Shown here: positions 1 through 64,000 of the stretch, piece after piece
Position numbering within the stretch: position 1 is the stretch's first letter
Layout of the letters: each line of letters starts with the position of its first letter
Assembly: GCA_000995415.1 (NCBI GenBank)
Contig: LCEX01000002.1
Coordinates: forward strand, 19,232 to 83,231
Direction: 5' to 3'
Source of the DNA: Candidatus Gottesmanbacteria bacterium GW2011_GWC1_43_10
GTDB taxonomy: Bacteria; Patescibacteriota; Microgenomatia; UBA10105
DNA length: 64,000 nt
Program-made: the position numbers and the translations under genes
The notes under the pieces: model-generated
Databases searched by the model: none
The model's input: the letters and a program-made list of their open reading frames with translations, nothing else
Told to the model about the DNA's origin: nothing

Positions 1-659
1 GCGCCGATAGTCCGGGACGAGCGGCGATCCCAGCCTGTATAGCGATAATTTTTTAGCAGACGCGAAACTTTCGGTAAGGGGAAAAGTTTAAGCAGCAATT
101 TTCCGGCCAAAGTCGAATCAAAAAATTCAACAAGCGGTGTTGGATAATCAGTCCCGGTCATCTCAATTTGGCCGTCGGGTTTTTTTTGCAAACATCCGGC
201 AATCCCCACCTGGGGATGGGTATCCATAAACCTCACTATTTTTGGCAAAGTGTTTTTAGGGATCAAAGTATCATCATTTACGACTAAAAAATACCGACCG
301 CGCGCTTTTTTTAAGTTTTGATTATGTGCTTTTGTAAATAACAAGTTTGATTTATTTCGTGTGACAGCGACCCGAGGAAAGCGTTGTCTGACCAGTTTTG
401 CGGTTTGGTCGGTTGAGCCATTGTCCACCAACAAAACTTGGAGATTTAAGCCTTTTTGTTTATAAATCGAATCCAAACACCGCAAAATCAAATCTACGGA
501 ATTGCGGGTGATGAGGGAGATTGTAAGGTCGATCCCAGCCCCAATCCCGCCATCATTAAAAGTTGGGAAGGCTTGGCGGAATGGAACGGGATGTTCGCCC
601 CAACGGGGCGTATCCTTGGTACCATTGGCTTGCCCGTGGGGCTCCATTGGATTTTTCAT
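1..659 (-). CDS. GT2 family glycosyltransferase, 3' end truncated by window edge
   Basis: Reverse-strand translation from ATG at 659-657 gives MKNPMEPHG...IDLTISLITRNSVDLILRCLDSIYKQ...LLVDNGSTDQT...VVNDDT, which has GT2 N-terminal, DxGS-TD and DxD-like motifs. No stop before position 1, so it is absent from the complete-ORF track. The true start may be an internal or alternative codon. Confidence 0.7.
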   Translation of the reverse strand, partial: MKNPMEPHGQANGTKDTPRWGEHPVPFRQAFPTFNDGGIGAGIDLTISLITRNSVDLILRCLDSIYKQKGLNLQVLLVDNGSTDQTAKLVRQRFPRVAVTRNKSNLLFTKAHNQNLKKARGRYFLVVNDDTLIPKNTLPKIVRFMDTHPQVGIAGCLQKKPDGQIEMTGTDYPTPLVEFFDSTLAGKLLLKLFPLPKVSRLLKNYRYTGWDRRSSRTIG

Positions 660-706
660 CGTTTGTAGTCTAACATAGGTAGAAAACTTAAATCTAATCA
701 TTTATT

Positions 707-2176
707 ATGGATGACTCAGATGTTCCTTATCAACGTTTCAAGAAACAGGTGGCCCAAAGCATTCTAGTATTAGGGGTCAGACGGATTTTATACCAAGTCA
801 TACTAACTTCAGCTAATATCGTTTTAGCCCGAGTCTTAAATCCTGAAATCTTTGGTACATTTGCGATCATTTCGTTTTTTGTTTTAAACCTAGGTATATT
901 TACCAATTTAGGATTACAACAAGCACTTATCCAGAGTAAAGATGAACCGGATGCTAAAGATATTCAAGTATTTTTTACTGTACTTGTAAGTACTTCTATA
1001 TTATTTGTTCTGGCGATGTATTTTTTGGCTCCGATCATCGCGAATTTTTATGGAGGGAAACTAGGTCCGGAGAGTATTTTTTGGTTACGGGTATACGCAG
1101 TATATATCTTATTTGGCAACATAGCTTCAGTCTCGATGACCTTACTGGATAAAAGCCTAAACTATGTCAAACTTACCATGGCGGAACTTGCGACTCTCGG
1201 GATAACACAAGTCTTGATAATTATTTTGGCAATAAATGGTTATGGTTTAGCAAGTTTGATACTGGGAAATTTGATCGGTAGCATCTCGGGAATAATCATC
1301 TATTATGGGTTGTCGCCGTGGTCCTTCGGCATACATTTTTCTTTTTCCCGACTTAAACGATTTTTGGCTTTTGGACTTAACTACCAATTTGGAACTTTGA
1401 CTGGAGCTTTTAATGCAGCGGTCATTCCTTTATTTGTGGGTACTGTTTCTGGGCCGGCCGCGGTAGGGTTTATCAACATGGCCGGCGGTATCAGGCAAGC
1501 AGGACTCGCGCCTACGGAAATGATAAGTAAATTGGCATTTACCGCCGGGGCCCGAATCCAAAATCAAACACAAACCCTAAAAAAGCTAACCGAACGAATG
1601 TTTCAGTTTGCCGCAATTTTTAGTTTTCCAATACTTGCTTTAACTGGCGCCCTAGTTCCTCAATTTATTCAAATAGTGCTTTCAAAAACTTGGTTGCCGA
1701 TGATCATAACTTTATATCTATCTTTATTCCAAGGTGTATTTATTTTGTATAGCACTATTTTGATTCAAGTGTTGTTGGCATTGGGTCTTGCCAAAGAAGT
1801 CCGGAATATTTCGCTCTTGTGGTCTTTTATGCAATGGATACTGACAGTACCTTTGGTAGTCTTTTTTGGATTTAACGGAGCTGTCATGGCCGGACTCATC
1901 GTTTCGGCGACTTTTTTTATTCCACTTTCTGTACTTCATAACAAGGTAAAAATAAATATTTGGTCACCGACTTTACCGTATTTGTTTTTTGCGATCGTCG
2001 CTGCCAGTATCGTCTACGGGCTGGGAAAATTATTTGAAATTCATTTCTTTTGGGAGTTGTTGCTTATGGGGTTTGTTGGACTATTTGTTTACGCATCATT
2101 ATTATATCTATTCCGTGGACAATATCTGTTAAATGAATTCAAAATTTATAAAGAAAATTTTTTTTCAAAAACGTGA
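707..2176 (+). CDS. Polysaccharide/oligosaccharide flippase, Wzx-like (MOP/PST family)
   Basis: 489 aa with about 12-14 hydrophobic segments and the typical PST-family N-terminus (RILYQVILTSANIVLARVL); it sits at the head of the glycosyltransferase cluster. TGA stop overlaps the GTG of the next gene. Confidence 0.75.
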   Translation: MDDSDVPYQRFKKQVAQSILVLGVRRILYQVILTSANIVLARVLNPEIFGTFAIISFFVLNLGIFTNLGLQQALIQSKDEPDAKDIQVFFTVLVSTSILFVLAMYFLAPIIANFYGGKLGPESIFWLRVYAVYILFGNIASVSMTLLDKSLNYVKLTMAELATLGITQVLIIILAINGYGLASLILGNLIGSISGIIIYYGLSPWSFGIHFSFSRLKRFLAFGLNYQFGTLTGAFNAAVIPLFVGTVSGPAAVGFINMAGGIRQAGLAPTEMISKLAFTAGARIQNQTQTLKKLTERMFQFAAIFSFPILALTGALVPQFIQIVLSKTWLPMIITLYLSLFQGVFILYSTILIQVLLALGLAKEVRNISLLWSFMQWILTVPLVVFFGFNGAVMAGLIVSATFFIPLSVLHNKVKINIWSPTLPYLFFAIVAASIVYGLGKLFEIHFFWELLLMGFVGLFVYASLLYLFRGQYLLNEFKIYKENFFSKT

Positions 2177-2829
2177 ATTTTCTGCACCGCTTATTATCAA
2201 TAAATCCACTGACCGCGCCTTTAATGCGATATGGGTCGTACATCAAAAACTACAAATTGACTTTGCAGGTCGAAGATAGACTGATCCAAAAAATGCTTCC
2301 GAGTTGGCGGAAAATGCAAATTCTGGATGTCGGTTGCGGTCCGGGCGAGAGAGAAAAGGACCGGCGCTTCCAGGGAGCTGACATCCTCTGTTTTGATATT
2401 TATACGCCTTACTTGGAGGTTTGCAAACGTTTAGGTTTTCAAACTAAGAAAGGAGATGCCCGTTTTTTATCTCGCTATTTTCGACCTAAATCTTTTGATA
2501 TCGTGTTGGCACTTGATGTGATTGAGCATATGACCAGAAGTGAAGGCAGACGATTTTTAAAGCAACTGGAAATAATTGCCCGGAAACAAATAATTATTTT
2601 GACGCCATTGGGTTGGTTCCCCCAAGACCATGAGTGTGTGGGTGACGGAACCAATAAACATCAGCAACATAAGTCAGCCTGGTACAGAAAAGATTTCGAG
2701 CTACTCGGATATGAGTGCGAAGTTTTATACCATAATTTGCGAGATATCCGAAACGGAGCTAAAGCACTGATACACAAAAAAACTCCGATCCCGGCGAGCC
2801 AAATGTGGGTAGTAAAGCTTATTGTTTAA
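2173..2829 (+). CDS. Class I SAM-dependent methyltransferase
   Basis: Motif I ILDVGCGPGE and motif-II-like LALDVIEHM. Start codon uncertain (GTG at 2173 in track). Confidence 0.65.
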   Translation: MNFLHRLLSINPLTAPLMRYGSYIKNYKLTLQVEDRLIQKMLPSWRKMQILDVGCGPGEREKDRRFQGADILCFDIYTPYLEVCKRLGFQTKKGDARFLSRYFRPKSFDIVLALDVIEHMTRSEGRRFLKQLEIIARKQIIILTPLGWFPQDHECVGDGTNKHQQHKSAWYRKDFELLGYECEVLYHNLRDIRNGAKALIHKKTPIPASQMWVVKLIV

Positions 2830-2833
2830 CCTT

Positions 2834-3664
2834 ATGAAAAAGCCTCTTATCTCAGTTTTATTACCAATATACAACGAGGAGAAACATATTCGCCAGTGCT
2901 TGGATTCGTTGTTGATACAAACATATAAACCAGTCGAAATATTGATAGCTGACGATGGATCTACGGATGCGACAGTTAAAATGGTCAAAACATTTCCGGT
3001 TAAATTATTTATAAATTCTCACCGCGGACCGGCAGTGCAAACAAATTTTCTAGCATCCAAAGCACGAGGTAAAATATTGATCCGAGCAGATGGGGATATG
3101 GTGCATGACCGAAATTACCTTACAAAACTAGTTGAACCGATTTTGAAAGGCGAGACTTTCGCGACTTTTAATAATGAGGCATATTTAGCCAACCCGCAAA
3201 ATACATGGGCTGTTTGTTGGTCCCTTAATCGGGGAATTGCCGATAACCTGATTGTTCCCAAAGGTGCATCTAGTCATTCCTGGGTTTTTAGAGCCATCGT
3301 CAAACAGAAGTTTATGCAAGTAGGGGGTTATGATGATGTCGGATATGAAGATGATCAAACTGTTCTTACCAAATTGGGAATGCCGGCGGCTATAAACGCA
3401 CCGGGGGCAATTTCGTACTGTTATAATCCGGAAAGCGGTCTTGATGTATTTAACTCGAGCAGATGGATAGGCAGAGGTGTTTGGTATAGAGACCATTTTT
3501 TATTTGGTTTACTAAAACACAATTTGGTTTTTTCTTTGATCATGGGGATTTATCACGGACTGCGTACTCGAAAAATAACATTTATACCGTTTAGACTATT
3601 GTACGATGCCGGAATCTCTCTAGGTTTGGTAGAGAGAAAGTTAAGAGGAAGGCACATCAAGTAA
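2834..3664 (+). CDS. GT2 family glycosyltransferase
   Basis: MKKPLISVLLPIYNEEKHI...ILIADDGSTDAT...RADGDM (DxD). ATG at 2834 preferred over TTG at 2822. Confidence 0.85.
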   Translation: MKKPLISVLLPIYNEEKHIRQCLDSLLIQTYKPVEILIADDGSTDATVKMVKTFPVKLFINSHRGPAVQTNFLASKARGKILIRADGDMVHDRNYLTKLVEPILKGETFATFNNEAYLANPQNTWAVCWSLNRGIADNLIVPKGASSHSWVFRAIVKQKFMQVGGYDDVGYEDDQTVLTKLGMPAAINAPGAISYCYNPESGLDVFNSSRWIGRGVWYRDHFLFGLLKHNLVFSLIMGIYHGLRTRKITFIPFRLLYDAGISLGLVERKLRGRHIK

Positions 3665-3678
3665 ACTGCATCAGAAAA

Positions 3679-4443
3679 ATGAATCAACGAAAAACTGATC
3701 CGGAATTTTCTGAAGAAAGAGTTGTGCCAGATTTTAAAGAGCAGCACAATTTGTTTCAGGAACACTTTGCCCGCTATAAGTTTGCAGCTAAGTATGTTTT
3801 GGGGAAACAAGTACTTGATGCGGCTTGTGGATGCGGATATGGAGGGAAATTGTTTGCAGACAGCGGTGCCCAAAAAGTGACCGGCATAGATATCTCAAAA
3901 GCCGCAATTAAGTATAGCACTACGCACTATCGTAGTTCTGGTTTGACGTTTAAATTGATGGATTGTCAAAAATTGTTATTTAAAGACCAGGCGTTTGACG
4001 TGGTGACGGCGTTTGAATTCATCGAGCACTTGAGCTTACCAGGGCGGTTTTTACGAGAAGTGGATCGGGTATTGAAAACACAGGGAGTGTTTGTTATTTC
4101 TACACCAAATAATCTGAGAAATTCTCCCATTGAAAATAAATACCATTTCCGAGAATACAATGCTGTATCCCTTCGGTCATTGTTGAAGCCTTTTTTTTCC
4201 AAAATAGATCTTTATGGGCAGCGATATAAACCCTCAATTACTAGGCGGACAAAGCATCGGCAAAAATTAGTCAACTCAGTCCCAAAATTTGTTACTCGTT
4301 ATCTACCGTCAGGTCTAAAAGATTACTTATTCTCCCGCTTGATAAACCATTATTTACTGAACCTCAAAAATGAGGCGGATTTCAATATTGACCAAAATGA
4401 AATTGGAACAGCAACCCATCTGATAGGAGTTTGTTACAAGTGA
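3679..4443 (+). CDS. Class I SAM-dependent methyltransferase
   Basis: VLDAACGCGYGG motif I and AFEFIEHL motif II. Confidence 0.8.
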   Translation: MNQRKTDPEFSEERVVPDFKEQHNLFQEHFARYKFAAKYVLGKQVLDAACGCGYGGKLFADSGAQKVTGIDISKAAIKYSTTHYRSSGLTFKLMDCQKLLFKDQAFDVVTAFEFIEHLSLPGRFLREVDRVLKTQGVFVISTPNNLRNSPIENKYHFREYNAVSLRSLLKPFFSKIDLYGQRYKPSITRRTKHRQKLVNSVPKFVTRYLPSGLKDYLFSRLINHYLLNLKNEADFNIDQNEIGTATHLIGVCYK

Positions 4444-5579
4444 ATAAATATAGAATCCATATTCTTTGCCCGCGACTTGGGATAACCGACAGAGGTGCAG
4501 AAGTATTTGTCTATGAGTTGGCTAAATATTTACAGCGCGACTTTGCAGTGACAGTTTGGGTAAGAAAAACCAAAGGTCAATCATCAATGCTTGCTGATCT
4601 AAAAAAATATGAGGTCCAGGTAAGGTATGCTACTTGTATCGACGAGTCTCACCCCATTGCCTCGACGCTCTATAAAATTCATCCCCTTAGAAAAGTCCTT
4701 GAAAAACTGCGCCTTGATCCGATGGGGATAGAAATGCTGTCGTTTAGCTTGGTTTGCTTGCCAGGATTATTCCGATCGGGTGCGGATGTCCTGTTTCCCG
4801 TAAACGGTATCTGGGGAGTTTTGGCTTGTCAAATTGTGCGTATCTTTACCGGCATCCCATTTATATATTCATCTCAAGGTGGGATTGAACCACCGGTAGC
4901 ATTTTTACAGCCAAATGTTTATATAGCAATTCACAGGTATACAAAGTCTTGGTTGCTTAAACATTTTCCAAAACTGAAAGTCGTACATATTTCAAATGGA
5001 ATTGATTTGAAACGATTTACACCCCATGGAGAAAAGATTGTATTGGATTTGCCCCAGCCAATCTTTATCACCGTCAGCGCCTTGATACCTACAAAACGCA
5101 TTGATCTGACCATCAAAGCTATGGCCAAACTAAAATCTGGAAGTTTATTGGTATTGGGAAACGGACCGCTTAAGGAGGAACTCACCCAGTTAGGTGTACG
5201 CCTATTAGGGAGTGGCCGTTTTAAAATCCTGGCCGTCCCCAATACCCAAATACCCAAGTACTATCGGAGTGCATCTGTGTTTGCTTTTGCCGCGCCTGAA
5301 GAAAAAGGCTGGGGACTCGTACATTTGGAGGCTTTAGCATGTGGATTGCCGGCAGTTGTAAACGATGAAGAAAATTTGCGGTCTTTGATTGGTAAGGCTG
5401 CATTTTATTGTGATGTTTATGATGCCAACGCGTATTCTCGGTGTCTCTTTAAAGCCAATCAGAAACATTTTAATAGTGAAGGTAGACGTATCGCCCAAAC
5501 AGTAGCGTGGGAAACTGTGGGAAAAAAATACAGCCAACTCTTATATCAAATAGCAGCCAAAAATGAAAAAAGTAACTAA
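4440..5579 (+). CDS. GT4 (group 1) glycosyltransferase
   Basis: C-terminal E-x7-E region GWGLVHLEALACGLPAVVNDEE. GTG at 4440 overlaps the upstream TGA; TTG at 4431 is an alternative start. Confidence 0.8.
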   Translation: MNKYRIHILCPRLGITDRGAEVFVYELAKYLQRDFAVTVWVRKTKGQSSMLADLKKYEVQVRYATCIDESHPIASTLYKIHPLRKVLEKLRLDPMGIEMLSFSLVCLPGLFRSGADVLFPVNGIWGVLACQIVRIFTGIPFIYSSQGGIEPPVAFLQPNVYIAIHRYTKSWLLKHFPKLKVVHISNGIDLKRFTPHGEKIVLDLPQPIFITVSALIPTKRIDLTIKAMAKLKSGSLLVLGNGPLKEELTQLGVRLLGSGRFKILAVPNTQIPKYYRSASVFAFAAPEEKGWGLVHLEALACGLPAVVNDEENLRSLIGKAAFYCDVYDANAYSRCLFKANQKHFNSEGRRIAQTVAWETVGKKYSQLLYQIAAKNEKSN

Positions 5580-7293
5580 TTCACAGATTTGCTTAGGACT
5601 CATTTTGCTTTTAGCTTTTTTAGTAAGGGTTTGGGGGGTGGGATTTGGTTTACCCGCAAAACATTTCATTGACGAAGAAGGACAAATATACGGTGCGCTT
5701 TATGCTGCATATTCTCGGCTACAACCGGTTCGATTTATGTATGCCTCGTTTGTTCCTTATTTATTGTTGGCTGAATATGGAACAGTTTTTATAATCGGAA
5801 AAATCAGCGGCATATATCTGGCACCGTTTGACTTTTTGGTGGCTTATATTCGTGATCCCAGCAACCTGTTTTTGCTCGGGAGACTGACTATGGTTGTGGC
5901 TGGGACTTTAAGTGTCTGGCTGATATGGAAAATAGGCAAGAAATTTTATTCGAAAACCAGCGGTTTGGTAGCAGCTGGATTTTTGGCGATCATTTTTCTC
6001 CATGTAAAAGAATCTCACTATGTCAAACAAGATGTAATTTCTACTTTATTTATCCTCATGAGTTTTTATTTGGCTTTACTCAGTGTAGAAACCAAGAGGT
6101 TGCAACAGTATTTATTTACCGGAGTGACTTTGGCCTTGGCAGTGAGTGCTAAATACCAAACATTACTTATAGCGCCCGTCTTGTTTATCCACTATTACCT
6201 GACGCGCAAAAAGCCGTCGCTATCCCAATCGGTTGTGCTCGGAGTAGGTTTTGTATTGACCATGCTACTCTTAAATCCTTATTTTGTTTTGGCGCCAAAA
6301 AAAGTAATAGATGGGACTTTGGCAGAGTTTGCAATTGCCAAAACCGCTTATCCAGAGTTATTGCAAGGTCATCCAGTGTGGTGGTGGTTTGTATTTCAAC
6401 ATTTACCGCAAGGGTTGGGGACGGTTTTATTCGGAGCTAGCATTTGGGGTAGTCTGGTTTGTGTAGGACGAGGAATAAAAAATAGAAAATATTTGCTGAT
6501 TCCCTTACTGCCTGTAGTTTTTTTGTTGACCGTAGATCAATGGTCCCAATTCCCGAGTGCCAGATACGCGGTCATGTTGCTACCCTTTTTAGCCCTGGCC
6601 GCGGCTATTGGCCTCGAGTTTATTTTTTCTTTTCTGCCTCGTCACAAAGCAAGATCACTTTTCATGTTTGGGGCAATCCTCTTAGTGAGTATGGAATCGG
6701 GGATACGAGATGTAAAATTTGACTATTTGCTGACGCGGCCAGATACGCGTTATTTGAGTCAACAATGGATTGAGTCGCATATTCCGCTCGGCACGAAGAT
6801 TTTGGTAGAATCGACGGTCAGGCCTGAATACGGAGCCAATGTAAATACGCCGCTGACTTTATCCACCAGTGCAAATGACAAGCGGCTTAACGAGGCTCAA
6901 TCACGGGGCGAGTCTGGTTTATATTTGCAAGCTCTCAAAAAAGCCAATTTAGGCAAAGTTGGTTATGACATCGTAGCCACAGGTCGAGTCGACGTGCTGC
7001 TTGATGTTTTTACCAGTGAAAAAACGCTTATGGAAAATGCCGATTATTACGTCAGTTCCGAAGTGGATTATTTAGTTTTATCTAGTTGGTCAGTGAAACC
7101 GGATATGAAGCCGGAATTTATGCAATCAGTTGGTCGCCATTATGATTTGATAGCAAAATTTCGGCCGACTTATGAATTTCCCGACGACCCTCATTTGGTA
7201 AAAATGGATTATGCGGTTCTTGATCGCGTCTCTTTTTGGGGAAAGCCGGTCATTTTCGGGCCGGTGATTGATATTTACAAAAAACGAACATGA
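5563..7293 (+). CDS. Polytopic membrane protein, GT-C-fold glycosyltransferase-like (ArnT/PMT-type)
   Basis: 576 aa with many TM segments. Signal-anchor LLLAFLVRVWGVGFGLP is followed by an acidic loop HFIDEEG (DE-type motif after TM1), as in lipid-linked-sugar GT-C enzymes. Confidence 0.5.
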   Translation: MKKVTNSQICLGLILLLAFLVRVWGVGFGLPAKHFIDEEGQIYGALYAAYSRLQPVRFMYASFVPYLLLAEYGTVFIIGKISGIYLAPFDFLVAYIRDPSNLFLLGRLTMVVAGTLSVWLIWKIGKKFYSKTSGLVAAGFLAIIFLHVKESHYVKQDVISTLFILMSFYLALLSVETKRLQQYLFTGVTLALAVSAKYQTLLIAPVLFIHYYLTRKKPSLSQSVVLGVGFVLTMLLLNPYFVLAPKKVIDGTLAEFAIAKTAYPELLQGHPVWWWFVFQHLPQGLGTVLFGASIWGSLVCVGRGIKNRKYLLIPLLPVVFLLTVDQWSQFPSARYAVMLLPFLALAAAIGLEFIFSFLPRHKARSLFMFGAILLVSMESGIRDVKFDYLLTRPDTRYLSQQWIESHIPLGTKILVESTVRPEYGANVNTPLTLSTSANDKRLNEAQSRGESGLYLQALKKANLGKVGYDIVATGRVDVLLDVFTSEKTLMENADYYVSSEVDYLVLSSWSVKPDMKPEFMQSVGRHYDLIAKFRPTYEFPDDPHLVKMDYAVLDRVSFWGKPVIFGPVIDIYKKRT

Positions 7294-8252
7294 AACAAAA
7301 CACGCCCCAGTACCAGAAAGCTCATGACTTCAGCAAGAGAATAAATAGCCTTTTGGGCTTTCGGTACGGGATTTCGCCTCCGGTGTCGGACGAGAAGCCG
7401 CGGACTTTAGTCCGCGGAGGCTCACTTACCGCTCATTGTTTGGTGAAAAACGAACAGAATTGGGTGTGGTTTGCTATCAATTCGGTATTGGACTTTGTAG
7501 ACAAAATTATCGTTTTTGATACCGGTTCCACGGACGACACAGTTCCCATCATCAAGACAATACGAAGTCCTAAAATCAAATTTTCACAAAAAGGCCCAGT
7601 TGATAAAAAACAACTTACCCGACTCCGGCAGGAGATGCTGGATCAAACCAAAACTTCCTGGTTTATGGTGCTAGACGGGGATGAGATTTGGCCAAGAACC
7701 ACGATTGCCGAACTGACCGCGGCTATCCGCCAAGCCAGCTCTAAACAACAGGCAATTGTTGTCGGCCAATGGATGTGGCAGGGAGACGTGTATCACTACT
7801 CGCCAGTAGTTGAAGCCTTGGTTGATCCACTCGCACCAAAGAACTTGACCGGATACAGGTTGCCGCGAGCTATCAAAATGCTGCCAGGAATTCAGACAAT
7901 CGGAGAATATGGATGGGAAAGTTACGCCGACCAAAAAAATCTCAACGTTTCCGACTGGAATAAAGAACGACTGATATACATAAAAAACAAATTTTTCCAC
8001 GCTTCATTTTTACCGCGTTCTAGTACGAGGGAAAAAGACAGAGAGGTGATGATGCGCGGCCCCAAAACCAGATTTACTAAAGGCGCGTTATTTCCCAAAA
8101 ACGTCATTTTGCCCGAAATCCTATCTGCCAAACGGCCACAGCAAGTTCCTTCTCCCTGGCAGCATCTGACCCTAAAGCAAGCAGCAGTGGGTTTTTATTA
8201 TAGAGCGCAAAATTTAGTCGAGCGATTTGGGAGGCAGGTCGGAAATTTATGA
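7290..8252 (+). CDS. GT2-like glycosyltransferase
   Basis: CLVKNEQNWV...VFDTGSTDDT...VLDGDEIW (DxD); ATGA overlap with the upstream gene. Confidence 0.6.
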   Translation: MKQNTPQYQKAHDFSKRINSLLGFRYGISPPVSDEKPRTLVRGGSLTAHCLVKNEQNWVWFAINSVLDFVDKIIVFDTGSTDDTVPIIKTIRSPKIKFSQKGPVDKKQLTRLRQEMLDQTKTSWFMVLDGDEIWPRTTIAELTAAIRQASSKQQAIVVGQWMWQGDVYHYSPVVEALVDPLAPKNLTGYRLPRAIKMLPGIQTIGEYGWESYADQKNLNVSDWNKERLIYIKNKFFHASFLPRSSTREKDREVMMRGPKTRFTKGALFPKNVILPEILSAKRPQQVPSPWQHLTLKQAAVGFYYRAQNLVERFGRQVGNL

Positions 8253-9268
8253 CGACTCTCGGACTCATCGGTTTTGGATATTGGGGGCCAAATTATGCCC
8301 GAATTCTATCTCGACTTCAAGGAGTCAGACTCAAGTGGATTTGCGACATAAACGAAGATTTGTTGAAAATCGCTCAGACCGACTTTCCCAAGATCAATGT
8401 TTCCACCAATTATCTCGAAGTTTTAAAAGATAAAACTGTGGATGCGGTGGTGATCGCCACTCCGGTAACGACCCACGCAGCACTGGTTAAATCTGCTTTA
8501 GAATACGGTAAGCATGTTCTGGTCGAAAAACCTTTGACCACCTCAAGTAAGCTTGCCGAACAACTATTTGCTACCGCATCTCGACACAAACTCCGACTCT
8601 TTGTCGGCCACACTTATTTGTTTCATCCGGCAGTGATTAAATTAAAATCACTTCTTAAAAAGCAGCTTTTGGGTAAACCGCTGTTTTTTATTTGTCAGCG
8701 GACCAATTTTGGGCCAATCAGAAAAGATGTCAATGTACTGTGGGATCTGGCTTCACACGATATTTCTACTCTATTATTCTTAACCGGAAGTGAGGTCGTT
8801 AGTATCAGCGCGAGTGGGACAAATTACATCGACCCAGATATTGCAGATTTGGCAAACATCAATTTGATTTTTGCAAATGGGACATTTGCCAGTATTCTGG
8901 TCAGTTGGTTAGCTCCGGTAAAAGTGCGGCAAGTGACAGTAGTGGGGGAACAAAAAATGGCGGTATTTGATGATACGAGCATTAGTAAATCTTTGCAAGT
9001 TGTTGATAAAGCAGCTATTACTTTTAAACCGGGACAACCTGTAGATTTTATAAATTTTAAAAAGAATTTTGCTTACGTCAGCAAAAGACAAGTTATTCGG
9101 ATGGAAAAACGTGAACCTTTGGGGATGCAAATAAAAGCATTTATTAAATCCCTCCAAAAACCGAATAGTTTTTTCGTTTCATCCCGACACGTCTGCGATG
9201 TAATTAAAGTTTTAGAAAAAGCCGATCAAGCATTGCTATCTGGTAAAACTGTTGAGATGCGGGTTTAA
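8249..9268 (+). CDS. Gfo/Idh/MocA-family NAD-dependent sugar-nucleotide oxidoreductase (WbpB-like)
   Basis: N-terminal Rossmann LGLIGFGYWGPNYARIL and EKP motif (VLVEKPLTTS). Confidence 0.85.
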   Translation: MTTLGLIGFGYWGPNYARILSRLQGVRLKWICDINEDLLKIAQTDFPKINVSTNYLEVLKDKTVDAVVIATPVTTHAALVKSALEYGKHVLVEKPLTTSSKLAEQLFATASRHKLRLFVGHTYLFHPAVIKLKSLLKKQLLGKPLFFICQRTNFGPIRKDVNVLWDLASHDISTLLFLTGSEVVSISASGTNYIDPDIADLANINLIFANGTFASILVSWLAPVKVRQVTVVGEQKMAVFDDTSISKSLQVVDKAAITFKPGQPVDFINFKKNFAYVSKRQVIRMEKREPLGMQIKAFIKSLQKPNSFFVSSRHVCDVIKVLEKADQALLSGKTVEMRV

Positions 9269-9310
9269 TCCGCCTTCGCGAAATTCCCCGATCGTAAGGT
9301 CGTGGGAGCC

Positions 9311-10723
9311 TCAATGCTTCCAAAGTTTTTCTGCAAAAGGTCTAATTTTCAACCGGTACATCCCGACGCCGCACATATATAATAATCGCAGACCATGGGA
9401 AATAGCGTGCATTTTGGATTCGCCGGTCTGCCGTTTTTTGTAATGTACCGGATACTCTTTGATCCGAAGTTGCAAATTGGCAGCGCCAAACAAAAGGTCA
9501 AAATCGCCCCAGGGTTCATTACCCAAGATTATCTTACGGGCATCTTTTTTAAACAAGGCTTTGGTACCACACAAAGTATCGGTAACTCTTTGATTTAAAA
9601 GCCAACTAAAAAATGAACTAAAAAATTTATTTCCCAATAAGTGAAAATACCGCATTGCTTGTTTTTCCATGGGGTAGACCATCCGAGTGCCGTTGACGAA
9701 ATCCGCTCTATTTTCTGCCAGCAATTCGTAAAAACAGGTGAGTTCCTGGGGAGGTACTGTCATATCAGCGTCCAAAATGAGTAGAATCTGTCCCCGAGCT
9801 CGGGCAAATCCGGCGGCCACAGCTCTAGCTTTGCCTTGATTTTTTGGAAATGTTATTAGCGTGATAGCCTTATTCTTCTTAGCAATTTTGCGCACGATTT
9901 GGTTCGTTTTATCGGTTGATCCATCATCGACGACAATAATTTCAGTTTTTTTTCCTAGACGGGGAACCTGCTTGATGCAGGGGGTTATGTTGTCAGCTTC
10001 GTTAAAGACTGGAATAATGATCGAAGTAGAATACGTCTTTGATTTTACTTTAGGTGCTTTTTTACTAACTAAATATTCGACAAAGGCCAAATGTTTCAAA
10101 GCGCCAAGTTGGGAAATATGTCTATTAACCAAATTCGATAAACCCAGGATATGTTTAGGAATCAGTGCGGCGTATCCTGACTGTTCTATGGTAAAACCAC
10201 AGATTTCAAATATGTTGATTAAGTCCGGAAGCGGTACCCAGTTGTGTGGTCCTTCCGGCATCTTCATACCGATTTTTTCAGTGAGATGTAAGACCGGTTC
10301 CCAAATAGGATTGATAGTCGAGACCACTACCTTGGTTTGTGGAGTACAGACTTGCCTGATTTGGTGTAGTGCTTGATAAATGTCTGGTAAATGATCAATC
10401 AGATCACACAGAATGACCGCGTCGTATGTTTGCCGAAGACGAAGTTGGTAAACATTTTGTTGCCAAAATGACAAATCTTGGTGTTTGGCTCGGGCCAATT
10501 TTATCATCTCGCCGCTGATATCTATTCCGTGACCAGTACGTGGAGCAACGGAAGCTAAAATGTCTCCAGTGCCACAACCGACCTCAAGTACTTTTTGGCC
10601 AGGAGAGATATGGGCAGCAAACAATTGCTTGAGTTGCAGATAATAGTACCATGACTTTTTCTTCCAGTTGTCATAGTCCTTGGCCAGCGTGTCAAAATGA
10701 TTTTTGACTGATGAAGCATCCAT
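9311..10723 (-). CDS. Fusion protein: N-terminal class I SAM-methyltransferase plus C-terminal GT2 (polyprenyl-phosphate sugar synthase / DPM1-like)
   Basis: VLEVGCGTGDI motif I in the N-terminal half. The C-terminal half has IIIPVFNEADNI...IIVVDDGSTDKT...ILDADMT and a QxxRW-like region. Confidence 0.8.
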   Translation of the reverse strand: MDASSVKNHFDTLAKDYDNWKKKSWYYYLQLKQLFAAHISPGQKVLEVGCGTGDILASVAPRTGHGIDISGEMIKLARAKHQDLSFWQQNVYQLRLRQTYDAVILCDLIDHLPDIYQALHQIRQVCTPQTKVVVSTINPIWEPVLHLTEKIGMKMPEGPHNWVPLPDLINIFEICGFTIEQSGYAALIPKHILGLSNLVNRHISQLGALKHLAFVEYLVSKKAPKVKSKTYSTSIIIPVFNEADNITPCIKQVPRLGKKTEIIVVDDGSTDKTNQIVRKIAKKNKAITLITFPKNQGKARAVAAGFARARGQILLILDADMTVPPQELTCFYELLAENRADFVNGTRMVYPMEKQAMRYFHLLGNKFFSSFFSWLLNQRVTDTLCGTKALFKKDARKIILGNEPWGDFDLLFGAANLQLRIKEYPVHYKKRQTGESKMHAISHGLRLLYMCGVGMYRLKIRPFAEKLWKH

Positions 10724-10766
10724 AATTTTTATCAGCGCGTTTTATGCTATTATACGTTACAAAAAT

Positions 10767-12758
10767 ATGCCAAAATTTTGGCACTGGTTAGTCATAATTG
10801 TCTTGTATTTTATTGTTCCGGTTTTAGAAATCAGACTGTTCATCATCTTACTAACCGTGGGTTTTGGTCTGCAAAAAACTTGGGAACTCCCAAAATGGTC
10901 AACCTATCTTTTTCTGTGGTGTATTTTTTCCTTGGGCTTCATTTTGGCACCTTATTGGCAGGTGTTTAGTTGGTGGCCGCTTAAGTACTCTTTACTATTG
11001 ATACTTGTCGGTTTAGGCAGCATATGGGCCATGATAACGGCTAAAAAAATCACTTGGAAGGGCGGGAATTTTGATATTTGGCATATTGGTTTATTGACGT
11101 TTCTGATTTATTTGACTCATTTTGGTTTGGTTGCAGCTGATATTCCTTGGCAGGGTGATGAGGAATATCATGTGAATCGATTACTCGATATCTTCTCATA
11201 CTTTGCCTTTTATGGGCAAGATTGGCACTTTTACCTATTGCGTAATCCTTTTCTTGGGATTTTATTAACCGAAGCGTTGGTTATCAGTAGCATTTTATTT
11301 TTTAAAAAAATCCGCTTGTTCCAAAAAATTTCTCGTGCCAAAAATTATTGGATAGTAGTTGCGACATTGGTATTTCCAACTTTGGCTACCACGATATTTC
11401 CATCGACAGTTTTTAGTGATCAGACTGGCATTTTTAAATTGGCTGACATTATCCGCTATCCCTACTTACAACGCTGGTGGCAGTTTGTGTTGGTCTGGCC
11501 TTTTCCAGGGAAGATTCAGCTGTATCGGGCCTTGCCGTTTTTATCGCTACTGCTTATAGCCTGGATACTCTATTTCTGGTTTGCCAAAAAACTACCACAC
11601 AAACTTTTGGCGGTCGGATATGCCTATGCATTTACAACCATCCCGCTAATGACATTTTACGGAAGTTTATTGTACTTGGAGTTGCCGATAGTATTTATCA
11701 TGTTGATTTGTTTGTTTCAAATAAAAAATATTATTAGTCAACCGTACTCGATTCTCACCAAACAGCCAGTATGGTTGTGTTTAGTTATCCTGCCTTTTTT
11801 AAAAGAGACGACCATCATGTTTTTATTACTTGTAGTTGGAGTCCGGACAATTTTTCAGCAGTTTGTACTTTCCAAAAATCTGCGCCCCAAACGTTTTTTA
11901 CTAAGCGAGTTCTTGTTTGCAGTAAGCATCTTAAGCCCAGCTATTTTATATCTATTATTTAGAAAATATTTTTCCGGATTTCGTCCTTATGGCTGGCAAT
12001 TAGTAAATATTGTGACGTTGACCAACTATCTAGTATTGGGAAAAGCACTATTTTTGCAGTTCGGATTTCTGATGATATTTGGTGCAATCGGCGTGGTTTA
12101 TCTTGTCAAAAAAGACCCGTTTGGGTTAAAGCTCCAACTTCTATTTTTAGTCGGAAGTATAATTTTTTTCTTGGGAGATGAATGGGAATTTGTAGGTTAC
12201 TCGCGCTGGAATTTATTTCTGGTTCCGGGTATATTTTACTTCGTTTACCGTTTCGTGATTTCACAAAAGAAGCCGGCGCAGATTCTTTTACTTCTGATAC
12301 TGCTTATCTCAAACTCCTATTTCAGTCCGATCTGGAGAAACAGACTGCGGAAACCAAACTGGGGTTCACCAAACACTGGTAAAGCTGAATATATATTTCC
12401 ATATGACGAGACGCTAGGGTGGTTGAGCCAGGAGAACAAAACGAAACAAATGCTTTCTACCGGTTACTTTGATGACGTGGCTTACTTTGGATTTGATTTT
12501 TACTTTCGCAAATACCAATGGTTTCCACTTCTGACACAGATTCCTTTGGCTGATACACCATATACTGCTTACGAAGAGCCGGTTTTGTTTGAACAATTAT
12601 TAGAGCATTTGCAAACGCAAAATCTGGATATTGATACGATTGTTTACCAGTCTATCTACAATATAAAGCTTGATCCAAACAAAAGATATGGGACAAAATA
12701 TACGGTAATCAAAAAGTTTTCTAACGGCTTGCACACGATCTATGTCTTAAGGTCGTGA
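10767..12758 (+). CDS. Large polytopic membrane protein, GT-C-like (DE motif)
   Basis: About 660 aa and highly hydrophobic, with DIPWQGDEEYHVNR after an early TM. The ATG at 10767 is preferred because the TTG at 10704 would overlap the divergent gene's start. TGA stop at 12756-12758. Confidence 0.5.
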   Translation: MPKFWHWLVIIVLYFIVPVLEIRLFIILLTVGFGLQKTWELPKWSTYLFLWCIFSLGFILAPYWQVFSWWPLKYSLLLILVGLGSIWAMITAKKITWKGGNFDIWHIGLLTFLIYLTHFGLVAADIPWQGDEEYHVNRLLDIFSYFAFYGQDWHFYLLRNPFLGILLTEALVISSILFFKKIRLFQKISRAKNYWIVVATLVFPTLATTIFPSTVFSDQTGIFKLADIIRYPYLQRWWQFVLVWPFPGKIQLYRALPFLSLLLIAWILYFWFAKKLPHKLLAVGYAYAFTTIPLMTFYGSLLYLELPIVFIMLICLFQIKNIISQPYSILTKQPVWLCLVILPFLKETTIMFLLLVVGVRTIFQQFVLSKNLRPKRFLLSEFLFAVSILSPAILYLLFRKYFSGFRPYGWQLVNIVTLTNYLVLGKALFLQFGFLMIFGAIGVVYLVKKDPFGLKLQLLFLVGSIIFFLGDEWEFVGYSRWNLFLVPGIFYFVYRFVISQKKPAQILLLLILLISNSYFSPIWRNRLRKPNWGSPNTGKAEYIFPYDETLGWLSQENKTKQMLSTGYFDDVAYFGFDFYFRKYQWFPLLTQIPLADTPYTAYEEPVLFEQLLEHLQTQNLDIDTIVYQSIYNIKLDPNKRYGTKYTVIKKFSNGLHTIYVLRS

Positions 12759-13868
12759 CGATTTTTTTAGCCTAAAAAACTCATGAATAGTTGCCGCAAT
12801 ATATTTGATTTCAGTCTGTTTTAATTCAGGAAACATCGGTAAGGAAAGAAGGCGCTTACTCGTTCCTTCGGCTATCGGAAAATCTCCGCGTTTATGACCT
12901 TGGGCTAAAAATGGCCGGGTGAGATGTAAGGGAACTGGATAGTGGATGCCGGTGGCGATACCACGCGAGCGCAAAAATTTCTGCAATTGGTGGCGATGGG
13001 GCGTAGTTATGGCAAAGATGTGGTAAACATGGGTAGTAAAGTCAGCAGGTTTCGGAAGTTGTAACTGAGTGAGTTGTTGCAAAAGTTCAATATAGAAAAG
13101 ACTATGTTTTTGGCGTAATCGGTTCCAATTCACGAGGTGTTTCAATTTAAAGTTGAGGATAGCCGCTTGGAGCGTGTCCAAACGGCTGTTAAACCCAAAA
13201 ACTTCATGAGTATATTTTTGACTGGCGCCGTGGTTTCGGAAACGACGGACTTTTGCTGCAATCAGAGCGTTATCAGTCACCACTATGCCGCCATCGCCAA
13301 ACCCACCCAGATTTTTGCTAGGGTAAAAACTGAAAGCGCCGGTTTCAGAGTAGGGAACCAGCTTACCTTTGTAGCGGGCGCCATGTGCTTGACAGCAGTC
13401 TTCAATGATTTTTAAGTGATATTTCTGAGCCAGTAGAAGTAGCGGATCCATGTCAGTCGGTTGGCCGAATAAGTGTATCGGGATAATAGCCCGTGTGCGG
13501 GAAGTGACTTTTTTAGCTACTTGTTGCGGATTGAGGGTGTAAGTAGCCGGATCAATATCAGCAAAAATGACTTTGGCGCCGGTGGCGTGGATGGCTTCAA
13601 CTGTAGCAAAGAAAGTGTTGGGGGCGGTGATCACTTCATCGCCACGACCGATGCCGTAGGCTATAAGTGATAAAAGTAAAGCATCGGTGCCGGAGTTGAC
13701 ACCAACCGCGTATTTTTTGCCACAAAAAGCAGCAAAGGTAGATTCAAAAACATTTACCTCACTACCGGCAATAAAATTAGCTTCTTTTACGACTCCAGCA
13801 ATTATCTTTGAATAATTGCGAAAAAGTAATTTATTTTGTCTTGCCAGATCGACGAACTCGATTTGCAT
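12747..13868 (-). CDS. DegT/DnrJ/EryC1/StrS-family PLP-dependent sugar aminotransferase (WbpE-like)
   Basis: N-terminus IEFVDLARQ, SGTDALLLSL, and the PLP-lysine region SFYPSKNLGGFGDGG. Confidence 0.9.
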   Translation of the reverse strand: MQIEFVDLARQNKLLFRNYSKIIAGVVKEANFIAGSEVNVFESTFAAFCGKKYAVGVNSGTDALLLSLIAYGIGRGDEVITAPNTFFATVEAIHATGAKVIFADIDPATYTLNPQQVAKKVTSRTRAIIPIHLFGQPTDMDPLLLLAQKYHLKIIEDCCQAHGARYKGKLVPYSETGAFSFYPSKNLGGFGDGGIVVTDNALIAAKVRRFRNHGASQKYTHEVFGFNSRLDTLQAAILNFKLKHLVNWNRLRQKHSLFYIELLQQLTQLQLPKPADFTTHVYHIFAITTPHRHQLQKFLRSRGIATGIHYPVPLHLTRPFLAQGHKRGDFPIAEGTSKRLLSLPMFPELKQTEIKYIAATIHEFFRLKKSSRP

Positions 13869-14370
13869 ATTCGACTGGAAAATTTTTTTGGTATTTTTTG
13901 TCGTTGACGCGACCTATGATCCTTGCCGGGTTTCCGGCAACTATAGCATAAGGGGCGACACTTTTTACAACCACCGCTCCCATACCAATCACCGCATGAT
14001 GGCCTAGTTTTATATCCGGACCAATGATGGCTCCGCCGCCGATAGTGACATGGTGGGCGATTCGTGCGGGTTGAGGGACATATTTATTTTGGAATATTTT
14101 GGCTGTGGTCGGATATTTATCGTTCAAAATTAGGACATGGGGTCCGATAAATACGTCATCACTAATTTCCGTCATTTCGGAAATGAAGATAAAAGACTGT
14201 AATCGGCAGCGGCGGCCGATAGTTACACCGGGTTTGACTTCGCAAAAACTGCCGACTTGAGTGTCATCGCCGATTTGCACTGGATACTTGCGAGTTCCAT
14301 AAATATTTGAGTGATGCCAGATTTTAACGTTTCCCCCGAGGTGTACAAATTTATTTCTTATGATATTCAT
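13831..14370 (-). CDS. Hexapeptide-repeat (left-handed beta-helix) sugar N-acetyltransferase (WbpD/PglD-like)
   Basis: Repeating [LIV]G-x4 hexapeptides (IGDDTQVGSFCEVKPGVTIGRRCRL...IGGGAIIGPDIKLGHHAVIGMGAVV). Confidence 0.85.
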   Translation of the reverse strand: MNIIRNKFVHLGGNVKIWHHSNIYGTRKYPVQIGDDTQVGSFCEVKPGVTIGRRCRLQSFIFISEMTEISDDVFIGPHVLILNDKYPTTAKIFQNKYVPQPARIAHHVTIGGGAIIGPDIKLGHHAVIGMGAVVVKSVAPYAIVAGNPARIIGRVNDKKYQKNFPVEYANRVRRSGKTK

Positions 14371-14392
14371 GTAAAGTATTATAATACACGAG

Positions 14393-15763
14393 ATGAAAAA
14401 AAGACTCCCCAGTTCTTACAAAGACCCAAGCGGTTTCGTTTTTAAATATAAACACCGGCTTTACCGTGAAGTAAATAAAAGTTACAAACGCGATTACGAT
14501 TTTTTAATGCAAAGCGGTTTGTATAAAGCTTTAGTTGAGAAGGAGTTACTTATTTCTCATGTTGAAGTTCATTCAAAAAAACTGATGTCCGGCCAAACTT
14601 ACAAAATACTTCAGCCGGAGACGATACCATTTATTTCTTATCCTTATGAATGGTGTTTTGGTCAGTTAAAGTCTGCGGCTCTGGCGACATTAGAAATAGA
14701 ACGACTGGCTTTAACCCACGGGATGACTCTCAAAGATGCTTCAGCTTTCAATTTGCAATTTAAAGCCAACCGTCCGGTTTTGATTGATACACTGTCTTTT
14801 GAAATTTATACCCCAGGGAAACCTTGGGTAGCTTACAAACAATTTTGTGAACAGTTTTTGTTGCCGCTGGCATTGGCAGCTTATGTCGATGTGCGTTTAA
14901 TTAAGTTACTTCAGTTGTATCTTTTGGGGATTCCGTTTGACATGGCAGTGCCTTTATTGCCGCTTAGCTCGCGTCTAAATCCTGGGTTACTCCTGCACAT
15001 CTATTTCCACGGACAAAATTACACAAAAAGGGTACCCAAAAACTTATCTCCCAAACTCAAATTTTCTCAAACTGCACTTTTGGGGTTAGTCGAAAGTTTG
15101 GAATCAACAGTCAAAAGTTTGACTGTCAAAAAACGGTCTTCAAATTGGGAAAATTATTACCACAAATTCTCCTATACTTCCCGGGCTTTTGCTGCAAAAA
15201 AACAAATAATCAAAAAAATTATCCAAAAATATAAGCCCCAGACAGTTTGGGATATGGGTGCCAACACTGGTGAATTCAGTCAGTTGATAGCCGAAGACGT
15301 GGATTTTATCTTGGCGCTAGATAATGATGGTCGGGCAACGGAGAAACATTATGACAGATGTTTGGTTACTGGAAGCACTCGCGTTTTGCCCCTGATCGTG
15401 GATATCACCAACCCTACAGCTGCAATCGGATGGGCGAATCAGGAGCGTTTGTCACTAGTTGAGCGGGGGTCGGCAGAGATGGTTTTGGCTTTGGCTTTAG
15501 TGCATCATCTGGCTATCAGTTACAATCTGCCTTTTTCAGATATAGCCCGTTATTTCAGGGATTTGGGAAGGATGCTGGTAATTGAATTTGTTCCTAGGCC
15601 GGATCCTGAGATTTCGGAAATGTTGAAATTCAGAAAAGATATATTTAAAGATTATTCAAAAGAAAACTTTTCCGCTGCGTTTAAACAGTATTTTTCTATT
15701 GTTAGTATTCATCCAATTTTGGAGTCAGATCGGGTTATTTATTTAATGCGCCGAAAAAAGTGA
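14393..15763 (+). CDS. Two-domain protein with C-terminal class I SAM-methyltransferase domain
   Basis: C-terminal half VWDMGANTGEFS...ILALDND and LALALVHHL. The N-terminal ~230 aa are of unknown fold. Confidence 0.55.
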   Translation: MKKRLPSSYKDPSGFVFKYKHRLYREVNKSYKRDYDFLMQSGLYKALVEKELLISHVEVHSKKLMSGQTYKILQPETIPFISYPYEWCFGQLKSAALATLEIERLALTHGMTLKDASAFNLQFKANRPVLIDTLSFEIYTPGKPWVAYKQFCEQFLLPLALAAYVDVRLIKLLQLYLLGIPFDMAVPLLPLSSRLNPGLLLHIYFHGQNYTKRVPKNLSPKLKFSQTALLGLVESLESTVKSLTVKKRSSNWENYYHKFSYTSRAFAAKKQIIKKIIQKYKPQTVWDMGANTGEFSQLIAEDVDFILALDNDGRATEKHYDRCLVTGSTRVLPLIVDITNPTAAIGWANQERLSLVERGSAEMVLALALVHHLAISYNLPFSDIARYFRDLGRMLVIEFVPRPDPEISEMLKFRKDIFKDYSKENFSAAFKQYFSIVSIHPILESDRVIYLMRRKK

Positions 15764-17313
15764 AAAAAATACATATCTGGCACCCGTTTTTGTTTGCGAT
15801 ATTTCCGGTGGTGTTTTTATATGCACGAAATGTCAAAGAAGTGCCTATGGATCAGGTTTTTTTGCCACTCGTAGTAGTCACGGGAGCCACGCTGGTTCTA
15901 AATTGGTTGGGCAAGATTTTTGTCAAATCGACAGCCAAGCGGGCGCTCGTATTGTCGCTGTTTCTGTTGCTTTTCTTTTCTTACGGTAGCGTTTTAGATA
16001 TGGTTCGCGGTCGGAACTTAGACAATTGGTGGGTCAGCGGTTATGTGGTTTTCCCGGTGATGAGCGGATTATATCTCTTGGCTTGTTGGTGGTTGTGGCG
16101 GACGAGAAGCAAATTAAGTCAACTAACCAGATTTATGAATTTGATGGGGATGACTTTGGTTTTAATTTCACTATTGCAAATAGGCTGGTTTTGGTGGCGT
16201 TTTATAGTCAAGAGCCCGGAAACTTTAAAAAAGGCGCAATCAACCTCGATCGCTCCTTCTTCCCAAGTCAGCCCGGATATTTATTATCTGATTTTTGATC
16301 GTTATGGCCGAGACGATATTTTGCGTGAAGTTTACGATTTTGATAATCAGGAATTTACTAATTGGCTAGAGCAGCAAGGATTTTACATCGCTAGAAAGAG
16401 CTTAGCTAATTACCTGAAAACCGGACATTCCTTAGCGTCTTCATTAAACATGAAATACTTAAATTTTTTAGAAGGACAATTTGGGCGGGAGTCCCAATTT
16501 TTTTTACCACTTTACGATTTGCTGCAAAATCACCAAGTTGGCCAGTTCTTAAAAGCGCGGGGCTATACATACGTCCATCTGGGTTCTTTTTGGGCGCATA
16601 CGGCTCATAATAACTTTGCCGATATCAATTACAATAAATATCCGTTGCCTGAATTTACCATATTGCTTTATAAGACCACCGTTTTGTATCCACTGGCCTC
16701 ACGTTTAAATATTTTTGACGATCATAAACTGGAATGGGAACGAGTTCAGTTTAGTTTGCAAAAACTGGAAGACTTGGCGTCTATACCTGGGCCAAAATTT
16801 GTTTTTGCCCATATTTTGGTGCCGCACGATCCGTTTGTCTTTGCCCCTGATGGACGTTACCAAACACCAGCAGAGATTTCCAGTAAATCTTACCGTGACG
16901 GTTATGTCGGGCAGATCCAATTTATTAATTCCCAAATCAAGTCAGTAGTAAATACATTACTTAACAAATCTAAGACGGCGCCGATCATCGTCATCCAAAG
17001 CGATGAAGGTATTTTCCCGAAGAGGTATTTGGAAAGACAACTGGCCGGGAGTGACGATTTTAGTTGGGAAACTGCAAACCGTGAAGAATTGATCCAAAAA
17101 ATGGCGATCCTAAATGCTTATTACGTGCCTTATTTAGATATAAAAGATAAATTGTATCCGACCATCACACCAGTAAATTCATTCAGGCTGATTTTAAGTG
17201 AATTGTTTGCGGCTGATTTACCGCTTTTGCCTGATAAGCAATATATTTTCCGCGACGATTTGCATCCTTACACGTTTAGTGAAGTTACTAACTTAGTTCT
17301 TCAATCCAACTAA
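15760..17313 (+). CDS. Membrane-anchored alkaline-phosphatase-superfamily (sulfatase/LtaS/phosphotransferase-like) enzyme
   Basis: N-terminal ~5 TM helices, then an extracytoplasmic domain with IYYLIFDRYGRDD and HILVPHDPFVFAPDG (H-x-P-H sulfatase-type metal site). Confidence 0.5.
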   Translation: MKKIHIWHPFLFAIFPVVFLYARNVKEVPMDQVFLPLVVVTGATLVLNWLGKIFVKSTAKRALVLSLFLLLFFSYGSVLDMVRGRNLDNWWVSGYVVFPVMSGLYLLACWWLWRTRSKLSQLTRFMNLMGMTLVLISLLQIGWFWWRFIVKSPETLKKAQSTSIAPSSQVSPDIYYLIFDRYGRDDILREVYDFDNQEFTNWLEQQGFYIARKSLANYLKTGHSLASSLNMKYLNFLEGQFGRESQFFLPLYDLLQNHQVGQFLKARGYTYVHLGSFWAHTAHNNFADINYNKYPLPEFTILLYKTTVLYPLASRLNIFDDHKLEWERVQFSLQKLEDLASIPGPKFVFAHILVPHDPFVFAPDGRYQTPAEISSKSYRDGYVGQIQFINSQIKSVVNTLLNKSKTAPIIVIQSDEGIFPKRYLERQLAGSDDFSWETANREELIQKMAILNAYYVPYLDIKDKLYPTITPVNSFRLILSELFAADLPLLPDKQYIFRDDLHPYTFSEVTNLVLQSN

Positions 17314-17364
17314 AAGGTGAGGGAGTTTACCAACGAGGCGGATTCATAGTACTATATATAAGGC

Positions 17365-20229
17365 ATGAAGTTCTTATTTAGAATCGGTTCACTACTATTA
17401 CACATAGTTGCTTTAGTTTTGGTAGGTATTTCCTTCTGGCCAGTAGCAACTTGGTATTTCAACCATCGGCCTATCCTGGGAGTAGATTTTTATAATACAG
17501 TGACTTTTGTCAGGTTCCTCAAGGAAAACTTGGAAATTTTGCCCCGGGGATATTTATATTTTTGGTTTGCTGGTTCACCCATCGATACGGTTCAAGTTTT
17601 GAGCTGGTTTTATCCGATGGCATTTGTCGCCAAGTTTTATCCACTGATTGAAACGGTGAAATTTTTTGCGCTCGCTGGTTTTGGCGGGTTACTTTTTTTC
17701 CTGTATCTTACGGCTTATCGGTTGAGTCGCAATCATTTACTGTCGGCATTGATTACGGCTATGGTTGCTATGAGCGCCAATATGTACGGTTCCCTTACCT
17801 GGGGTGGGAGTTTACCTTACTTTTTAAATCAATTGTATTTTCCACTCATGTTGTGGCTGATGGCCAGTTATTTAGCTTCTGGTAACTCACGGTGGTACTG
17901 GGCGGGGGTACTGGTTTTGGGCTTGGCTTATTTAGGTCATTTGGCCAATGCCGGGGCCTTTGTGTTTCCGGCCGCCGCCGCGCCCCTTTTCTTCGGGATG
18001 CGGGCAAGGAGGGTAAAAATCGGCCAAAGAATCGGCGAAGTCATAGTGCTTTTTCTTGGTGGTTATTTGCTGGCTTATCGGGTGACACAGGGTTTCTTAA
18101 GCGGTCTTATCGTGCATTTTTTGGAGGGCAAAATCTTAAATCCCTATGGCTTGGGTGCAACCGTGGGTAAAATCGGTATTAGTAAAGAAGGCATTTCAGT
18201 CAGCGGAGATCAGACCCTGATTACTGTAGAACGCAGCCATTTCGCGGTTTTATTCAGTGATACAAATAAGTTGTTGTTTTGGTTGATAGCAGTGGCAGTG
18301 GGAGCATTGGTCTTGGGTTTTTTGTTGGATCGACACAAAAAAAGGATTTTTTCAATACTGCCCTGGGTGATTTTGGCAGGTTATTCAGTGGTGCATGTAC
18401 TGGCTAATGCCTACGGGTTTCCGATTTTGCCACAGGCTTGGTATCGGGCTTTTTGGCATTTTCCGATTTCCCTGGGAGTGGCGATTGCAGCAAGCGCGGG
18501 TTATTTACACAGCGCATTTACTTCGCGGAGCAAATTTGGTGGACAAATAGCCTTCTCAATTATTACGCTTGCCGCAATTGGCGGACTTATTATGCTCCAA
18601 AGTGGAGGAGTTGCCCAAAATACAATCAGCCTGCTTGAACAAAAATCATCGCCTGCGAGCGCTCATCCAGAAGCAATTAATTTGGTCAGAAACCAAGCCG
18701 AACTAGATGAGTTAAAATCGAAACTTATCCCAACTTGGCTGGATATAACTAATAAAAACTACCGTTTGTATACCTCGGATGCTCAGGTAAACGTGTGGTG
18801 GAATGCCCTCTTTGATTTGCCGTTGGTTCGGGGATATTTGGATCCGCCGGTGGGCACCGGGTTCCAAGGAAACCACTTTTTACTTGATCAAGCCATAGCC
18901 GGGGATGGATTGGTGACCAACTTTAAATATAGTGAAAGTGCAGCCAGACAAATGGCTCTTTACTATATAGATTGGTATGGAGTCAGATATGCCGAAGGCG
19001 GGCATTTATCCAAATCTCCCAACAAAGGCCCATCAAGTTATTTAACTGATTTGCTGGTGCAAACGGAAGATGTCGAAATCCCTGGGGCGTATCTTTTGTA
19101 TGAAACCAAGTCAGGTAAACCAGAAGTCAGGGAAGATGTGGGACAATTTTTGAAGTATTATAAATTTACCGACCAGATAGTTTCGCCTATATTATCCGGA
19201 TCAAATGCTCCAGTCGTCGTGTGTATGTGTGATTGGGCAGCTTATGAAAGTTTGACCAAAATTTTGTCACTGCACAATCTAAATTCTAGATTTTTGGTGA
19301 CTTTGTTTGCTGATAAAAACATTGATGATTTTACTAGAGATGAACTACGTCAATTTGACGGATTGATCTTATCCAACTATCGTTACAAACAAAAAAATCG
19401 GGTCTTTACTTTGCTTACAGATTATGTCGAGGCTGGAGGCAAACTATTCATAGATACGGGAGGTGAAACCCCCGAGGGACAAAGCAATAATATTCCAGAA
19501 CTTCTGCCATTTCGCTCCACCGAGCGCCGGGGGTTAGGAAAAGAATGGGATTTGACACCAACAGCCGCAGACATATTTTCCGGCATTGATCTGACGGCAC
19601 TAGCACCCCCGGTGTTTAGTGAAGCCGAGTGGAAATTTTCCTATCCGACAAGTGATGTAAAATCTGACGCCAAAATATTACTTCGGCAAAAGGGTAAACC
19701 GATTTTGATTTCTACCAAATTTGGTCAGGGAATCGTTTTGTGGAGCGGAATGAATTTGGCTTATCACGTACAGTATTATACCAATCAAGTTGAAAGCCAA
19801 CTTTACATAAATTTGCTAAAGCAAATGTTGTCATTATCCGAACGCCCGCCGGTTTTGGGGTCAGCGCAGTTTAAAAACGCCCGACAAGTCAATTTTTCAC
19901 CCGAAGGTACTACGCGGGGAATTTTATTTAAGGAGGAGTTTTTTGACAACTGGCAAGTAAAAATAGATGGGCGTCGGGTCAAGGCCTATGCTGCTGGTCC
20001 ATCTTTCCCAGGATTTATATATGTGCCTTCGACCCAAGCTGGTCAGGTGAGTTTTACCTACAATGGCAATAGTCGCGATTATATGATTTGGTTTATGTCG
20101 AGCTTGATGATAATCATTCTTTTAGATCTATCATTTTTTCATGGAGTACTTATTGGTGTTCACATATCACACTTGGCCCAAAAGTCTCAAAAATGGATGG
20201 GTAAGTGGTGGGAAAAAGAAGAAGAATAA
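17365..20229 (+). CDS. Large (~950 aa) polytopic membrane protein, paralog 1 of an uncharacterised GT-C-like family
   Basis: N-terminal half has about 13 TM helices and the C-terminal ~480 aa are soluble. Conserved block YRLYTSDAQVNVWWNALFDLPLVRGYLDPPV lies just after the last TM. Ends in a W-rich acidic tail (WMGKWWEKEEE). Confidence 0.6.
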   Translation: MKFLFRIGSLLLHIVALVLVGISFWPVATWYFNHRPILGVDFYNTVTFVRFLKENLEILPRGYLYFWFAGSPIDTVQVLSWFYPMAFVAKFYPLIETVKFFALAGFGGLLFFLYLTAYRLSRNHLLSALITAMVAMSANMYGSLTWGGSLPYFLNQLYFPLMLWLMASYLASGNSRWYWAGVLVLGLAYLGHLANAGAFVFPAAAAPLFFGMRARRVKIGQRIGEVIVLFLGGYLLAYRVTQGFLSGLIVHFLEGKILNPYGLGATVGKIGISKEGISVSGDQTLITVERSHFAVLFSDTNKLLFWLIAVAVGALVLGFLLDRHKKRIFSILPWVILAGYSVVHVLANAYGFPILPQAWYRAFWHFPISLGVAIAASAGYLHSAFTSRSKFGGQIAFSIITLAAIGGLIMLQSGGVAQNTISLLEQKSSPASAHPEAINLVRNQAELDELKSKLIPTWLDITNKNYRLYTSDAQVNVWWNALFDLPLVRGYLDPPVGTGFQGNHFLLDQAIAGDGLVTNFKYSESAARQMALYYIDWYGVRYAEGGHLSKSPNKGPSSYLTDLLVQTEDVEIPGAYLLYETKSGKPEVREDVGQFLKYYKFTDQIVSPILSGSNAPVVVCMCDWAAYESLTKILSLHNLNSRFLVTLFADKNIDDFTRDELRQFDGLILSNYRYKQKNRVFTLLTDYVEAGGKLFIDTGGETPEGQSNNIPELLPFRSTERRGLGKEWDLTPTAADIFSGIDLTALAPPVFSEAEWKFSYPTSDVKSDAKILLRQKGKPILISTKFGQGIVLWSGMNLAYHVQYYTNQVESQLYINLLKQMLSLSERPPVLGSAQFKNARQVNFSPEGTTRGILFKEEFFDNWQVKIDGRRVKAYAAGPSFPGFIYVPSTQAGQVSFTYNGNSRDYMIWFMSSLMIIILLDLSFFHGVLIGVHISHLAQKSQKWMGKWWEKEEE

Positions 20230-20232
20230 AAG

Positions 20233-20264
20233 TAGCTTAGTTGCTTAGTTACTTAGAAGTTTAG
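20233..20264 (+). repeat. 8-nt periodic CTTAG repeat in the spacer between the tandem paralogs
   Basis: AGCTTAGT-TGCTTAGT-TACTTAGA-AGTTTAGA. Confidence 0.5.
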
Positions 20265-20277
20265 AATTTTGAAGTTA

Positions 20278-23127
20278 ATGAAAAAACTACTATTAGCCTT
20301 TTTGTTATTCGTTTTGCACCTTAGCGCCGTAAGTATCATTATTGGCGCTTTCTGGCCGATAGGCAAATGGTACTTTGATGCCAAACCCTTATGGGGGGTT
20401 GATTTTTATTACACGGCCTCCCTGGTCAATTCTCTTAAACAAAATTTCATATTTCCGGCAGCCGGTTGGTTTTCTGCCTGGTTTAGCGGTTGGCCCTGGA
20501 TCACCGGGTTTCCGATTTTGCACGCATATTTGATTGTACCATTGACTTATTTTTTCGAAGTCAATCAAGCAATCAAAATCTGGATGTTGGTAAGTTTGAT
20601 TTTATACTTTTTGGGTGCCTATGCTCTATTTTATGTTTTATCCCGCAATTGGGTAATTGCCGTATTACTTAGCCTTGGGGCCATATTTTCCGTCGGAGTA
20701 TATGGATCTCTCATGTGGGGAGGAAGTTTACCCAGTCACGCTACACAAATGTTTTTTCCGTGGGTAATCTTATTCGTCGTGCTATTTTTAACCACCAGAA
20801 AAAGAGCCGCCTTGTGGTTGGCAATTTTACTTACTGGTCTTTCGATTTGGGGGCATCCGCAGATAGCGATTGCTTATATCTATCCGACTGCAGGCTTATT
20901 GTTTCTATTTTTGGCACAAGGGTTGAAAATTTGGCACAGGCTGAAGTCTCTGATCGTTTTTGTTTTAGTTTCTTTTGTTTTTGGTCTGCCGCTGTTTTAT
21001 TTTACGCTTGGCGACGCTCTAAAAACTTTGATCGTGACCAATTCGACAGAGGTAGCTACATCTACGGCGAAAGTTGATGCAACTGCCTCTGCCGAAATTG
21101 CCGCGTTTCACGGGGCTCAACCCTGGCGAATCATTCAGGATACCAATTTGACCTTTTACTATTTATTGGCAGGGGCAACAGTTTTTTTTGTTCTGGTACT
21201 TATACTACGTCGGCAACCGAAAATGTTATTTGAATCGTTGCCGTTTCTGGTGGTAGCAATTTTTTATGTAGTGTATGTATGGATATTTGCTTATGGAATA
21301 TCAATTTATCATGGAGGTTGGTACCGGTTGTTTTGGGCTACACCAATATGGCTGGGTATGGTAGTGGCGAGCTTGTGGGGAACGGCCCAAAAACATCTTT
21401 ACGAGAAAGCAACTGGGTTTTGGAAGATTTTTCATATCTTAATTCCAGTTGCCAGCTTGGTTATTTTAGGAGCTGGTGCAATCAGCTTAAACACGACCTC
21501 GCAGGGTCTGAAAGAAAAAATCGTGGCACGGAGTAACACCTCTTCGGCTTTTCCAGATGTCTTGAATTTACGTACCGGCAGCGGGTTTACGGCGTTGACT
21601 TACGATTTGGTACCAACTTGGTTAGACGGAAACCGACGCGACTATCGCCTCTATTCTGCTGATCAAACGGTGAACATCTGGTGGAGCGCGGTTTTTGCAA
21701 TGCCTCTGGCGCGAGGTTACTTTGATCCGCCGGTAAACGCCCAAAACCGAGGTTACTTTTTCTGGCTGGACGCGGCTCTAAATAAAGCTACTAACGGTGA
21801 TGATGAACTAGTGGGAGCATTTCATTATCCGCCTGAAACAGCTTTAAATAATACCCTGTTTTTGGTGGATTGGTATGGGGTGAAGTTTTTTGAAGCCGGG
21901 CATGCCGGACCCACAGCTTACGCACCACTACCCACCAGTTTTTCGCAAAAAACCTATATGGCAAATGAGGTAGACTTGCCTTTCAACACTGAAAAATACA
22001 ATCAAGGAAATCAGGCACTTCACTTTTACGAACTTAAAGATGAGAAGGTGAGTCCGTTGCTTATTGGTACTAATGCCGTGACTTTGGGGATAGTAGCCAC
22101 GGACCAAGGGTATGAAACTGTAGTTCGGGCTCTCGCCGACAGTAATTTGGGAGTCAGCCAACTTATTCCGGTGAAATTAGGCAGCGATTTAAACCAGTTG
22201 TCAGAAAAAACACTGGCGGCGATGGACGGACTGCTACTATATGATTATCATTATTCCAACCAACAAAGTGCATTCAGACAAATAGTCGAATACGTCAAGG
22301 GCGGCAAGCAGCTATTTATAGATTCAGGGACTGAAACCAGAGAAGCCAATTCACAAAACTTGCCGGAAGTATTTCCAATTGAAACGAGTATCCGAAAGCA
22401 GCTGGGTGAGGCCTGGGATTTTACAGAGGTGGATGATGGCTTGACCCGGGGCATCGATTTGACGAGTTTTGATCCCCCGCTTTTTGACCAAACAGCCTGG
22501 AATTTTTCTTATCCGCCTGATTCGAGCGCAGTCAGAACCGGATCCAAGGTTTTATTAAAAAACCATGGGCAACCGGTTTTAATGTCGCTGCCTCTGGGGT
22601 CAGGAGAGGTGATTTGGAGCGGAATGAATCTGTCTTATCATGTCATCCGTTTCCACAACCGGCAGGAAGTAGCTTTTTACAAAAACATCATTACCAAAAT
22701 AGTTAAGCTAGGTAGTCAGGACAAGATTGAATCTGATGCTGAATTTATAAATCCCGAAACTAGGCGGATCCGAATCTCGCAAAGTAAGGGCGTTTTACTT
22801 AAGGAAGAAGCGTATCCGGGTTGGCGGGCGACTATTCGTACCGATAAAGCCAAAGAATCGGCAAAAATTTATCCTGTCGGCCCCAGTTACCCGGGGTTTA
22901 TGTATATTCGTATCCCGACCCGTTTTCAAAACATTCCCAGCGAAGTCACATTTCACTATTCTGGGTCAACCACTACCTGGGGTTTGGTAGGTGTCACGTT
23001 ATTAATTGGTATCACCATTCTTGACGAAGTAGTTCTAAAAGGAGCGATTTTGGGTCGTCTATGTAGGAAAGTTTGGCAAACAATAAATTTCGAAACTAAA
23101 AAATGGTGGGGAAAGGAAGATGAGTAA
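20278..23127 (+). CDS. Large polytopic membrane protein, paralog 2 (tandem duplicate)
   Basis: Same architecture and motifs as paralog 1 (GSLMWGGSLPS; YRLYSADQTVNIWWSAVFAMPLARGYFDPPV; tail KKWWGKEDE). Start is the ATG at 20278 (TTG at 20269 in track). Confidence 0.6.
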   Translation: MKKLLLAFLLFVLHLSAVSIIIGAFWPIGKWYFDAKPLWGVDFYYTASLVNSLKQNFIFPAAGWFSAWFSGWPWITGFPILHAYLIVPLTYFFEVNQAIKIWMLVSLILYFLGAYALFYVLSRNWVIAVLLSLGAIFSVGVYGSLMWGGSLPSHATQMFFPWVILFVVLFLTTRKRAALWLAILLTGLSIWGHPQIAIAYIYPTAGLLFLFLAQGLKIWHRLKSLIVFVLVSFVFGLPLFYFTLGDALKTLIVTNSTEVATSTAKVDATASAEIAAFHGAQPWRIIQDTNLTFYYLLAGATVFFVLVLILRRQPKMLFESLPFLVVAIFYVVYVWIFAYGISIYHGGWYRLFWATPIWLGMVVASLWGTAQKHLYEKATGFWKIFHILIPVASLVILGAGAISLNTTSQGLKEKIVARSNTSSAFPDVLNLRTGSGFTALTYDLVPTWLDGNRRDYRLYSADQTVNIWWSAVFAMPLARGYFDPPVNAQNRGYFFWLDAALNKATNGDDELVGAFHYPPETALNNTLFLVDWYGVKFFEAGHAGPTAYAPLPTSFSQKTYMANEVDLPFNTEKYNQGNQALHFYELKDEKVSPLLIGTNAVTLGIVATDQGYETVVRALADSNLGVSQLIPVKLGSDLNQLSEKTLAAMDGLLLYDYHYSNQQSAFRQIVEYVKGGKQLFIDSGTETREANSQNLPEVFPIETSIRKQLGEAWDFTEVDDGLTRGIDLTSFDPPLFDQTAWNFSYPPDSSAVRTGSKVLLKNHGQPVLMSLPLGSGEVIWSGMNLSYHVIRFHNRQEVAFYKNIITKIVKLGSQDKIESDAEFINPETRRIRISQSKGVLLKEEAYPGWRATIRTDKAKESAKIYPVGPSYPGFMYIRIPTRFQNIPSEVTFHYSGSTTTWGLVGVTLLIGITILDEVVLKGAILGRLCRKVWQTINFETKKWWGKEDE

Positions 23128-23128
23128 A

Positions 23129-25486
23129 TTAGGTAAATTTGGTTATTTTACACACCTCTATTTCAAATTTTCTACCTATCTTTTGCCAATCAAATCGGTA
23201 GGATTCGGTCAAAGCGGTCTTGGCCAATCTCTGTCGGATTGATTCTTGGGTTAATAAATTTATTACCTTCTTGGCTACCAAATCTGGTTGTTTGAGAGGA
23301 AGAGCCATAAAACCTTGTTTATATACCGAACCAAATATAGACAAATCATAACAGATGACCGGGAGTCCGGCCGCCATCGCTTCTGCAACTACCAAGCCAA
23401 ATCCTGCCTCATGATCCAGGAATAGCAACAATTTTGATGCTTTGATATATTGGTAGAGGTTGATTTGGCTCTTTAGATAACCTGTAAAAAACACATTTTT
23501 TTCTAAACCCGTGAGTTTTACTTGCCGTTGGACTTGAGTTTGGATTTCGCGAGTAGCATAACCAACAATAACTAGACGTGCTTGCGGGAGAACTCGCGTG
23601 ACTTTTTGCCAGACATCGAGGGCATCAAATATACCTTTATGCGGCTGCAATCTACCGATGACTATGGCATCAGAGCTTAACTTCCGGTAGATAGGGGTAG
23701 CCTTGATTTGATCTAAATCAACTCCGCCAAAAGCCAATCGGATGTTTTTTCGGGAGAACCCTTTTTTTGTTAGTTTCGGGATAAGTGTAGGATTGTCTAC
23801 CAACAAAAGATCAGCTTGTTTCAAAAGAAGAAGACTGAGCTGTTGCAAAAAATATGATCCAGTGTTTATCCACCACTGACCTTCACGTTGAAATGGCGTC
23901 TGGATGAAATGAAAGAACCGCGCTGTCCAGGGTTGGATATTCGTTTGATGATAAAGGAAAGCCGGGAGTGTATCCGATATCATGTCCGTACTGGTATGGA
24001 GGATGTCAAAAGACGGTAACTTTAGTAAATAAAAATAGGCGAGAAAACTGCGGATTAAATACGCTATAAATAGACGAAACGGTCGGTCTTGATTGTCAAA
24101 CCAAGTTGTGGGGAGGATGACGAAGCGCAAGTAAGGACTTGCGATATGGACTTTTTGCCAATGGTATAGTCCATGTTGCGGTAGAATTACGGTTATCCTA
24201 ACCTTAGCTGATAAATGTTTTATAGTCTGCATGAGTACTTGGTCTCCGCCGCCGATGGCTTGGGTTGAGACGAAAGCGTTGGCTAAACATACAATTTTCG
24301 TTTGTGTTAAATATACCGAAATAGATTTCAAAACAGTTTGAGCGTGGGTTTCCCATGAATATTTGCGGGCTGTGGCAGCAGCTTTTTTTCCCATAGTAAG
24401 GGCTTCAGTTGGATGTTGATACAAATACTTGATGTATTTAACAAATTGATTAGTTTTCCCATCGTCAGGGAAAAACCCTTCCCGGCCGTGAGTAAACAAT
24501 TCGGTCACTCCAGATCCTCGGGGAATGATGATGGGCAATCCATAAGCGGCCATTTCCAAGCCGGACATGCCGAAAGCTTCAAAGTTGGGATGGACCCAGA
24601 CAAAGCTTTTTTGAGCAATTTCCTGTAAGTCAGTTTCCGCCTGTGCGGAAAGCAACGAAATTCTTTTTGCCAAACCTTGTGCTTTTACTTGTGCTAAAAA
24701 ATCCGCGCGGTCCTCAATATTTGTCCAACTGCCGGCTAAAAGGATTTTCAACCGGGGGATTTTTCGGGCGAGGGTCATAAATAAAAAAGGATTTTTGGCC
24801 GATTCCCACCTGGTAAAACCCAAGATATATCGGGATTGCTTGCGGGGCGCAATATCTAAAATGGCGCATCCGGGATAAATGATTAAGGGATCAATCTGGT
24901 AATGAGTTTTTATAAATTTTTGATGGACCCGGGATGAGGTAGCTACCAAAGCTGCGGTAAGTAAAAAATCGCGTTCGTATTTTTTGATCAGAGATTTGAT
25001 AAATGGAGATAACCAGCGTATTGGACTTGAACCATAAACTTTTTCCCAGATATAAAGCATCGGGTCCCAAATAAAAGCTAAGTAAGGGATCTTGAGTCGT
25101 AAGCTGACCGCCCGTGCAGTGATACACGTGGTCGTCCCGTGGCTCACAATAAAATCCAGATTTTTAAGTATTTGATATCGCCCGGCAAAAAATGGGTTTA
25201 ACAGATGGAGGGTAGTCAAAAAAGAAAAGTAAGGGATGCGCCAAGCTCTTTTGAAGGGCCAGGGATTGAAGTCAGATAGGTAAATTACTTCCAAGCCCGT
25301 TGATAAATCCTGATACTGATAACTTATGTCCAGCTTGACCAGAACGAATAGTCTGACGTCATGCCCCAGCTTTTTCAGGTATTGAGCTTCTTGGATGGCT
25401 GATTTTTGGACTCCACCGGGTACAAGCTGGTCGACCAAAATGCCAATTTTATATTTTTTCATAGTTTGGCATAAATATCTCCCCAC
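23129..25486 (-). CDS. Tandem double-GT4 glycosyltransferase (two GT-B modules in one 785-aa polypeptide)
   Basis: Module 1 N-terminus KIGILVDQLVPGGVQK. Module 2 runs from about residue 395 (KIVCLANAFVSTQAIGGGDQ) to the C-terminal E-x7-E GFGLVVAEAMAAGLPVICYD. Confidence 0.7.
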   Translation of the reverse strand: MGRYLCQTMKKYKIGILVDQLVPGGVQKSAIQEAQYLKKLGHDVRLFVLVKLDISYQYQDLSTGLEVIYLSDFNPWPFKRAWRIPYFSFLTTLHLLNPFFAGRYQILKNLDFIVSHGTTTCITARAVSLRLKIPYLAFIWDPMLYIWEKVYGSSPIRWLSPFIKSLIKKYERDFLLTAALVATSSRVHQKFIKTHYQIDPLIIYPGCAILDIAPRKQSRYILGFTRWESAKNPFLFMTLARKIPRLKILLAGSWTNIEDRADFLAQVKAQGLAKRISLLSAQAETDLQEIAQKSFVWVHPNFEAFGMSGLEMAAYGLPIIIPRGSGVTELFTHGREGFFPDDGKTNQFVKYIKYLYQHPTEALTMGKKAAATARKYSWETHAQTVLKSISVYLTQTKIVCLANAFVSTQAIGGGDQVLMQTIKHLSAKVRITVILPQHGLYHWQKVHIASPYLRFVILPTTWFDNQDRPFRLFIAYLIRSFLAYFYLLKLPSFDILHTSTDMISDTLPAFLYHQTNIQPWTARFFHFIQTPFQREGQWWINTGSYFLQQLSLLLLKQADLLLVDNPTLIPKLTKKGFSRKNIRLAFGGVDLDQIKATPIYRKLSSDAIVIGRLQPHKGIFDALDVWQKVTRVLPQARLVIVGYATREIQTQVQRQVKLTGLEKNVFFTGYLKSQINLYQYIKASKLLLFLDHEAGFGLVVAEAMAAGLPVICYDLSIFGSVYKQGFMALPLKQPDLVAKKVINLLTQESIRQRLAKTALTESYRFDWQKIGRKFEIEVCKITKFT

Positions 25487-26241
25487 AAGTATCGGTCAGT
25501 TTGTGCGGATAAGTGTTTGGACAGTGATCGATAGTCAAGCCACCGAGGTAAAAGAAAATGCATCGAATCATAAGCGGTATAGTTGAAGTGGACTTGGCCC
25601 AGGGAATCAAGATACCGAAGACTTTTGAAAGTGTTATTCAGTAGTTCTCGATGAAATTCAAAAGAAATTAAAGGTAAAGAAGTTGTCAGTCCATGTAGCA
25701 CATTAGTTTCATACCCTTCGACATCGATTTTGCAAAATGCGGGTTGGCCATATTTTTGGATCAGAGTGTTCAGGGTGACGAGCGGAATCTTTTGCACCCG
25801 GGTCCAGCGAAAATCTTTGGCGAAGCGGCTATGGGTCACCCAACTTTTACTCATGGTGGTGATAGCCGGTTCTTGTTCACAAATAGCTAAAGAACCCCAG
25901 CCGTTTTTTGCTGAAGCAGCATAGGGGATGATGGCGACACGGGGATCATTGGCAAATTTGTGTCGCAATTCGGCAAGGGAAGCTGTTGCTGGTTCAATAG
26001 CTACTACTCTTGCGCCTAGTTTTAGGAATATGCTGGTTTTTTCGCCAAAACAAGCGCCCACATCAAAAACTAGGTCATTAGGACGGACAAATTGCCCGAA
26101 AAAATTTTGTTCCCGGCGGCGGCGCAAAAAATGCAATTTATCAAAGGTACGCCAGCCCCATCGTACAACCGGGTAAAAGCGAGTAGCTTGAATTGTTTTT
26201 ATAAACCACCATTTCATATTCATTTTTGGCCTAAAATCCAA
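25459..26241 (-). CDS. FkbM-family methyltransferase
   Basis: VFDVGACFGEKT...VVAIEP and KIDVEGYE motifs. Confidence 0.75.
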   Translation of the reverse strand: MDFRPKMNMKWWFIKTIQATRFYPVVRWGWRTFDKLHFLRRRREQNFFGQFVRPNDLVFDVGACFGEKTSIFLKLGARVVAIEPATASLAELRHKFANDPRVAIIPYAASAKNGWGSLAICEQEPAITTMSKSWVTHSRFAKDFRWTRVQKIPLVTLNTLIQKYGQPAFCKIDVEGYETNVLHGLTTSLPLISFEFHRELLNNTFKSLRYLDSLGQVHFNYTAYDSMHFLLPRWLDYRSLSKHLSAQTDRYLWGDIYAKL

Positions 26242-26942
26242 AAACTGTCGCGCCAGGTCGAAAGAGGCGAAGAAATCATCAGATAATTCAAAAGGTTTTT
26301 CAACGGCATGGGAAGTTTACGGAAAAAGACCGGTAGATACCAATCAAAAGGCACGTTATAGGCAGTCGGTAATCTGCAGGTGACAGATCCAAACCCGTTG
26401 AGTTTAAGTAAGTTTGCTAGGGAACTTGGAGTAAAAAACTGGATATGCGAGGGATCACTGTATCCAAACCAGCGCTTTCCCAGGATTAAGCGTAGCGGAG
26501 AAACAAAGTTCGGGGTAATTAAAAAGATATAACCGCGCGGTTTTAAAATACGCCAACTTGCAGAAATGAACTGTTGTGATTGGTAGGGCGTGAGATGTTC
26601 AATCACCGAAATCGAGGTGATCAAATCAAAAGTGGATTTTATAAACGGCAGGCGACTGGCTGAGGCACGAACGATATTTTTCGGTGGGTTTATTTTGCGC
26701 GCGAGTTTTAGAGCTGCAGTTTGATTGTCACAACCTTGGGCTCGGAAACCTGATAGATTCAAAAAACGGACCAGGCGGCCGGTGCCGCAACCGACATCCA
26801 AAACAGACTTGAGTCGGTGTTTGCGCATCAGAAGTTTAACCGATTCGGCAATATGTAGATCAAGGTGGTCGCGTTCATGGAAGTATTGCGGATCGTATAG
26901 AGCTGGTTTTTTTTTCATAATATTATTCAAATTAGGTAGCAT
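26220..26942 (-). CDS. Class I SAM-dependent methyltransferase
   Basis: VLDVGCGTGRLVRFL motif I and LKPRGYIFLITPN. Confidence 0.75.
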   Translation of the reverse strand: MLPNLNNIMKKKPALYDPQYFHERDHLDLHIAESVKLLMRKHRLKSVLDVGCGTGRLVRFLNLSGFRAQGCDNQTAALKLARKINPPKNIVRASASRLPFIKSTFDLITSISVIEHLTPYQSQQFISASWRILKPRGYIFLITPNFVSPLRLILGKRWFGYSDPSHIQFFTPSSLANLLKLNGFGSVTCRLPTAYNVPFDWYLPVFFRKLPMPLKNLLNYLMISSPLSTWRDSFWILGQK

Positions 26943-26996
26943 CCGTTAATAACATGATTACTATAATATTGAAAAATGTGGCACAAAGGGCCGTAA

Positions 26997-28121
26997 TCAT
27001 CCGCCCTGGGCGGACGAACGAGCCTTTAGCTTCCTGTATCCATAAAAAGCTGCTCCCAAGGCGTTGGATTCATCTCCGGGGTTAGGAGCTATGTGCATAT
27101 CCTTCACTGATTGTAGTTTAGCGATTTTTTGATTGGCCCGAGTATTTAAGAAGACACCTCCAGCTAACGCTAATTCATGAATTTTAGTTTGGGTTACTGC
27201 ATTTTTGACCCAAGTCGTCAAACTATCTTCTAATATTTTTTGGGCAGCACAAGCTACGATATCTGGATTTAATCCAGCCAACTTCTCGCGTAAATAAAAA
27301 TCAAAATGACGCGAGGGGATTTGAGATTTAAACTGTAGCCCTTCTACCCAGATTAATTTTTGCAAAAGCTTAATGATTTTTTGGAAGTTGTGGCGAGCTG
27401 TAGCACGGGCCAGTTGCATGACTCGGGCTTCTTCTTTGTGCGGAATAAATCCTAAAAAAGCAGTGATACTGGCATAGAAAAGACCCAAAGAATGAGTATG
27501 TGAAGTCTGACTAAGGCAGTGAAATTGCCCATTTTCCACTATATAAACTGCAGCCGAAGTGCCATCCCCGGCACCGTCACATGTTAAAACCAAAGTTGGG
27601 TTGGAAGAGAGGTGGGGACGGGAAAAATAAGCAGTATAGGCGTGACACAAATGATGGTCGAGGCGGATGATTTTTTTTGGGTCAAGTTTGAGACTGGTTG
27701 CGATATCCCGTATTTGTTGCTCTTGGTTTTGTGGTTGAAAGGCGGCATAGTACAACCTGCGTCCGGTATCGGTGACATAATTAAACCAGGAAAACTGGTA
27801 TTCCCAGCGAGGCGCTAAGTCACGCCATTTGCGTAAGAGCTTGGGTGTCGTGTCCGGTAGTTCCACGCTTTGGGCAGTCGTAAAATGCGGATAAGGATCG
27901 ATGTAAGACAGACAGATCAGATTAAGTTCATGAATAGCGATCCCGGCAATCCGGCAGCAATAATGGATCGCGTTTTTGGGGAAGCCGGATTGATTTTTGA
28001 TTTTGGTAAAGTGGTCTTCACGTGCCTTGGCTACGATTTTTCCGTTTTTAAGCAAGGCGGCTCCCGCACCCAACGCTTCGTTGAGACCCAAGACATAAAT
28101 AGGTTTAGATTTTTTCCACAT
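26997..28121 (-). CDS. Carbamoyltransferase N-terminal-domain protein (NodU/CmcH family; C-terminal domain absent)
   Basis: MWKKSKPIYVLGLNEALGAGAALLKNGKIVAKAREDHFTKIKNQSGFP matches the family N-terminus and the HHLCHAYTAYF His motif. Only ~375 aa, against 573 aa for the full-length paralog at 43054. Internal ATG at 28121 chosen, because the track start would overlap the upstream GT4. Confidence 0.65.
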   Translation of the reverse strand: MWKKSKPIYVLGLNEALGAGAALLKNGKIVAKAREDHFTKIKNQSGFPKNAIHYCCRIAGIAIHELNLICLSYIDPYPHFTTAQSVELPDTTPKLLRKWRDLAPRWEYQFSWFNYVTDTGRRLYYAAFQPQNQEQQIRDIATSLKLDPKKIIRLDHHLCHAYTAYFSRPHLSSNPTLVLTCDGAGDGTSAAVYIVENGQFHCLSQTSHTHSLGLFYASITAFLGFIPHKEEARVMQLARATARHNFQKIIKLLQKLIWVEGLQFKSQIPSRHFDFYLREKLAGLNPDIVACAAQKILEDSLTTWVKNAVTQTKIHELALAGGVFLNTRANQKIAKLQSVKDMHIAPNPGDESNALGAAFYGYRKLKARSSAQGG

Positions 28122-29244
28122 GTTTTTTGATAACTTGGGTAAAAATGTCAATATACTTATCGGCAATTTTGGACCAATCAAAGATGTGTTGGGCACGTTG
28201 GTAAGCTCGGATCCCCATTCTACGGCGCAAGTCGGGTTTGTCAATCAGGCGTTTAGTAAAAAATAACAACTCGGAAAAATCGCTGGCCACATATCCGGTT
28301 TGGCCGGAAATGATGACTTCCGCCGCCGCCGCAAAATTTAGAGCTACTGCAGATTTACTAAAGCTCGCGGCTTCAATGATAGGTAACCCCAAAAACAGGT
28401 ATTTATCAGCAGTGATATAAATATCTGTTTGTTGATACAGCTTAATTAGTTTTGCATCACCAGGCGAAACGATTATTTGTACTTTAGGATCAAGGGTTTT
28501 CAGGTACTTATAATATTGTGATTGTGGCGCAGAGCCTACCAAAGTCAATTTCAAGCCGGGATAAACTATTACCAATTTTTTATACATACCAATCAACAGT
28601 TCAAACTGCTTATAAGGAGTAATGCGACTCACCGATAACAGATTAACAGTTGATTTATTTTTCCGATAATCAGATTTGGATAAGTTCACTGCCTGCAAAT
28701 CAGTTCCCAAATAAATATACGGACACTTCAAGTGGTAGAGACGAAAAGCTTCGAGACTTGCAAAGCGGGAAATCGCAATTATTTGATGAGGTAGATGAAT
28801 TATTAACCATGTTTTTAGATAAATTAAGAAATTTAAGAATGGTTCTAACAGCCACAATACACGTCGTAAATTCATAAAATGCTCGCCCAGGACATTAAAC
28901 TGTGTACCATAATATGTTTCAATAAGGGGTATACGAGTTGACCAAGCAGCGATGATAAATGTCAAGATAGTATGGGCGCTAATCACATCGGGTTGATATT
29001 TCATCAGCTGTTGTCTGACTTTAACTAAATCTATGAATTTTCCTACGATTGGAAATGGGGTTTGGAAAGTCAGTCTGACGTCGACTCCGGCAGTTTTAAG
29101 AAGTTTAATCGTGTTTTGGTCTTGGTTAGTTGAATAACTTATAAAAACGACGGAATGCTTTTTGGCTAGCGCTCGCGCCAAGTCAATTGGAGCCCGCGCC
29201 CCGGATTTGAGGTTGCAAATAAGACCGAGAACTGCGATTTTCAT
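28105..29244 (-). CDS. GT4 (group 1) glycosyltransferase
   Basis: MKIAVLGLI N-terminus and E-x7-E region LGLPIIEAASFSKSAVALNFAAAAE. Confidence 0.75.
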   Translation of the reverse strand: MKIAVLGLICNLKSGARAPIDLARALAKKHSVVFISYSTNQDQNTIKLLKTAGVDVRLTFQTPFPIVGKFIDLVKVRQQLMKYQPDVISAHTILTFIIAAWSTRIPLIETYYGTQFNVLGEHFMNLRRVLWLLEPFLNFLIYLKTWLIIHLPHQIIAISRFASLEAFRLYHLKCPYIYLGTDLQAVNLSKSDYRKNKSTVNLLSVSRITPYKQFELLIGMYKKLVIVYPGLKLTLVGSAPQSQYYKYLKTLDPKVQIIVSPGDAKLIKLYQQTDIYITADKYLFLGLPIIEAASFSKSAVALNFAAAAEVIISGQTGYVASDFSELLFFTKRLIDKPDLRRRMGIRAYQRAQHIFDWSKIADKYIDIFTQVIKKHVEKI

Positions 29245-30653
29245 TTTTGGATCAAATATAAAATTTTTAAGTTTCCAATGTGCCAACTTTGACTTGTTTT
29301 ATAGTCTGCAAAGATTTTGGTTAGTGCCAATTCTTTTTGTGATGCAATGGTCCATTTTTCAGTATCTACTAACCACAAACTTTTCTCCCGCGGCGGAAAC
29401 AAATATTGCCCGCCAATAAATTTACGCGTTGCAAAAGACAAAGGATTGGGAGTGATTAAATAATTGGCCAGCCGGTTTTGAGTATAAAAGTCAAATGAAT
29501 AATACGTCGAAACCGAAGTATGTACCACAACCGCAGGTTGCTTGTCGATCAGTGACTTCACGAGTTGTAATTTTTCTCCAGCGAAAAAGGGATCAAAAAT
29601 TTGGATTAAGGTCACTACTATAAGAAGCAATAAAAAGACTTTGGTATAAAACGGATTCGCTAAGTCCAGACCGCGGGCGATGATCAGGAAATACAGTGGA
29701 CTAAAAATTGCAAAAGCTTTTGGCGAAAAAGCCGGGACAAAAAGTGAACCAGCTGTTAAAAGAAATAACGGAAAAACTAAGATTAACATCGGTTTGTGGG
29801 AATAGAAAAAACCTTTGACAAAAAAGACACCCGCAAAGAACACGGCGGCTACAAAAATAAGTTGGATAGATGTTGGTAGATTTGGAAACGCGCGTAATGT
29901 AACCTCGCCGATACCGCCCAAAATAGGTGACACCAAACTTGCTGGGAGCGATAGCCAAGTGGGCGGACAGGCACAAGGACTGTGCGGCGTGATTAGGGCC
30001 GCAGCCAGCCACGGAGACCAGATAAGAAAAATCAGAGATAAAAGCTGTGTCCATTTAATTGGAGTTAGTTTTTTGGGTTCGGTGAAAACCAGGATCGTTA
30101 ACGGCAAGAATACTAGTAAGATATAATATTGGGTATACAAACCCAGGATTGACCAGAGGACAAAAAAAACTAGATTTTTTCGGTTGACGGTGGTAGTCAG
30201 ATCAAAAAACGAGTGGATGATTCCGACTAAAAACAGTCCGGCCAGAGCATGGAGACGAGCTTCAGTCGCTAGATAAATTTGCAGCGGAGAAATCGCGAGC
30301 AGGATGGTAGTGACCACGGCAACTCGGTTCGGAAATAATTTTTTGCCAATCAAAAAGGTCAACCAAATAGTAGCCAGGTTAAAAACCAGAGATGGCAAAC
30401 GCAAAACCAACGGATTTTTGCTCAAAAATAGCAAAAAATGAATTAATAAATAATATAGTGGCGGATTGCTATCGGTTAAGACCGCCGGCCAGATTTGGAC
30501 AAAAGGCAATTTAGCGATTTCGTAGGTAAAAGCCTCATCAAACCAAAATGCTCGCACAGGTAAATAAAGCAGACGTAATCCCAAAGCTAGTCCTAAAATT
30601 AGAAATATAGTTATTGTTGGGAGCGAAAGTGATTTGGATAGGCGAGTTTTCAT
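29241..30653 (-). CDS. GT-C glycosyltransferase, ArnT/PMT (GT39/GT83)-like
   Basis: 470 aa and highly hydrophobic, with a classic first-loop motif RAFWFDEAFTYEIAK. Confidence 0.7.
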   Translation of the reverse strand: MKTRLSKSLSLPTITIFLILGLALGLRLLYLPVRAFWFDEAFTYEIAKLPFVQIWPAVLTDSNPPLYYLLIHFLLFLSKNPLVLRLPSLVFNLATIWLTFLIGKKLFPNRVAVVTTILLAISPLQIYLATEARLHALAGLFLVGIIHSFFDLTTTVNRKNLVFFVLWSILGLYTQYYILLVFLPLTILVFTEPKKLTPIKWTQLLSLIFLIWSPWLAAALITPHSPCACPPTWLSLPASLVSPILGGIGEVTLRAFPNLPTSIQLIFVAAVFFAGVFFVKGFFYSHKPMLILVFPLFLLTAGSLFVPAFSPKAFAIFSPLYFLIIARGLDLANPFYTKVFLLLLIVVTLIQIFDPFFAGEKLQLVKSLIDKQPAVVVHTSVSTYYSFDFYTQNRLANYLITPNPLSFATRKFIGGQYLFPPREKSLWLVDTEKWTIASQKELALTKIFADYKTSQSWHIGNLKILYLIQK

Positions 30654-31414
30654 TTTTTGGTAATCACAAAATGACAGCTGGGTAGATTTTTTAATTCTGG
30701 TAAAAATTTAACAACTCGTCCATAATTAACCGGCAAAGTCCATACTCCTTTAAAAATGATTTTAAGTTGGGCTTGGATCAGTAGGTTTTCCAATCTTTTC
30801 CAGGTCAGCGGTTGTTCGATTGGCTGCTGTTGTAAACTAATGATGTGGGTGAGTAGGTTGTAAACGATTTGAATAGCGGGAAAAGAGGGCAGTTTGTGAA
30901 CTGTTAATATTTGGATTTTTGACACGCGGGCCATTTCCGATATCGCGAGTTCTGGATCGGCAAAATGTTCCAGACTACCGGCACAAATTGCTAGATCAAA
31001 AGCATCGTCAACAAATGGTAGATGCGCCGCGTCTGCCTGGACTAAAAACTTGGCGCCGCGGTTTTTACTTTTACGTAAAGCATTATAAGCAAATTCGACG
31101 CCGACTGTTTCCGAAACCCGACTCTCCAATTCGCCGTCGCCGGAAGCCACGTCGATGGTAGTGTTGCCGCGTGCAAAACAGGCTAAGACCTCATAAACCC
31201 CATCCGTCGGCACAGCGAATTTCCGGCGGTGTAACTTTTCGTAAAGTCGGCGTGAGGTTTCGGAAACAGGATGGGGATTGTAAAGCAACTTCCAGACACC
31301 TTGTTTGCAACTAAACCCAAAGTCGCAGACAGCACAGTGTTTACGAGTAAGTTTCAGTTTGGTTTTACATCTAGGGCAAGCAAGGGAATCCAGAAATTGA
31401 GTTTGCGTCAGCAT
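30650..31414 (-). CDS. SAM-methyltransferase with N-terminal Trm112-like zinc ribbon
   Basis: CPRCKTKL...CAVCDF ribbon, then IDVASGDGEL and a methyltransferase-type-11 core. Confidence 0.7.
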   Translation of the reverse strand: MLTQTQFLDSLACPRCKTKLKLTRKHCAVCDFGFSCKQGVWKLLYNPHPVSETSRRLYEKLHRRKFAVPTDGVYEVLACFARGNTTIDVASGDGELESRVSETVGVEFAYNALRKSKNRGAKFLVQADAAHLPFVDDAFDLAICAGSLEHFADPELAISEMARVSKIQILTVHKLPSFPAIQIVYNLLTHIISLQQQPIEQPLTWKRLENLLIQAQLKIIFKGVWTLPVNYGRVVKFLPELKNLPSCHFVITKK

Positions 31415-32292
31415 AAGTGTTTGCGGGCGATAAAAGTCTCATCAAGATGTTGTAAGTTCCACCAGGCACCTTTAAGCAGTGGAATAAATCTGCCATCGCC
31501 TAAAAAAAGTCGCAGCGGTACGATGAGTAAAAATTGGATTAAAAAGATACTTAAGACATTTACCCACGGTAAATTTTTTAAGACAAAACGAAACTTGTTT
31601 TTGTACCATTGATAATATTTTTCCGGTAAATTTTTGTTCATTGTTTTGGTGACTCCGTGCCAAAAGATGGCTTGAGGTAGATAGACGATTTGTAAACCGC
31701 TTTTTTTGATTCTTAATGCTAAGTCATAATCTTCAAAATAAATCAGCGAAAACCCCGGATCCAACAAACCTGCTTGCGTCAAAGCCTTTCGCGAAGTCAG
31801 TAAAGCACAACCTTGTAACCAGTCCGGCGATTTGACAAGCTCCGGGTTTGGAGCCGAATAAATATGTCCGGTCCAACGGTTCATCATAAACCCGGCGGTC
31901 GAAAGTTTTGCGTGTTGATCCTTACTAAAAATCTTACCCCCAATCAACCCCACTCGCGGATGGTTGACTAGATAGCGCACCAATATTTGAAGTGAGTTGT
32001 TTTCAAACATCAAGTCATCGTTGCCGATGAAAATATATTCACCTTTGGCTTGAGCGATACCCAAATTGACAGCTTTAGCAAAACCTAAATTGACTGAATT
32101 TAAAATCAGTTTTACGTGGGGATATTTGCGTTTGATCAAAAGAGGTGAACCATCTGCAGAATGATTATCTACGACAATAACTTCCAATTTTGTTTTGGGA
32201 TAGTTAAGCCGAGCAATCGAAGATAGGCAAGCTAATGGTTCATTGCCACCATTAGCATTGGGAAAAATGATAGAAATAGTTGGTTCGCTCAT
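31408..32292 (-). CDS. GT2 family glycosyltransferase
   Basis: ISIIFPNANGG...VIVVDNHSADGS...IGNDD. Confidence 0.8.
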   Translation of the reverse strand: MSEPTISIIFPNANGGNEPLACLSSIARLNYPKTKLEVIVVDNHSADGSPLLIKRKYPHVKLILNSVNLGFAKAVNLGIAQAKGEYIFIGNDDLMFENNSLQILVRYLVNHPRVGLIGGKIFSKDQHAKLSTAGFMMNRWTGHIYSAPNPELVKSPDWLQGCALLTSRKALTQAGLLDPGFSLIYFEDYDLALRIKKSGLQIVYLPQAIFWHGVTKTMNKNLPEKYYQWYKNKFRFVLKNLPWVNVLSIFLIQFLLIVPLRLFLGDGRFIPLLKGAWWNLQHLDETFIARKHLC

Positions 32293-32307
32293 TTATCATC
32301 TATTAAG

Positions 32308-33126
32308 TTATGTCAGTTTATCATTTAATCTGATAAGTTGAAAAAAAGCAAACTCAATAAACTTGGTTATGATCAATACTGCTGCTGCCAGCGGATCAGC
32401 CAGCAACATTGGAAATTTTCTAGCCATGAGTTTCAGTCGAAACCAACCGCTTTGGTGTAAAAACTGTTGCGGATGGTATCTGGCATACACCTGAATATGT
32501 TTGGCATAATAAAATTTGTGTTTAAGCTCGCGCCAGAATGAAGTTTCGTAGTGATAAAGCGAAGTACGAGTTCGGCCAATGTTGCCGATTCGACTTACCC
32601 GTTGGGATAAATCCCAATCTTCACCCGCGACTAGATTTTCTCTAAACCCGCCGACTTTGAGAAAGACAGACTTTTTAATAAATCTGGCTGCTTCAATAAC
32701 TGGCTCGTTTAGATAAAGTTGTTTCTCGAGTTTTTTGACTCTAGTAAACCAGCCTTTTCCTTTGACAGTTTCTGGGATGATCACCGCGTCAGCGAGGTTG
32801 GTTTGAATAGCTTTAACGCAGTCAGCGATGACTGTTGATGGTAGTTCCATGTCAGCATCCAAGAGCAAAAGATGGCGACCTCGGGATTTAAGTACACCAA
32901 AATTTCTTTGTTTACTGCGTTCGCCGGAGTAAGAAAAAACCTGCACCGGAAATTTTTTGACTATTTCCAATGTGGTGTCGGTGGAATAATTGTCGACAAT
33001 AATGATCTCCAAACTGGTAAAAGTTTGCTTAAGCAAACTTTTGAGTAGACGTTGGATATTCATTGCTTCATTTTTGGTTGCAATCACGACTGACACCAGC
33101 GGAGATGAAACACTTTTCTTAACCAT
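32308..33126 (-). CDS. GT2 family glycosyltransferase (polyprenyl-phosphate sugar synthase-like)
   Basis: VSVVIATKNEAMNI...IIIVDNYSTDTT...LDADME. Confidence 0.85.
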   Translation of the reverse strand: MVKKSVSSPLVSVVIATKNEAMNIQRLLKSLLKQTFTSLEIIIVDNYSTDTTLEIVKKFPVQVFSYSGERSKQRNFGVLKSRGRHLLLLDADMELPSTVIADCVKAIQTNLADAVIIPETVKGKGWFTRVKKLEKQLYLNEPVIEAARFIKKSVFLKVGGFRENLVAGEDWDLSQRVSRIGNIGRTRTSLYHYETSFWRELKHKFYYAKHIQVYARYHPQQFLHQSGWFRLKLMARKFPMLLADPLAAAVLIITKFIEFAFFQLIRLNDKLT

Positions 33127-34138
33127 ACAATTTTCGATTTAAGTCCTTTGTCAAAAGTTGCCAGATCCCGTTAGTCTGCATATAACTGTTTTGACAAATG
33201 AGACAAGTGAGTCGGCGATTTATCTTGGTTAATTTGCTGTGACAATTTGGACATTGGAATATCCTTTTTGGTTCGGTTTTTTGAACTCCCGAATTTTTAC
33301 GAAGTAGACCACTGATACCACCGCCAAACAGAGTTAAGCTAAATTTGCTGGTAAAAGGAAGTTCCAACTTCGATTTAAACTGAGCATTGGTTAAATGCAG
33401 ATGGCGGCCTACTAAAAATGGACTAATGGTGATTGTGCCATCAACAAATTCCCGAGTCAATTTTTGCCATAAGTTTAAACTGAATGCTTCTTCAGCGATG
33501 CCATAGTCGACTTCGCTTTTGCCGATTTCGGAGATAAATGGTAAAAGTAAGGAATATTTGAGCAACTTATTCCATCCGCTGGCCTTTGTAGGTCGGCGAA
33601 ACAGCCTCAGGTTAAATGTCTGTCTTACCGGTTCTTCGCTAAAAAAGAACCAGCCACCGGGTTTTAATACGCGCCAGATCTCTTTAACCACTGGTAAGGG
33701 ATCTGGAAAATGATGTAGAGTTTGATAACAAAAAACAAAAGCAAATGTTTGGTTGGAGAATGGGAGTTCATGGGCATCGGCCACAATCCGGATGGGGAAT
33801 TTAGTAAAACCAAATTGTTTGGCGAAATGCGGCATTGCTTCCAAAGGTGCCCGGGCCAAATCCAAAGCAAAACCCCGCCCGTCAAAAGCTGTTTCCAAAA
33901 GACAGGAACGCAATCCGTATTCCGCACCTATTTCCAGATATGGCTGTAAATTTATATTCTGATTTCGCAACTTACGAAAATCAGTTCGCGTCGATTTGAT
34001 GCGCTTTTTAAGCTCCGCTAGCATTTCTGTGGGCGTATACTCCTCCCGAAAGTGTTTTTCTAGACCCAGATGTTGTTGAGTGATTAAATGACGAAAGTTG
34101 ACTTCGCCCAGTTTTTGGATCAAGGTTTGTTTGGTCAT
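33119..34138 (-). CDS. SAM-methyltransferase with C-terminal zinc ribbon
   Basis: Methyltransferase-type-11 core (RVLKPGGWFFFSE) plus C-terminal CPNCHSKL...CLICQNSY. Confidence 0.7.
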   Translation of the reverse strand: MTKQTLIQKLGEVNFRHLITQQHLGLEKHFREEYTPTEMLAELKKRIKSTRTDFRKLRNQNINLQPYLEIGAEYGLRSCLLETAFDGRGFALDLARAPLEAMPHFAKQFGFTKFPIRIVADAHELPFSNQTFAFVFCYQTLHHFPDPLPVVKEIWRVLKPGGWFFFSEEPVRQTFNLRLFRRPTKASGWNKLLKYSLLLPFISEIGKSEVDYGIAEEAFSLNLWQKLTREFVDGTITISPFLVGRHLHLTNAQFKSKLELPFTSKFSLTLFGGGISGLLRKNSGVQKTEPKRIFQCPNCHSKLTKINRRLTCLICQNSYMQTNGIWQLLTKDLNRKLYG

Positions 34139-34139
34139 A

Positions 34140-36869
34140 TTAATAATTTAAATGCTCGTCGGTTTGTAAAGTTGAGATGCGCTTAGATGCCAATTTGGAT
34201 AAAGGTAAAGAGATGAAACTAGATAAATTATGCGTTAGTTTTGGAAAAAGAATCAGCACAGAAATAACTACCAAAGACAGCAAATTTATATAAAACCAAA
34301 TCCAGTTCCCGAATCCTCCGGTAAATTCCAATTGCAAGTGTATCTGATTTGGAGTTTGGGGAATAGGGATATACATGAAATTTAAACCGGCCTCAAACAC
34401 TGGTGCTGCCGTATCATTTATTTTAGCTTGCCATCCTGGATGGAAATTTTCTTTAAAGTAAACTCCATTGAATTTTTTTCCTGTTATTTCGATCTTTTCA
34501 CTATTGTAGCGGATGACTTGGGCTTGAGGATACAAATTGGGAATGATCACGAGAGTTTCTAAAATGTTTGCAAACAGACTGGTTTCCTCTTGATTTAAAT
34601 ACTCTACAAGATGAAACGGTAAATTCAATCCACTCACAAATAGTCGACCCTTTTCAATTGGCGCATCCACCAAGACCGGTTCCTCATCCTGCCTAAGCAG
34701 TACTGTAGTGTTGGCATTCGACTTGCTTGGATCGAAAGTAGAATATTTCCAGGGCTGGTTTTGGTAAAGGAGCGGCGAAAATTGCTGGGGATCAATTTGC
34801 TTGACTAATTTGGAGTCAGGGTCAATTTGGAGATTCCAGGCAGAAGCACTTTTTTCTTTAACTCGAGCTAATGGCAAGTCGCTTGGGAACTTGTGTGATA
34901 AATTTGGGTTGGACCCGAGTTCAAGAAAAACCTTACCGCCACTTTTAAGATAAGGGACCAATAGTTTTAAATCGCCTTGAAAACGATATAAAAATAAAGA
35001 GGGGAATGTGGCAAGTATGGTTGGCGATAGTTTGCTAAGAGAAGTCGGGCCCTTTACAGGAATAAGTTTACTGGAATTCAGGTTTGTCAATGCCAGCGCC
35101 CGGATAAAAGTCGAGTAACCAGAATCATCACCAATAAACAAGATCGGCAAAGCTGTGGTCGGTTCGATGATAGGTGAAGTAAACTGCGGTTTTAGTTGAC
35201 TGATACGATTAGAATATTTTGCATAAAGCTCTTCCTTCTGCAAGTCAGTATGGTATTTATCGTTCACTACAAAACCTATGCCAAAAGCATCGAATAAAAA
35301 CCGGGCCCGGTTTTCGATGAGTTGGGGTGGGACATTTTGGTTGGCATCAACACTTAAGGCGGTTTGCAAATAATAAGTCCAGTCACTTGATTTGGCGTTG
35401 AAGCCACTGGTATATCCCCGTGTGACTGGGATATCACTTATCAGGTTCCACCAGTGGGTGAGAGTGGCGTCATTTGAGTCAAGTCGGTATTGCGGGTTTT
35501 CTGGTGTCAACCAGGCTGGTAATTGCTCGTTTTTATAACTTATATCCCGATATTCGGGCAAGATAATTTTATGGATATAATTAGGAGCAGCATTGGGTGG
35601 ATCTGTCAAAAATTTAGGTATCAGGCTGGCGCTGGTTAGGGAGTTGACTTGCCAGGGCAAAACAAACGGCAAGATAGAAATAAAAGCTGTAGACATCAGC
35701 CACCCGAAGTAGCGATTGGCCCGGGTAAGGAGTTTGAAATTCTGAGCTGCAAGTGTTAGTAGTAGCACCAAAACTGCCCAGAACATCCGGCGGGGAAACA
35801 AGGAATTTGCCAGCGAATTTAAAAGATGTAAATAAGCCCCAAACGGATAAAGTAAAAGCACAACGGATGCAAATAAAAGTGGCATGGTGGAACGAATGCT
35901 TAATGATCGTTTGAAGATACGATAAACTAATTTTGCTCCCAAAACAAAAAGCAAACTAAGTCCTGAGACAATAAACGGTAACCAACCTAGCCACCGCTCC
36001 AAATGGAAAGGATATATGCCCCAACACTGCGAATTATCACATGTTGTAGCAATTTCACTAAAGGACATCTGATTAAAAAATGGCCAGAGACCTAAAGTTC
36101 CGCTGGCGCTGGTAGTAAAAATGAAGATTAATATTTCGGATACCCGATGGGCGATTCGACTGGTAGAAACAATCAAACTTCTGGTAACTAAAACTACGCT
36201 TACCGGTAGTATCACAAATAATAAACTCATTGCCGGATGGTGAATCAGACTTAGACCGCAAATTACTGAGGAAATAAGTAAGTTACGGTATGATTTTGGC
36301 AGGTCAAAATGGCGATATAAAAATAAAAGTGACAGTGGTAAATAAAACTGCATGGATGAGCCGGTGATCATCCCGCCGGAAGTAAGTTGGTAATACACTG
36401 CTTGTGATGTCAAGCCAATGAGCGTCAGTCCGAGCGCAACAAAATAATTTTTACTGATTTGTAAGTAGAGTAAATATGAAAAAAGATGGAACAGTAAAAT
36501 AGCAATTACCGAATACCAATTCAGCGCTTGAAGTGGAGTCGCGAAAAAAAGCAATGGTGCCATGAGATAAAAAGTCAGCCACTGATAGCCCCCGATGAGG
36601 GGACCGCCCCCGTTCCAAAAAGCCAGCCAGCCTGAAGGAGGTAGTGGCAGGTGCTGGGCAAAATACTTAGCATAGGTAAGTCCGGTATAGTAATCACCCC
36701 CGATGGGTGAAGGTAAATGTAAGTACCAATTTGCCAAAATTTGCCACCACAAATAAGTAATCAAACCGAGTGAAATAAATAGTATAATTAGAGACAGAAA
36801 TGGCAACAGAATTTTTTTTAAGTTGAGATTTGACAGATCCATAACCTTGGCAGCCAAAGAACTAATCAC
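34140..36869 (-). CDS. Large polytopic membrane protein, paralog 3 of the ~950-aa family
   Basis: 909 aa with the same architecture. The conserved post-TM block YRLDSNDATLTHWWNLISDIPVTRGY matches the 17365 and 20278 paralogs, and there is a C-terminal TM. Confidence 0.55.
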   Translation of the reverse strand: MISSLAAKVMDLSNLNLKKILLPFLSLIILFISLGLITYLWWQILANWYLHLPSPIGGDYYTGLTYAKYFAQHLPLPPSGWLAFWNGGGPLIGGYQWLTFYLMAPLLFFATPLQALNWYSVIAILLFHLFSYLLYLQISKNYFVALGLTLIGLTSQAVYYQLTSGGMITGSSMQFYLPLSLLFLYRHFDLPKSYRNLLISSVICGLSLIHHPAMSLLFVILPVSVVLVTRSLIVSTSRIAHRVSEILIFIFTTSASGTLGLWPFFNQMSFSEIATTCDNSQCWGIYPFHLERWLGWLPFIVSGLSLLFVLGAKLVYRIFKRSLSIRSTMPLLFASVVLLLYPFGAYLHLLNSLANSLFPRRMFWAVLVLLLTLAAQNFKLLTRANRYFGWLMSTAFISILPFVLPWQVNSLTSASLIPKFLTDPPNAAPNYIHKIILPEYRDISYKNEQLPAWLTPENPQYRLDSNDATLTHWWNLISDIPVTRGYTSGFNAKSSDWTYYLQTALSVDANQNVPPQLIENRARFLFDAFGIGFVVNDKYHTDLQKEELYAKYSNRISQLKPQFTSPIIEPTTALPILFIGDDSGYSTFIRALALTNLNSSKLIPVKGPTSLSKLSPTILATFPSLFLYRFQGDLKLLVPYLKSGGKVFLELGSNPNLSHKFPSDLPLARVKEKSASAWNLQIDPDSKLVKQIDPQQFSPLLYQNQPWKYSTFDPSKSNANTTVLLRQDEEPVLVDAPIEKGRLFVSGLNLPFHLVEYLNQEETSLFANILETLVIIPNLYPQAQVIRYNSEKIEITGKKFNGVYFKENFHPGWQAKINDTAAPVFEAGLNFMYIPIPQTPNQIHLQLEFTGGFGNWIWFYINLLSLVVISVLILFPKLTHNLSSFISLPLSKLASKRISTLQTDEHLNY

Positions 36870-37791
36870 TGCTTAAAGGGTGATTAACCATATGTCGTAA
36901 ATCGGTAATTAAGCTGGTTGGAGTAAATCTTAACATCTGTTTGACTTTCCCCGTAGACAAAGTCGTATCCAGCGGACGCGGAAAGAAATTTTTGAAGTAG
37001 TTACCGGTAACAGGGACCAGAATGGGAGGATTTTTGATGTCAAAAGCTGAAATCAAATTTTGGACGAAAGAATAGCGACTGACGCGATCCTGGCCTCCGA
37101 CGTGAAAGATACAGGAAGTTTTCATTTTTATTACTTTATCAATTATCTGAGCCGCTCTTAAGGCATATATCGGATTGTAAAAGCGGTCGTTAACCAGATA
37201 TATTTTTTTTGTGTTTTGTAACCTTTGCAGGTAAAAAATAGCGTCATTTTCTCTAGCGCCGTCAGGTGGCCAGCCAAACATAGTTGCAAATCTGATGATG
37301 GTGGCTGATAGTGATTTAGTTTTGAGAATGATTTTTTCCGCTGACAACTTGGTTTTGCCATAAATACTTACAGGGTGGGGTAAAGATGTTTCCCGATAGG
37401 GTGCGTTTTGACCGGAGAAGACCTGTGAAGAAGAGGTAAAAATGAGTTGAGTCGGCGAATGACTCAAAATCTGACATAGATGAGATGTAGCATCAATATT
37501 GATGATTCTGGTTTCTTTGGGATGAGTTTGACAGTACTCGATATTGGATACTGCTGCAAGATGAATGACGACGTCAGGACAGGTATCAGATATTGTTTTT
37601 TCGACTTGGGAAAGATTTGTGACGTCGAGGCTTAAATAACGGATTTGCGGGTGTGATGAAATCACCGGTTGAGGAACTCGGTGGAAGGCAAGAAAAAGTT
37701 GAAAACGGTCTGACAATTGTTGTATCAGGTATCGGCCCAAAAGTGAAACAGCTCCGGTGATCAAAATCTTGGTATGAGTTGGCTTACGCAT
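36862..37791 (-). CDS. NAD(P)-dependent sugar reductase/epimerase, RmlD-like (dTDP-4-dehydrorhamnose reductase family)
   Basis: ILITGAVSLLGRYL Rossmann fold and catalytic YGKTK (YxxxK); length 309 aa. Confidence 0.7.
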   Translation of the reverse strand: MRKPTHTKILITGAVSLLGRYLIQQLSDRFQLFLAFHRVPQPVISSHPQIRYLSLDVTNLSQVEKTISDTCPDVVIHLAAVSNIEYCQTHPKETRIINIDATSHLCQILSHSPTQLIFTSSSQVFSGQNAPYRETSLPHPVSIYGKTKLSAEKIILKTKSLSATIIRFATMFGWPPDGARENDAIFYLQRLQNTKKIYLVNDRFYNPIYALRAAQIIDKVIKMKTSCIFHVGGQDRVSRYSFVQNLISAFDIKNPPILVPVTGNYFKNFFPRPLDTTLSTGKVKQMLRFTPTSLITDLRHMVNHPLSSD

Positions 37792-37878
37792 GCTGGCCTA
37801 TTCTAATCTTTTTTGTAATATTTCGCACGAGGCGTTTGTCACATTAAGCCGAAAAAATGTATATAATGCGGTTCTATT

Positions 37879-39003
37879 ATGAAACTTCAGGTGTTGTTGA
37901 TTTCGCCTACCGATCCCAACCATCCGGTTGAATACAAATATCTTACCGGGGGCGAAAATACTTATACTCAAACTTTACTTCACTTTCCGCCAGACGGCAT
38001 CGAATTTACCTATTTTACTCAAGCGTTGAAACTGGGTTGGATCAGTTATCATCCGTTGTACCATTTCCTATTATTTTTGCAAAAAATTAAGCTGTTACCT
38101 CCCGGGCCACGAACATATGTGTTTAAAGTCCGTAAACATTTTGACCTGGTTTATGCCCACGCGCACCCAATAAAAATTGTGGGGGAAAAAGTACCGGTAG
38201 TGGTTTCTGATAGTTCTTCAAATATCATTTTCCTAACCGAGTATCTCAAACTTTCTTCTTTGGTGATTAAACTCTGGTATATATGCAAAAGATTTGTCTT
38301 TGGAGGTTTCGGTATCATTGATTGCGAAGTAAATTTACGGGGGGCACAAGGATTTTTTGTTTTTTCAAAATGGGCTCGCCACATCAAAAAAGAAAAATTT
38401 GATCTGTCAAATGTTGAAGTCATTTATCCAGGATTGGCGCAGCCAAGAAAAAAACCAGCGGGCCATAAAAGAAAAATAGACATAAAGTTTTTATTTGTCG
38501 GAGTCTGGTTTGAACGAAAAGGCGGACGCATATTGCTTAAAGTTTTTCGAAACTTAAGTAAAACCTATACCAATATATCCCTGACCATTTTAGGCGAGTT
38601 ACCACCGGATATAAAGATAGGAAAGACAGAACCAATCACACACAAAGATTTTGTTTCTCACTCCAAATTACAGTACTATTTTGCAACTCATGATGTTTTG
38701 GTACACGTGCCGATAGAGGTTGAAGGATACGGCATGACAGTGGTCGAAGCAATGGCAAATAGTATGTGTGTGGTGGTCTCTGATGTTTGCGCTTTACCGG
38801 AGTTGGTAGAAGACGGTGACAGCGGTTTGGTAGTCAAAGCCAATTCAGAGGTAGATTTGGAAAAAAAATTAATGAGGCTTATTAAGTCTAGTCAACTGCG
38901 GTTAAATTTAGGTCGAACTGCCAGAAGAAGGTTTCAAGCAAAATTTGCCTTACGAGTGTTCCAACAGGAGTTGAGAAGTATATTTGTGAAAGCTATTAAA
39001 TAA
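37879..39003 (+). CDS. GT4 (group 1) glycosyltransferase
   Basis: E-x7-E region GYGMTVVEAMANSMCVVVSDVCALPELVEDG. Confidence 0.8.
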   Translation: MKLQVLLISPTDPNHPVEYKYLTGGENTYTQTLLHFPPDGIEFTYFTQALKLGWISYHPLYHFLLFLQKIKLLPPGPRTYVFKVRKHFDLVYAHAHPIKIVGEKVPVVVSDSSSNIIFLTEYLKLSSLVIKLWYICKRFVFGGFGIIDCEVNLRGAQGFFVFSKWARHIKKEKFDLSNVEVIYPGLAQPRKKPAGHKRKIDIKFLFVGVWFERKGGRILLKVFRNLSKTYTNISLTILGELPPDIKIGKTEPITHKDFVSHSKLQYYFATHDVLVHVPIEVEGYGMTVVEAMANSMCVVVSDVCALPELVEDGDSGLVVKANSEVDLEKKLMRLIKSSQLRLNLGRTARRRFQAKFALRVFQQELRSIFVKAIK

Positions 39004-40096
39004 TTTTGTTTAGCAGCTGCTCCAGTTTTCGCGTTTGCGTAAGCCAGGAGGGAAATTTATTCACCATGATTTGAGCTCTGTTTCCCAATTTTAACCTGAG
39101 TCGGCGATGTTGCAACAGACTGGTTAACTCATGAGCCAAAGCGTTGGCAGTTTCCTCTGCCACAACAATTCCGGTAGTTTTATCTTTGACGAGTTCTTTA
39201 AGACCATTGACCCGAAAACATACGGTGGGAGTTTGTTGGCTGGCAGCTTCAAGCACGGTTAAGCCAAAACCTTCTTTGAGAGAGGGGTGAACCAAGATCC
39301 ACGCATATCTCAGTAATTTAAATTTTCCTTTCTCGGACACTTGATGGAGAAATCTGACTCTATTTATCAGACCAAGTTTTCTAGTTAATTGATTTAAGTG
39401 GTTGATATAGTGGGTTTTACCCCGGCCGACAATAATAACTTTGAGGCTACGAAACTGTGTTTTGAGTATTTGACATACCTCGAGCAATAATTCCAAGCGT
39501 TTTATCGGTGCCAATCGACCTACATATATAAGTGTTGGCTGTTGGGATTTGGGTAGGCGAACTAATGTCGGTGGGTTGATCGTCAAAGGTAAGATAGAAA
39601 TATTGATTTCCGGTATGCCTTTTTTGATAAGTTCTGAAGCGGTTGAATTGGCATCGGTCAAAAAATGGAGATGACGATAAAAATAAAAATAGATTTTTTC
39701 GCTCATGTATCCGATTGTAGCCAAAGGAAAAGAAAAATCAGCAAACCAGATTTCACCGGCAACTTCGTGGATAAAAGCCAGAATTGGTTTTTGGATATAA
39801 AGCGGAGTAAAAAAAGGCAGGCCGTGGATCTCATCAATCACAATATCAACTTGATCGCGTAAATGAGACAAGTAAAAAATACAGGCATGTAGTTGGATCG
39901 TATATAGATTTCCCAGGCGGATCACTTTTACGCCCGCGATGGTTTCGCGTTTAGCTAAACCGGGGGAGAGACTTGAAATTTGGAAAACCTGATGCCCCAG
40001 TTTGACTAAATGCTTGGCATATTCATGAGTAGCAATTTCCGCTCCACCTGCTAATGGATGTCGTAGGTCTTTCCAATTTAGGATAAGAATCCGCAT
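38996..40096 (-). CDS. GT4 (group 1) glycosyltransferase
   Basis: MRILILNWKDLRHPLAGGAE N-terminus and GFGLTVLEAASQQTPTVCF. Internal ATG at 40096 chosen because the track extension overlaps the upstream GT2. Confidence 0.8.
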   Translation of the reverse strand: MRILILNWKDLRHPLAGGAEIATHEYAKHLVKLGHQVFQISSLSPGLAKRETIAGVKVIRLGNLYTIQLHACIFYLSHLRDQVDIVIDEIHGLPFFTPLYIQKPILAFIHEVAGEIWFADFSFPLATIGYMSEKIYFYFYRHLHFLTDANSTASELIKKGIPEINISILPLTINPPTLVRLPKSQQPTLIYVGRLAPIKRLELLLEVCQILKTQFRSLKVIIVGRGKTHYINHLNQLTRKLGLINRVRFLHQVSEKGKFKLLRYAWILVHPSLKEGFGLTVLEAASQQTPTVCFRVNGLKELVKDKTTGIVVAEETANALAHELTSLLQHRRLRLKLGNRAQIMVNKFPSWLTQTRKLEQLLNKII

Positions 40097-40121
40097 GCCC
40101 AAGATTATAGCAGAAGATTTA

Positions 40122-40916
40122 TTAGAGAGATTGCAACAGCGGTTTAAATGCCAGCGCTTTGTCTGTGTTTTCGTGAGTATAAAACTTGAGGATATTTTTA
40201 CGGTAATAAATAGCCGCAACATCCTGTAGAAAATTTTTGACCGCCCGGATATCAATCGTACTTTGGTTAGCAGGAGAATGATGAATGACTACCGGAACTT
40301 CGGTGATATCACTAAATCCCATGATTTGGGCCACTACCAATAGTTCCAAATCAGTGGCGAAACGCTTGATCACCAGTCGTGGAAAAACCTGATTGAGGAC
40401 ATTGCGCCGAAATATCTTTAAACCCACCTGGGTATCTGAAACATTTAGATGGAATAAAACTCGGATGACTACTTTTAGAATCAAGCTGTAGAAAACCCTA
40501 TTCCAGGGATAATAAATGCGCGAAGCGGGATGGTACTTGGAGGCAATCAGCATATCAGACGAATTATGCAAAAATTGCCGAAGCTTGTTGACAACTTGCC
40601 GCGGTCGGATATCCAAATCCCCGTCCAAAAAAACTACCGGGTCACCAATCGACCGGGTAAAGCCAGTCTGCAAGGCAAATCCTTTGCCGAAATTTTGCGA
40701 GTAATGCAAGATTTGTATCTTCTTTCGAACAGGGTAAGCGTTTCTGAAATTTAACGCCGATTTTAGGGAGGTGTCAGTAGAACCATCGTCGACTAAAATG
40801 ATTTCGTAATCCCGTAAACCCTGTCGAGAAAGTTCCTGTGTCAATAAAAATAGAGCCTTAGCGAGAATTTTACCTTTATTATAAACGGGAATGATAAAAG
40901 AAATCATTAATTTCAC
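40122..40916 (-). CDS. GT2, dolichyl/polyprenyl-phosphate sugar synthase-like
   Basis: MISFIIPVYNKG...IILVDDGSTDTS...LDGDLD. GTG at 40916 or ATG at 40907, possibly leaderless (see the repeat/promoter feature at 40878-40947). Confidence 0.85.
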   Translation of the reverse strand: MKLMISFIIPVYNKGKILAKALFLLTQELSRQGLRDYEIILVDDGSTDTSLKSALNFRNAYPVRKKIQILHYSQNFGKGFALQTGFTRSIGDPVVFLDGDLDIRPRQVVNKLRQFLHNSSDMLIASKYHPASRIYYPWNRVFYSLILKVVIRVLFHLNVSDTQVGLKIFRRNVLNQVFPRLVIKRFATDLELLVVAQIMGFSDITEVPVVIHHSPANQSTIDIRAVKNFLQDVAAIYYRKNILKFYTHENTDKALAFKPLLQSL

Positions 40917-40947
40917 TATGCCATTTGTGTCCCTTGGCTGTCAAGAG
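40878..40947 (-). promoter_or_regulatory. About 70-bp repeat copy 1: promoter (perfect TTGACA -35) plus the first codons of the GT2 gene
   Basis: Minus strand TTGACA, a 17-18-nt spacer, CATAGT, then an ATG about 7 nt later, which would make the mRNA leaderless. It is 65/70 identical to 42606-42675. Confidence 0.45.
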
Positions 40948-41047
40948 TAAAATGTAATTGTGCCACCGAATTTGTGCAATATTGAGTCGGTCAAATGTTG
41001 CGGATCTGAGATAGTTGGGTATAAATCTTCTTATTAACACTATCTGT

Positions 41048-42592
41048 TTATTGGCTTTGACTATCAGGAGACCTGAATGTCTGTTGGGAATTATCAAGAA
41101 CTAAAGCTTCTAGATCCAAATAAGTGCTCTTTGAAAGCTCGATGTTTACTCCCGGCCAATTGTCGGATCTATTTTTGATAACGACTACTCGTTTTGGGTC
41201 GGTGTCCTCTATAGGAGTTGGAAAAAGACTGTATGCCCGATATATCCAGTCCCAATTCCGGTAATGGTAGCTTTTGACCGCCGGACGGAAATACAATGTA
41301 TATAGCTCGGTCCAACCTCCTCCATGGATATAAGGGTCGTTTGAGGCGTACAGAGAAAATTTCTCATTACCGATAGCATCAGTAGTGTTTTTGATGAGGT
41401 TTATCTTTTGATAAAGCGGATATTTCACTTGAGAGTTAACTAGGGTATAAAGATTCACGCTAAAATAAAAAATTAACCATGCCGCCATTAACCACTTAGC
41501 TCGTTGTTCAATCCAAACTAATACCTGAGCTACCAAAACGATGAAAATCGGGTAAAATACCATAAAATAATGTTGGAAGAAGTTGCCCCTGAAGACGATA
41601 TTGTAAAAATAAAGACTGATAACAAAGGCAAACACCATGATCCACAACAATCGCATTTTCCAGACTGGGGGTTTTTTGGAAAAAAGCCAGTATAAACTTA
41701 TGCCAAGCATGATCACAACCATCAGTTGTGTTACCGGTGTAAACAGTGCAAGTGGAACATCGCAGTAACAAAAATTTTGCTCAATAAATTTGCTGGGAGC
41801 TGTAAAAAGGACCCGGGTTAACACTCCGATCACTTCTGCCGGTGGATAAAGCTTGCCGTCGGTGGGTAACATATCAGGCCTTATGGGGCGAGCCAAAGAT
41901 CGCACAATCGCTTTCGAAACTACTCCGTGATAACGCACTTCGGCCATTAAAAAAGGCATTATAAATATTCCCAGTATCACCAAACCTGCTGCTGTGTATT
42001 TATTTTTGAGTGAGACTTTAAAAAATGCTAAAGTGATCAAGATCGCTACTACCAACGCTATGAGTGATGCGTCTTCGTGAAAGGCAAAGCCAATTGGGAA
42101 AGCCAAAAGCGGAAGAAATCGATAGTCCTTTTTGATCACTTTCATCAAACTCCACAATGTCAACGCCGACAAAACCGGATTTAAGGTCAGATGCACCAAG
42201 CGGCGGTCGAATAATGAAATAAAGAATGAAGTTGCATACAAAAAACTTGCCACCAAACCAAGTTTTTTGTCTCCGATCTCGGATCCGGCTTTATAAACCA
42301 AAAAAGTGGTGATCACTCCTAAGACTGAAGCAATTGTTTGAAGATTTACCAAGTCAAACTTGGTCAAGTAATAGAAAGGGGTCAAAAAATAGTGATAAAA
42401 AGGTCCTAGCCCAAACCCCAAACTGGCATTTTGTACTAAAAGTGTGGGTGAACGATCCCAAATGATATGTCGAATGGTAGCAGTGAGCACTTCTTCATCC
42501 CCACTCCAATACTGAAAATCGTAAAAGTTATAAAAACGGAAAAATATTGCCAGTGCAATAATAAAAACTAGAAGTCGATGCTTAATGGCCAA
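41048..42592 (-). CDS. GT-C glycosyltransferase-like polytopic membrane protein
   Basis: 514 aa and hydrophobic, with first-loop YWSGDEEVLTATIRH (DE motif). TTG start, with GGGAGGA immediately upstream. Confidence 0.6.
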   Translation of the reverse strand: MAIKHRLLVFIIALAIFFRFYNFYDFQYWSGDEEVLTATIRHIIWDRSPTLLVQNASLGFGLGPFYHYFLTPFYYLTKFDLVNLQTIASVLGVITTFLVYKAGSEIGDKKLGLVASFLYATSFFISLFDRRLVHLTLNPVLSALTLWSLMKVIKKDYRFLPLLAFPIGFAFHEDASLIALVVAILITLAFFKVSLKNKYTAAGLVILGIFIMPFLMAEVRYHGVVSKAIVRSLARPIRPDMLPTDGKLYPPAEVIGVLTRVLFTAPSKFIEQNFCYCDVPLALFTPVTQLMVVIMLGISLYWLFSKKPPVWKMRLLWIMVFAFVISLYFYNIVFRGNFFQHYFMVFYPIFIVLVAQVLVWIEQRAKWLMAAWLIFYFSVNLYTLVNSQVKYPLYQKINLIKNTTDAIGNEKFSLYASNDPYIHGGGWTELYTLYFRPAVKSYHYRNWDWIYRAYSLFPTPIEDTDPKRVVVIKNRSDNWPGVNIELSKSTYLDLEALVLDNSQQTFRSPDSQSQ

Positions 42593-42605
42593 TCCTCCCT
42601 ACCAT

Positions 42606-42675
42606 ATTATAAACAAGAATGATAAAGGAAATCATTAATCTCACTATGCCATTTGTGTCCCTGGGCTGTCAAGAA
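42606..42675 (-). repeat. About 70-bp repeat copy 2 upstream of the GT-C gene, carrying the same TTGACA promoter and a pseudo-N-terminus (MISFIILVYNMVGRIGH) as a 17-codon uORF
   Basis: Direct repeat of 40878-40947. The uORF ATG is at 42635 and its stop (42584-42582) lies 6 nt inside the GT-C TTG start region. Confidence 0.45.
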
Positions 42676-42824
42676 AAAAAAGCTGATTGAGGTACTAGAT
42701 TTGAGCTGAAATTGGTGAAAAATCTAACTGCTAGGTTTTATTACAATTGAGTTTTCCAGAATTGCAAGGCAGGAACAGATATTATATGATCGGGAGATCA
42801 AAATTTGACCGAGAGAATAATTTT

Positions 42825-43052
42825 ATGAAACTCGTCCAAAAAGCTTGGGTGAATTGGAAAAGACTGACGACCAAAATTGCAGTTTGGCAAGCGCGTACTT
42901 TATTGACTGTATTTTATTTCTCCATTTTACTTCCTGTTGGATTAATAGCGCGTTCATTTGATCTACTCCAAAATAAGTCAAAGGTAAAGAACACTTGGCA
43001 AATGAGAACGAAGATGCAAGATACACTAGTGACACTTCAAGACCAAGCTTAA
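42825..43052 (+). CDS. Small single-TM protein immediately upstream of carbamoyltransferase
   Basis: MKLVQKAWVNWKRLTTKIAVWQARTLLTVFYFSILLPVGLIARSF; its stop lies 1 nt before the carbamoyltransferase ATG. Start uncertain (track 42747). Confidence 0.4.
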   Translation: MKLVQKAWVNWKRLTTKIAVWQARTLLTVFYFSILLPVGLIARSFDLLQNKSKVKNTWQMRTKMQDTLVTLQDQA

Positions 43053-43053
43053 T

Positions 43054-44775
43054 ATGTATATCTTAGGAATTTCCTGTTATTTCCATGATGCTGCGGCGGT
43101 TCTACTCAAAGACGGCAAAATCATCGCCGCCATTGAAGAAGAGCGGCTAAGCCGTCACAAGCACGATGCCGGATTTCCAAGTCGTGCTATTGACTTCGTT
43201 TTAGAACAAACAGGGATTAAGCCGCAAAACCTGGATTATGTCGTGTTCTATGAAAAACCGTTTCGCAAGTTGCAGCGAATTTTTTATTCGACTATTGTTA
43301 ATTATCCTAAATCCGCCGCTGCCTTTGCCGAAGCAATGCGCGTTTGGTTGACCCAAAAACTTTGGATCAAACAGGAAATTGCCACTCATTTGGGGATCGC
43401 TACCCAAAAAATTCTTTTCACCCAACACCATTTAGCTCATGCAGCGAGTTGTTTTTACCCGTCGCCGTTTGTTGAGGCGGCCATTTTGACTGTAGATGGC
43501 GTTGGTGAATGGACAACTACATCAACTGGAATTGGTATCGGTAATCATATTGAATTAACCAAAGAAATCAGATTTCCCCAATCTCTGGGACTTTTATATT
43601 CAGCATTTACTGCCTGGTTGGGTTTTGAAGTCAACGAAGGTGAGTGGAAGGTGATGGGGCTGGCTCCATACGGACGACCCCGTTATGTGAATAAAATTTG
43701 GAAAATGGTGAAACTAAATCCGGATGGCAGTTTCTTTCTTGATTTAGACTATTTTGCGTTTCAGTATTCGGATACCCAATCATTCTCAGACAAGTTTGTG
43801 AGTTTGTTTGGTAAACCCATTGAAAGGAATCAGGCGCATTTGATTTCCGAAAAAGGGGCGGATGTGGCTGCCAGTATTCAGGTGGTGACTGAAGAGATTT
43901 TATTGAATATGGCAAAAAAATTACAGCAGGAAACGCAGTCAAAAAATTTATGCCTGGCCGGTGGAGTGGCTTTAAATTCAGTTGCTAACTACAGACTGCT
44001 AAAAGAGAGTGGATTTAGTCATATTTTCGTACAGCCGGCAGCAGGTGATTCAGGCGCAGCTTTGGGAGCAGCCCTTTATGTGTATCATCAAGTCACTCGC
44101 GATAAAAGCCGTTTTTTACAAAGTCATAGTTATCTGGGAATTGAATTTGCAAATCCGGAGATTAAACGGTTTTTGAGAACTCAAGCCATTGATTATCACT
44201 TTTTTCCGACACCAAAATTGCTGGATTATATCGCAGGGCAAATCGCCCGGGGCCGCGTCGTGGGTTGGATGCAAGGAAAATGCGAATGGGGACCGCGGGC
44301 TTTGGGGGCAAGGAGTATTTTAGCTGATGCCCGAAATCCCAAAATGAAAGATATTATAAATAGCAAGGTCAAGTTTCGTGAAGCTTTTCGTCCGTTTGCT
44401 CCATCAGTGCTGGCTGAAAAGGCGCATTTGGTTTTTGATCTACCCCAAAACACCAGAGACTGGTGGCCACTTAGATACATGCTGTATGTAGTACCGGTAA
44501 GGACAACTTGGCGGAAAAAAGTTCCGGCGATCACCCATATTGATCACACGGCCAGACCACAGCTGGTTGACCGCAAAATAAATCCCCTATATCACAAGCT
44601 GATCCGCAAGTTTTATCAAAAAACCGGGGTACCTCTGGTTTTAAATACTTCATTTAACCTCAAAGGCGAACCCATCGTAGCGACTCCGACGGACGCCTAT
44701 TCCACATTTTTACGTTCCGGGATTGATATTTTGGTGATGGGAAATTACGTCTGCGAAAAAGAAAGAAATAAATAA
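43054..44775 (+). CDS. Carbamoyltransferase (NodU/CmcH/NovN family), full length
   Basis: MYILGISCYFHDAAAVLLKDGKIIAAIEEERLSRHKHDAGFP family N-terminus; HHLAHAASCFY; C-terminal domain present (573 aa). Confidence 0.9.
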   Translation: MYILGISCYFHDAAAVLLKDGKIIAAIEEERLSRHKHDAGFPSRAIDFVLEQTGIKPQNLDYVVFYEKPFRKLQRIFYSTIVNYPKSAAAFAEAMRVWLTQKLWIKQEIATHLGIATQKILFTQHHLAHAASCFYPSPFVEAAILTVDGVGEWTTTSTGIGIGNHIELTKEIRFPQSLGLLYSAFTAWLGFEVNEGEWKVMGLAPYGRPRYVNKIWKMVKLNPDGSFFLDLDYFAFQYSDTQSFSDKFVSLFGKPIERNQAHLISEKGADVAASIQVVTEEILLNMAKKLQQETQSKNLCLAGGVALNSVANYRLLKESGFSHIFVQPAAGDSGAALGAALYVYHQVTRDKSRFLQSHSYLGIEFANPEIKRFLRTQAIDYHFFPTPKLLDYIAGQIARGRVVGWMQGKCEWGPRALGARSILADARNPKMKDIINSKVKFREAFRPFAPSVLAEKAHLVFDLPQNTRDWWPLRYMLYVVPVRTTWRKKVPAITHIDHTARPQLVDRKINPLYHKLIRKFYQKTGVPLVLNTSFNLKGEPIVATPTDAYSTFLRSGIDILVMGNYVCEKERNK

Positions 44776-44987
44776 TCTTCAAATTTTCTAAAAGCCTGTT
44801 TAGAAACCCGCAAAATTAGTCTAATTTTATACTTGCGTTTAAAGCAAAAAATCCCGATGTGTCAAGCCAGTACACTTTCGATGTGTTCGCCTATGCAATT
44901 TATCCTCATCTATCACTTGGTAACTGGATAAAAACTCCGGATTTGATATACACTAATGTTATACCCATGTCAAAAGGGGATTTTCGT

Positions 44988-47900
44988 ATGGTTAGAAACT
45001 TATTTATAAAACATATTTCCCCTCATACAGAAAAACTGACTGTATTGTTTCTTTTTATGTGTAGTATTCTTCTGGGAAGCTTTTTAACCAGGTCGTGGCC
45101 ATTTCGAAATGATGTCAAAATAGTTATAGGTTCTGGTTCAGGTACCGATGCTCCTACACAACTAGCGCAGTATAAGTCTGACGGATCAACTAATATCAGT
45201 ACCGGTGGAACCACTGATGAAACAACTGTTGTTCTATCTATGAGTATGACTGATCCCGATAATCCAGCCAGTGTCCGTCCGCAGATTGAGATACGAGCGA
45301 TCGGCACTGATTTTACGGGATCACCCACCGATCAAGGCGGTGTCGTTTCGTATACGGGTACACCTCTCACAGGCTCTGTGACTGTATCAAGTTTATCAAG
45401 CGGAACAAGTTATCACTGGCAAGCACGCGTTTGCGATAGTGCAAGTACTTGTTCTTCATGGGTTACCTTCGGCGGTAATTCTGAATCCGAGTCTGATTTC
45501 CAAGTTGTAGGGGGAAACTCTATACCGAACACTCCCTCAAGTCTGGGGCCAGCAGACAAAGTCTCCGGTCAAACTACTACCAATACTACACCTACACTAG
45601 AATTTTCCCTCTCTGATCCAGATACTGCCGATCAGCTTCGTTACTGGATCCAGATTGATGATTCAAGTGATTTTAGCTCATTACTCGTTAGTTATAGATC
45701 TGCGACGCAAGCACAAGGCTCACGCAATTTTATTGTCGGTCAAAGTGTGAGCGGAGGAACATATGTGGTTGGTAGTCAAGGACAAACACTTGTCAACGGA
45801 TCATATTATTGGCGAGTAAAAGCTGTCGATGCCAGTGGAGCTGAAAGCGGGTTTGTTACTGCCAATAGTGGTGCGGTGGCCTTTATCGTTGATACAAGTG
45901 GTGGTAGTGGTACTTTGGCGTTTAGTCTGACGTCTCCGGTTGATAACAGTTATGTTAACGATGAACGACCTGATTTTGCTTGGAGTCCCACGAGTGATGA
46001 CGGTTCGGGAACTTCGCAATATAAAATGTCTGTCGCAAATACGTCAGCTCAAGACGATTTTTCTATCGATAGCATTGCTCCTGCTGGATCGAGTAGCGTC
46101 GTCACCGGGAGATACACTGTCAGCTATCAGGGGTTTTATGACGGAAGTACCGGCAATAATAATATTTCAGTAGTCACTTCTTCAAGTTCGGAGTGGCCAA
46201 CTACGCAAAATGACGGCAAGATAAAAGAAGGCAAACGCACTTGGACTATTAATGGCAAAAAAAGCGATGGGACATCCTTGTCTCATTCAAGCACTGTAAA
46301 CGTTGACTTGACCAAGCCTACCGTCACGGTCTCAAAACTGACATATTCGACTAGTTCAGTCACGGTGGAAGGAAATGTTACTGATACCAAAAATGGCAGT
46401 CTAGCAGATCAATCTGACTATATCCGGAGCGACCCAAAACAAGCAGTCATTTCTATAACCCAAGGAACAAGTATAATTTCCCAATCCACAATTGATTTAC
46501 AACAGACATGTAATTATTCAGATACGACCAGTACCAGTCTCATCTGCTCATTTTCGCAGACCTTTAACCAGACCTTTGATCCAAGCACGTATACATTTTC
46601 GGTTACAGGCACTGACAAGGCAGGAAATCAGTCAACATACCAACAGACGCTCGCGATAATAAATGCTTCACCCACGACACAAACGCAGGCAAGTCCTGCA
46701 ACCGGAACACCGTCTCCAAGTCCTATTTTGGAACCGACCCTGATTACAAATATCAAAATCAGCAGTATTGGACTCACTACGGCGCAAATCACCTGGAACA
46801 CCAATCATCCCGCCACCAGTAAAGTCAATTATGGTCTTTCTCCAGAATTTGAACACAGTGTCTATGACGGAACACTTGTCATTGAACACAAGATGCAACT
46901 AAAAGATCTTTTGCCTGATACTAATATTTATTTTGAAGTCATCTCTCAAGGCAACACGACTGTTTATGATGCCTTCCGTATATTTCGCACGAAAAAGGAA
47001 TTATCAGAGCTTACTCCCATACAAGCGGTCAGTGAAGTTCAGACTCAACTCCAATCCAATCCCACGATCAAACAAGCAGCTGAAACGACTTCTACAGTTG
47101 TGGGTGTTGGAGCAGGTACTGCAGCTCTCGGTAGTTTCATCCAGCTGATTTTTGGAACAGGTGGGCTCACAAGTGTTGGGTTGAGTCAGGGAATTGCGAA
47201 CTTGGTCAGCTCTCTGCTTCTGTCTTTGGGAATTATCAAAAGACAGCGAAAAAAGACGCATGGAGTAGTCTTTAATGCTTTAACCGGAGATGGAATCCCT
47301 GGGGCTTATCTTATCTTTCACTCAAAATCTGGTAATTTACGCTCTACGATCACCAACCGGGATGGCCGGTATACGGTCACACTGGTTCCTGACCTTTATA
47401 CTGTAAAAATTATCAAAGAAGGTTTTCGTATCGCACCTGAACCTAATAAAAGTGCTTATGCCTATGGATATGCAAATTTGTTTAATCCGACACAAGGTAT
47501 TACAGTAGCGAATGAGCCATTTACTAATATGGCGATTGCTGTTGAACCAACGGTTATTGCCAATACATTGAGGCGTTATTGGCGAACTATTCAAACAAAT
47601 ATAACTGGTCTGGTCTATAAAAACTTTTATGTATTTATTTTTATAGGACTTCTTCTATCAGGATTTGCCACGTTTATTAAACCGTCAATTATTAACGGCA
47701 TTTCGTTTTCGCTTCTCTTTATGGGATTGTTTATTCAAGTTCTTGCGTCATTTAATAAAACCAGAAATTATGGTGTTGTCGTCAACGCACGAGGAAAACC
47801 GAGCCCATATCTTTCTCTAGACCTCTACCGTTGGAATGGGCGGGCCTGGGATATTTATACTCATCAGACAACTGATGCCCAAGGAAGATATATCCTAACG

Positions 47901-48023
47901 CCGGAAGATGGGTATTATTTTATGAGGTTACTTTCGTCTGCCAAACAAATTCTCGCGCAAAAACAATTTATGGTTAACAATGTTTTTCCAGCGATCAGGG
48001 AAAAATTTGTTATTCCACTTTAG
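44988..48023 (+). CDS. Large S/T-rich cell-surface protein with FN3-like repeats and a C-terminal membrane/CarboxypepD_reg-like region
   Basis: Signal/anchor LTVLFLFMCSILLGSFL. Repeats carry YHWQARVCDSASTC, YYWRVKAVDASGAESGF and TAQITWNTNHPATSKVNYG (FN3/PAP-N-like). Long Ser/Thr tracts. C-terminal TM helices and a DGRYTV beta-sandwich motif. ATG at 44988 has a GGGGA SD; the track ORF begins at 44859. Confidence 0.6.
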   Translation: MVRNLFIKHISPHTEKLTVLFLFMCSILLGSFLTRSWPFRNDVKIVIGSGSGTDAPTQLAQYKSDGSTNISTGGTTDETTVVLSMSMTDPDNPASVRPQIEIRAIGTDFTGSPTDQGGVVSYTGTPLTGSVTVSSLSSGTSYHWQARVCDSASTCSSWVTFGGNSESESDFQVVGGNSIPNTPSSLGPADKVSGQTTTNTTPTLEFSLSDPDTADQLRYWIQIDDSSDFSSLLVSYRSATQAQGSRNFIVGQSVSGGTYVVGSQGQTLVNGSYYWRVKAVDASGAESGFVTANSGAVAFIVDTSGGSGTLAFSLTSPVDNSYVNDERPDFAWSPTSDDGSGTSQYKMSVANTSAQDDFSIDSIAPAGSSSVVTGRYTVSYQGFYDGSTGNNNISVVTSSSSEWPTTQNDGKIKEGKRTWTINGKKSDGTSLSHSSTVNVDLTKPTVTVSKLTYSTSSVTVEGNVTDTKNGSLADQSDYIRSDPKQAVISITQGTSIISQSTIDLQQTCNYSDTTSTSLICSFSQTFNQTFDPSTYTFSVTGTDKAGNQSTYQQTLAIINASPTTQTQASPATGTPSPSPILEPTLITNIKISSIGLTTAQITWNTNHPATSKVNYGLSPEFEHSVYDGTLVIEHKMQLKDLLPDTNIYFEVISQGNTTVYDAFRIFRTKKELSELTPIQAVSEVQTQLQSNPTIKQAAETTSTVVGVGAGTAALGSFIQLIFGTGGLTSVGLSQGIANLVSSLLLSLGIIKRQRKKTHGVVFNALTGDGIPGAYLIFHSKSGNLRSTITNRDGRYTVTLVPDLYTVKIIKEGFRIAPEPNKSAYAYGYANLFNPTQGITVANEPFTNMAIAVEPTVIANTLRRYWRTIQTNITGLVYKNFYVFIFIGLLLSGFATFIKPSIINGISFSLLFMGLFIQVLASFNKTRNYGVVVNARGKPSPYLSLDLYRWNGRAWDIYTHQTTDAQGRYILTPEDGYYFMRLLSSAKQILAQKQFMVNNVFPAIREKFVIPL

Positions 48024-48090
48024 AGCCAGTCGAAGTGCAGGGCCGTGTCTGATGTTCGCACCTTTTACGCACAAAATCAACAAAATTTGT

Positions 48091-49386
48091 TTATTTTTCA
48101 GGCTTAAAAAGCAACCACTCATAAAGAGGAATTACTTGAATTTTAAAGCCCTCAGATTCTATTAACTCCTTATCACTTTCGGTAATGATTAGCAGTTGAC
48201 TCGGATTTTTTTGTTCTTGCGCCGCTGTCACTAAAGCATTCACTTCTCTATTTTTCGTCTCATCCGTCAACTGTTTTGTTACTTGAATAAACAGTTGGTC
48301 TTTGGGAATAAAAAAATCAACTTCTTGTTCTTGACCGGTTTTGTAATAATATACGTTCTTTTGTCTTCTTAGCAGTTCCAAATATACCACGTTTTCCATA
48401 AACTTACCCGAGTTTGGCGAAAAACTAAAACCCACTGATTTGGTCAGTCCAGTATCAATACTGTAAATTTTTTTAGCAGCTATCTGCTGTTCTTTAACTG
48501 AGTATGCATATTTGTTAACTACAAAAAACAACCAACTGCTTTCTAAATAATTTATATAATTTTTGACCGTGTTGACACTCCCTAATCGTAACAAGTCTTT
48601 AATTTTGTTAAAGGAAATCAAGGCCGAGGTATTGCTGATCAGATATAGGGATAATTCCTGTAGACTTTTAACGTTGTCCAACTTGTACCTTGTGGCAATA
48701 TCACGATACAAAACGTCGTCGTACAAAGTCTTATGAACTTCCAATTCCGGATATTTAAGTGCATCTGGGATACCACCTAGGGCAATATAGTCATTAACCA
48801 ATTTGAGTAATTTGCCTTTTTGAGCGGTCGTAAATATACTCGAGTTGTCCAATGTAACTTCTTTAAAGCGCAAATATTCACGAAAAGAAAACGGAAAGAC
48901 TTCCATACGAAATGATCGGCCGGTTAAGCGAGTACCTAATTCCTGGGACAATAAAGAAGCATTAGAACCGGTTATTATAAACTTATACCCTTGGTCATAC
49001 AGCCTTCTGATAAACCGTTCCCATTGAGGTACATTTTGGATTTCGTCAAAGATAAATATTTTTTTTTCACCATACAGGCTGATTAAACCTTCATAAAGAA
49101 GATCAAAATCTTTGACACTAAAATTTAGTAGTCGCTCATCCTCAAAATTGACAAAATAATAGTCCTTTTTGAAGTAAGTATCAGCTATTTGTGATAGAAG
49201 CGTTGATTTTCCCACTCGCCGCAGTCCAGTAATCACGGTAATTTGAGGTGAGTCCATAACTGGTTTTAAACTACCTAATATCTCTCTTGGGACTCCCCGG
49301 TCCTTGACCAAAAAGGCCTCATATTGTTCTTTCAGAACTGAGGCTAATAATTCCTTGGTAAGAGTGGTCGGTTGTCCAATTGGCAT
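48091..49386 (-). CDS. AAA+ ATPase, AAA_14 plus DUF4143 family
   Basis: Walker A ITGLRRVGKST and Walker B IFIFDEIQ; the C-terminal region is typical of DUF4143. Internal ATG at 49386 (MPIGQP). Confidence 0.8.
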   Translation of the reverse strand: MPIGQPTTLTKELLASVLKEQYEAFLVKDRGVPREILGSLKPVMDSPQITVITGLRRVGKSTLLSQIADTYFKKDYYFVNFEDERLLNFSVKDFDLLYEGLISLYGEKKIFIFDEIQNVPQWERFIRRLYDQGYKFIITGSNASLLSQELGTRLTGRSFRMEVFPFSFREYLRFKEVTLDNSSIFTTAQKGKLLKLVNDYIALGGIPDALKYPELEVHKTLYDDVLYRDIATRYKLDNVKSLQELSLYLISNTSALISFNKIKDLLRLGSVNTVKNYINYLESSWLFFVVNKYAYSVKEQQIAAKKIYSIDTGLTKSVGFSFSPNSGKFMENVVYLELLRRQKNVYYYKTGQEQEVDFFIPKDQLFIQVTKQLTDETKNREVNALVTAAQEQKNPSQLLIITESDKELIESEGFKIQVIPLYEWLLFKPEK

Positions 49387-49488
49387 GCATGTACTATAAT
49401 ACCATTTGTTTTCATTGTCAATGAAAACTTTAGGTAGGTAGTTTTCAGTATCGTTGAAAGCTTTTAAAGCAATAAAAATACTGTAATT

Positions 49489-51705
49489 ATGATTACAATC
49501 ATTCCTGAACAAATAGCTTTGTATCGCTCCTTTTTTAATACCCGCACAGATGTATTTGCTAAATATTGGGTAGATTTGTCAGGTAAAAAGTCCGGGTATT
49601 CACCAGTTTACCGTTTGAACCAGTCACCACAAGCATTAACTGATATGGTTATTATCTCCCATTTGCAAGGTAACCAAACCATCGGTGTATACCCTCTGTT
49701 TCCAGATAATACAACAGCCTTTTTGGCAATTGATTTTGATGGCAGTGAGTGGTTAAAAACAATCCAACATGTAGTAACTGTTACCCAAGATGACAAAATA
49801 CCCATAGCAATTGAACGCTCCAGGTCAGGCAATGGAGCTCATATCTGGTTTTTCTTTACTAATCCGATTCCAGCCTATCTTGCCCGGCAGTTTGGTAGAT
49901 TTATTCTTAACCAATCAGGCATCACCACTCGCAAAACCTTTGACCGGCTGTTTCCCAGCCAAGACGAACATACCGGAAAAGGTTATGGAAACCTTATCTG
50001 TTTACCGCTCCAGGGAAAACTAGCCAGCGAAGATAAAACTGTATTTATCACTCCTAACGGTAACACTATTCCTGACCAGTGGCACTATTTAGCCCAAATC
50101 AGGAAAATATCGGTAACTGAGATCCAACAATACATCAGTAATTCCAATAAGCCGGTTATCTTTAACAAAGAGCAAATATCTGCACCGCAATCAAATCAAG
50201 CTACTCATCAAACCATCGAAGAGTCTAACGAAACTCAAGTAGTTACTACCCAAGGCCAACAAACCAAGTTGATACTTGGTTCGCAGATATTTATCCCAAA
50301 TATTTACTTACCCGATAAACTACATCGCTTCCTCAAAAGCGAACTCAATTTCCCCAACCCTGAATACTTTACCAAAGAACGGTTTGGTTATTCTACCTGG
50401 CAAACACCACGGTTTATCAAAACTATTGAAGTGCATCCCGATGGCATAACTATTCCGTTGGGATTATTGGATCAAGTGATGAAATTTATTAACCAAGAAC
50501 AATTGCAGGTGGAAATTACCGATAAACGAATTACTACAAAACCAGTGAGTTTCCCCTCAACTATCAAATTACGAAAAGACCAACAACAGATTTTACATGA
50601 ATTGCTCACCTTTGACCGTTCAATTCTTCAAGCTCATCCAGGATTTGGAAAAACTATGGTGGCTTTGTATCTGATGAAGAAACGCCGGCAAAAAACCCTG
50701 ATTATTGTCCATACAAATACTCTCCTTTATCAATGGCACAAGCGCATTACTGAATATTTTTCGCTTAAGAAAGATGAAGTCGGAATAATTGGTGATAACA
50801 AATGGAATATTGGTAAAAAGGTAACCATTGCTTCCTATATGACTTTGAGCCGGCGCGGAGTGAAAGAGATTAAGGATAATTTCGGATTCGTAATTGTTGA
50901 TGAGTGCCACCATGTGCCGGCTAACACGTTTAGTACTGTAGTCAAACAATTTCCGGCTAATTATATGCTTGGATTGACAGCTACCACCTATCGTAAAGAC
51001 AAGCTGGAAAAATTGATGTTTTTGTATATTAGCAACCATACAGTACCAGCTAAAGAGCAAACCCCATCAAAACAACCGGAATTATCCTCAACAGTCGAAA
51101 CACAACTACTTACCCGCAAAACTGAGTTTGAGATACATAGTAAAGTGGATGATTTTCAGGAAATCAGCCGCTTTACTATTGTTGATGATAAGCGGAACAA
51201 CCAAATCACGAGAGATATTGCTGAGGTTTTGGCAACCGGTGCTAAATGTCTCGTCCTGACCGAAAGGCTTGAACATTCGGAAAAACTATTGGAATTGGTT
51301 CGTACTAAAACAAAAGGCATTCATGCTGCAGTAGCCACCGGTGTCATGACTAAAAAACAGCGCGAACGGATCACGAAGCGGATGAGCCAGGAACGGTTCC
51401 AACTCCTCATTGCTACCGGAAAGCTCATCGGAGAAGGCTTTGACTGGCCGGCTGTTTCCCACCTGTTCCTGGCTTTTCCGTTTTCCTGGAAAGGTAGATT
51501 GATACAATATGTGGGTAGAGTGCAGCGAAATTCTGAGGGGAAAATTCTAGCCGTAGTTCATGATTATTTTGATGACAAAGTCCCTATGCTCAAACTAATG
51601 TATTTCAAACGTCTACGTACCTACCGTAGTTTAGGACTAACCAAAATCGGCAATCCTCAAAAACATACCAGCCTACCCGAAAACCAGCTGAGTCTGTTCG
51701 GATGA
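49489..51705 (+). CDS. Fusion of AEP-type primase-polymerase-like N-terminal domain with SF2 (DExH/ResIII-like) helicase
   Basis: N-terminal motifs LAIDFDG (hhhDhD), RSRSGNGAHIWFFF (sGxGxHxW) and LICLPLQG. C-terminal Walker A GFGKTMVAL, VIVDECHHV, LGLTATTYRKD and motif V/VI ATGKLIGEGFDWP...YVGRVQR. Confidence 0.6.
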   Translation: MITIIPEQIALYRSFFNTRTDVFAKYWVDLSGKKSGYSPVYRLNQSPQALTDMVIISHLQGNQTIGVYPLFPDNTTAFLAIDFDGSEWLKTIQHVVTVTQDDKIPIAIERSRSGNGAHIWFFFTNPIPAYLARQFGRFILNQSGITTRKTFDRLFPSQDEHTGKGYGNLICLPLQGKLASEDKTVFITPNGNTIPDQWHYLAQIRKISVTEIQQYISNSNKPVIFNKEQISAPQSNQATHQTIEESNETQVVTTQGQQTKLILGSQIFIPNIYLPDKLHRFLKSELNFPNPEYFTKERFGYSTWQTPRFIKTIEVHPDGITIPLGLLDQVMKFINQEQLQVEITDKRITTKPVSFPSTIKLRKDQQQILHELLTFDRSILQAHPGFGKTMVALYLMKKRRQKTLIIVHTNTLLYQWHKRITEYFSLKKDEVGIIGDNKWNIGKKVTIASYMTLSRRGVKEIKDNFGFVIVDECHHVPANTFSTVVKQFPANYMLGLTATTYRKDKLEKLMFLYISNHTVPAKEQTPSKQPELSSTVETQLLTRKTEFEIHSKVDDFQEISRFTIVDDKRNNQITRDIAEVLATGAKCLVLTERLEHSEKLLELVRTKTKGIHAAVATGVMTKKQRERITKRMSQERFQLLIATGKLIGEGFDWPAVSHLFLAFPFSWKGRLIQYVGRVQRNSEGKILAVVHDYFDDKVPMLKLMYFKRLRTYRSLGLTKIGNPQKHTSLPENQLSLFG

Positions 51706-51749
51706 TACTTTTTTACTAAAAATGTCTGTGCATAGGTTAAAATACCAGT

Positions 51750-52472
51750 ATGGTTAAAATTAAAAGGCAAAAGCATTTAACTAGGTCTCCAATTATATAT
51801 GGTGGTGACTTACCAATTTCACCTGATACTAACTCGGAATATATCTCTTACCATAATGAAGTAAATCTTAATGACTACGACTATCAAAAGGTAATCACCG
51901 AAAGTGAACGTACACTCTTTGAGCTCAATACGCCAAGGGAAATTAAGAAAAAACTGCTGTTTCTGCTTGGAGGTTTTGCAACAGTAGAATGCTATAAACT
52001 ACTCAAGAAATTTTTTGAAAATGGAAATAGCGAGCTTAAACCATGGGCAACGCTTGCGATGCAGGATCTGCGCTTCAAAATTGAAAATGAAATACGTGAA
52101 GAAGAGATGGATATGATTATGACAGGACTTGGAGGAATGAATAACAAACTCCGTTTTATGGTAGTTGTAAGTTCCAAAGCTGGAAAACCTTTAACGGTCA
52201 CTCATAAACGAATTATTGAGAAGGAATTATATAAAACAGCTAAACAACATGATTCTGAAGTTGAGCAAATTGAATTTGGGAGAAATTATGCTTTAATAAC
52301 CATCTTAATTTCTTTTGAAGTTGCGCCGCAAACGCCGATGGATGCGTTACTAGATGTAGTAAGTACAAAAAGACATATACTTCGGTATCATTTCATGATA
52401 GTCAATACACATAAGATTACAAAAAAGGAAATTGAGGAATATTTGAATCTGGATGAAGTAAGAAAATTATGA
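51750..52472 (+). CDS. Hypothetical protein (ORFan), island-associated
   Basis: 240-aa ORF directly downstream of the helicase; no recognisable motif. Confidence 0.4.
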   Translation: MVKIKRQKHLTRSPIIYGGDLPISPDTNSEYISYHNEVNLNDYDYQKVITESERTLFELNTPREIKKKLLFLLGGFATVECYKLLKKFFENGNSELKPWATLAMQDLRFKIENEIREEEMDMIMTGLGGMNNKLRFMVVVSSKAGKPLTVTHKRIIEKELYKTAKQHDSEVEQIEFGRNYALITILISFEVAPQTPMDALLDVVSTKRHILRYHFMIVNTHKITKKEIEEYLNLDEVRKL

Positions 52473-52855
52473 ACCTGAAACAGCATTTGAAATCTTTATC
52501 GAAAGACCAACTTATTAAGGAAATTCAAACGCTTTCCACTAAATTTCTTCAAGTTAAACAATATTATGAACTAAGGATTAAAGAAAACACAAGTAATGAA
52601 ATACTTGCAGTATACAAAAAACGGATCAAGGAGGAATTTTTCCCAACTCATGGATTTGGAGATGGCAGACTTTCAGTTGCGAGAAAACCGATCCAAGAAT
52701 ACAAAAAAATCGCTACCGATCAATTAGAAATTATTGATTTGATGCTCTATTACGTTGAGATCGGCGTGAAATACACTCGCGCCTATGGTGATATTAATGA
52801 GCAGTTTTATAACAGCATGGAAAATATGTACGAAAATGCTTTGGGACTTATTTAA
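52469..52855 (+). CDS. Hypothetical protein (ORFan), translationally coupled to the upstream ORF
   Basis: ATGA overlap with the 51750 ORF; 128 aa, charged with a coiled-coil-like composition. Confidence 0.4.
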   Translation: MNLKQHLKSLSKDQLIKEIQTLSTKFLQVKQYYELRIKENTSNEILAVYKKRIKEEFFPTHGFGDGRLSVARKPIQEYKKIATDQLEIIDLMLYYVEIGVKYTRAYGDINEQFYNSMENMYENALGLI

Positions 52856-53353
52856 CAAACGAACATGCATAATGACTTTTACAATCGTTGTAAAAAGATT
52901 GTTACTGATACTGAAGGTATAGGGTGGGGATTTTATGACAACCTTTCTGCTTTATTCAAAACATATTTCAAAAAATTCGAATCCTAGTCAGAGTCACGAG
53001 TTTCGCACCTGATGTAGTTTGATGTACACTTAAAGGATGGCTAAATCATTGTGTACAAAAGAGCTGTACTCTACTTTTCTTCGGGTAACCAGTTTCATTG
53101 CCAGGCTCGCACGAGCCGAGCTCAGAGAAATCATATTGTCCTCTCGGTACTTACCTGGATCAAACAAGCTGCCCTACGAAAGCAATACAATATTTCCTTT
53201 TATCAACAACAGTGGAACACCATAAAAGATACTATTGCCCTGCAACTGAAGTATGAATTAATTCCTACCTAAGTGCGAAACTCGTGTCCTCAAGCGCTTT
53301 TAGCATCAATTGTTTATTTGAGTACATCATGTATGGTTATTATTGGGTAGTCT

Positions 53354-54280
53354 TTATACCTGATCGAATACTATTCGATTGAGTTCTGATTGCGGTGCTA
53401 ACTTTTTAACCGTTTGTTCCACCTGTCTTTTGTCCACATGAGCGGCAATAACCACAGCTCCATAGAGGGCGAAATGCAGCTTTTTCAAACCTAATTTACG
53501 GTATTCTTTTTTGTACGTTTTTGCTTCCAAAAGACCACGGTGATAAAAGTAGATTGGTAAATACAATGCAGGTTTTTTATGGATAAGATCCTCAAGTTCG
53601 TCACGATACATATCTAAGTTTTTTGCAGATTGTAGATAAAACTTGATTTGGGCAATCTGTTTATCTTCTTTGGTAACTGATTTCGTAAAAGGCAGTGAAG
53701 TTATCAAGCCATAGGTAAGTTCTGCCTGCTGACAAGTTTCATAGATGTCCCGACTTATGTTTCGACCAAAATATATAGTAGAAGCATAGTAAAGCCCGCA
53801 CGTTGTAATTACCCCCTCAAATGGTAAAAGGACAGTCTCAACTAAAAATGGCAGCGTTTGTCTTGGCCACATCTCTTCAAAAGCGCTTACAAGTCCTTTT
53901 ATCAAATACGCTTTTTCATCATGGCCATACGTTAAGAATACCGCTCCATCTTTGAGATATTTCACAATATAGAATTTGTCTTTGTAATGATACTGCTTCC
54001 ATGAACGAATAATTTCGGATTCGTGCTTGTCCAGATTTCTCGTTACGAGGAATTCATCAAATACGTTCGGATGAGTCCATATGAATTTAGCTATTTTGCC
54101 TGCATCTTCAGTTTTAATACCTTGATGAAAATCTTTGCCGAGCATAGTTGGAGCGAGTTTATATTTCTCATTTGTATTTTGAAGCAATCCAAACCATAGG
54201 TGATAAAAACGCGTTATTTGATCAGGCGTAAGTTGTGAAGATTGATTTACCATATTTAAATTTATCCCCTGTTTTCCCAT
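53354..54280 (-). CDS. Hypothetical protein (ORFan) adjacent to tRNA locus
   Basis: 308-aa ORF with no recognisable motif. Confidence 0.4.
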   Translation of the reverse strand: MGKQGINLNMVNQSSQLTPDQITRFYHLWFGLLQNTNEKYKLAPTMLGKDFHQGIKTEDAGKIAKFIWTHPNVFDEFLVTRNLDKHESEIIRSWKQYHYKDKFYIVKYLKDGAVFLTYGHDEKAYLIKGLVSAFEEMWPRQTLPFLVETVLLPFEGVITTCGLYYASTIYFGRNISRDIYETCQQAELTYGLITSLPFTKSVTKEDKQIAQIKFYLQSAKNLDMYRDELEDLIHKKPALYLPIYFYHRGLLEAKTYKKEYRKLGLKKLHFALYGAVVIAAHVDKRQVEQTVKKLAPQSELNRIVFDQV

Positions 54281-54368
54281 TGAATTGGATGGTCAAAAAT
54301 CAGAGAAAAATTCGAATCTCAGCCTGAGAGATTATTTTTAGATTGTTATGACAAGCCAAATTTGATGT

Positions 54369-54416
54369 GCTGAGGCTAGGATTCGCACCTAGGTAGCCCG
54401 TTAGGGCGATCCCGCC
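54369..54416 (-). other. tRNA-like 3' half (variable arm, T arm and acceptor 3' strand) of a split tRNA-like gene
   Basis: Minus-strand sequence GGCGGGAT-CGCCCTAACGGGC-TACCTAGGTGCGAATCCTAG-CCTCAGC. A 35-nt block (54374-54408) is identical to tRNA-Tyr 54435-54469. Confidence 0.5.
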
Positions 54417-54429
54417 TTCATTTAAAGTG

Positions 54430-54514
54430 TGCCAGGGCTAGGATTCGCACCTAGGTAGCCCGTTAGGGCGACAGTTTTACAGACTGTTGCGATTGACTGC
54501 TCCGCCACCCTGGC
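54430..54514 (-). tRNA. tRNA-Tyr (anticodon GUA), type II with long variable arm; non-canonical D and T loops
   Basis: Acceptor GCCAGGG/CCCTGGC plus discriminator A; anticodon stem ACAGT/ACTGT with loop CTGTAAA (U33, GUA, A37); variable arm CGCCCTAACGGGC; T stem CTAGG/CCTAG. The D-loop lacks GG and the T-loop reads TGCGAAT (G at position 55). Confidence 0.6.
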
Positions 54515-54527
54515 ACTATCAGTGATT

Positions 54528-54562
54528 GGCGGGATTGCGATTGACTGCTCCGCCACCTCAGC
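54528..54562 (-). other. tRNA-like 5' half (acceptor 5' strand, D arm, anticodon-stem 5' strand) of a split tRNA-like gene
   Basis: Minus-strand GCTGAGG-TG-GCGGAGCAGTCAATCGCA-ATCCCGCC. Its D arm is identical to that of tRNA-Tyr (22-nt identity, 54535-54556 vs 54487-54508). Its acceptor strand pairs with the 3' half at 54369-54375. Confidence 0.5.
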
Positions 54563-54624
54563 TTACCCTTATTTTAACAAATACGGTACTAATTAACCAC
54601 TCTAAACGGGTTAAAATCACCCGA

Positions 54625-54653
54625 TTGCAAATATTGAGTCAATACGATATATT
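54625..54653 (+). promoter_or_regulatory. Sigma70-like promoter candidate for the cyclophilin gene
   Basis: TTGCAA, a 17-nt spacer, then TATATT; about 20 nt upstream of the ATG at 54674. Confidence 0.4.
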
Positions 54654-54673
54654 TGTCTTTTCAGTATGATGCT

Positions 54674-55315
54674 ATGAAAAAATGGCTTGGGTTAATCTTT
54701 ACGGCAATACTAGTATTTGCATTTGTATTTTTGGTCGGGACGAAACCGGCAGAGGAGGTCAAAGTGGATACTGAACCCGTTAATTACAAACAATGGGGTA
54801 GCCCGCCGGAAATGAAAATTGACATAGCCAAACAGTATTGGGCTATTATCGATACTTCCAAAGGCACCATTAAAGCTGAACTGTTGGCAAAAGATACCCC
54901 GCAAACAGTAAACAACTTTGTCTTTTTGGCCAGGGAACATTTTTATGATGGCGTCCAATTTCACCGGATCATCAAAGACTTCATGGTCCAAACAGGCGAT
55001 CCCAAAGGCGATGGAACCGGCGGACCGGGATACGAATTTGCGGATGAAAAAGTCACTCGGGATTATAAACGGGGAACGCTGGCTATGGCCAATAGCGGAC
55101 CAAATACCAACGGCAGCCAGTTTTTTTTCATGCACCAAGACTACAATTTACCCAAACAATACACTATTTTTGGTCAGATCGATCTGACCGATGCGGAAAG
55201 CTTGAAGACATTGGATGCGATCGCAGAAACGCCGGTTGAAGCTGGCGCGGGTGGAGAAAACTCCAAACCCAAAGAGATAGTTGCAATTAAAAGTGTAACG
55301 ATTGAAGAAAAGTAA
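54674..55315 (+). CDS. Cyclophilin-type peptidyl-prolyl cis-trans isomerase with N-terminal signal/anchor
   Basis: HRIIKDFMVQTGDPKGDGTGGPGYEFADE and MANSGPNTNGSQFFF. Confidence 0.85.
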   Translation: MKKWLGLIFTAILVFAFVFLVGTKPAEEVKVDTEPVNYKQWGSPPEMKIDIAKQYWAIIDTSKGTIKAELLAKDTPQTVNNFVFLAREHFYDGVQFHRIIKDFMVQTGDPKGDGTGGPGYEFADEKVTRDYKRGTLAMANSGPNTNGSQFFFMHQDYNLPKQYTIFGQIDLTDAESLKTLDAIAETPVEAGAGGENSKPKEIVAIKSVTIEEK

Positions 55316-55333
55316 ACAGGTAACTCCTCTTTA

Positions 55334-55354
55334 TCTCCTCTTGTGAAGAGGAGA
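55334..55354 (+). terminator. Hairpin (9-bp stem, GTG loop) downstream of the cyclophilin gene; member of a CTCTT-NNN-AAGAG hairpin family
   Basis: TCTCCTCTT-GTG-AAGAGGAGA. A second hairpin CCCCTCTT-CGC-AAGAGGGG lies at 55381-55399. Confidence 0.4.
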
Positions 55355-55415
55355 ACCTACAAGTATAGTTAGTAGTAATTCCCCTCTTCGCAAGAGGGGT
55401 TAGGGGAGTTTCCAA

Positions 55416-55787
55416 ATGCAACTGCCCATAAATGCTCCTTCACTAAAGGAGAATAGAATAAAGCTTCGTAAAAACCAAACTCATGTTGAATTTCTTCTTT
55501 GGTCAAAACTCCGAAATAAACAACTATTAGGGATCAAATTTTATCGTCAATATAGCATTGGTTATTACATTGTTGACTTTTATTGTCATCAATATAAGTT
55601 GGTTATTGAACTTGATGGAGGACAACATAACGAAAAGTCTCGAAAAGCTTATGATGATAAACGAACCCAGTTTCTTAACGGGCAAGGAATTGTAGTTCTG
55701 AGGTTTTGGGATAATGATGTCATTAATAATATTAAAGGTGTATTGGAAGTAATTAAACGACAAATTGAGGAAAGGAACTCACCCTGA
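55416..55787 (+). CDS. DUF559 (Vsr/restriction-endonuclease-fold) endonuclease-domain protein
   Basis: Characteristic block YIVDFYCHQYKLVIELDGGQHNEKSRKAYDDKRTQFLNGQGIVVLRFWDNDV. Confidence 0.8.
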   Translation: MQLPINAPSLKENRIKLRKNQTHVEFLLWSKLRNKQLLGIKFYRQYSIGYYIVDFYCHQYKLVIELDGGQHNEKSRKAYDDKRTQFLNGQGIVVLRFWDNDVINNIKGVLEVIKRQIEERNSP

Positions 55788-55790
55788 TCC

Positions 55791-55825
55791 CCTGCCTGTC
55801 GGCAGGCAGGTCTCTTGCCAAGAGA
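55791..55825. terminator. Bidirectional terminator region: GC palindrome CCTGCCTG-TCGG-CAGGCAGG followed by hairpin TCTCTT-GCC-AAGAGA
   Basis: Perfect inverted repeats lying between the convergent DUF559 and PGI/PMI genes. Confidence 0.5.
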
Positions 55826-55836
55826 GGAAATTACTT

Positions 55837-56925
55837 TTATTTACTCAGTTCTTTGAGGCGTTTTTTGAAATAATCCACCCAAGGGACCACGGAGGGATCC
55901 TGTTGGTAAAGCAGTGACAAATACATGGTCATAAATGAGCTAAACCCAATCAACTCCAAAGCCTGTTCAATTTTGTTTTGTCCTTGCAGTTTGTATTCCA
56001 ATGTTTGTAGACCATTTTTTTCCACCACCTCGCGGGTGATGTCAAAACGCACCTGGATACGTCGGTCATAAAGTGAGGACGTGAAGAATACAAATATGCC
56101 AATTTGCTTTAAAACTTCAGGAAACTTCAAGCCTTCCATCAGATGATGATTCAACTCCGGAATATAGCGGTATGAGGAAATGGCTTTGGCCGTTTCATTG
56201 GTTTGGTTTCCCATAGCATTGCCAATGCCTTGCAAATGTTCTGCTGTGACGTAATAAGGGTACTTACCGAACAAGTTTTGGGCCATATGTTTGGCCGGAT
56301 TTTGGATCGTCGGGATAGACTGATGAAAATTCACCAAGAGCTGTGGCAGCTTATTTAAAGCCTGGTCAACTTTTTGCGGCGAGATTTTCAAAAAGGAGCT
56401 GGCATAGAGTAAACCCATGTGTCCGGCAGTCATGTAGCCAACACCGATTCGCGGCTGCCCACTGGGATTGTGTTTAGCATCAAAAATATAGGCTGGCAAC
56501 CGATGGCTCTTGAAAAACTCGGCCAAAGGTCCACCGAGACAAAGACCGGTAATTTTGGCACCCATTTTCTGGGCTTCCTGACCGCAGTAAATGACTTCTT
56601 CGGTAGTCCCGGAATAAGAAGACAATATCACGAGCGTCTCGGACGAGACAAATTTGGGTAAGGTATAATTATCATTTATCACATAAGGTAAATCAATTTC
56701 TTCTTTAAACAATTCTTTGATGATGATCGGAGTAAAGCGTGAACCACCCATACCGCAAACTAAAATATTTTTTACTTGTTTATATTCGGCCGGGAATTTG
56801 AGCATTGAAGCTTCGGACCAAGCCTGTAGGCACTGATCCGGAAACGCGGTAATTGACTTGAGGACAATTTCACCGTTATGCGTATTTTTGACGACTTGAG
56901 AATCGTCGAGATTGACTTGTGTCAT
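55837..56925 (-). CDS. SIS-domain bifunctional phosphoglucose/phosphomannose isomerase-like protein
   Basis: ILVCGMGGSRFTPIIIKELF SIS motif; ~360 aa typical of the PGI/PMI family. Confidence 0.65.
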   Translation of the reverse strand: MTQVNLDDSQVVKNTHNGEIVLKSITAFPDQCLQAWSEASMLKFPAEYKQVKNILVCGMGGSRFTPIIIKELFKEEIDLPYVINDNYTLPKFVSSETLVILSSYSGTTEEVIYCGQEAQKMGAKITGLCLGGPLAEFFKSHRLPAYIFDAKHNPSGQPRIGVGYMTAGHMGLLYASSFLKISPQKVDQALNKLPQLLVNFHQSIPTIQNPAKHMAQNLFGKYPYYVTAEHLQGIGNAMGNQTNETAKAISSYRYIPELNHHLMEGLKFPEVLKQIGIFVFFTSSLYDRRIQVRFDITREVVEKNGLQTLEYKLQGQNKIEQALELIGFSSFMTMYLSLLYQQDPSVVPWVDYFKKRLKELSK

Positions 56926-56928
56926 AAT

Positions 56929-57213
56929 TTAACTTGGATTGGGCGGCGTTGCTGATGGTGTGGGTAAAGATGAAGGAGCTGCTGGAGTGGCAGAGGGGAC
57001 GAACAAGGGTGTAAGCGAAGATCGAGGTGGTACTACCGGAACTTTCAATTTTAGATTAGCATTGGGATACGGTGTTTTAGCCTTTTGGGTAGTGACGAAA
57101 GTAAAGGCAAATACCCCACCAGCTACAAGTAAACCAATCACTGCAAAAATCAGAATGCCATTTGATTTGTTTTTTTCACTTGGAAGCATACGTTGGTAAT
57201 AGCTTAATTGCAA
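56929..57213 (-). CDS. Small single-TM proline-rich protein
   Basis: TM GILIFAVIGLLVAGGVFAFTFV and a Pro/Ser/Thr-rich tail; the PGI/PMI start follows 3 nt after its stop. Confidence 0.35.
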   Translation of the reverse strand: MQLSYYQRMLPSEKNKSNGILIFAVIGLLVAGGVFAFTFVTTQKAKTPYPNANLKLKVPVVPPRSSLTPLFVPSATPAAPSSLPTPSATPPNPS

Positions 57214-57237
57214 TTAAGCTTCTTGTCAAGCCATTCT

Positions 57238-58221
57238 TTAAGTAGTGGGAAAAGACAAAGTAAATCTTGTCCCTTGATTGATCTGGCTTGCGACGGAAAT
57301 TTTCCCGTGGTGGGCATCCACGATTTTTTGTGCGATGGCCAGGCCTAAACCCGCGCCTTTGGTGGAAATTTCTTGCGGACGGAGCACGCGATAAAAACGC
57401 TCAAAAATATGTGGCAGATCGGATTCGGGGATCCCATAGCCGGTATCGTTGATAGTTACTTCCGCTTGGCGCTTTTTCGCTAAAACATTCAGTTTCACCT
57501 GCCCCTTTGGCGGCGTATATTTGAGGGCGTTATCCAGAAGGATCAAAACCACTTGTTTTAGTTCTTCAGGATTACCCAAAATTTGTACCGGTTTACCTTC
57601 TGACGTGAGTTCGATTTCTTTTTCTGTGGCAATTTTCTGCATCTGCCTTACACCATCTTGACTAACTGCCAATAGATCCACCGCAGAAAAAGTTTTTTGA
57701 GCATCTGATGACTCACCGCGAACCACTGTCAGCAGTCCATCAACGATTTGCTTCATGCGTGCGACTTCCGCTTGGACACTTTTAAAAACCTGAATATATC
57801 GCGAGGGCAGTTTTTTTTCCGTACGCTTGAGTGCTTCGATTTCCATAGCGATAGTAGTGAGAGGCGTCCGTAGTTCATGCGAAGCATCTGCTGCAAACTC
57901 TTCTTGTTTCTTGATCATCTCCTGGATCGGGTCAAGTGTGATACCGCTTAAAAAATAGCTGCCGATGCTGCCAAAAATAAAAAGAATGATGTCTAAGGCA
58001 AGGAGGCGCGTTTGAAATTTAAATTCAAATTCGGCGATGCGGGTTTCCAAAAGTTGGGTCAGTTTGGGCCGCTCGCGTGGATTGCCCAGGGCTTGTTGGA
58101 TGCGGTTAAACGCTTGACTTTCGGCATTCACTGCGGCCAAAGATGAAAGGGTCAGAAGTAGCGCAATGATCGCGATATACCACAGCGTGAGTTTGATTCT
58201 GGCAGTTTGAAAAGCTTTCAT
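57238..58221 (-). CDS. Sensor histidine kinase
   Basis: H-box ASHELRTPLT; N-box LDNALKYT; G-boxes DTGYGIPESDL and GAGLGLAIAQ; N-terminal TM segments. Confidence 0.85.
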   Translation of the reverse strand: MKAFQTARIKLTLWYIAIIALLLTLSSLAAVNAESQAFNRIQQALGNPRERPKLTQLLETRIAEFEFKFQTRLLALDIILFIFGSIGSYFLSGITLDPIQEMIKKQEEFAADASHELRTPLTTIAMEIEALKRTEKKLPSRYIQVFKSVQAEVARMKQIVDGLLTVVRGESSDAQKTFSAVDLLAVSQDGVRQMQKIATEKEIELTSEGKPVQILGNPEELKQVVLILLDNALKYTPPKGQVKLNVLAKKRQAEVTINDTGYGIPESDLPHIFERFYRVLRPQEISTKGAGLGLAIAQKIVDAHHGKISVASQINQGTRFTLSFPTT

Positions 58222-58895
58222 GGGTTTCCCAATTTATATCCTAAACCTTTGACCGTGTGAATTAAAGGTGGTTCTTTGGGGTATGCGCGGTCAATTTTAT
58301 TACGTAAATAACCGATATATACATCGACCACATTGGAAAACGGATCGGTGTCCATATCCCAGACATGCTCAAGGATTTGGGTTTTAGATAAAATTTGTTT
58401 GGGATGACGCATCAAATATTCTAAAAGAGCATATTCTTTGGCGCTCAAAGCGATGTCTCTATCTCCGCGCGTGACTGTGTGAGCTGCCGGGTCAAGTCGG
58501 AGTGAATCGATTTGTAACACAGGTTCTGGTTGTACCTGTTCGCGGCGCAGGAGTGCTCGGATCCGAGCCAGCAGTTCTTCAAAATCAAAAGGTTTCACCA
58601 GATAATCGTCAGCACCACTATCAAGACCTTGGATTTTATTGTGAGTGGCATCCCGGGCGGTCAGCATCAGGATCGGGGTAGTGATTTTTTCCTGGCGGAG
58701 TTTTTGGCAAACCGTAACCCCATCCATTTTCGGCAGTCCTAAGTCCAAGATGATCAGGTCGTAAGGTTCCACTGCAGCTGTCTCATATCCGGATTCACCA
58801 TCATTTACGATATCCACTGCATAACTCTCTGTAGTGAGCGCCTTTTTGAGGGAAGCGGCCAGTTTGGTTTCATCTTCGATCAGTAAAATACGCAT
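58218..58895 (-). CDS. OmpR-family response regulator
   Basis: MRILLIEDE receiver domain with a D-LGLP phospho-site region and a C-terminal winged helix (LSAKEYALLEYLMRHP...GYKLG). Confidence 0.9.
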   Translation of the reverse strand: MRILLIEDETKLAASLKKALTTESYAVDIVNDGESGYETAAVEPYDLIILDLGLPKMDGVTVCQKLRQEKITTPILMLTARDATHNKIQGLDSGADDYLVKPFDFEELLARIRALLRREQVQPEPVLQIDSLRLDPAAHTVTRGDRDIALSAKEYALLEYLMRHPKQILSKTQILEHVWDMDTDPFSNVVDVYIGYLRNKIDRAYPKEPPLIHTVKGLGYKLGNP

Positions 58896-58990
58896 ATGGG
58901 AAATGGTTTATCCCGATCGTATCGGGACGACCTACTGTTTATCCGTCTGCCTTAAGTTGGAGCCCTTCCGCAGAATTGGATTGCGATCAA

Positions 58991-59012
58991 CCCTGCCTGC
59001 CGGCAGGCAGGG
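58991..59012. terminator. GC-rich palindrome CCCTGCCTGC-CG-GCAGGCAGGG downstream of tRNA-Thr
   Basis: Perfect inverted repeat with the same core as the 55791 palindrome. Confidence 0.45.
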
Positions 59013-59045
59013 GTTTATCCCAGTAAATCTCGCCTCCTGATACTG

Positions 59046-59117
59046 AGCCGCCTGTCGGGATTGAACCGACGACCTACTGTTTACAAAACAGTAGCTCTAC
59101 CACTGAGCTAAGGCGGC
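59046..59117 (-). tRNA. tRNA-Thr (anticodon UGU)
   Basis: GCCGCCT acceptor; D loop AGTGGTA; anticodon stem ACTGT/ACAGT with loop TTTGTAA; T arm GTCGG-TTCAATC-CCGAC; acceptor 3' strand AGGCGGC. Confidence 0.8.
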
Positions 59118-59823
59118 ACAAAAATTTCTAATTAACCTAATTGATCTAATTTCTAAACAATTTGAAACTTAGCAAGTTGATTAAACACTAGAAATTAGGA
59201 ATTAGTCATTACTGGCTTTTAAATTATACCATCGTTTGGAAGTTTAGAAAAACTATACAAATAAGAAGAAACTGATTTTGAAGTACCAATGACCCAACCA
59301 AATGAGCAGTGGCGAAGAACGTTTTCCCCGATAGGTCAATTGGGAAGGCGCAGTCTTGTTGTTCTTACTTGATTCAGAAACGGACAAGACAATTTGCCTC
59401 ATCTCTCCCGATTTAGTCGGGAAATACCCCATCGAGTTTTATTTTGTGGAGGAAAATTGGTTCTCTGACTGACTCGATTCAGTTGGGCAAACAAAGTTTA
59501 TAAAAAAGCAAATTGGTTGTCAACTTGACAAGTTTTCGGGTAATTGTTCAGATTTCCGATAGAAAATCGTCATCGCGAGGCTACGAAGTAGCCGCGGCGA
59601 TCTCATGAGATTGCTTCGCTACGCTCGCAATGACAAAATGTTACGTTTTCGGGTATTATTTATCAGGAAAACTGAATTAACTATTATTTATTTGTAATTG
59701 CGAGCAATAAATATTACAATTCTCTTTATTTTCTGCCCAAAGCATGATTATGGCATCTCCTGATCGTGAAGGAATCTATAGTTAACGGAAACCATTTATG
59801 AAATTACGGCGGGAAACTAACTT

Positions 59824-60522
59824 ATGTTCGACTTTGGATTTGTGATTCCTTTATATGCAGAAGCGCGACCGTTGTTGGCAAAGCTAAAAAACAGACAAAT
59901 TAAAACCACAGCTTCCAGAAAGGTCTATACAGGTTTTTTTCAAAAAAGAGAGATTAGCCTGATTGTTTGTGGTTGCGGAAAAATCAAGTCTGCTTCGGCC
60001 ACTCAATATTTGATTGATAACTATTCGGCGAAAGTATATTGTCATTTCGGAACGGCGGGTGCTATCTCGGACAAACTCAGAATAGGAGACATCGTTATTG
60101 CTGATCGGGTGATTGAACATGATGTGATTGAATTATTTCCCAAAAAAGTTCCGCCTCCGACTCATAGAATTTCTACTTCAGGCTTGATGGCACATTTGAA
60201 GAATTATAATCATTCAACGCTCATCCGGGGATCAATTCTTTCAGGGGATGAAGACGTTATCACTACAGAAAGGAAAAGAGAACTTTATAGATCATACAAA
60301 AGCTTAGCTGTCGATTGGGAGTCAGCTGGATTTGCCTTGACGTGTCAGCTGAATAAGGTAAAGGGTTATATCTTACGGGGAATCAGCGACTATGCATACG
60401 AACATACAGCTTCGGAGTATAAAAAAAATCAGAAGCTGGTTATGAAAAATATGATGGAATTGCTTTCATGCATTTTCAATAAAAACTTTGGATTAAACCA
60501 AACTGCCGGAGCCGGGAAGTAG
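59824..60522 (+). CDS. MTA/SAH nucleosidase-family enzyme (PNP/UDP phosphorylase fold; Pfs/MtnN or futalosine-hydrolase-like)
   Basis: FGFVIPLYAEARPL...LIVCGCGKIKSA...HFGTAGAIS...RGISDYAYEH align with E. coli Pfs blocks. Confidence 0.7.
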   Translation: MFDFGFVIPLYAEARPLLAKLKNRQIKTTASRKVYTGFFQKREISLIVCGCGKIKSASATQYLIDNYSAKVYCHFGTAGAISDKLRIGDIVIADRVIEHDVIELFPKKVPPPTHRISTSGLMAHLKNYNHSTLIRGSILSGDEDVITTERKRELYRSYKSLAVDWESAGFALTCQLNKVKGYILRGISDYAYEHTASEYKKNQKLVMKNMMELLSCIFNKNFGLNQTAGAGK

Positions 60523-61215
60523 GAGATTTAGGAAAAAATTGACTACGGGATTTAGGATCAGGGAGATTGGGGCCGGGCCAAACCAGGGAAAAAGTAAAAA
60601 CAGCAGAAAAATCATCCCGTAACGTTCGAGCGAATACCACTCTTTGGCTTGTTGAGGCGACAAAAATCCACCCACGATTTTGAACCCGTCCAAGGGATGA
60701 ATCGGGATCAGATTAAATACCGCCAGCACTACATTCATCACAATCAGTATTTGTAAAAAGGCAATTATCGTCACCGAGCCCACTGCCACCGCAAACGGCG
60801 TATGCGATAGGACAGGCAACTGTAGCGGAGACAAAATCCGTAGAGCTATAGAGCAAACTGTAGCCAAAAGCAAATTTGCAGCTGGACCTGCCAGAGAGAT
60901 GAGCGCCGCGTCCCTCCGGGGATTTCTTAAATTAAACGGATCAAATTGCACCGGCTTGCCCCAGCCAAAATGAACTAAAAACAGGAGAATTGTTCCCAAT
61001 GGATCCAGATGTGCCAGAGGATTTAGTGTTAGCCTGCCCTGGAGCCTGGGTGTCGGATCTCCCAGATGGTCGGCCGACCAGGCATGTGAAAATTCATGGA
61101 TGGTGATAGCCACGATGAGTGCCGCCACATAAAACAAAAACGACACAGGACTATTTAAAATATTTTCCATATCAAATTCATTGTTTAGTATACGTGATGG
61201 GAGTTTAAACGACAA
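60493..61215 (-). CDS. Peptidase M50 / site-2-protease-family membrane metalloprotease
   Basis: HEFSHAWSA (HExxH), multiple TM helices and a downstream LDG motif (IHPLDGFK). Confidence 0.8.
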   Translation of the reverse strand: MSFKLPSRILNNEFDMENILNSPVSFLFYVAALIVAITIHEFSHAWSADHLGDPTPRLQGRLTLNPLAHLDPLGTILLFLVHFGWGKPVQFDPFNLRNPRRDAALISLAGPAANLLLATVCSIALRILSPLQLPVLSHTPFAVAVGSVTIIAFLQILIVMNVVLAVFNLIPIHPLDGFKIVGGFLSPQQAKEWYSLERYGMIFLLFLLFPWFGPAPISLILNPVVNFFLNLLLPGSGSLV

Positions 61216-61230
61216 GCGGAAATAAAAGTT

Positions 61231-61551
61231 TTACCTGACTTTTTTGGGAGCAATTGTGGCTTTGGGAGCTGGACTTGTACGACAAACCCAGACGCCGCAG
61301 TTATTTTGGTCTTTGACGAACTGGACACCATATGGACAGCGTTTGGACAACTCTTCAACCAGCCTAACCTGATCAGTGCTTTGCTGTGGACAAACAAGGA
61401 GGGCCCGAGTGTCAGTACTCGTCTTTTGCATTGCTGCAGCGACCACGACTACTAGTACCAGAGCTAAAATAAGAAAGATCACAAAGTGAAGTGAGGGATT
61501 GATAGGGGAAATAAAACTGTTGCTACTGGATCTGGATTTTCTGCGTGGCAT
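61231..61551 (-). CDS. Small single-pass membrane protein with Cys-rich ectodomain, co-directional and 16 nt upstream of the M50 protease
   Basis: Basic N-terminus, TM FVIFLILALVLVVVVAAA, then CPQQ...CPYGVQFVKDQNNCGVWVC. Confidence 0.4.
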   Translation of the reverse strand: MPRRKSRSSSNSFISPINPSLHFVIFLILALVLVVVVAAAMQKTSTDTRALLVCPQQSTDQVRLVEELSKRCPYGVQFVKDQNNCGVWVCRTSPAPKATIAPKKVR

Positions 61552-61711
61552 ATGTAACCAGCGTAAAAGGTTTTCAAACTGTTGTCAAGAGAGGAAAATT
61601 ATGATAAGATATGAGTGTAAATTCGAAGTTCGAAGCACGAAATTCGAGATAAGAAGGGCAGGACAATTTAAGTTTTCGAGTTTCGATATTCGGATTTCGG
61701 ATTTTTATTTT

Positions 61712-61972
61712 ATGGCTTATCGATGTTTTAATTGTCACAAAGGTAATAAGGCAAGTACTCGCAGCCAGCACCACAAAGGGGTGGCCGGAGGTTCGTGGAA
61801 ACACAAAGCCCAAAAGTCGGTGAAGTTATTCAAAGCCAACTTGAAAAACATGCGGATGTTGGTTGATGGCACGATCCGCCGCGTCAAACTGTGTACTGAC
61901 TGCATTTCAAAACTCAAAAAAGACGGCCATCTGGGCAGCTTGACCAAAGTCCCAGTCAGAATTGCCGCCTAA
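61712..61972 (+). CDS. rpmB: 50S ribosomal protein L28 (bL28), zinc-ribbon C+ form
   Basis: MAYRCFNCHKGNKASTRSQHH...KANLK...LVDGTIRRVKLCTDCISKL aligns with bL28 (MARKCxxxGK...RSH...NL...V.G), with CxxC...CxxC present. The track ORF extends upstream to 61499, but that part is repeat-rich non-coding. Confidence 0.6.
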   Translation: MAYRCFNCHKGNKASTRSQHHKGVAGGSWKHKAQKSVKLFKANLKNMRMLVDGTIRRVKLCTDCISKLKKDGHLGSLTKVPVRIAA

Positions 61973-62024
61973 CTTCCAAAATTCTTCTTTTCATTTCTTT
62001 ACTTCAAAATTACACTCCTCTACA

Positions 62025-64000
62025 ATGAGTATACATGAACTATTGGCGTAAATTGATTTTGCGATTGTTTTTGGTTGCCAGCTTTGTCATTCTAAGTGTC
62101 AGCTTTTTAGCCAAAAAAGCTCATGCACAATGCGCTTATTCTATGCCTCCACAAGAGGCTGGTGATGCTTATATCACGAGTCCGGATGGGCATGTGACGA
62201 TAGGAGTAAGTAAACGTTACGGTGGGGGTATCGTGTACCTAAAAGACGATCGTTTACCAGCAAATACGCCTGATTTTGGCAACATCATTGATTACGGACA
62301 AGGAGGAGCTTTATTTACCACCCCTATCTGGCATTTCCCATGGAATCTCACAGAACGGCAAATGTGTTGGTTAAATCAAGATGTGCGGAGTAAATCCGGC
62401 AACGCGCCGCTAAAAAATAACGAACTTTATAACCAGATGTATGTTTTAAAAATTCCAGAATGGCAAGATACCAGTTTGTCGTGTACGGCTGCAAATTTGG
62501 ATAACGACGACTCTTGTTACTGCGGCGGAAGTTTATCTGCTCACAATCCCACCCAGGGCGGGTTTGTGGCAGAAGGCTGCTTGGGAAATATCAACCCAAC
62601 TACTGTAGCTTTGAGCAATAATGTAATCAATGTTTCTTCTCGGGAAGTCAACTTTAATTTTGGCTTTAATCCATCTCCCGGTGATTACCTCACCAACCCG
62701 ACCTATGTGAACCAGTGGCAAACTGATTTTTGGCAAGATATTTCTATTTATTTTCATCCGGTTTTGCAAGACGTGGTAGTAGTCGATACCAAGACCACTT
62801 ACTGTAAAGATAATGGTGCCAGTTGTGCCGGTAAATTTGCGGTCACTCAGGATAATCAACTCTCAACTTTATTTGCTGCTGGCAGCCAAAATCCGAATCC
62901 CAACTTTCGAGGACCATTCGGTCGGGCAGCCTACCGTAATCCCAGCGGCAACCAAATCAAAACTTTTGATGTAGCCTTAAACTGGTATTTGGGGATCCCA
63001 CTTTATTACTCTGCCTACGCCAATCTACCCCAGCAATATAAAGATTTAGGCTACAACATCGAAAATTGGGGAGCATTGCTTTACAGCTCTTCTGACCAGG
63101 GGGTGGGAATAAGTGTCGATAAATATTTGGGTATTCCACCTGTGGAACCAATCACCACTGACGGCCGACCGGGAAGTTATCTTGCTTTTAGCTGGCCGTC
63201 GCTACAAGCCAACCAACCACAACTGGACCTTTTTTCGCAGTCAGGAATTACTCGTATCAACACCGGTGGTAGTTATGGTGCAGGGCCATTTTGGGGTAAC
63301 TGGATTCCTATCGGGACCAATGAAGGGATTGTGCGTTATAAGTTTGCTCCTGGCGCCTGGTATAGTTTTCGCACATTTGTAGCTACCGGTAATCTAAAAG
63401 ACAATGATCCACAAGGACAGGATTTAAGATGGAAATTGGTGCGAGCGCAAGATTCCAACTTTTGGTACCCGCAAACCCCAATCAGAAATGAAATTTTCGG
63501 TTATGTAGATAGTTTGAGTTGTACTTACAACGGAGGTTGGGTACACGATAGTCGTACTTCCGATCCTATTAATGTCCGTTTGGATATTTATCCTGACCAA
63601 GAACCACAATCTAAGTTTTCACTAACTACACCGGCCAATAATGTGCGATCGGACTTAGTCGGAGCTTGCCCGCCAAATGGGGCTTGTGCCTATGGATTGA
63701 CAATAGGAACGTTGCCTGGAAATTTTGCCGGAAAGATGTTACGAGCGGATATATACGGAGTGACTGCCGACGGCCAAAACCGGATTTATCATACACTTTC
63801 AAATGTGATCGGACCGTGTACAAACGTCGGCAATACTTCTCCCACTCCATCACCAACAGCCTTTCCTACTCCGACACCTTCACCATCATATTCTTCGCAA
63901 GATCTAAAGAACTTATTTTTTAATTATTTAACTTCTGCCGATAGGAGTTTTCGGCCGAAGGACGAAAAGGTTAACCTGCTGGATGGCGGATACGTGATAC
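62025..64000 (+). CDS. Secreted Cys-rich protein of unknown function, 3' end beyond window
   Basis: ATG at 62025 gives a signal peptide MNYWRKLILRLFLVASFVILSVSFLAKKAHA. The frame stays open to position 64000 with no stop, so it is absent from the complete-ORF track. Has a P/T/S linker near the end. Confidence 0.55.

Follow-up and report, generated by a model that had tools for sequence, protein, structure and literature searches.

The gene at 26997..28121 (minus strand) of the window, the 64-kb stretch of DNA that was analysed as a whole, encodes, as judged from its sequence, a class III O-carbamoyltransferase (CmcH/NodU/TobZ type) reduced to its transferase half, without the carbamoyl-AMP-making half; its orthologs in the same syntenic slot of related genomes are full-length, and the C domain has been deleted from it. 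Loss of the C domain was clean, at the domain boundary and without a frameshift; by the comparison of homologs, the N-only architecture arose independently at least four times. The short protein may be a still-functional transferase module that is supplied with carbamoyl-AMP in trans, as TsaC feeds TsaD; this reading was given slightly less than an even chance.

The reading frame opens with an ATG at 28121 and closes with a TGA at 26999–26997 (374 codons, frame intact; product of 374 aa); this ATG is the position where the orthologs begin, and a longer version from a TTG at 28244 would cross the upstream GT4 gene. In Pfam, the product matched the Kae1-like domain Carbam_trans_N (PF02543) alone (E 2.2e-33; profile positions 11–345 of 346), and no match to Carbam_trans_C (PF16861) was obtained; the sequence-only reading had described an N-domain-only protein, and with PF02543 nearly whole and PF16861 absent this description stands. 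The AF2 model (pLDDT 94.7, pTM 0.93) was submitted to Foldseek; VtdB, TobZ, GdmN and NovN were the top matches (E 1e-18 to 2.5e-20, TM 0.69–0.75), the TsaD-type fold was matched at TM about 0.57, and TsaB–TsaD (YeaZ–YgjD) complexes were also among the structural matches. Assignment as TsaD/Kae1, the t6A transferase, was ruled out, the scores against TIGR03723 and TIGR00329 (26–30 bits) being far under the curated cut-offs (296 and 208). Against the NodU equivalog NF041651 (cut-off 1000 bits), the short protein scored 15 bits and the protein encoded at 43054 scored 172 bits, both below the cut-off.

The short ORF stops about 10 residues past the last helix of the AF2 model (H350–369). The C domain of the 43054 paralog, used as tblastn query, returned nothing for the short gene; a C-domain profile built from the 22 closest full-length orthologs was run over the six frames of the 64-kb window (hmmsearch --max) and returned the 43054 gene only. 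The missing C domain, claimed earlier, is thus confirmed by Pfam and by the six-frame search, and between 26942 and 26997, where a frameshifted remnant had been suggested as a thing to look for, none was found in any frame. The spacer from the stop codon to the methyltransferase gene (26943..26996, 54 bp) contains neither a remnant of the C domain nor a repeat; in the full-length orthologs the carbamoyltransferase and methyltransferase genes overlap by 8 bp, as against the 54-bp gap here. At the deletion point, inspection for a repeat or mobile-element scar gave chance 9–12-mers only, and inspection for a terminator gave a hairpin over the stop codon but no T-tract. Pseudogene marks (premature stop, frameshift, remnant of the missing part) are absent from the short gene, its 374 codons being open.

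The class III metal site, for Fe, has four ligands, two His plus two Asp (GdmN H133, H137, D156 and D333; PMC9633730). Catalytic residues were checked by alignment to this site, and all four ligands are there (minus strand throughout): H156 and H160 in the metal-binding HxxxH motif H156-H157-L-C-H160 (27642..27656; = GdmN H133/H137), D182 in CDGAGD (27576..27578; = GdmN D156) and D350 in NPGDESNALGAA (27072..27074; = GdmN D333). The His motif had been called retained before, and H156-H157-x-x-H160 is indeed present; it is invariant in the 70-sequence alignment and 99–100% conserved in 218 full-length enzymes. In place of the N-terminal-loop His that serves as general base (TobZ H14, GdmN H27; PMC9633730), the short protein has L17 (28071..28073). 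The same His is missing from 22/22 full-length orthologs and from 40/218 full-length relatives; because all 22 full-length orthologs lack it as well, its absence is, on the alignment, a trait of the clade and not a sign of decay. It is retained in N-only lineage 2.

Four further motifs differ from the full-length enzymes or orthologs. The 'EERFxR' motif is degenerate, E35-D36-H37-F38-T39-K40 (28002..28019), and its R37 is 100% conserved in full-length enzymes (218/218); E-Y-K-V-M-G-L-A-P-Y reads here E-A-R-V-M-Q-L-A-R-A (27402..27431), with G236 and Y240 replaced, position 236 being G or A exclusively in the 218 full-length enzymes; N285-P286-D287 (27261..27269) stands in place of the clade motif 'RFD', which is likewise replaced in the three other N-only lineages; N326-T327-R328 (27138..27146) corresponds to N-V-K in the orthologs, V327 having changed to T or S in 4/4 N-only lineages. 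The short protein keeps 38/44 family-conserved columns.

The nearest matches of the short protein (P0002–P0023) are full-length, with both domains (575–593 aa, 44–55% identity); in the NJ tree the short gene nests within the clade of these orthologs, on the longest terminal branch of the clade. The syntenic slot, part of a Microgenomates glycan-biosynthesis cluster, has the order PMT_2 / GT4 / carbamoyltransferase / methyltransferase / double GT4, and at the three loci checked in other Microgenomates (L001, L009 and L010) it was found with a full-length carbamoyltransferase. In the window, the conserved block is made up, all on the minus strand, of a PMT_2 (GT-C) glycosyltransferase (29241..30653), a GT4 glycosyltransferase (28105..29286), the short gene, a class I SAM methyltransferase (26220..26942; complete, 723 bp; 54% identity to the L001 ortholog) and a double GT4 glycosyltransferase of 785 aa (23129..25486). 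The GT4 gene runs at its 3' end 17 nt into the start of the short gene, and the two are therefore taken as parts of one operon. The methyltransferase is the downstream partner of the carbamoyltransferase at L001, L009 and L010 and also in N-only lineage 2 (L002, L003 and L008). In comparison with L001, the N domain is the best-conserved protein of the block (56% identity; neighbours 36–54%).

A full-length class III O-carbamoyltransferase (573 aa; Kae1-like and YrdC-like domains) is encoded at 43054..44775 on the plus strand; its N domain was matched in Pfam with E 1e-84 and its C domain with E 2e-69, and the H-D general-base motif is kept. The gene lies in the same glycan island, 15 kb from the short gene; the full-length enzyme said to stand alongside is therefore real, and carries both domains. 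The short gene is no shortened copy of this paralog, contrary to what had been supposed: the two proteins share 27% identity and fall into distant clades of the tree, and in related genomes the slot of the short gene is held by its full-length orthologs. No second YrdC/Sua5 domain was found in the 64-kb window beyond the 43054 gene, and the enzyme is a candidate supplier of carbamoyl-AMP for the short protein.

The four N-only lineages are, in order, the short gene described here; P0029/P0033/P0124; P0234; and P0326. Every one of them ends in a stop codon of its own and has full-length proteins as its closest relatives, and in 4/4 the truncation falls exactly at the domain boundary. Unchanged in all of them are 30/44 family-conserved N-domain columns, including H156, H160, D182 and D350, and the nucleotide-site motifs GGV..N and P..GD are strictly retained in 4/4; R40, G236 and Y240 have been substituted in 4/4 (permutation P<5e-6) and R37 in 3/4. 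As read from these columns, the relaxation of residues is site-specific and convergent. A non-small residue at 236 together with loss of Y240, R37 and R40 was taken as the N-only signature. At L003 and L008 (lineage 2), the gene immediately upstream of the N-only gene encodes a full-length carbamoyltransferase, and such a partner is present in both lineages open to checking (2 of 4: the short gene here and lineage 2); two carbamoyltransferases occur at just one of 80 unrelated loci (±10 kb flanks). The N-only lineages are rare and shallow, and a search for a deep N-only family found none; the scan of GTDB genomes gave distant relatives only (25–34% identity), clean N-only genes and tandem carbamoyltransferases being rare. 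Disrupted family members occur as well (L006, in-frame TAA; L007 and L060, frameshifts).

In lineage 2, dN/dS of the N-only gene was 0.21–0.24 (three pairs, Fisher p<1e-15), to be compared with 0.17–0.19 for the neighbouring methyltransferase and 0.11 for the adjacent full-length carbamoyltransferase; in this one lineage open to measurement the N-only gene is under purifying selection. Population variants of the short gene are all >=99.6% identical, too close for dN/dS. In scaffold L005, the gene has an in-frame 29-aa gap, with small gaps in otherwise 99–100% identical DNA, and this was taken as an assembly variant. Of 71 positions at which the 22 full-length orthologs never vary, the short protein has lost 12 (each ortholog, 0–5); four of the 12 belong to the family-wide core (E36D, R37H, K233R and G236Q), sparing of family-wide core columns among the losses was not significant (p=0.35), and clustering of the 12 along the sequence was marginal (P=0.04). 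Simulated neutral decay by substitutions alone that gives 12 losses leaves the ORF stop-free with P about 0.014.

In the proposed working, the YrdC-like adenylate-forming domain was deleted from the full-length enzyme of the slot, giving the short gene; the relaxed residues would once have made up the surface on which the lost domain docked, or the adenylate channel that led to it. The short protein would still bind carbamoyl-AMP at its metal site and would pass the carbamoyl on to a hydroxyl of a sugar in the cluster's glycan; by analogy, carbamoyl-AMP would come from the YrdC-like domain of the 43054..44775 enzyme, by diffusion or in a complex, and two acceptor specificities would then be served by one adenylating domain. 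Separate TsaC and TsaD proteins are a precedent for supply in trans (PMC10484737). In full-length enzymes, carbamoyl-AMP is reported to be labile and to pass a 15–20 Å internal channel (PMC6022934; PMC10484737), and free diffusion may therefore be inefficient, which speaks against feeding in trans. Also counted against it were the missing general-base His, the 12/71 losses, the rarity and shallowness of the N-only lineages and the sxtI truncation, most probably inactive, that is treated below. Because lineage 2 is under purifying selection, relaxation is site-specific and convergent and full-length enzymes are adjacent, the sequence evidence leans to a functional trans-fed transferase over a pseudo-enzyme. 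The broader proposal, in which stand-alone Kae1-like modules would be a recurrent and selected two-protein version of class III with a shared signature, not debris, and the relaxed residues would mark the docking surface or channel, is plausible but was rated somewhat below an even chance.

It is unlikely, though well short of negligible and the leading alternative, that the short gene is a non-functional, decaying relic, made redundant after another full-length carbamoyltransferase had been gained or kept, its frame being open from recency or operon polarity. The 12 lost ortholog-invariant positions fit such decay, the near-universal E36, R37, K233 and G236 being among them, as do the longest terminal branch of the clade, the sporadic and shallow occurrence of N-only forms, the disrupted relatives at L006, L007 and L060 and Lyngbya wollei sxtI, a truncated gene regarded as most probably inactive (PMC3037375). 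Against this stand 1,125 bp without internal stop or frameshift (the simulated chance of which is given above), retention of the four metal ligands and of 38 of the 44 family-conserved columns, changes that, in each of four independent lineages, hit a shared small set of columns and are not spread, the low dN/dS of the parallel lineage, a short domain better conserved than the neighbouring genes, and the boundary-exact truncation in every one of the four lineages. An artefact of sequencing or assembly, or a frameshift pseudogene with a downstream C domain, was considered virtually negligible: a metagenome-assembled genome is the source and scaffold L005 has small gaps, but the identical protein stands in four deposited genomes (KKS42062, KKS56140, KKS82461 and HCM37106) and on 25 contigs, the short gene is matched at 99.97% identity by L004, an independent ENA contig, C-domain signal occurs in no frame and the next 723 bp hold the complete methyltransferase gene. 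The repeat deposits, independent contigs and empty six-frame search refute this reading.

A non-catalytic partner or pseudo-enzyme, which would bind the glycan or the full-length enzyme and tune specificity or stability in the manner of TsaB, is improbable. The absence of the general-base His and replacement of the near-universal R37 and G236 would agree with it, and so would the inactive-paralog precedent in the superfamily, the TsaB–TsaD complexes among the structural matches and the full-length enzyme that adjoins the N-only gene in lineage 2; yet a pure scaffold would need neither the metal ligands nor GGV..N and P..GD, kept in 4/4 lineages, the His is also missing from the 22 full-length orthologs with their well-conserved C domains, and lineage 2 has it. 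Use of another adenylate, e.g., TC-AMP of TsaC type, or a reverse reaction as decarbamoylase was given quite a small probability. The adenylate-binding core is kept while contacts to the protein's own adenylating domain are lost, and diffusible TC-AMP can be used by TsaD-like domains on non-tRNA acceptors (PMC10484737), both of which suit a new donor; the window, on the other side, is without a further YrdC/Sua5 domain, the TsaD models score 26–30 bits where 208–296 are demanded, and the gene's conserved place in a carbamoyltransferase slot speaks for unchanged chemistry.

With the class III enzymes TobZ, VtdB, GdmN, NovN, NodU and SxtI the short protein shares the Kae1-like fold, the Pfam family and the four metal ligands, and, like them, it is encoded in a sugar-modification cluster beside a methyltransferase; it differs from them in having no YrdC-like carbamoyl-AMP domain, in the loss of the general-base His and in the replacement of G236, Y240, R37 and R40, which are conserved in the full-length members. 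The proposed trans-fed working shares its logic, and the protein its fold, with the TsaC (YrdC/Sua5) and TsaD (Kae1/Qri7) pair of the t6A system, in which a YrdC-type protein makes the adenylate and a separate Kae1-type protein uses it (PMC6594144; PMC10484737). There the donor is TC-AMP and the acceptor tRNA, whereas the short protein would use carbamoyl-AMP and a glycan; the supplier in t6A synthesis is a stand-alone YrdC protein, and here it would be a full-length two-domain enzyme. L. wollei sxtI is a natural N-terminal remnant of 1071 bp (about 357 aa) without the C-domain motif; it also has internal deletions, and it is reported to have been replaced in function by an acyltransferase and to be most probably inactive (PMC3037375). 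The short protein is, in the same way, a natural N-terminal part of a family member without the C domain; unlike in sxtI, the ORF stops precisely at the boundary of the domain, a full-length carbamoyltransferase lies in the same island, and purifying selection was found in a parallel lineage. TsaB (YeaZ), of the same superfamily, is likewise shortened and functions only in combination with its catalytic partner. TsaB lost its metal and nucleotide site, whereas the short protein retains both.

If the short module is active, carbamoyl-AMP would be passed between separate proteins in O-carbamoylation, like TC-AMP in t6A synthesis, in contrast to the characterised O-carbamoyltransferases, which channel it internally; a second carbamoylation would be indicated on a glycan at the surface of this uncultivated CPR bacterium, and a natural minimal transferase would be at hand for engineering, with acceptor-specific modules combined with one adenylating domain. 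If it is a relic, the case is one of ordinary domain loss following redundancy. The signature would also predict residues for the inter-domain hand-over in TobZ-type enzymes. Activity aside, an annotation rule follows: genuine N-only genes have a residue other than G/A at 236 and are without Y240, R37 and R40, and contig-end fragments of full-length genes retain G/A236, Y240, R37 and R40. Eight N-only-length matches (seven from the representative search, and P0146) were rejected as true N-only genes, being fragments or disrupted full-length genes; all eight keep the canonical motifs intact.

The short carbamoyltransferase gene was read on the reverse strand from ATG 28121 to TGA 26999–26997 (374 aa), its start overlapping by 17 nt the 3' end of its upstream neighbour, a GT4 gene (28105..29286); an alternative TTG start at 28244, giving a longer ORF, is unlikely because the start of the orthologs is at the ATG position. 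The product contained the whole Kae1-like domain Carbam_trans_N (Pfam, E 2.2e-33, profile positions 11–345 of 346) and gave no Pfam match to the YrdC-like Carbam_trans_C domain; both domains were found in the gene at 43054..44775 (+) (Pfam, E 1e-84 and 2e-69). In the AF2 model (pLDDT 94.7, pTM 0.93) the last domain helix was H350–369, and the ORF ended about 10 residues past it. Identical proteins are deposited for four genomes, Candidatus Gottesmanbacteria bacterium GW2011_GWB1_43_11 among them, under the name 'Carbamoyltransferase', the short protein was seen on 25 contigs, and an independent ENA contig was 99.97% identical over the gene; an assembly accident was therefore ruled out as the source of the short form. 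In L005 (852–1889), a metagenome scaffold of the same strain, the short gene has an in-frame 29-aa gap and the adjoining glycosyltransferase genes are fragmented; the remaining DNA being 99–100% identical to the window, these are probably scaffold gaps and no real allele.

A class I SAM methyltransferase gene (26220..26942) starts 54 bp past the short-gene stop. The sequence-only reading had considered a C-terminal domain downstream in another frame; tblastn with the C domain of the 43054 protein gave no match, a C-domain profile of the 22 closest full-length relatives, run over all six frames of the window with filters off, matched the 43054 gene only, and the 54-bp spacer held neither a repeat nor a recognisable C-domain remnant. 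A frameshift pseudogene was therefore rejected; the C-domain loss is a clean deletion. A GC-rich stable hairpin (GUCCGCCC-AGG-GCGGAU; 26997–27020, reverse strand) overlaps the stop codon; lacking a T-tract, it is no canonical terminator.

The short gene is a variant of a known enzyme family. It had been described as a truncated form beside a full-length paralog; it is indeed N-only (Carbam_trans_N without Carbam_trans_C) with a full-length gene nearby, but it is not the 43054 gene in truncated form: their products are 27% identical and belong to clades far apart. Its closest relatives were 22 full-length enzymes (P0002–P0023; 575–593 aa, 44–55% identity) with both domains. Three full-length loci were examined for synteny: L001 (P0003, of this clade), L009 and L010 (P0126 and P0136, of the sister clade nearest to N-only lineage 2). 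All shared the order PMT_2 (GT-C), GT4, carbamoyltransferase, class I methyltransferase, double GT4 and two ~950-aa proteins; the same order was found at window 30653..20269, except that there the carbamoyltransferase slot is taken by the short gene and an FkbM methyltransferase is added. By closest relatives and gene order the short gene is thus the ortholog of a full-length enzyme, with the C domain lost in its own lineage. The domain was 56% identical to the L001 ortholog and four neighbour genes 36–54%, the N domain being the best-conserved protein within the syntenic block. Flanked by the class I methyltransferase and the double GT4 gene, the FkbM-family methyltransferase gene (25459–26241, reverse strand) is missing from the equivalent position in L001 and L010 and thus seems to have joined the cluster in this lineage only.

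Three further N-only lineages were found, each with its own stop codon: P0029/P0033/P0124 (loci L002, L003 and L008; 374–377 aa), P0234 (L091; 359 aa, convergent gene next) and P0326 (L092; 373 aa, in two samples, convergent gene next). The closest relatives of every lineage were full-length and no lineage was closest to another, so four independent C-domain losses were counted, the query included. In the P0029 lineage dN/dS was 0.21–0.24 in all three pairs (Fisher p<1e-15), similar to the adjacent methyltransferase (0.17–0.19) and roughly double the value for the adjacent full-length enzyme (0.11); there the N-only form is a maintained protein. The remaining short entries were rejected as fragments or disrupted genes. 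In L006 (1541–1549) a related carbamoyltransferase is interrupted by a single in-frame TAA, which stands where the GDE-S-NA motif (GDE|SNA) has its Ser/Thr codon and separates an N ORF (P0146, 355 aa) from a C ORF; either this is a nonsense pseudogene or the stop is a sequencing error. P0146 keeps all canonical motifs that true N-only proteins lost. L007 and L060 carry frameshifted carbamoyltransferase genes.

The iron site of GdmN consists of two His and two Asp (H133, H137, D156, D333), and the general-base His is H27 in GdmN and H14 in TobZ (PMC9633730). In alignments all four metal ligands were kept in the short protein (H156, H160, D182, D350), and the His motif noted from the sequence is present. 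The general-base position is L17 (28071–28073); 22/22 full-length orthologs have L, S, I or Q there, and the loop His is missing in 40/218 full-length relatives, so its absence is a clade trait. The query and these orthologs instead share an 'L-G-x-N-E-A' motif with invariant Glu, resembling the G-I-E-T-S motif of TsaD, and His-less carbamoyltransferases may use a different catalytic base.

Among 44 N-domain columns at least 85% conserved over 218 full-length enzymes, 38 are kept by the query (changes: E36D, R37H, R40K, K233R, G236Q, Y240A), and 30, including the metal ligands, are unchanged in all four N-only lineages. Changes across the lineages concentrate on few columns: all four lineages differ at R40, G236 and Y240 (permutation P<5e-6) and also at Y232, P239, V327 and the clade motif R285-F286-D287, and three of the four differ at R37, a residue that 218/218 full-length enzymes retain. 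Position 236 is only G or A in the 218 full-length enzymes. In a two-lineage test, 6/7 positions changed in the P0029 lineage coincided with changes in the query (hypergeometric P=2e-4), and eight fragments or disrupted full-length genes kept all signature motifs. This pattern is site-specific relaxation, not general decay; the signature residues would serve the lost domain, as a docking surface or adenylate channel.

In full-length enzymes the YrdC-like domain forms carbamoyl-AMP from carbamoyl phosphate and ATP, and this product passes through a 15–20 Å channel to the Kae1-like domain, where carbamoyl is placed onto a hydroxyl (PMC6022934, PMC10484737); the related t6A system has a separate protein for each of the two steps (PMC6594144). 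A like division is proposed here: the 43054 enzyme would make carbamoyl-AMP, and the short protein would perform only the transfer from it, giving a second acceptor specificity on the glycan of the cluster. As the sequence-only reading had it, there is also a full-length enzyme; it is encoded 15 kb off in the same island. The N-only gene is intact, and the trans-acting or pseudo-enzyme interpretation given in that reading is supported in part. Partner presence was judged in the window, L003 and L008, the P0234 and P0326 contigs being too short. In L003 (4245–7134) and L008 (294–3205) a full-length gene (587 or 592 aa) lies directly upstream of the N-only gene (377 aa), with ORF overlaps of 8 and 1 nt, and the N-only gene overlaps a downstream methyltransferase by 4 nt; the tandem is conserved in two samples. 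Elsewhere a second carbamoyltransferase, tandem or nearby, is rare, being found at 1/80 unrelated loci with 10-kb flanks. The signature shared by the N-only forms makes a testable prediction on the inter-domain residues.

The main rival is a relic in decay, comparable with the truncated Lyngbya wollei sxtI, a gene that is judged most probably inactive (PMC3037375); we hold this reading less probable than transfer fed in trans. The query lost 12/71 positions invariant in its 22 orthologs (0–5 for each ortholog; bias of these losses away from family-wide core columns was not significant), and N-only forms are shallow and sporadic in distribution; however, the ORF is intact (stop-free after equivalent neutral change, P ~0.014 by simulation), the metal site is conserved and the changes are convergent across N-only lineages. 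A TsaB-like non-catalytic partner is improbable, as it would not need a metal site, and use of another donor, or some other activity, is less probable still.

Window 1 to ~48,000 is one large glycan island with a flippase, three PMT_2 proteins, many GT2 and GT4 genes, about eight methyltransferases, DegT, an acetyltransferase, RmlD and both carbamoyltransferases. Three large proteins (954, 952 and 909 aa; 17365–23127 (+) and 34140–36869 (−)) matched no Pfam family, or PTPS_related below threshold only, and may be membrane glycan-assembly proteins; the first two have syntenic counterparts in L010 (957 and 962 aa). A 101-aa ORF (42747–43052 (+)) with a hydrophobic stretch and no match in Pfam or NCBIfam ends 1 bp ahead of the 43054 start; directly downstream of that gene, a 1054-aa Ser/Thr-rich protein with Ig-like and CarboxypepD_reg-like stretches (44859–48023 (+)) is a possible surface protein and glycosylation substrate of the island. 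Defence-like genes adjoin the island (48091–51705): an AAA_14/DUF4143 ATPase and a 738-aa protein with an AEP-TOTE primase-like domain (TOTE conflict system) fused to a ResIII/DEAD helicase.

Follow-up and report, generated by a model that had tools for sequence, protein, structure and literature searches.

Probable promoter capture by a GT-C gene through duplication of the promoter and start of a glycosyltransferase gene in a groundwater Gottesmanbacteria lineage

Comparison of neighbouring genes in a Gottesmanbacteria genome revealed that a short piece of DNA carrying the promoter and the first codons of a glycosyltransferase (GT2) gene occurs a second time, directly in front of a GT-C gene. 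The duplicate most likely supplies the GT-C gene with a promoter. Such promoter capture appears well supported, since the promoter of the original copy is conserved, GT2 stands first in its cluster without GT-C in relatives, and the promoter determinants of the second copy are intact. A fuller explanation, in which the promoter was duplicated before GT-C, a short open reading frame (ORF) arose as a by-product and GT-C is translated via reinitiation, is in our judgment fairly probable as a whole. The DNA analysed, here called the window, is a stretch of 64,000 nt; the features compared are the following.

40122-40907, minus strand: GT2 gene, 261 aa, polyprenyl-phosphate sugar synthase-like (Pfam PF00535, 1.3e-20), with a predicted leaderless ATG start
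40877-40952, minus strand: repeat copy A (the reference), native promoter plus the first 10 codons of the GT2 gene
40915-40944, minus strand: promoter PA, -35 TTGACA at 40944-40939, 18-nt spacer, TG-n-CATAGT with the -10 box at 40920-40915 (10/12 plus TG)
40953-41047, minus strand: spacer of 95 nt from the GT-C stop to copy A, lacking any terminator-like site on this strand
41048-42592, minus strand: GT-C gene, 514 aa, PMT_2 family, TTG start (Pfam PF13231, 1.8e-10)
42605-42680, minus strand: repeat copy B, duplicate of the promoter and GT2 5' fragment before GT-C, 69/76 identical to copy A
42643-42672, minus strand: promoter PB, -35 TTGACA at 42672-42667, 18-nt spacer, TG-n-CATAGT with the -10 box at 42648-42643 (10/12 plus TG)

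The two copies form an ungapped direct repeat of 76 nt (40877-40952 and 42605-42680, identity 69/76, offset 1728 nt), which is the longest and best repeat within the 64-kb window. A preliminary description of this DNA had given it as 70 bp with 65/70 matches; the repeat was borne out and is slightly longer. A 32-nt core, allowing up to three mismatches, occurred exactly twice in the window and in none of 100 shuffles. Copy B is placed 43 nt before the GT-C TTG, and its end lies 12 nt before that start. The longest exact run between the copies is 22 nt and their divergence is 9%, with seven differences (42676, 42675, 42663, 42640, 42627, 42616, and 42615), none of them inside the -35 box, the TG, the -10 box or the ATG. 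The sparing of these 17 critical promoter and start positions was not significant (P = 0.16) and gives no signal of selection. Within the 30-nt coding part, the two changes private to copy A are synonymous; that of copy B replaces the family-invariant Pro7. Local alignment of the upstream flanks (25-100 nt) was no better than with shuffled sequences (P 0.05-0.44), which sets the repeat boundary some 8 nt ahead of the -35 box. An extended upstream homology, which would have shown differential constraint on the promoter core, was rejected accordingly, and similarity between 40953-41047 and the region upstream of copy B was not significant.

The copied coding stretch comprises 10 codons and one base of GT2. 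The preliminary description had counted 13 codons from a start at 40916, where the GTG codon overlaps the -10 box and was rejected as a start; with the start at ATG 40907, position 1 of the PF00535 profile aligns at residue 3, and orthologues begin at the equivalent codon.

An assembly artefact was excluded, since many independent assemblies show the identical arrangement. The 2.7-kb region was 100% identical in L001, L002, L004, and L005 and 99.93% identical in L003, and each of the 24 contigs read with this GT2 had the same arrangement; no empty-site variant, with GT2 but without GT-C upstream, was found among them. L003 differs by three SNPs over 6.5 kb, two of which fall inside the 54-nt short ORF described below. 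The protein database contained no intermediate relatives, either between 61 and 100% identity for GT2 or between 56 and 100% for GT-C.

Read along the minus strand, each copy gives TTGACA, an 18-nt spacer and TG-n-CATAGT with g as the n, followed after 7 nt by the ATG. PA and PB were the two best promoter-like sites in a promoter scan of 39900-43200, and both have the spacing (16-18 nt) and the TG of sigma-70-type promoters with an extended -10 box; the TTGACA and CATAGT boxes of the preliminary description were thus found in both copies, at 10/12 and with the TG extension. Conservation of copy A was followed through eight orthologous loci (L013-L020, 53-61% protein identity). cTTGACA was kept upstream of GT2 in all eight, and a box of the type TGn-(C/A)A(T/A)AGT followed at N17-18 in six, while the spacer sequences were unrelated. 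As the promoter elements are conserved and the spacer varies, the pattern is a phylogenetic footprint, that of a promoter predicted to be leaderless. The distance from the end of the -10 box to the ATG or GTG is 6-9 nt in 9/9 loci (window and orthologues), so that transcription is predicted to start at or next to the GT2 start codon. No Shine-Dalgarno (SD)-like motif was found upstream of GT2 in the window or in the orthologues, whose starts are ATG or GTG. Copy A therefore appears to be the native, phylogenetically conserved sigma-70-type promoter of GT2, well supported by these comparisons, and the GT2 mRNA is predicted to be leaderless, with its 5' end at or within 1-2 bases of the ATG.

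More generally, the genome seems hardly to use SD sites. GGAGG or AGGAG was present within 20 nt of the start in only 4 of the 47 genes in the window, and in 5 of the 47 a strong -10 box stops 6-8 nt ahead of the start codon, against 1.1 expected. The leaderless reading proposed in the preliminary description thus agrees at the sequence level with the -10 spacing, the lack of an SD motif, the SD-poor window and the enrichment of -10 boxes.

GT2 opens a conserved envelope-glycan cluster, in the order GT2, GT4, GT4 on the opposite strand, RmlD-like, methyltransferase and GT2, which is found in Gottesmanbacteria and related Microgenomates. The best solved relatives of GT2 are the polyprenyl-phosphate glycosyltransferases DPM synthase (5mlz), GtrB (5ekp) and ArnC; GT2 is without the membrane segment that GtrB and DPMS have at the C-terminus, and that it acts as a polyprenyl-phosphate donor synthase is something we only infer. 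It is the first cluster gene in L013-L016, L018, and L021-L023, its upstream neighbours are unrelated in L013-L016, and what lies between GT2 and the cyclophilin gene differs from relative to relative. None of 84 loci with GT2 homologues had a GT-C gene upstream (up to 5 kb), which makes this position of GT-C lineage-specific and derived. A second, truncated GT2 copy was likewise absent from the relatives and present in the window alone. At that place the relatives thus carry neither the duplicate nor GT-C, as would be the case before a duplication. A relic of an ancestral operon leading from GT2 to GT-C was considered and rejected: in L006 a GT2 gene is followed after 5 nt by a GT-C orthologue, but this GT2 is only 27% identical to that of the window, and true GT2 orthologues are always followed by GT4 and in no case accompanied by GT-C.

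Copy B retains every promoter determinant, and it is a second promoter-bearing segment directly upstream of a different gene. The spacer between its promoter boxes is identical to that of copy A at 17 of 18 positions though it is unconserved among orthologues, which indicates a recent copy made within the lineage. Promoter capture, as proposed in the preliminary description, therefore stood, with the orthologue footprint and the synteny in its favour; the coupling or attenuation through the short ORF that it had named as possible found no positive support, as this ORF has no conserved counterpart, two alleles alter its peptide and its fold is unremarkable. Of the repeat for which conservation in relatives had been at issue, the copy A promoter was recovered at eight loci and copy B at none, the nearest GT2 being 61% and the nearest GT-C 56% identical.

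The copied piece might instead be an inert rearrangement scar, a 76-nt junction with GT-C transcribed from elsewhere and the short ORF untranslated. The non-significant sparing of promoter positions would fit such a scar, as would the two of three L003 SNPs inside the ORF, which suggest relaxed constraint, and the failure to find a conserved counterpart among relatives. Against this, the scan showed no promoter-like site other than PB on the minus strand from GT-C to the divergent gene. GT-C is moreover complete, retaining every residue that is invariant in its family, and therefore needs a promoter, and the copied piece corresponds almost exactly to a minimal promoter plus start, as selection for expression would keep. 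We consider the scar unlikely.

GT-C begins at the TTG 42592-42590. From there its N-terminus aligns with 18 homologues, the closest at 56% identity, and its frame is closed upstream by a TAG at 42601-42599. An alignment scan of genome contigs with GT-C returned three loci only (45-46% identity), and its composition gave no foreign signal (GC 0.403 vs. 0.39-0.44 in the neighbours). The start is overlapped by the frame continuing from copy B.

42582-42635, minus strand: 17-codon ORF MISFIILVYNMVGRIGH plus TAA, beginning 7 nt after the PB -10 box and one base out of the GT-C frame
42593-42599, minus strand: SD-like GGGAGGA, 1 nt before the GT-C TTG, outside the repeat and inside the short ORF

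The 17-codon ORF spanning GGGAGGA had been noticed in the preliminary description and was found from 42635 to 42582; its overlap with GT-C, given there as 6 nt, is 11 nt including the stop, with 8 nt of sense codons. Two alleles exist in the population, as the L003 version, MISFIIPVYNMLGRIGH, differs at 2 of 17 residues, and the allelic positions are 42616 and 42602. No counterpart was found among relatives, the nearest of which are again the GT2 at 61% and the GT-C at 56% identity, and MISFIILVYNMVGRIGH contains no amino-acid run that would mark sensor codons. The leader matched no Rfam family, and its fold (-13.7 kcal/mol, z 0.48 against shuffles) was no more stable than chance; a structured leader or riboswitch was rejected on these grounds. 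A programmed +1 frameshift from the short ORF into GT-C was also rejected, given the TAG at 42601-42599, the lack of a slippery site at CAU-UAA and the fit of homologue N-termini to the TTG. The short ORF is most plausibly a by-product that could not be avoided once the 5' end of a gene predicted to be leaderless was copied, since the promoter of such a gene carries a start codon along with it.

UUG is a weak start codon and poor as a leaderless start, and an SD motif 1 nt from a start is too close under the established E. coli spacing rules. As a ribosome-binding site for GT-C, the GGGAGGA pointed out in the preliminary description is therefore mis-spaced, and it is atypical for this genome. 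The GT-C orthologues are without SD motifs and abut an upstream ORF, with a gap of 5 nt in L006 and 2 nt in L008. Termination-reinitiation is thus the favoured, if unproven, path to GT-C translation, given the near absence of SD sites and these orthologues abutting their upstream ORFs at 2-5 nt. The TAA of the short ORF (42584-42582) lies close behind the TTG, a geometry suited to coupling, and we regard coupling mediated by the short ORF as a reasonable hypothesis from the sequence. GGGAGGA may instead support independent initiation if the 16S rRNA keeps its anti-SD; no 16S gene lies within the 64-kb window.

Ribosomes translating the short ORF could just as well block the GT-C start and reduce its expression. 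GT-C would then initiate internally at the UUG via GGGAGGA, and ribosomes on the leaderless ORF would cover the site, holding the membrane protein below the level of GT2 from the same promoter. Besides the one in GGGAGGA, the window has a single GGAGG motif within 20 nt of a start, the short ORF covers both GGGAGGA and the UUG, and in the minimum-energy fold leader nt 3-17 pair with nt 31-45, including GGGAGGAUU. The GGAGG is nevertheless only 1 nt from the UUG, too near for canonical SD placement, the genome is otherwise without SD use, and the fold is no more stable than its shuffles. A braking role of this kind seems rather improbable.

A dispersed repeat or mobile promoter was rejected, as only two copies were present in the window and an exact 24-nt core gave no further copy (0 matches) in JGI metagenome contigs, a collection evidently without this population. 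GT-C is the only gene between the repeats; no transposase or integrase lies there or alongside, and extra copies were not found. It is very unlikely that the repeats serve RecA-mediated pop-out and re-insertion of a 1.7-kb GT-C unit, by which a surface-glycan modification would be gained and lost in the population: direct repeats do flank exactly one gene with its spacer, and the region from the cyclophilin gene to GT2 does vary in relatives, but GT-C stands upstream in 24/24 contigs with no empty site, the repeats are short and diverged with only the 22-nt exact run, and no recombinase was found nearby. The last candidate is a second -10-like hexamer.

42606-42611, minus strand: perfect TATAAT, made by the copied Tyr-Asn codons of GT2, 13 nt before the GT-C TTG, without a -35 box or TG

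That this hexamer is the real element, with a start near 42599, a 6-8-nt leader and TTGACA/CATAGT irrelevant, is highly improbable: it is perfect and near the UUG, and strong -10 boxes near starts are common in this genome, but it has no -35 match and no TG, was not reported by the promoter scan, recurs within all the orthologous GT2 genes as a side effect of their coding sequence, and lies 13 nt from the start, outside the 6-8 nt of other genes and before a UUG, a poor leaderless start.

The PMT_2-type GT-C, then, adjoins the cluster upstream in this groundwater lineage only, and under promoter capture a 76-nt piece, which begins 8 nt ahead of the -35 box and reaches GT2 codon 10-11, would have been duplicated before it. 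One possible origin is a tandem duplication of the segment from GT-C to the GT2 5' end, after which one GT-C was lost; another is that the 76 nt were copied directly. GGTA is a possible microhomology at the downstream junction. GT-C would thereby gain a promoter matching that of the GT2 operon at every functional position, and a GT2 that likely makes a donor and a GT-C that likely uses it would be transcribed under shared control. The truncated GT2 frame enters GT-C out of frame and stops 8 nt past the TTG, giving the 17-codon ORF. Ribosomes would enter at the 5'-terminal AUG, pass along the short ORF and terminate at the UAA (42584-42582), and reinitiation at the UUG 8-10 nt upstream of the UAA would most likely yield GT-C. 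As no terminator follows GT-C, PB transcripts probably extend into the genes of the GT2 cluster; a leaderless GT2 mRNA would nonetheless require PA.

Promoter capture by segmental or tandem duplication reportedly also produced the Cit+ rnk-citT fusion of E. coli in the long-term evolution experiment. Precedent for capture by duplication and microhomology exists (PMC6614815, Nucleic Acids Res 2019, on the activation of transferred genes; also PMC11111574). As in laboratory captures, a short promoter piece with a coding start stands before a previously unlinked gene and a hybrid 5' fragment is left, there often with microhomology at the junctions (PMC6614815). In the laboratory cases the duplication is still tandem and the gain in expression was measured, whereas here the state is natural and fixed in an uncultured CPR bacterium, consists of the 76-nt copy only, is 9% diverged and is known from sequence.

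In mycobacteria, polycistronic mRNAs can have a leaderless short ORF as their first cistron (Shell et al., 2015, PMC4633059; Canestrari et al., 2020, bioRxiv 10.1101/834739). There too a 5'-terminal AUG opens a short unannotated ORF, which lies just ahead of the next gene and can influence it. The mycobacterial attenuators are, however, conserved, with diagnostic codon runs (polycysteine) and a defined RNA duplex, whereas the Gottesmanbacteria ORF has no sensor codons, significant structure or conservation and is visibly a truncated GT2 N-terminus. In the literature searched, nothing relevant was found on leaderless initiation in CPR/Patescibacteria. Classic operon examples of coupling by termination-reinitiation exist. 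Such coupling at overlapping stops and starts, and 70S scanning, have been reviewed (PMC9031893). The likeness lies in an upstream stop within about 10 nt of a weak downstream start (UUG); the difference is that in the window the upstream ORF is no real gene but a relic of 17 codons, and the coupling is putative.

GT2 and GT-C together also resemble the known pairs of a polyprenyl-phosphate sugar synthase with a GT-C enzyme. Examples are the GtrB/GtrC-type, ArnC/ArnT and Ppm1/Pmt. In the window a GT2 with DPMS, GtrB and ArnC as relatives adjoins a PMT_2-family GT-C, which we infer may pair with it functionally. The GT2 of 261 aa is, however, shorter than the solved membrane-anchored synthases, and in relatives it accompanies GT4 genes, not GT-C.

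The finding is most probably a natural promoter capture and not a new kind of system, and no long-standing question depends on it. It is a clean case, with the state before seen at the orthologous loci and the state after in this lineage. It also carries a warning for annotation, as a short ORF that resembles an N-terminus and lies upstream of a gene can be a relic of duplication. The mode of translation start seems to be exposed as well, by a conserved leaderless promoter, few SD sites and -10 boxes 6-8 nt before starts. If the relic ORF feeds ribosomes to GT-C, it would show how leaderless-dependent bacteria wire in genes. A bolder and doubtful extension is that in SD-poor, leaderless-dependent CPR bacteria a relocated gene could be expressed only by means of a copied promoter-plus-start unit, the relic ORF being an obligatory loading ramp for ribosomes. 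If that were true, it would be a general route to domesticate newly placed genes, and many similar N-terminal-relic upstream ORFs would be predicted in CPR genomes.

The genes concerned are all encoded on the minus strand of this contig, whose source is the Rifle aquifer organism Candidatus Gottesmanbacteria (CPR, Microgenomates group). Read 5' to 3', copy B of a direct repeat precedes the GT-C gene, and copy A, after a spacer, opens the GT2 gene, which is followed by GT4 and more glycan genes:

42680-42605, minus strand: repeat copy B
42592-41048, minus strand: GT-C glycosyltransferase gene (PMT_2 family, 514 aa, TTG start)
between GT-C and copy A, minus strand: spacer, 95 nt
40952-40877, minus strand: repeat copy A
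40907-40122, minus strand: GT2 glycosyltransferase gene (261 aa)
40096-38996, minus strand: GT4 gene, then further glycan genes

The duplicated promoter and N-terminal fragment reported in the preliminary description was confirmed, and extends over 76 nt per copy with 69/76 identical positions and no gap. It is the longest and best repeat of the 64-kb window; its 32-nt core occurs at two sites only (up to three mismatches, whole window) and in none of 100 shuffles. The region was 100% identical across four independent assemblies and 99.93% in a fifth, and the layout was the same in all 24 examined contigs bearing GT2, which rules out an assembly artefact.

Both copies read TTGACA, 18 nt, TG-n-CATAGT, 7 nt, ATG ATT TC(T/C) TTT ATC ATT C(CC/TT) GTT TAT AAT A. 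In a promoter scan, the predicted promoters of copies A and B (PA and PB) were the top two promoter-like sites of 39900-43200, scoring 10/12 plus a TG extension. The true start of GT2 is the copy A ATG (40907), since the Pfam GT2 profile opens at residue 3 and the orthologues start at the same codon; a mechanical ORF list had placed the start at GTG 40916, a codon that overlaps the -10 box. The copy B frame runs on through ATG GTA GGG AGG ATT GGC CAT TAA, giving the 17-codon short ORF MISFIILVYNMVGRIGH (42635-42582) across the GT-C start as claimed. The GT-C TTG (42592-42590) sits inside it, one base out of frame, and the overlap measures 11 nt including the stop rather than 6 nt. As the GT-C frame is shut just upstream by TAG 42601-42599 and the N-termini of 18 homologues fall within a few residues of the TTG, this start call is sound; a +1 frameshift fusion of the short ORF with GT-C was excluded on the same grounds.

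Upstream DNA was available for GT2 orthologues at eight loci (L013-L020, 53-61% identity). All eight retained cTTGACA, followed after 17-18 unrelated spacer bases by a TGn-(C/A)A(T/A)AGT-type box (6/8) or a TATAAT-like box (2/8), with 6-9 bases from there to the ATG/GTG of MISFIIPVYNK; none had a Shine-Dalgarno (SD) motif at the GT2 start. Such conservation is the phylogenetic footprint of a promoter at which transcription is expected to begin at the start codon itself. Among the 47 window genes (ORFs of at least 120 aa), four carried GGAGG or AGGAG at most 20 nt from the start codon, while a strong TATAAT-like box ended 6-8 nt before the start in five, against 1.1 expected. SD motifs were also absent from the GT-C orthologues in other loci. 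Together, the scarce SD motifs, the -10 boxes near starts and the SD-less GT-C orthologues make leaderless or SD-independent initiation look like the norm for this organism; a search of the literature available to the analysis found no paper on this. One of the five genes with a strong -10 box is the GT4 gene next to GT2: a perfect TATAAT stands 7 nt ahead of its ATG 40096, inside the short gap (40097-40121) behind the GT2 stop, and the cluster genes may each have their own leaderless promoter instead of forming a single operon. Elsewhere, the divergent genes 13831-14370 (minus, hexapeptide-repeat transferase) and 14393-15763 (plus) are 22 nt apart. Between them the palindrome GTATTATAATAC (14376-14387) offers a perfect TATAAT on either strand, 7 nt ahead of each gene's ATG, so that 14368-14395 looks like back-to-back leaderless promoters with one common -10 box.

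The gene order GT2, GT4, GT4 (reverse), RmlD-like, methyltransferase, GT2 is conserved in the homologous loci L013-L016 and partly in L018 and L021-L023, always with GT2 first and unrelated genes upstream. No GT-C match was found upstream of GT2 homologues in any of 84 loci (up to 3-5 kb upstream covered), and GT-C orthologues (at most 56% identical) occupy varied genomic contexts. The distance from GT2 to an upstream cyclophilin gene is 4.4-4.9 kb in L014 and L016 but 13.7 kb in the window, and GT-C is therefore part of a variable interval beside the conserved cluster. The GT-C position upstream of the cluster is the derived state. Checking conservation in related genomes, we found no second, truncated GT2 5' end at any GT2-homologue locus. 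Although orthologues do not conserve the promoter spacer, the two copies agree there at 17/18 positions, which points to a recent within-lineage duplication and not to import from a distant relative.

From the conserved cyclophilin gene (54653-55315) to the GT2 cluster, the interval 42681-54650 contains genes particular to this lineage (carbamoyltransferase, a 1054-aa surface-type protein, AAA_14/DUF4143 ATPase, SNF2 helicase with AEP-TOTE domain, DUF6155), with GC down to 0.36-0.37 at 48-54 kb. A 93% identical copy (54366-54409) of the 3' 44 nt of a tRNA-Tyr (54429-54514, minus) follows 62 nt downstream, 18 nt from the tRNA end, and forms an att-like scar of integration or excision; beside it lies a 308-aa ORF (53354-54280) with no Pfam match. 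Within the glycan cluster, a 909-aa ORF without Pfam match (34140-36869) separates the RmlD-like and methyltransferase genes, which are adjacent in L014 and L016, making it another lineage-specific insertion.

The copies differ at seven positions: two immediately ahead of the -35 box, one each in the spacer and in the stretch from -10 to ATG, and three within coding sequence. The -35 box, TG, -10 box and ATG are untouched, which is not significant with seven changes (P = 0.16). Compared with the orthologue consensus ATGATTTCCTTTATCATTCCTGTCTATAAT, GTC>GTT is common to both copies. The two changes private to copy A are synonymous (TCC>TCT, CCT>CCC), while the one private change of copy B (CCT>CTT) replaces the family-invariant Pro7; copy A thus evolves as coding sequence and copy B not as a GT2 N-terminus. 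The same-population genome L003 (GCA_001780975.1) differs from the window at three positions in 6.5 kb (6468 nt), two of them within the 54-nt short ORF: 42616 T>C, returning Leu7 to Pro, and 42602 G>T (Val12Leu). Such an excess (at least 2 of 3 SNPs in 54 of 6468 nt) has P roughly 2e-4. Frame and length are thus kept, but the sequence of the peptide is not.

PB is the only promoter-like site for GT-C on its strand and GT-C is intact, and PB is therefore taken to be the GT-C promoter. This fits promoter capture by duplication, a well-documented process whose junctions often lie in the donor's 5' coding region and involve microhomology (PMC6614815); here, the downstream junction shows a possible GGTA microhomology. 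A captured unit from a leaderless donor would bring a start codon at the transcript's 5' end, so the short ORF would be an automatic by-product. Ribosomes loaded on the 5' AUG would terminate at UAA 42584-42582, step back 8-10 nt and reinitiate at the UUG. Given the SD-poor genome, the weak UUG start and GT-C orthologues that abut an upstream ORF at 2-5 nt (L006, L008), we infer that termination-reinitiation is the most economical route to GT-C translation. The GGGAGGA described before the TTG is present, but ends 1 nt before it, too close for a canonical SD and atypical in this genome; it may tether terminating ribosomes or be there by chance. Since a scan found no terminator-like site behind GT-C on its strand, PB transcripts probably run on into the GT2 cluster, and PA would still be needed for a leaderless GT2 mRNA.

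The short ORF could possibly act as a brake: its translation would occlude the UUG, where GGGAGGA would promote initiation independently. It is also possible that copy B is an inert scar and GT-C is transcribed from elsewhere, but GT-C would then have no visible promoter. An internal TATAAT (42611-42606) could be taken for the real promoter; however, it lacks a -35 box and TG, and arises from Tyr-Asn codons that produce it as a coding by-product in every GT2 orthologue. Repeats serving as a pop-out cassette find no empty site in 24 contigs, and a structured attenuator was rejected, with a leader fold no better than shuffles (z 0.48) and no Rfam match. As a regulatory leader peptide, the short ORF failed on conservation, sensor codons and sequestering structure; coupling or attenuation through it is hypothetical.

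Promoter capture is well supported by the orthologue-conserved promoter, the derived GT-C position and PB as sole promoter-like site. Among solved structures, GT2 is closest to dolichol-phosphate mannose synthase, GtrB and ArnC, which make the lipid-linked sugars used by GT-C enzymes. Identical promoters for GT2 and GT-C would thus make functional sense, although we can only infer such a pairing because in relatives GT2 travels with GT4 genes. The feature would work like the promoter capture observed in the laboratory (in Cit+ E. coli and where transferred genes were activated), and its short ORF resembles the leaderless short ORFs opening many mycobacterial operons. It is a known kind of event, in a natural instance and an unusual organism; the wider point to follow is that gene starts in this CPR genome seem to be built without leaders or SD sites.

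What the first reader, a model, noticed from the sequence alone, without database searches (positions are those of the whole stretch)
54369..54562. tRNA-within-tRNA: complete tRNA-Tyr(GUA)-like gene nested in the anticodon region of a split tRNA-like gene with compensatory stem changes
On the minus strand the order is a 5' half, 13 nt, a full 85-nt tRNA-Tyr, 13 nt, then a 3' half. The 5' half reads GCTGAGG-D arm-ATCCCGCC and the 3' half reads GGCGGGAT-variable arm-T arm-CCTCAGC-A. The outer halves share identical D, variable and T arms with the inner tRNA, but have a different acceptor stem and a different 8-bp anticodon-region stem. Both stems are fully compensated (GCTGAGG/CCTCAGC and ATCCCGCC/GGCGGGAT), which argues for selection on the outer structure rather than random decay. 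The 111-nt insert is too short for a group I intron, and bacteria lack BHB splicing. Precise excision would leave no anticodon loop. Three readings are possible: a processing scaffold where RNase P and RNase Z release the inner tRNA, an att-site arrangement from nested integration, or a new kind of split or permuted tRNA-like RNA.
Basis: seen in the sequence. Interest (0 to 1): 0.8.

Follow-up and report, generated by a model that had tools for sequence, protein, structure and literature searches.

The report
tRNA gene nested inside another tRNA
In one groundwater Woesebacteria species, the top of the anticodon hairpin of the resident tyrosine tRNA gene has been replaced by a 123-base insert carrying a second, complete tyrosine tRNA gene; this 'tRNA inside a tRNA' is real and I found no description of it, and its outer halves are most likely only a folded leader and trailer.

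Summary
On the minus strand, 54368-54562 reads outer 5' half, 13 nt, complete tRNA-Tyr(GUA), 13 nt, outer 3' half. The same sequence occurs in eight independent assemblies, so it is not a misassembly.

The outer halves are the species' own tRNA-Tyr gene:
- Their acceptor stem, GCTGAGG/CCTCAGC, is identical to that of simple tRNA-Tyr genes in relatives L197 and L198.
- The DNA outside them, including a conserved TTGTTAAAAT promoter-like box, is homologous to the L198 flanks at the same offsets.

The inner gene arrived on a 123-nt insert (54411-54533) bounded by CCCGCC...GGCGGG. The insert replaced about 13 nt of the resident anticodon hairpin.

Most likely working (inferred): one transcript from the resident promoter folds as a nest, RNase P and 3' processing release the inner tRNA, and the outer halves are by-products.

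A second nest was found, tRNA-Pro in a Patescibacteria MAG (L017). Its insert also starts with CCCGCC, which hints at a recurring mechanism. How the insert got in is unknown, and an independent role for the outer halves is not excluded. I rate it a new variant of a disrupted tRNA gene, of moderate to high interest.

The parts
54571..54580 (-). Promoter-like box TTGTTAAAAT (-10 TAAAAT). It ends 8 nt before G1 of the outer 5' half.
   Evidence: Read. The same box lies upstream of the simple tRNA-Tyr genes of L198, L197, L008 and, as TTGTTAGAAT, of L199. The upstream block 54569-54597 aligns 24/29 with L198 at the same offset, and 0 of 500 shuffles score as well. The generic sigma-70 scan did not call it.
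54528..54562 (-). Outer 5' half. It consists of the acceptor 5' strand GCTGAGG (54556-54562), the D arm (54536-54555), A27-T28 of the resident anticodon stem, and CCCGCC, the left end of the insert (54528-54533).
   Evidence: The acceptor strand is identical to L197 and L198.
54411..54533 (-). The 123-nt insert: CCCGCC, 13 nt, tRNA-Tyr, 13 nt, GGCGGG. It replaces about 13 nt (positions 29-41) of the resident anticodon hairpin, with no target-site duplication.
   Evidence: It is the only CCCGCC...GGCGGG pair within 600 nt in the 64-kb window. The boundaries come from comparison with L197 and L198.
54515..54527 (-). 5' linker AATCACTGATAGT.
   Evidence: It is partly paired with the 3' linker in the minimum-energy fold.
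54430..54514 (-). Inner complete tRNA-Tyr(GUA). Acceptor stem GCCAGGG/CCCTGGC, anticodon stem ACAGT/ACTGT, discriminator A, no encoded CCA.
   Evidence: ARAGORN. Rfam tRNA at 53.7 bits.
54417..54429 (-). 3' linker CACTTTAAATGAA.
54368..54416 (-). Outer 3' half. It consists of GGCGGG, the right end of the insert (54411-54416), A42-T43, the variable and T arms (54376-54408), the acceptor 3' strand CCTCAGC (54369-54375) and the discriminator A (54368).
   Evidence: The acceptor strand is identical to L197 and L198.
54306..54361 (-). Resident 3' flank. It contains the weak hairpin TCTCAGGCTGAGA (54317-54329) and a T-rich run, a probable terminator region.
   Evidence: It aligns 42/56 with the 3' flank of the simple tRNA-Tyr of L198, starting 6 versus 7 nt after the discriminator, and 0 of 500 shuffles score as well. 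The terminator scan did not call it.

Best explanation
The locus is the species' own (orthologous) tRNA-Tyr gene, here called the outer gene. About 13 nt at the top of its anticodon hairpin has been replaced by a 123-nt insert. The insert is bounded by the inverted hexamers CCCGCC/GGCGGG and carries a second, complete tRNA-Tyr(GUA) gene with its own acceptor and anticodon stems.

How it works:
1. The whole unit is transcribed from the resident promoter, just upstream of the outer 5' half.
2. The RNA folds as a nest. The outer acceptor stem and an 8-bp clamp close around the inner cloverleaf.
3. RNase P cuts at the inner G1, and RNase Z or exonucleases plus the CCA-adding enzyme finish the inner 3' end.
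4. The inner tRNA is the working tRNA-Tyr.
5. The outer halves are a 48-nt structured leader and a structured trailer of at least 62 nt. They stay paired as a tRNA-shaped by-product without an anticodon and cannot decode.

The insertion could be tolerated only because the insert replaces the function it destroys. The different acceptor stems reflect separate ancestry. They also make the arrangement hard to lose: a single slippage deletion between the direct repeats would give a tRNA with a mismatched acceptor stem.

Shown: the anatomy, the orthology of the outer halves, the insert boundaries and the fold prediction.
Inferred: transcription, processing, dispensability of the outer halves and the stability argument.
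Unknown: the insertion mechanism and the donor.
For: Real and fixed:
- The unit is identical in eight independent assemblies.

The outer halves are the resident gene:
- L197 and L198 carry simple tRNA-Tyr genes with the acceptor stem GCTGAGG/CCTCAGC, the same as the outer halves. L197 has the anticodon stem ATAGT/ACTAT, which shares A27-T28/A42-T43 with the outer halves.
- tRNA-Tyr lies next to the PPIase gene in L008, L197, L198 and L199, as it does in the window.
- The window DNA outside the outer halves aligns with the L198 flanks at the same offsets: upstream 24/29, downstream 42/56, and 0 of 500 shuffles score as well.
- The TTGTTAAAAT box is conserved upstream of tRNA-Tyr in the relatives. 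In the window it sits upstream of the outer half, not of the inner gene.

The inner gene is the working tRNA:
- It is the only complete tRNA in the unit.
- The outer frame becomes a valid tRNA-Tyr only if a CTGTAAA loop is restored.

Fold:
- The unit gives a nested minimum-energy structure with z = -3.7.
- Pair probabilities are 0.99 for the inner acceptor stem, 1.00 for the outer acceptor stem and 0.92 for the clamp.
- The two outer pieces cofold at -46.6 kcal/mol, against -36.0 when folded separately.

Stem differences are ordinary variation between species:
- Five tRNA-Tyr genes show four different acceptor stems and three different anticodon stems, while their variable and T arms stay alike.

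The nest is derived and rare:
- Four relatives have simple genes.
- About nine clusters of spurious ORFs over tRNA-Tyr genes show no doubled D-arm motif.
- Of 1356 tRNAs in all fetched DNA, only this one and the L017 tRNA-Pro are nested.
Against: - No donor locus and no insertion mechanism were identified. There is no target-site duplication, no transposase or integrase nearby, and no other copy of the insert in 64 kb.
- The outer halves show no decay at all. The 54 nt of arms are identical to the inner gene, and all 15 stem pairs are intact. This is expected for a recent event but equally for a selected structure.
- The resident arms are of the A18/G55 type, like the inner gene and L008. The closest flank-homologue, L198, has G18/U55 arms. 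Gene conversion from the inner copy or allele replacement therefore has to be invoked or left open.
- The insert sits exactly in helical register with the remaining anticodon-stem pairs.
- A GC-rich clamp also surrounds the inner tRNA in L017. Both of these features could indicate a structural requirement.
- No expression data are available.
- Whether the genome has another tRNA-Tyr gene could not be checked.
Confidence: 0.6

Rival explanations
1. Programmed two-in-one RNA. The outer tRNA-like frame is kept by selection. It could be a scaffold that promotes folding or processing of the inner pre-tRNA. Alternatively, after RNase P and RNase Z cuts, it could be a stable two-piece tRNA-Tyr-like molecule without an anticodon that has its own role, for example as a decoy, a non-ribosomal aminoacyl donor or a regulator.
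For: - All outer elements are intact: 7/7 and 8/8 pairs, with D, variable and T arms identical to a working tRNA.
- The clamp continues the anticodon stem in register.
- The outer pieces are predicted to stay together, with about -10.6 kcal/mol gained on cofolding.
- A similar clamp-plus-halves architecture surrounds tRNA-Pro in L017.
- The outer frame keeps G1-C72, A73 and the long variable arm. From general knowledge, these are TyrRS identity elements other than the anticodon.
Against: - The outer stems are explained by ancestry.
- The nest is absent from four relatives with simple genes.
- In L017 the outer copy looks degraded. The 3' strand of its anticodon stem is lost, it has two G.U pairs in the acceptor stem, and the outer acceptor stem is not formed in the minimum-energy fold.
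- In silico, the inner acceptor helix forms equally well when the outer acceptor stem or the clamp is destroyed.
- Strain diversity is 0.3% or less, so no test of constraint is possible.
Confidence: 0.22
2. In-situ self-insertion. A copy of the resident tRNA-Tyr gene itself was inserted into its own anticodon hairpin, for example by template switching. The inner stems then diverged by compensatory substitutions.
For: The D, variable and T arms of the inner and outer copies are 54/54 identical. Relatives L197, L198 and L199 differ from them in these arms at several positions.
Against: - This needs 6 compensated substitutions in the inner acceptor stem and more in the anticodon stems, with none in 54 nt of arms.
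- The inner linkers do not resemble the outer flanks, as a templated copy with flanks would predict.
- L008 shows that these arms are nearly invariant within the A18/G55 subclade, with 1 difference, so identity does not imply a recent copy.
- No thermodynamic pressure for stem divergence was found.
Confidence: 0.1
3. Scar of site-specific integration or excision of a mobile element at the tRNA-Tyr gene (nested att sites). The defence island on the 3' side would be the integrated element.
For: - A defence island (PDC-S01/AAA_14-DUF4143, AEP-TOTE primase-helicase, DUF6155 and a 308-aa partner protein) abuts the tRNA 3' side.
- In other Woesebacteria, part of the same gene set (the 308-aa homologue, with AEP-TOTE and AAA_14/DUF4143 in L193/L194) lies elsewhere without a tRNA, so it appears to move.
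Against: - No integrase or recombinase was found among the ORFs I scanned between 33 and 57 kb.
- No third copy of the tRNA 3' end exists in 64 kb.
- Integration at a tRNA duplicates only the part from the crossover to the 3' end and produces chimeric genes. Here a 5' half is duplicated too, and each of the two genes is self-consistent.
- The junctions share no overlap repeat.
Confidence: 0.05
4. An interrupted tRNA whose 'intron' (the inner tRNA) is spliced out to give a mature outer tRNA, either as a group I intron or by a BHB-like mechanism. Alternatively, an assembly artefact.
For: Patescibacteria often carry group I introns in tRNA anticodon loops, including tRNA-Tyr (PMC13011429).
Against: - Rfam finds no intron, even at E <= 10.
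- Excision leaves a 16-nt perfect hairpin without a loop, which ARAGORN does not accept as a tRNA.
- The predicted junction has no bulge-helix-bulge motif.
- Eight independent assemblies are identical.
Confidence: 0.02

Closest known systems
Group I intron-interrupted tRNA genes of Patescibacteria and Cyanobacteria (PMC13011429)
   Same: A bacterial tRNA gene is interrupted in its anticodon arm by an element that does not abolish tRNA supply. It occurs in the same phylum and the same region of the gene. In L017 the interruption follows position 36, which is a known intron site.
   Different: There is no ribozyme. The insert removes the anticodon loop instead of sitting inside it. Function is rescued by a replacement gene rather than by splicing, and the outer tRNA is never restored.
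Archaeal split and tri-split tRNA genes and permuted tRNA genes of Cyanidioschyzon merolae (reviews PMC4390854, PMC4033280, PMC3978253)
   Same: tRNA halves are separated in the genome. A GC-rich helix next to the break holds the 5' and 3' halves together in the RNA.
   Different: Here the halves are in cis and in normal order, and in a bacterium. No BHB motif is predicted. Joining the halves cannot give a decoding tRNA. The sequence between the halves is itself a complete tRNA of the same identity.
Archaeal pre-tRNA-Trp intron that encodes a box C/D guide RNA (my own knowledge: Clouet d'Orval et al., 2001)
   Same: A functional small RNA is embedded in the anticodon-region insert of a tRNA gene and released from the same precursor.
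   Different: That case is archaeal, with a BHB-spliced intron, and the host tRNA is functional. Here the embedded RNA is the functional tRNA and the host is disabled.
tRNA 3'-fragment repeats at integration sites of genomic islands and prophages
   Same: Partial tRNA copies lie next to a complete tRNA, with an island on the 3' side. Ordinary examples were seen in L035, L047 and L064.
   Different: Those cases duplicate only the 3' part, downstream of the gene. Here both a 5' half upstream and a 3' half downstream flank the gene within 13 nt, and no integrase is present.
tRNA-like processing signals (plant mitochondrial t-elements, MALAT1 mascRNA) and polycistronic tRNA precursors (my own knowledge)
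   Same: tRNA-shaped structures in a longer transcript are cut by RNase P and RNase Z. This is the processing logic I infer for releasing the inner tRNA.
   Different: Those elements lie side by side, not nested. In no case I know of does a tRNA-like frame enclose a tRNA.

Membership tests
Canonical bacterial tRNA gene (applies to the inner copy) | Complete cloverleaf scoring above the Rfam RF00005 gathering threshold, with a 7-nt anticodon loop | tested here: met
   53.7 bits against a threshold of 29, covering model positions 1-71. ARAGORN calls tRNA-Tyr with anticodon GTA.
Disrupted resident tRNA gene (applies to the outer halves) | Same genomic position, flanks and stems as the simple gene of relatives, with an essential part missing | tested here: met
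   The acceptor stem is identical to L197 and L198. The flanks are homologous to L198 at the same offsets, with 0 of 500 shuffles scoring as well. The anticodon loop is absent, and no tRNA is called unless a loop is restored.
Group I intron in a tRNA gene | Ribozyme core (Rfam Intron_gpI), typically 200 nt or more | tested here: not met
   Only the inner tRNA matches any Rfam family, at the gathering threshold and at E <= 10. The insert is 123 nt, of which 85 nt are the tRNA.
Group I intron in a tRNA gene | Excision restores a 7-nt anticodon loop | tested here: not met
   The joined outer halves give ATCCCGCCGGCGGGAT with no loop. ARAGORN at default settings finds no tRNA.
Archaeal-type BHB intron, split or permuted tRNA | Bulge-helix-bulge motif (3-nt bulge, 4-bp helix, 3-nt bulge) at the junctions | tested here: not met
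   The minimum-energy fold has an 8-bp helix, then a 2-nt/1-nt internal loop and 3-bp helices. No BHB motif is present.
Archaeal-type BHB intron, split or permuted tRNA | Splicing endonuclease and RNA ligase encoded by the organism | not testable with these tools
   Only 64 kb of the genome is available.
att-site duplication by an integrative element | Integrase gene next to the tRNA, and a direct repeat of the tRNA 3' part at the far end of the element | tested here: not met
   Pfam shows no recombinase among the ORFs I scanned between 33 and 57 kb. No further copy of the tRNA 3' end exists in 64 kb at 3 or fewer mismatches.
MITE- or IS-type insertion | Terminal inverted repeats | tested here: inconclusive
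   There is a perfect 6-bp inverted repeat CCCGCC/GGCGGG, extendable to about 10-11 nt with mismatches. That is short for a MITE.
MITE- or IS-type insertion | Target-site duplication and several copies per genome | tested here: not met
   There is no direct repeat at the junctions; about 13 nt of the target was lost instead. No other CCCGCC...GGCGGG pair within 600 nt exists in the window or in nine related loci.
Tandem tRNA gene array | Each repeat is a complete gene placed side by side | tested here: not met
   Only one complete gene is present. The repeats are spaced 48 nt and 62 nt apart, less than a tRNA length, and the order is 5'-5'-3'-3'.

The most novel reading that the evidence does not exclude
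Patescibacteria harbour a class of tiny 'replacement cassettes'. Each is a complete tRNA gene bounded by CCCGCC...GGCGGG-type inverted ends. It inserts into the anticodon arm of the cognate resident tRNA gene and survives because it supplies the function it destroys. The resident halves remain as a clamped, tRNA-shaped frame that may itself be stable or functional as a bacterial split tRNA-like RNA. The window (Tyr) and L017 (Pro) would be two members.
Probability: 0.15. Interest if true: 0.85.

Novelty: new variant of a known kind. Interest (0 to 1): 0.55.

Why it matters
Disrupted tRNA genes are known as group I intron hosts in bacteria and as split, permuted or BHB-intron genes in archaea and algae. 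A tRNA gene whose interruption is another complete tRNA gene of the same identity is not among the structures covered by the reviews and searches I could reach.

It matters in four ways:
- It shows a way for an essential single gene to survive insertion into its anticodon arm, by replacement rather than splicing.
- It produces a natural precursor in which a tRNA must be cut out of a tRNA-shaped cage. That is a ready test substrate for RNase P and RNase Z.
- It can mislead annotation, because standard tools see only the inner gene and miss the halves.
- If the shared CCCGCC end in two unrelated nests reflects a mechanism, it would point to a new kind of tRNA-targeting mobile DNA in a phylum already known for unusual tRNA introns.

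If the outer halves turn out to be stable, this would be the first bacterial split tRNA-like RNA.

Tried and rejected
- **Misassembly.** Rejected: eight independent assemblies are identical.
- **Selection test from strain variation.** Not possible: strains differ by 0.3% or less.
- **Genome scan** for two GGTGCGAATCC T-loops 35-65 nt apart. Of 57 loci, nearly all were unrelated tandem repeats, and only L017 is a nest. The window species itself was not in that collection.
- **Metagenome scan** with a Tyr-specific double T-arm pattern. It returned only the same species (L068).
- **Viral scans**. No tRNA-Tyr of this clade occurs in viruses. The double T-loop hits are tandem arrays or 3' fragments, and none are nested.
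- **'Orthogonal stems prevent misfolding'.** Not supported by pair probabilities.
- **att-site model.** No integrase and no third repeat.
- **Intron models.** Rfam and ARAGORN are negative.
- **308-aa downstream protein** as a possible RNA-processing partner. It has no family hit. Its homologues sit in TOTE defence islands without tRNAs, so it is unrelated to the nest.
- **Spurious ORF search.** I used the 44-aa ORF that spans the unit to look for nests in relatives. The word-indexed search found nothing. The exhaustive search found only ORFs over simple tRNA-Tyr genes.
- **MITE family idea.** No other CCCGCC...GGCGGG pair in the window or related loci.
- **Ideas considered and left as chance resemblances:**
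  - The clamp GGCGGGA-T / TCCCGCC-A looks like a permuted acceptor stem.
  - CTTTAAA in the 3' linker is one mismatch from the Tyr anticodon loop.
- **Literature.** No paper describes a tRNA nested in a tRNA. A search for the TOTE system found nothing.
Full report
**1. Observation**

On the minus strand the window reads, from 54562 down to 54368:
- GCTGAGG, the D arm TGGCGGAGCAGTCAATCGCA, and ATCCCGCC;
- the linker AATCACTGATAGT;
- a complete 85-nt tRNA-Tyr(GUA);
- the linker CACTTTAAATGAA;
- GGCGGGAT, the variable and T arms CGCCCTAACGGGCTACCTAGGTGCGAATCCTAG, CCTCAGC and A.

ARAGORN and Rfam call only the inner gene (53.7 bits against a gathering score of 29). The D arm and the variable plus T arm each occur exactly twice in 64 kb, where shuffles expect about 0. 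The repeat finder reports the 23-nt and 44-nt direct repeats at spacings of 48 and 62 nt, and the 11-nt inverted repeat 111 nt apart.

The outer 8-bp stem is in tRNA register: five pairs at positions 27-31/39-43 plus three more. The 194-nt unit folds as a nest at -80.5 kcal/mol with z = -3.7.

**2. Not an artefact**

The PPIase gene next to the unit led to loci from separate sample and assembly records in ENA, NCBI (GCA_000998825.1, LCFD01000003.1) and JGI. A strain with a 99%-identical PPIase (L067) and the only metagenome-scan hit (L068) were added. All eight carry the identical unit and intergenic region. These strains differ from the window by 0.3% or less overall. The arrangement is therefore real and fixed in the species, but population data cannot test constraint.

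**3. The outer halves are the resident gene**

Other Woesebacteria-like contigs, reached through PPIase homologues, carry a simple tRNA-Tyr next to the PPIase gene:
- L199 has it 74 nt upstream on the opposite strand, as in the window.
- L008, L197 and L198 have it about 1.3-1.5 kb away.

L197 and L198 have the acceptor stem GCTGAGG/CCTCAGC, exactly the outer stem. L197 has the anticodon stem ATAGT/ACTAT, which shares A27-T28/A42-T43 with the outer 8-bp stem.

The window DNA outside the outer halves is homologous to the flanks of the simple L198 gene at the same distances:
- Upstream, a block of 24/29 identity includes TTGTTAAAATAA. It ends 6 nt before the outer G1 in the window and 7 nt before G1 in L198.
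- Downstream, a block of 42/56 identity starts 6 nt after the discriminator in the window and 7 nt after it in L198.
- In both cases 0 of 500 shuffles reach the score.

The TTGTTAAAAT box recurs upstream of tRNA-Tyr in L197, L198, L008 and, with one change, in L199. It is the likely promoter -10 element, although the generic scan did not call it. In the window it sits in front of the outer 5' half. No equivalent box precedes the inner gene.

**4. The insert**

Comparison with L197 and L198 places the foreign segment at 54411-54533 (123 nt): CCCGCC, 13 nt, inner tRNA, 13 nt, GGCGGG. It replaces about 13 nt (positions 29-41: the upper stem and the anticodon loop) of the resident hairpin. There is no target duplication. 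The inverted hexamers are the only such pair within 600 nt in the window.

The inner gene has the acceptor stem GCCAGGG/CCCTGGC and the anticodon stem ACAGT/ACTGT. That anticodon stem is also found in L198, and it is implied by six of the spurious ORFs that gene callers placed over tRNA-Tyr genes elsewhere.

I found no donor. There is no transposase or integrase among the neighbouring ORFs I scanned, no viral copy and no other copy in the window.

**5. The 'compensatory changes' reinterpreted**

Across five tRNA-Tyr genes (window inner, window outer, L008, L197/L198, L199), acceptor and anticodon stems differ with full compensation. The variable and T arms change little, and the D arm is nearly identical in L008 but differs more in L197-L199. 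The outer stems are therefore inherited, not evolved to fit the nest.

I tested whether different stems are needed for correct folding. They are not, thermodynamically. The nest is formed with probability 0.99-1.00 even when the outer stems are made identical to the inner ones. The inner acceptor helix also forms equally well when the outer acceptor stem or the clamp is scrambled.

One consequence is an inference, not a test. A slippage deletion between the D-arm repeats would fuse mismatched acceptor strands, giving one mismatch plus two wobble pairs. A deletion between the T-arm repeats would give two mismatches plus one wobble pair. The arrangement therefore cannot easily collapse back to a simple gene.

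**6. How it most likely works**

Shown:
- There is one complete tRNA in the unit, and the outer frame cannot decode. ARAGORN finds no tRNA after 'splicing', but calls a normal tRNA-Tyr if CTGTAAA is restored.
- The unit is predicted to fold as a nest.
- The outer pieces are predicted to remain paired after excision of the inner tRNA, at -46.6 kcal/mol against -36.0 when separate.

Inferred from standard bacterial tRNA maturation:
- Transcription starts at the resident promoter, close to the outer G1.
- RNase P cuts at the inner G1.
- RNase Z or exonucleases and the CCA-adding enzyme finish the inner 3' end, since no CCA is encoded.
- The outer halves are a structured leader and trailer.

**7. 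A second case, and rarity**

A genome-collection scan for two GGTGCGAATCC T-loops 35-65 nt apart gave mostly unrelated repeats, but also L017, a Patescibacteria MAG. In L017 an intact tRNA-Pro(CGG) lies between a 5' piece (positions 1-36) and a 3' piece (about 45-73) of a tRNA-Pro gene. It is enclosed by a 12-bp clamp with 4-nt linkers.

In L017 the outer copy looks worn. The 3' strand of its anticodon stem is unrecognisable, there are two G.U pairs in the acceptor stem, and the outer acceptor stem is not formed in the minimum-energy fold.

The L017 insert also begins with CCCGCC, directly after the last resident base. Its right end, GGTGGGCAGA, is close to the complement of its left end. This observation is post hoc. 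The hexamer occurs only about once per 6 kb per strand in the window, so I record it as unexplained and as the main hint of a shared mechanism.

Among 1356 ARAGORN tRNAs in all DNA fetched, only these two have a 5' fragment upstream and a 3' fragment downstream at less than a tRNA length. That sample is biased towards phage tRNA arrays.

**8. Rivals**

- **A functional outer frame** cannot be excluded. It is perfectly intact, the clamp is in register, and L017 has a clamp too. There is no positive evidence for it, however, and the nest is missing from four relatives.
- **Self-insertion of the resident gene followed by divergence** would need many compensated changes in stems and none in 54 nt of arms.
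- **An integration scar** fails on three counts: no integrase, no third repeat, and a duplicated 5' half.
- **Intron readings** fail the Rfam, ARAGORN and BHB checks.

**9. Open points**

- The resident arms are of the A18/G55 type, like the inner gene and L008, whereas L198, the best flank homologue, has G18/U55 arms. Natural tRNA-Tyr genes that combine an outer-like acceptor stem (GCYGAGG) with A18/G55 arms seem to exist (spurious ORF P0142). Gene conversion from the inner copy is therefore possible but not required.
- The defence island on the 3' side ends right at the tRNA unit. It lacks the small CcbP-like gene that precedes the 308-aa homologue in relatives. The locus has therefore seen other rearrangements.

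**10. Comparison with known systems, and verdict**

The closest known systems are:
- group I intron-interrupted tRNA genes of Patescibacteria (PMC13011429);
- archaeal split and permuted genes (PMC4390854, PMC4033280, PMC3978253);
- the archaeal tRNA-Trp intron that carries a C/D guide RNA (my own knowledge);
- att-site fragment repeats.

The nest fails the defining features of each (see the membership tests). Full-text searches found no description of a tRNA gene nested in a tRNA gene.

I classify it as a new variant of a disrupted tRNA gene. The anatomy and the resident-versus-insert assignment are well supported. The mechanism of insertion and the fate of the outer halves are unresolved.

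Noticed in passing
window 54430-54514 and the outer halves; L008 4613-4698; compared with L197 3429-3516, L198 2741-2827, L199 4842-4927: tRNA-Tyr comes in two covarying forms. In one, the D-loop reads GAGCAGTCAA (the first G of the conserved GG doublet is A) and the T-loop reads TGCGAAT (G at position 55). In the other, the D-loop reads GAGCGG or GAGTGG and the T-loop is the canonical TTCGAAT. The spurious ORFs show the same pairing: AEQ with GANP, and AER or AEW with GSNP. This looks like a swap of the G18-psi55 tertiary pair. The L017 tRNA-Pro also has TGCGAAT, whereas the tRNA-Thr of the window (59045-59117) is canonical.
   Followed up: partly
L017 about 905-1095 (minus strand): A second nested tRNA: an intact tRNA-Pro(CGG) (962-1035) inside pieces of a tRNA-Pro gene, with a 12-bp clamp. 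The insert starts with CCCGCC, like the window insert. The contig is only 2 kb, so no context is available.
   Followed up: partly
window 48091-54280: A defence island lies directly 3' of the tRNA unit. It holds PDC-S01 (AAA_14/DUF4143), an AEP-TOTE primase-helicase, a 240-aa hypothetical protein, DUF6155 and a 308-aa protein with no family. Homologues of the 308-aa protein sit beside AEP-TOTE and AAA_14 genes in L193/L194. In four of the six relative loci (L190, L191, L193, L194) they are preceded by a small CcbP-like gene (52-104 aa) that is missing here.
   Followed up: partly
window 55416-55787: A DUF559 (Vsr-like endonuclease fold) gene lies between the PPIase and PGI genes in this species only. 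It is absent at that place in L007, L197, L198 and L199. It may be a selfish endonuclease about 0.9 kb from the nest.
   Followed up: no
window 54317-54329 (minus strand): The hairpin TCTCAGGCTGAGA downstream of the unit re-uses the outer acceptor-stem sequences in swapped order (CTCAG / GCTGAG) and is followed by a T-rich run. It could compete with the outer acceptor stem, or it could be chance.
   Followed up: no
window 54417-54429 and 54409-54416 / 54528-54535: The 3' linker contains CA-CTTTAAA-TG, one mismatch from the Tyr anticodon loop CTGTAAA. The clamp read as GGCGGGA-T / TCCCGCC-A has the look of a tRNA acceptor stem (G1, U8, A73) in permuted order. I treated both as possible coincidences.
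   Followed up: no
L022 about 4687-4744; L035 2779-2980; L047 4815-5030; L064 about 2780-2980: The Micrarchaeota contig L022 has two adjacent T-arm/3'-end fragments, and ARAGORN calls no tRNA there; these may be split-tRNA halves. L035 (Micrarchaeota) and L047 and L064 (Saccharibacteria) show ordinary repeated tRNA 3'-end fragments downstream of a complete tRNA, which look like att sites.
   Followed up: no
window outer 54365-54368 and inner 54427-54430; L008 about 4697-4700; L197 and L198 3' ends: In this comparison the A18/G55-type tRNA-Tyr genes are followed by CA after the discriminator and encode no CCA. L197 encodes the full CCA and L198 encodes CC.
   Followed up: no
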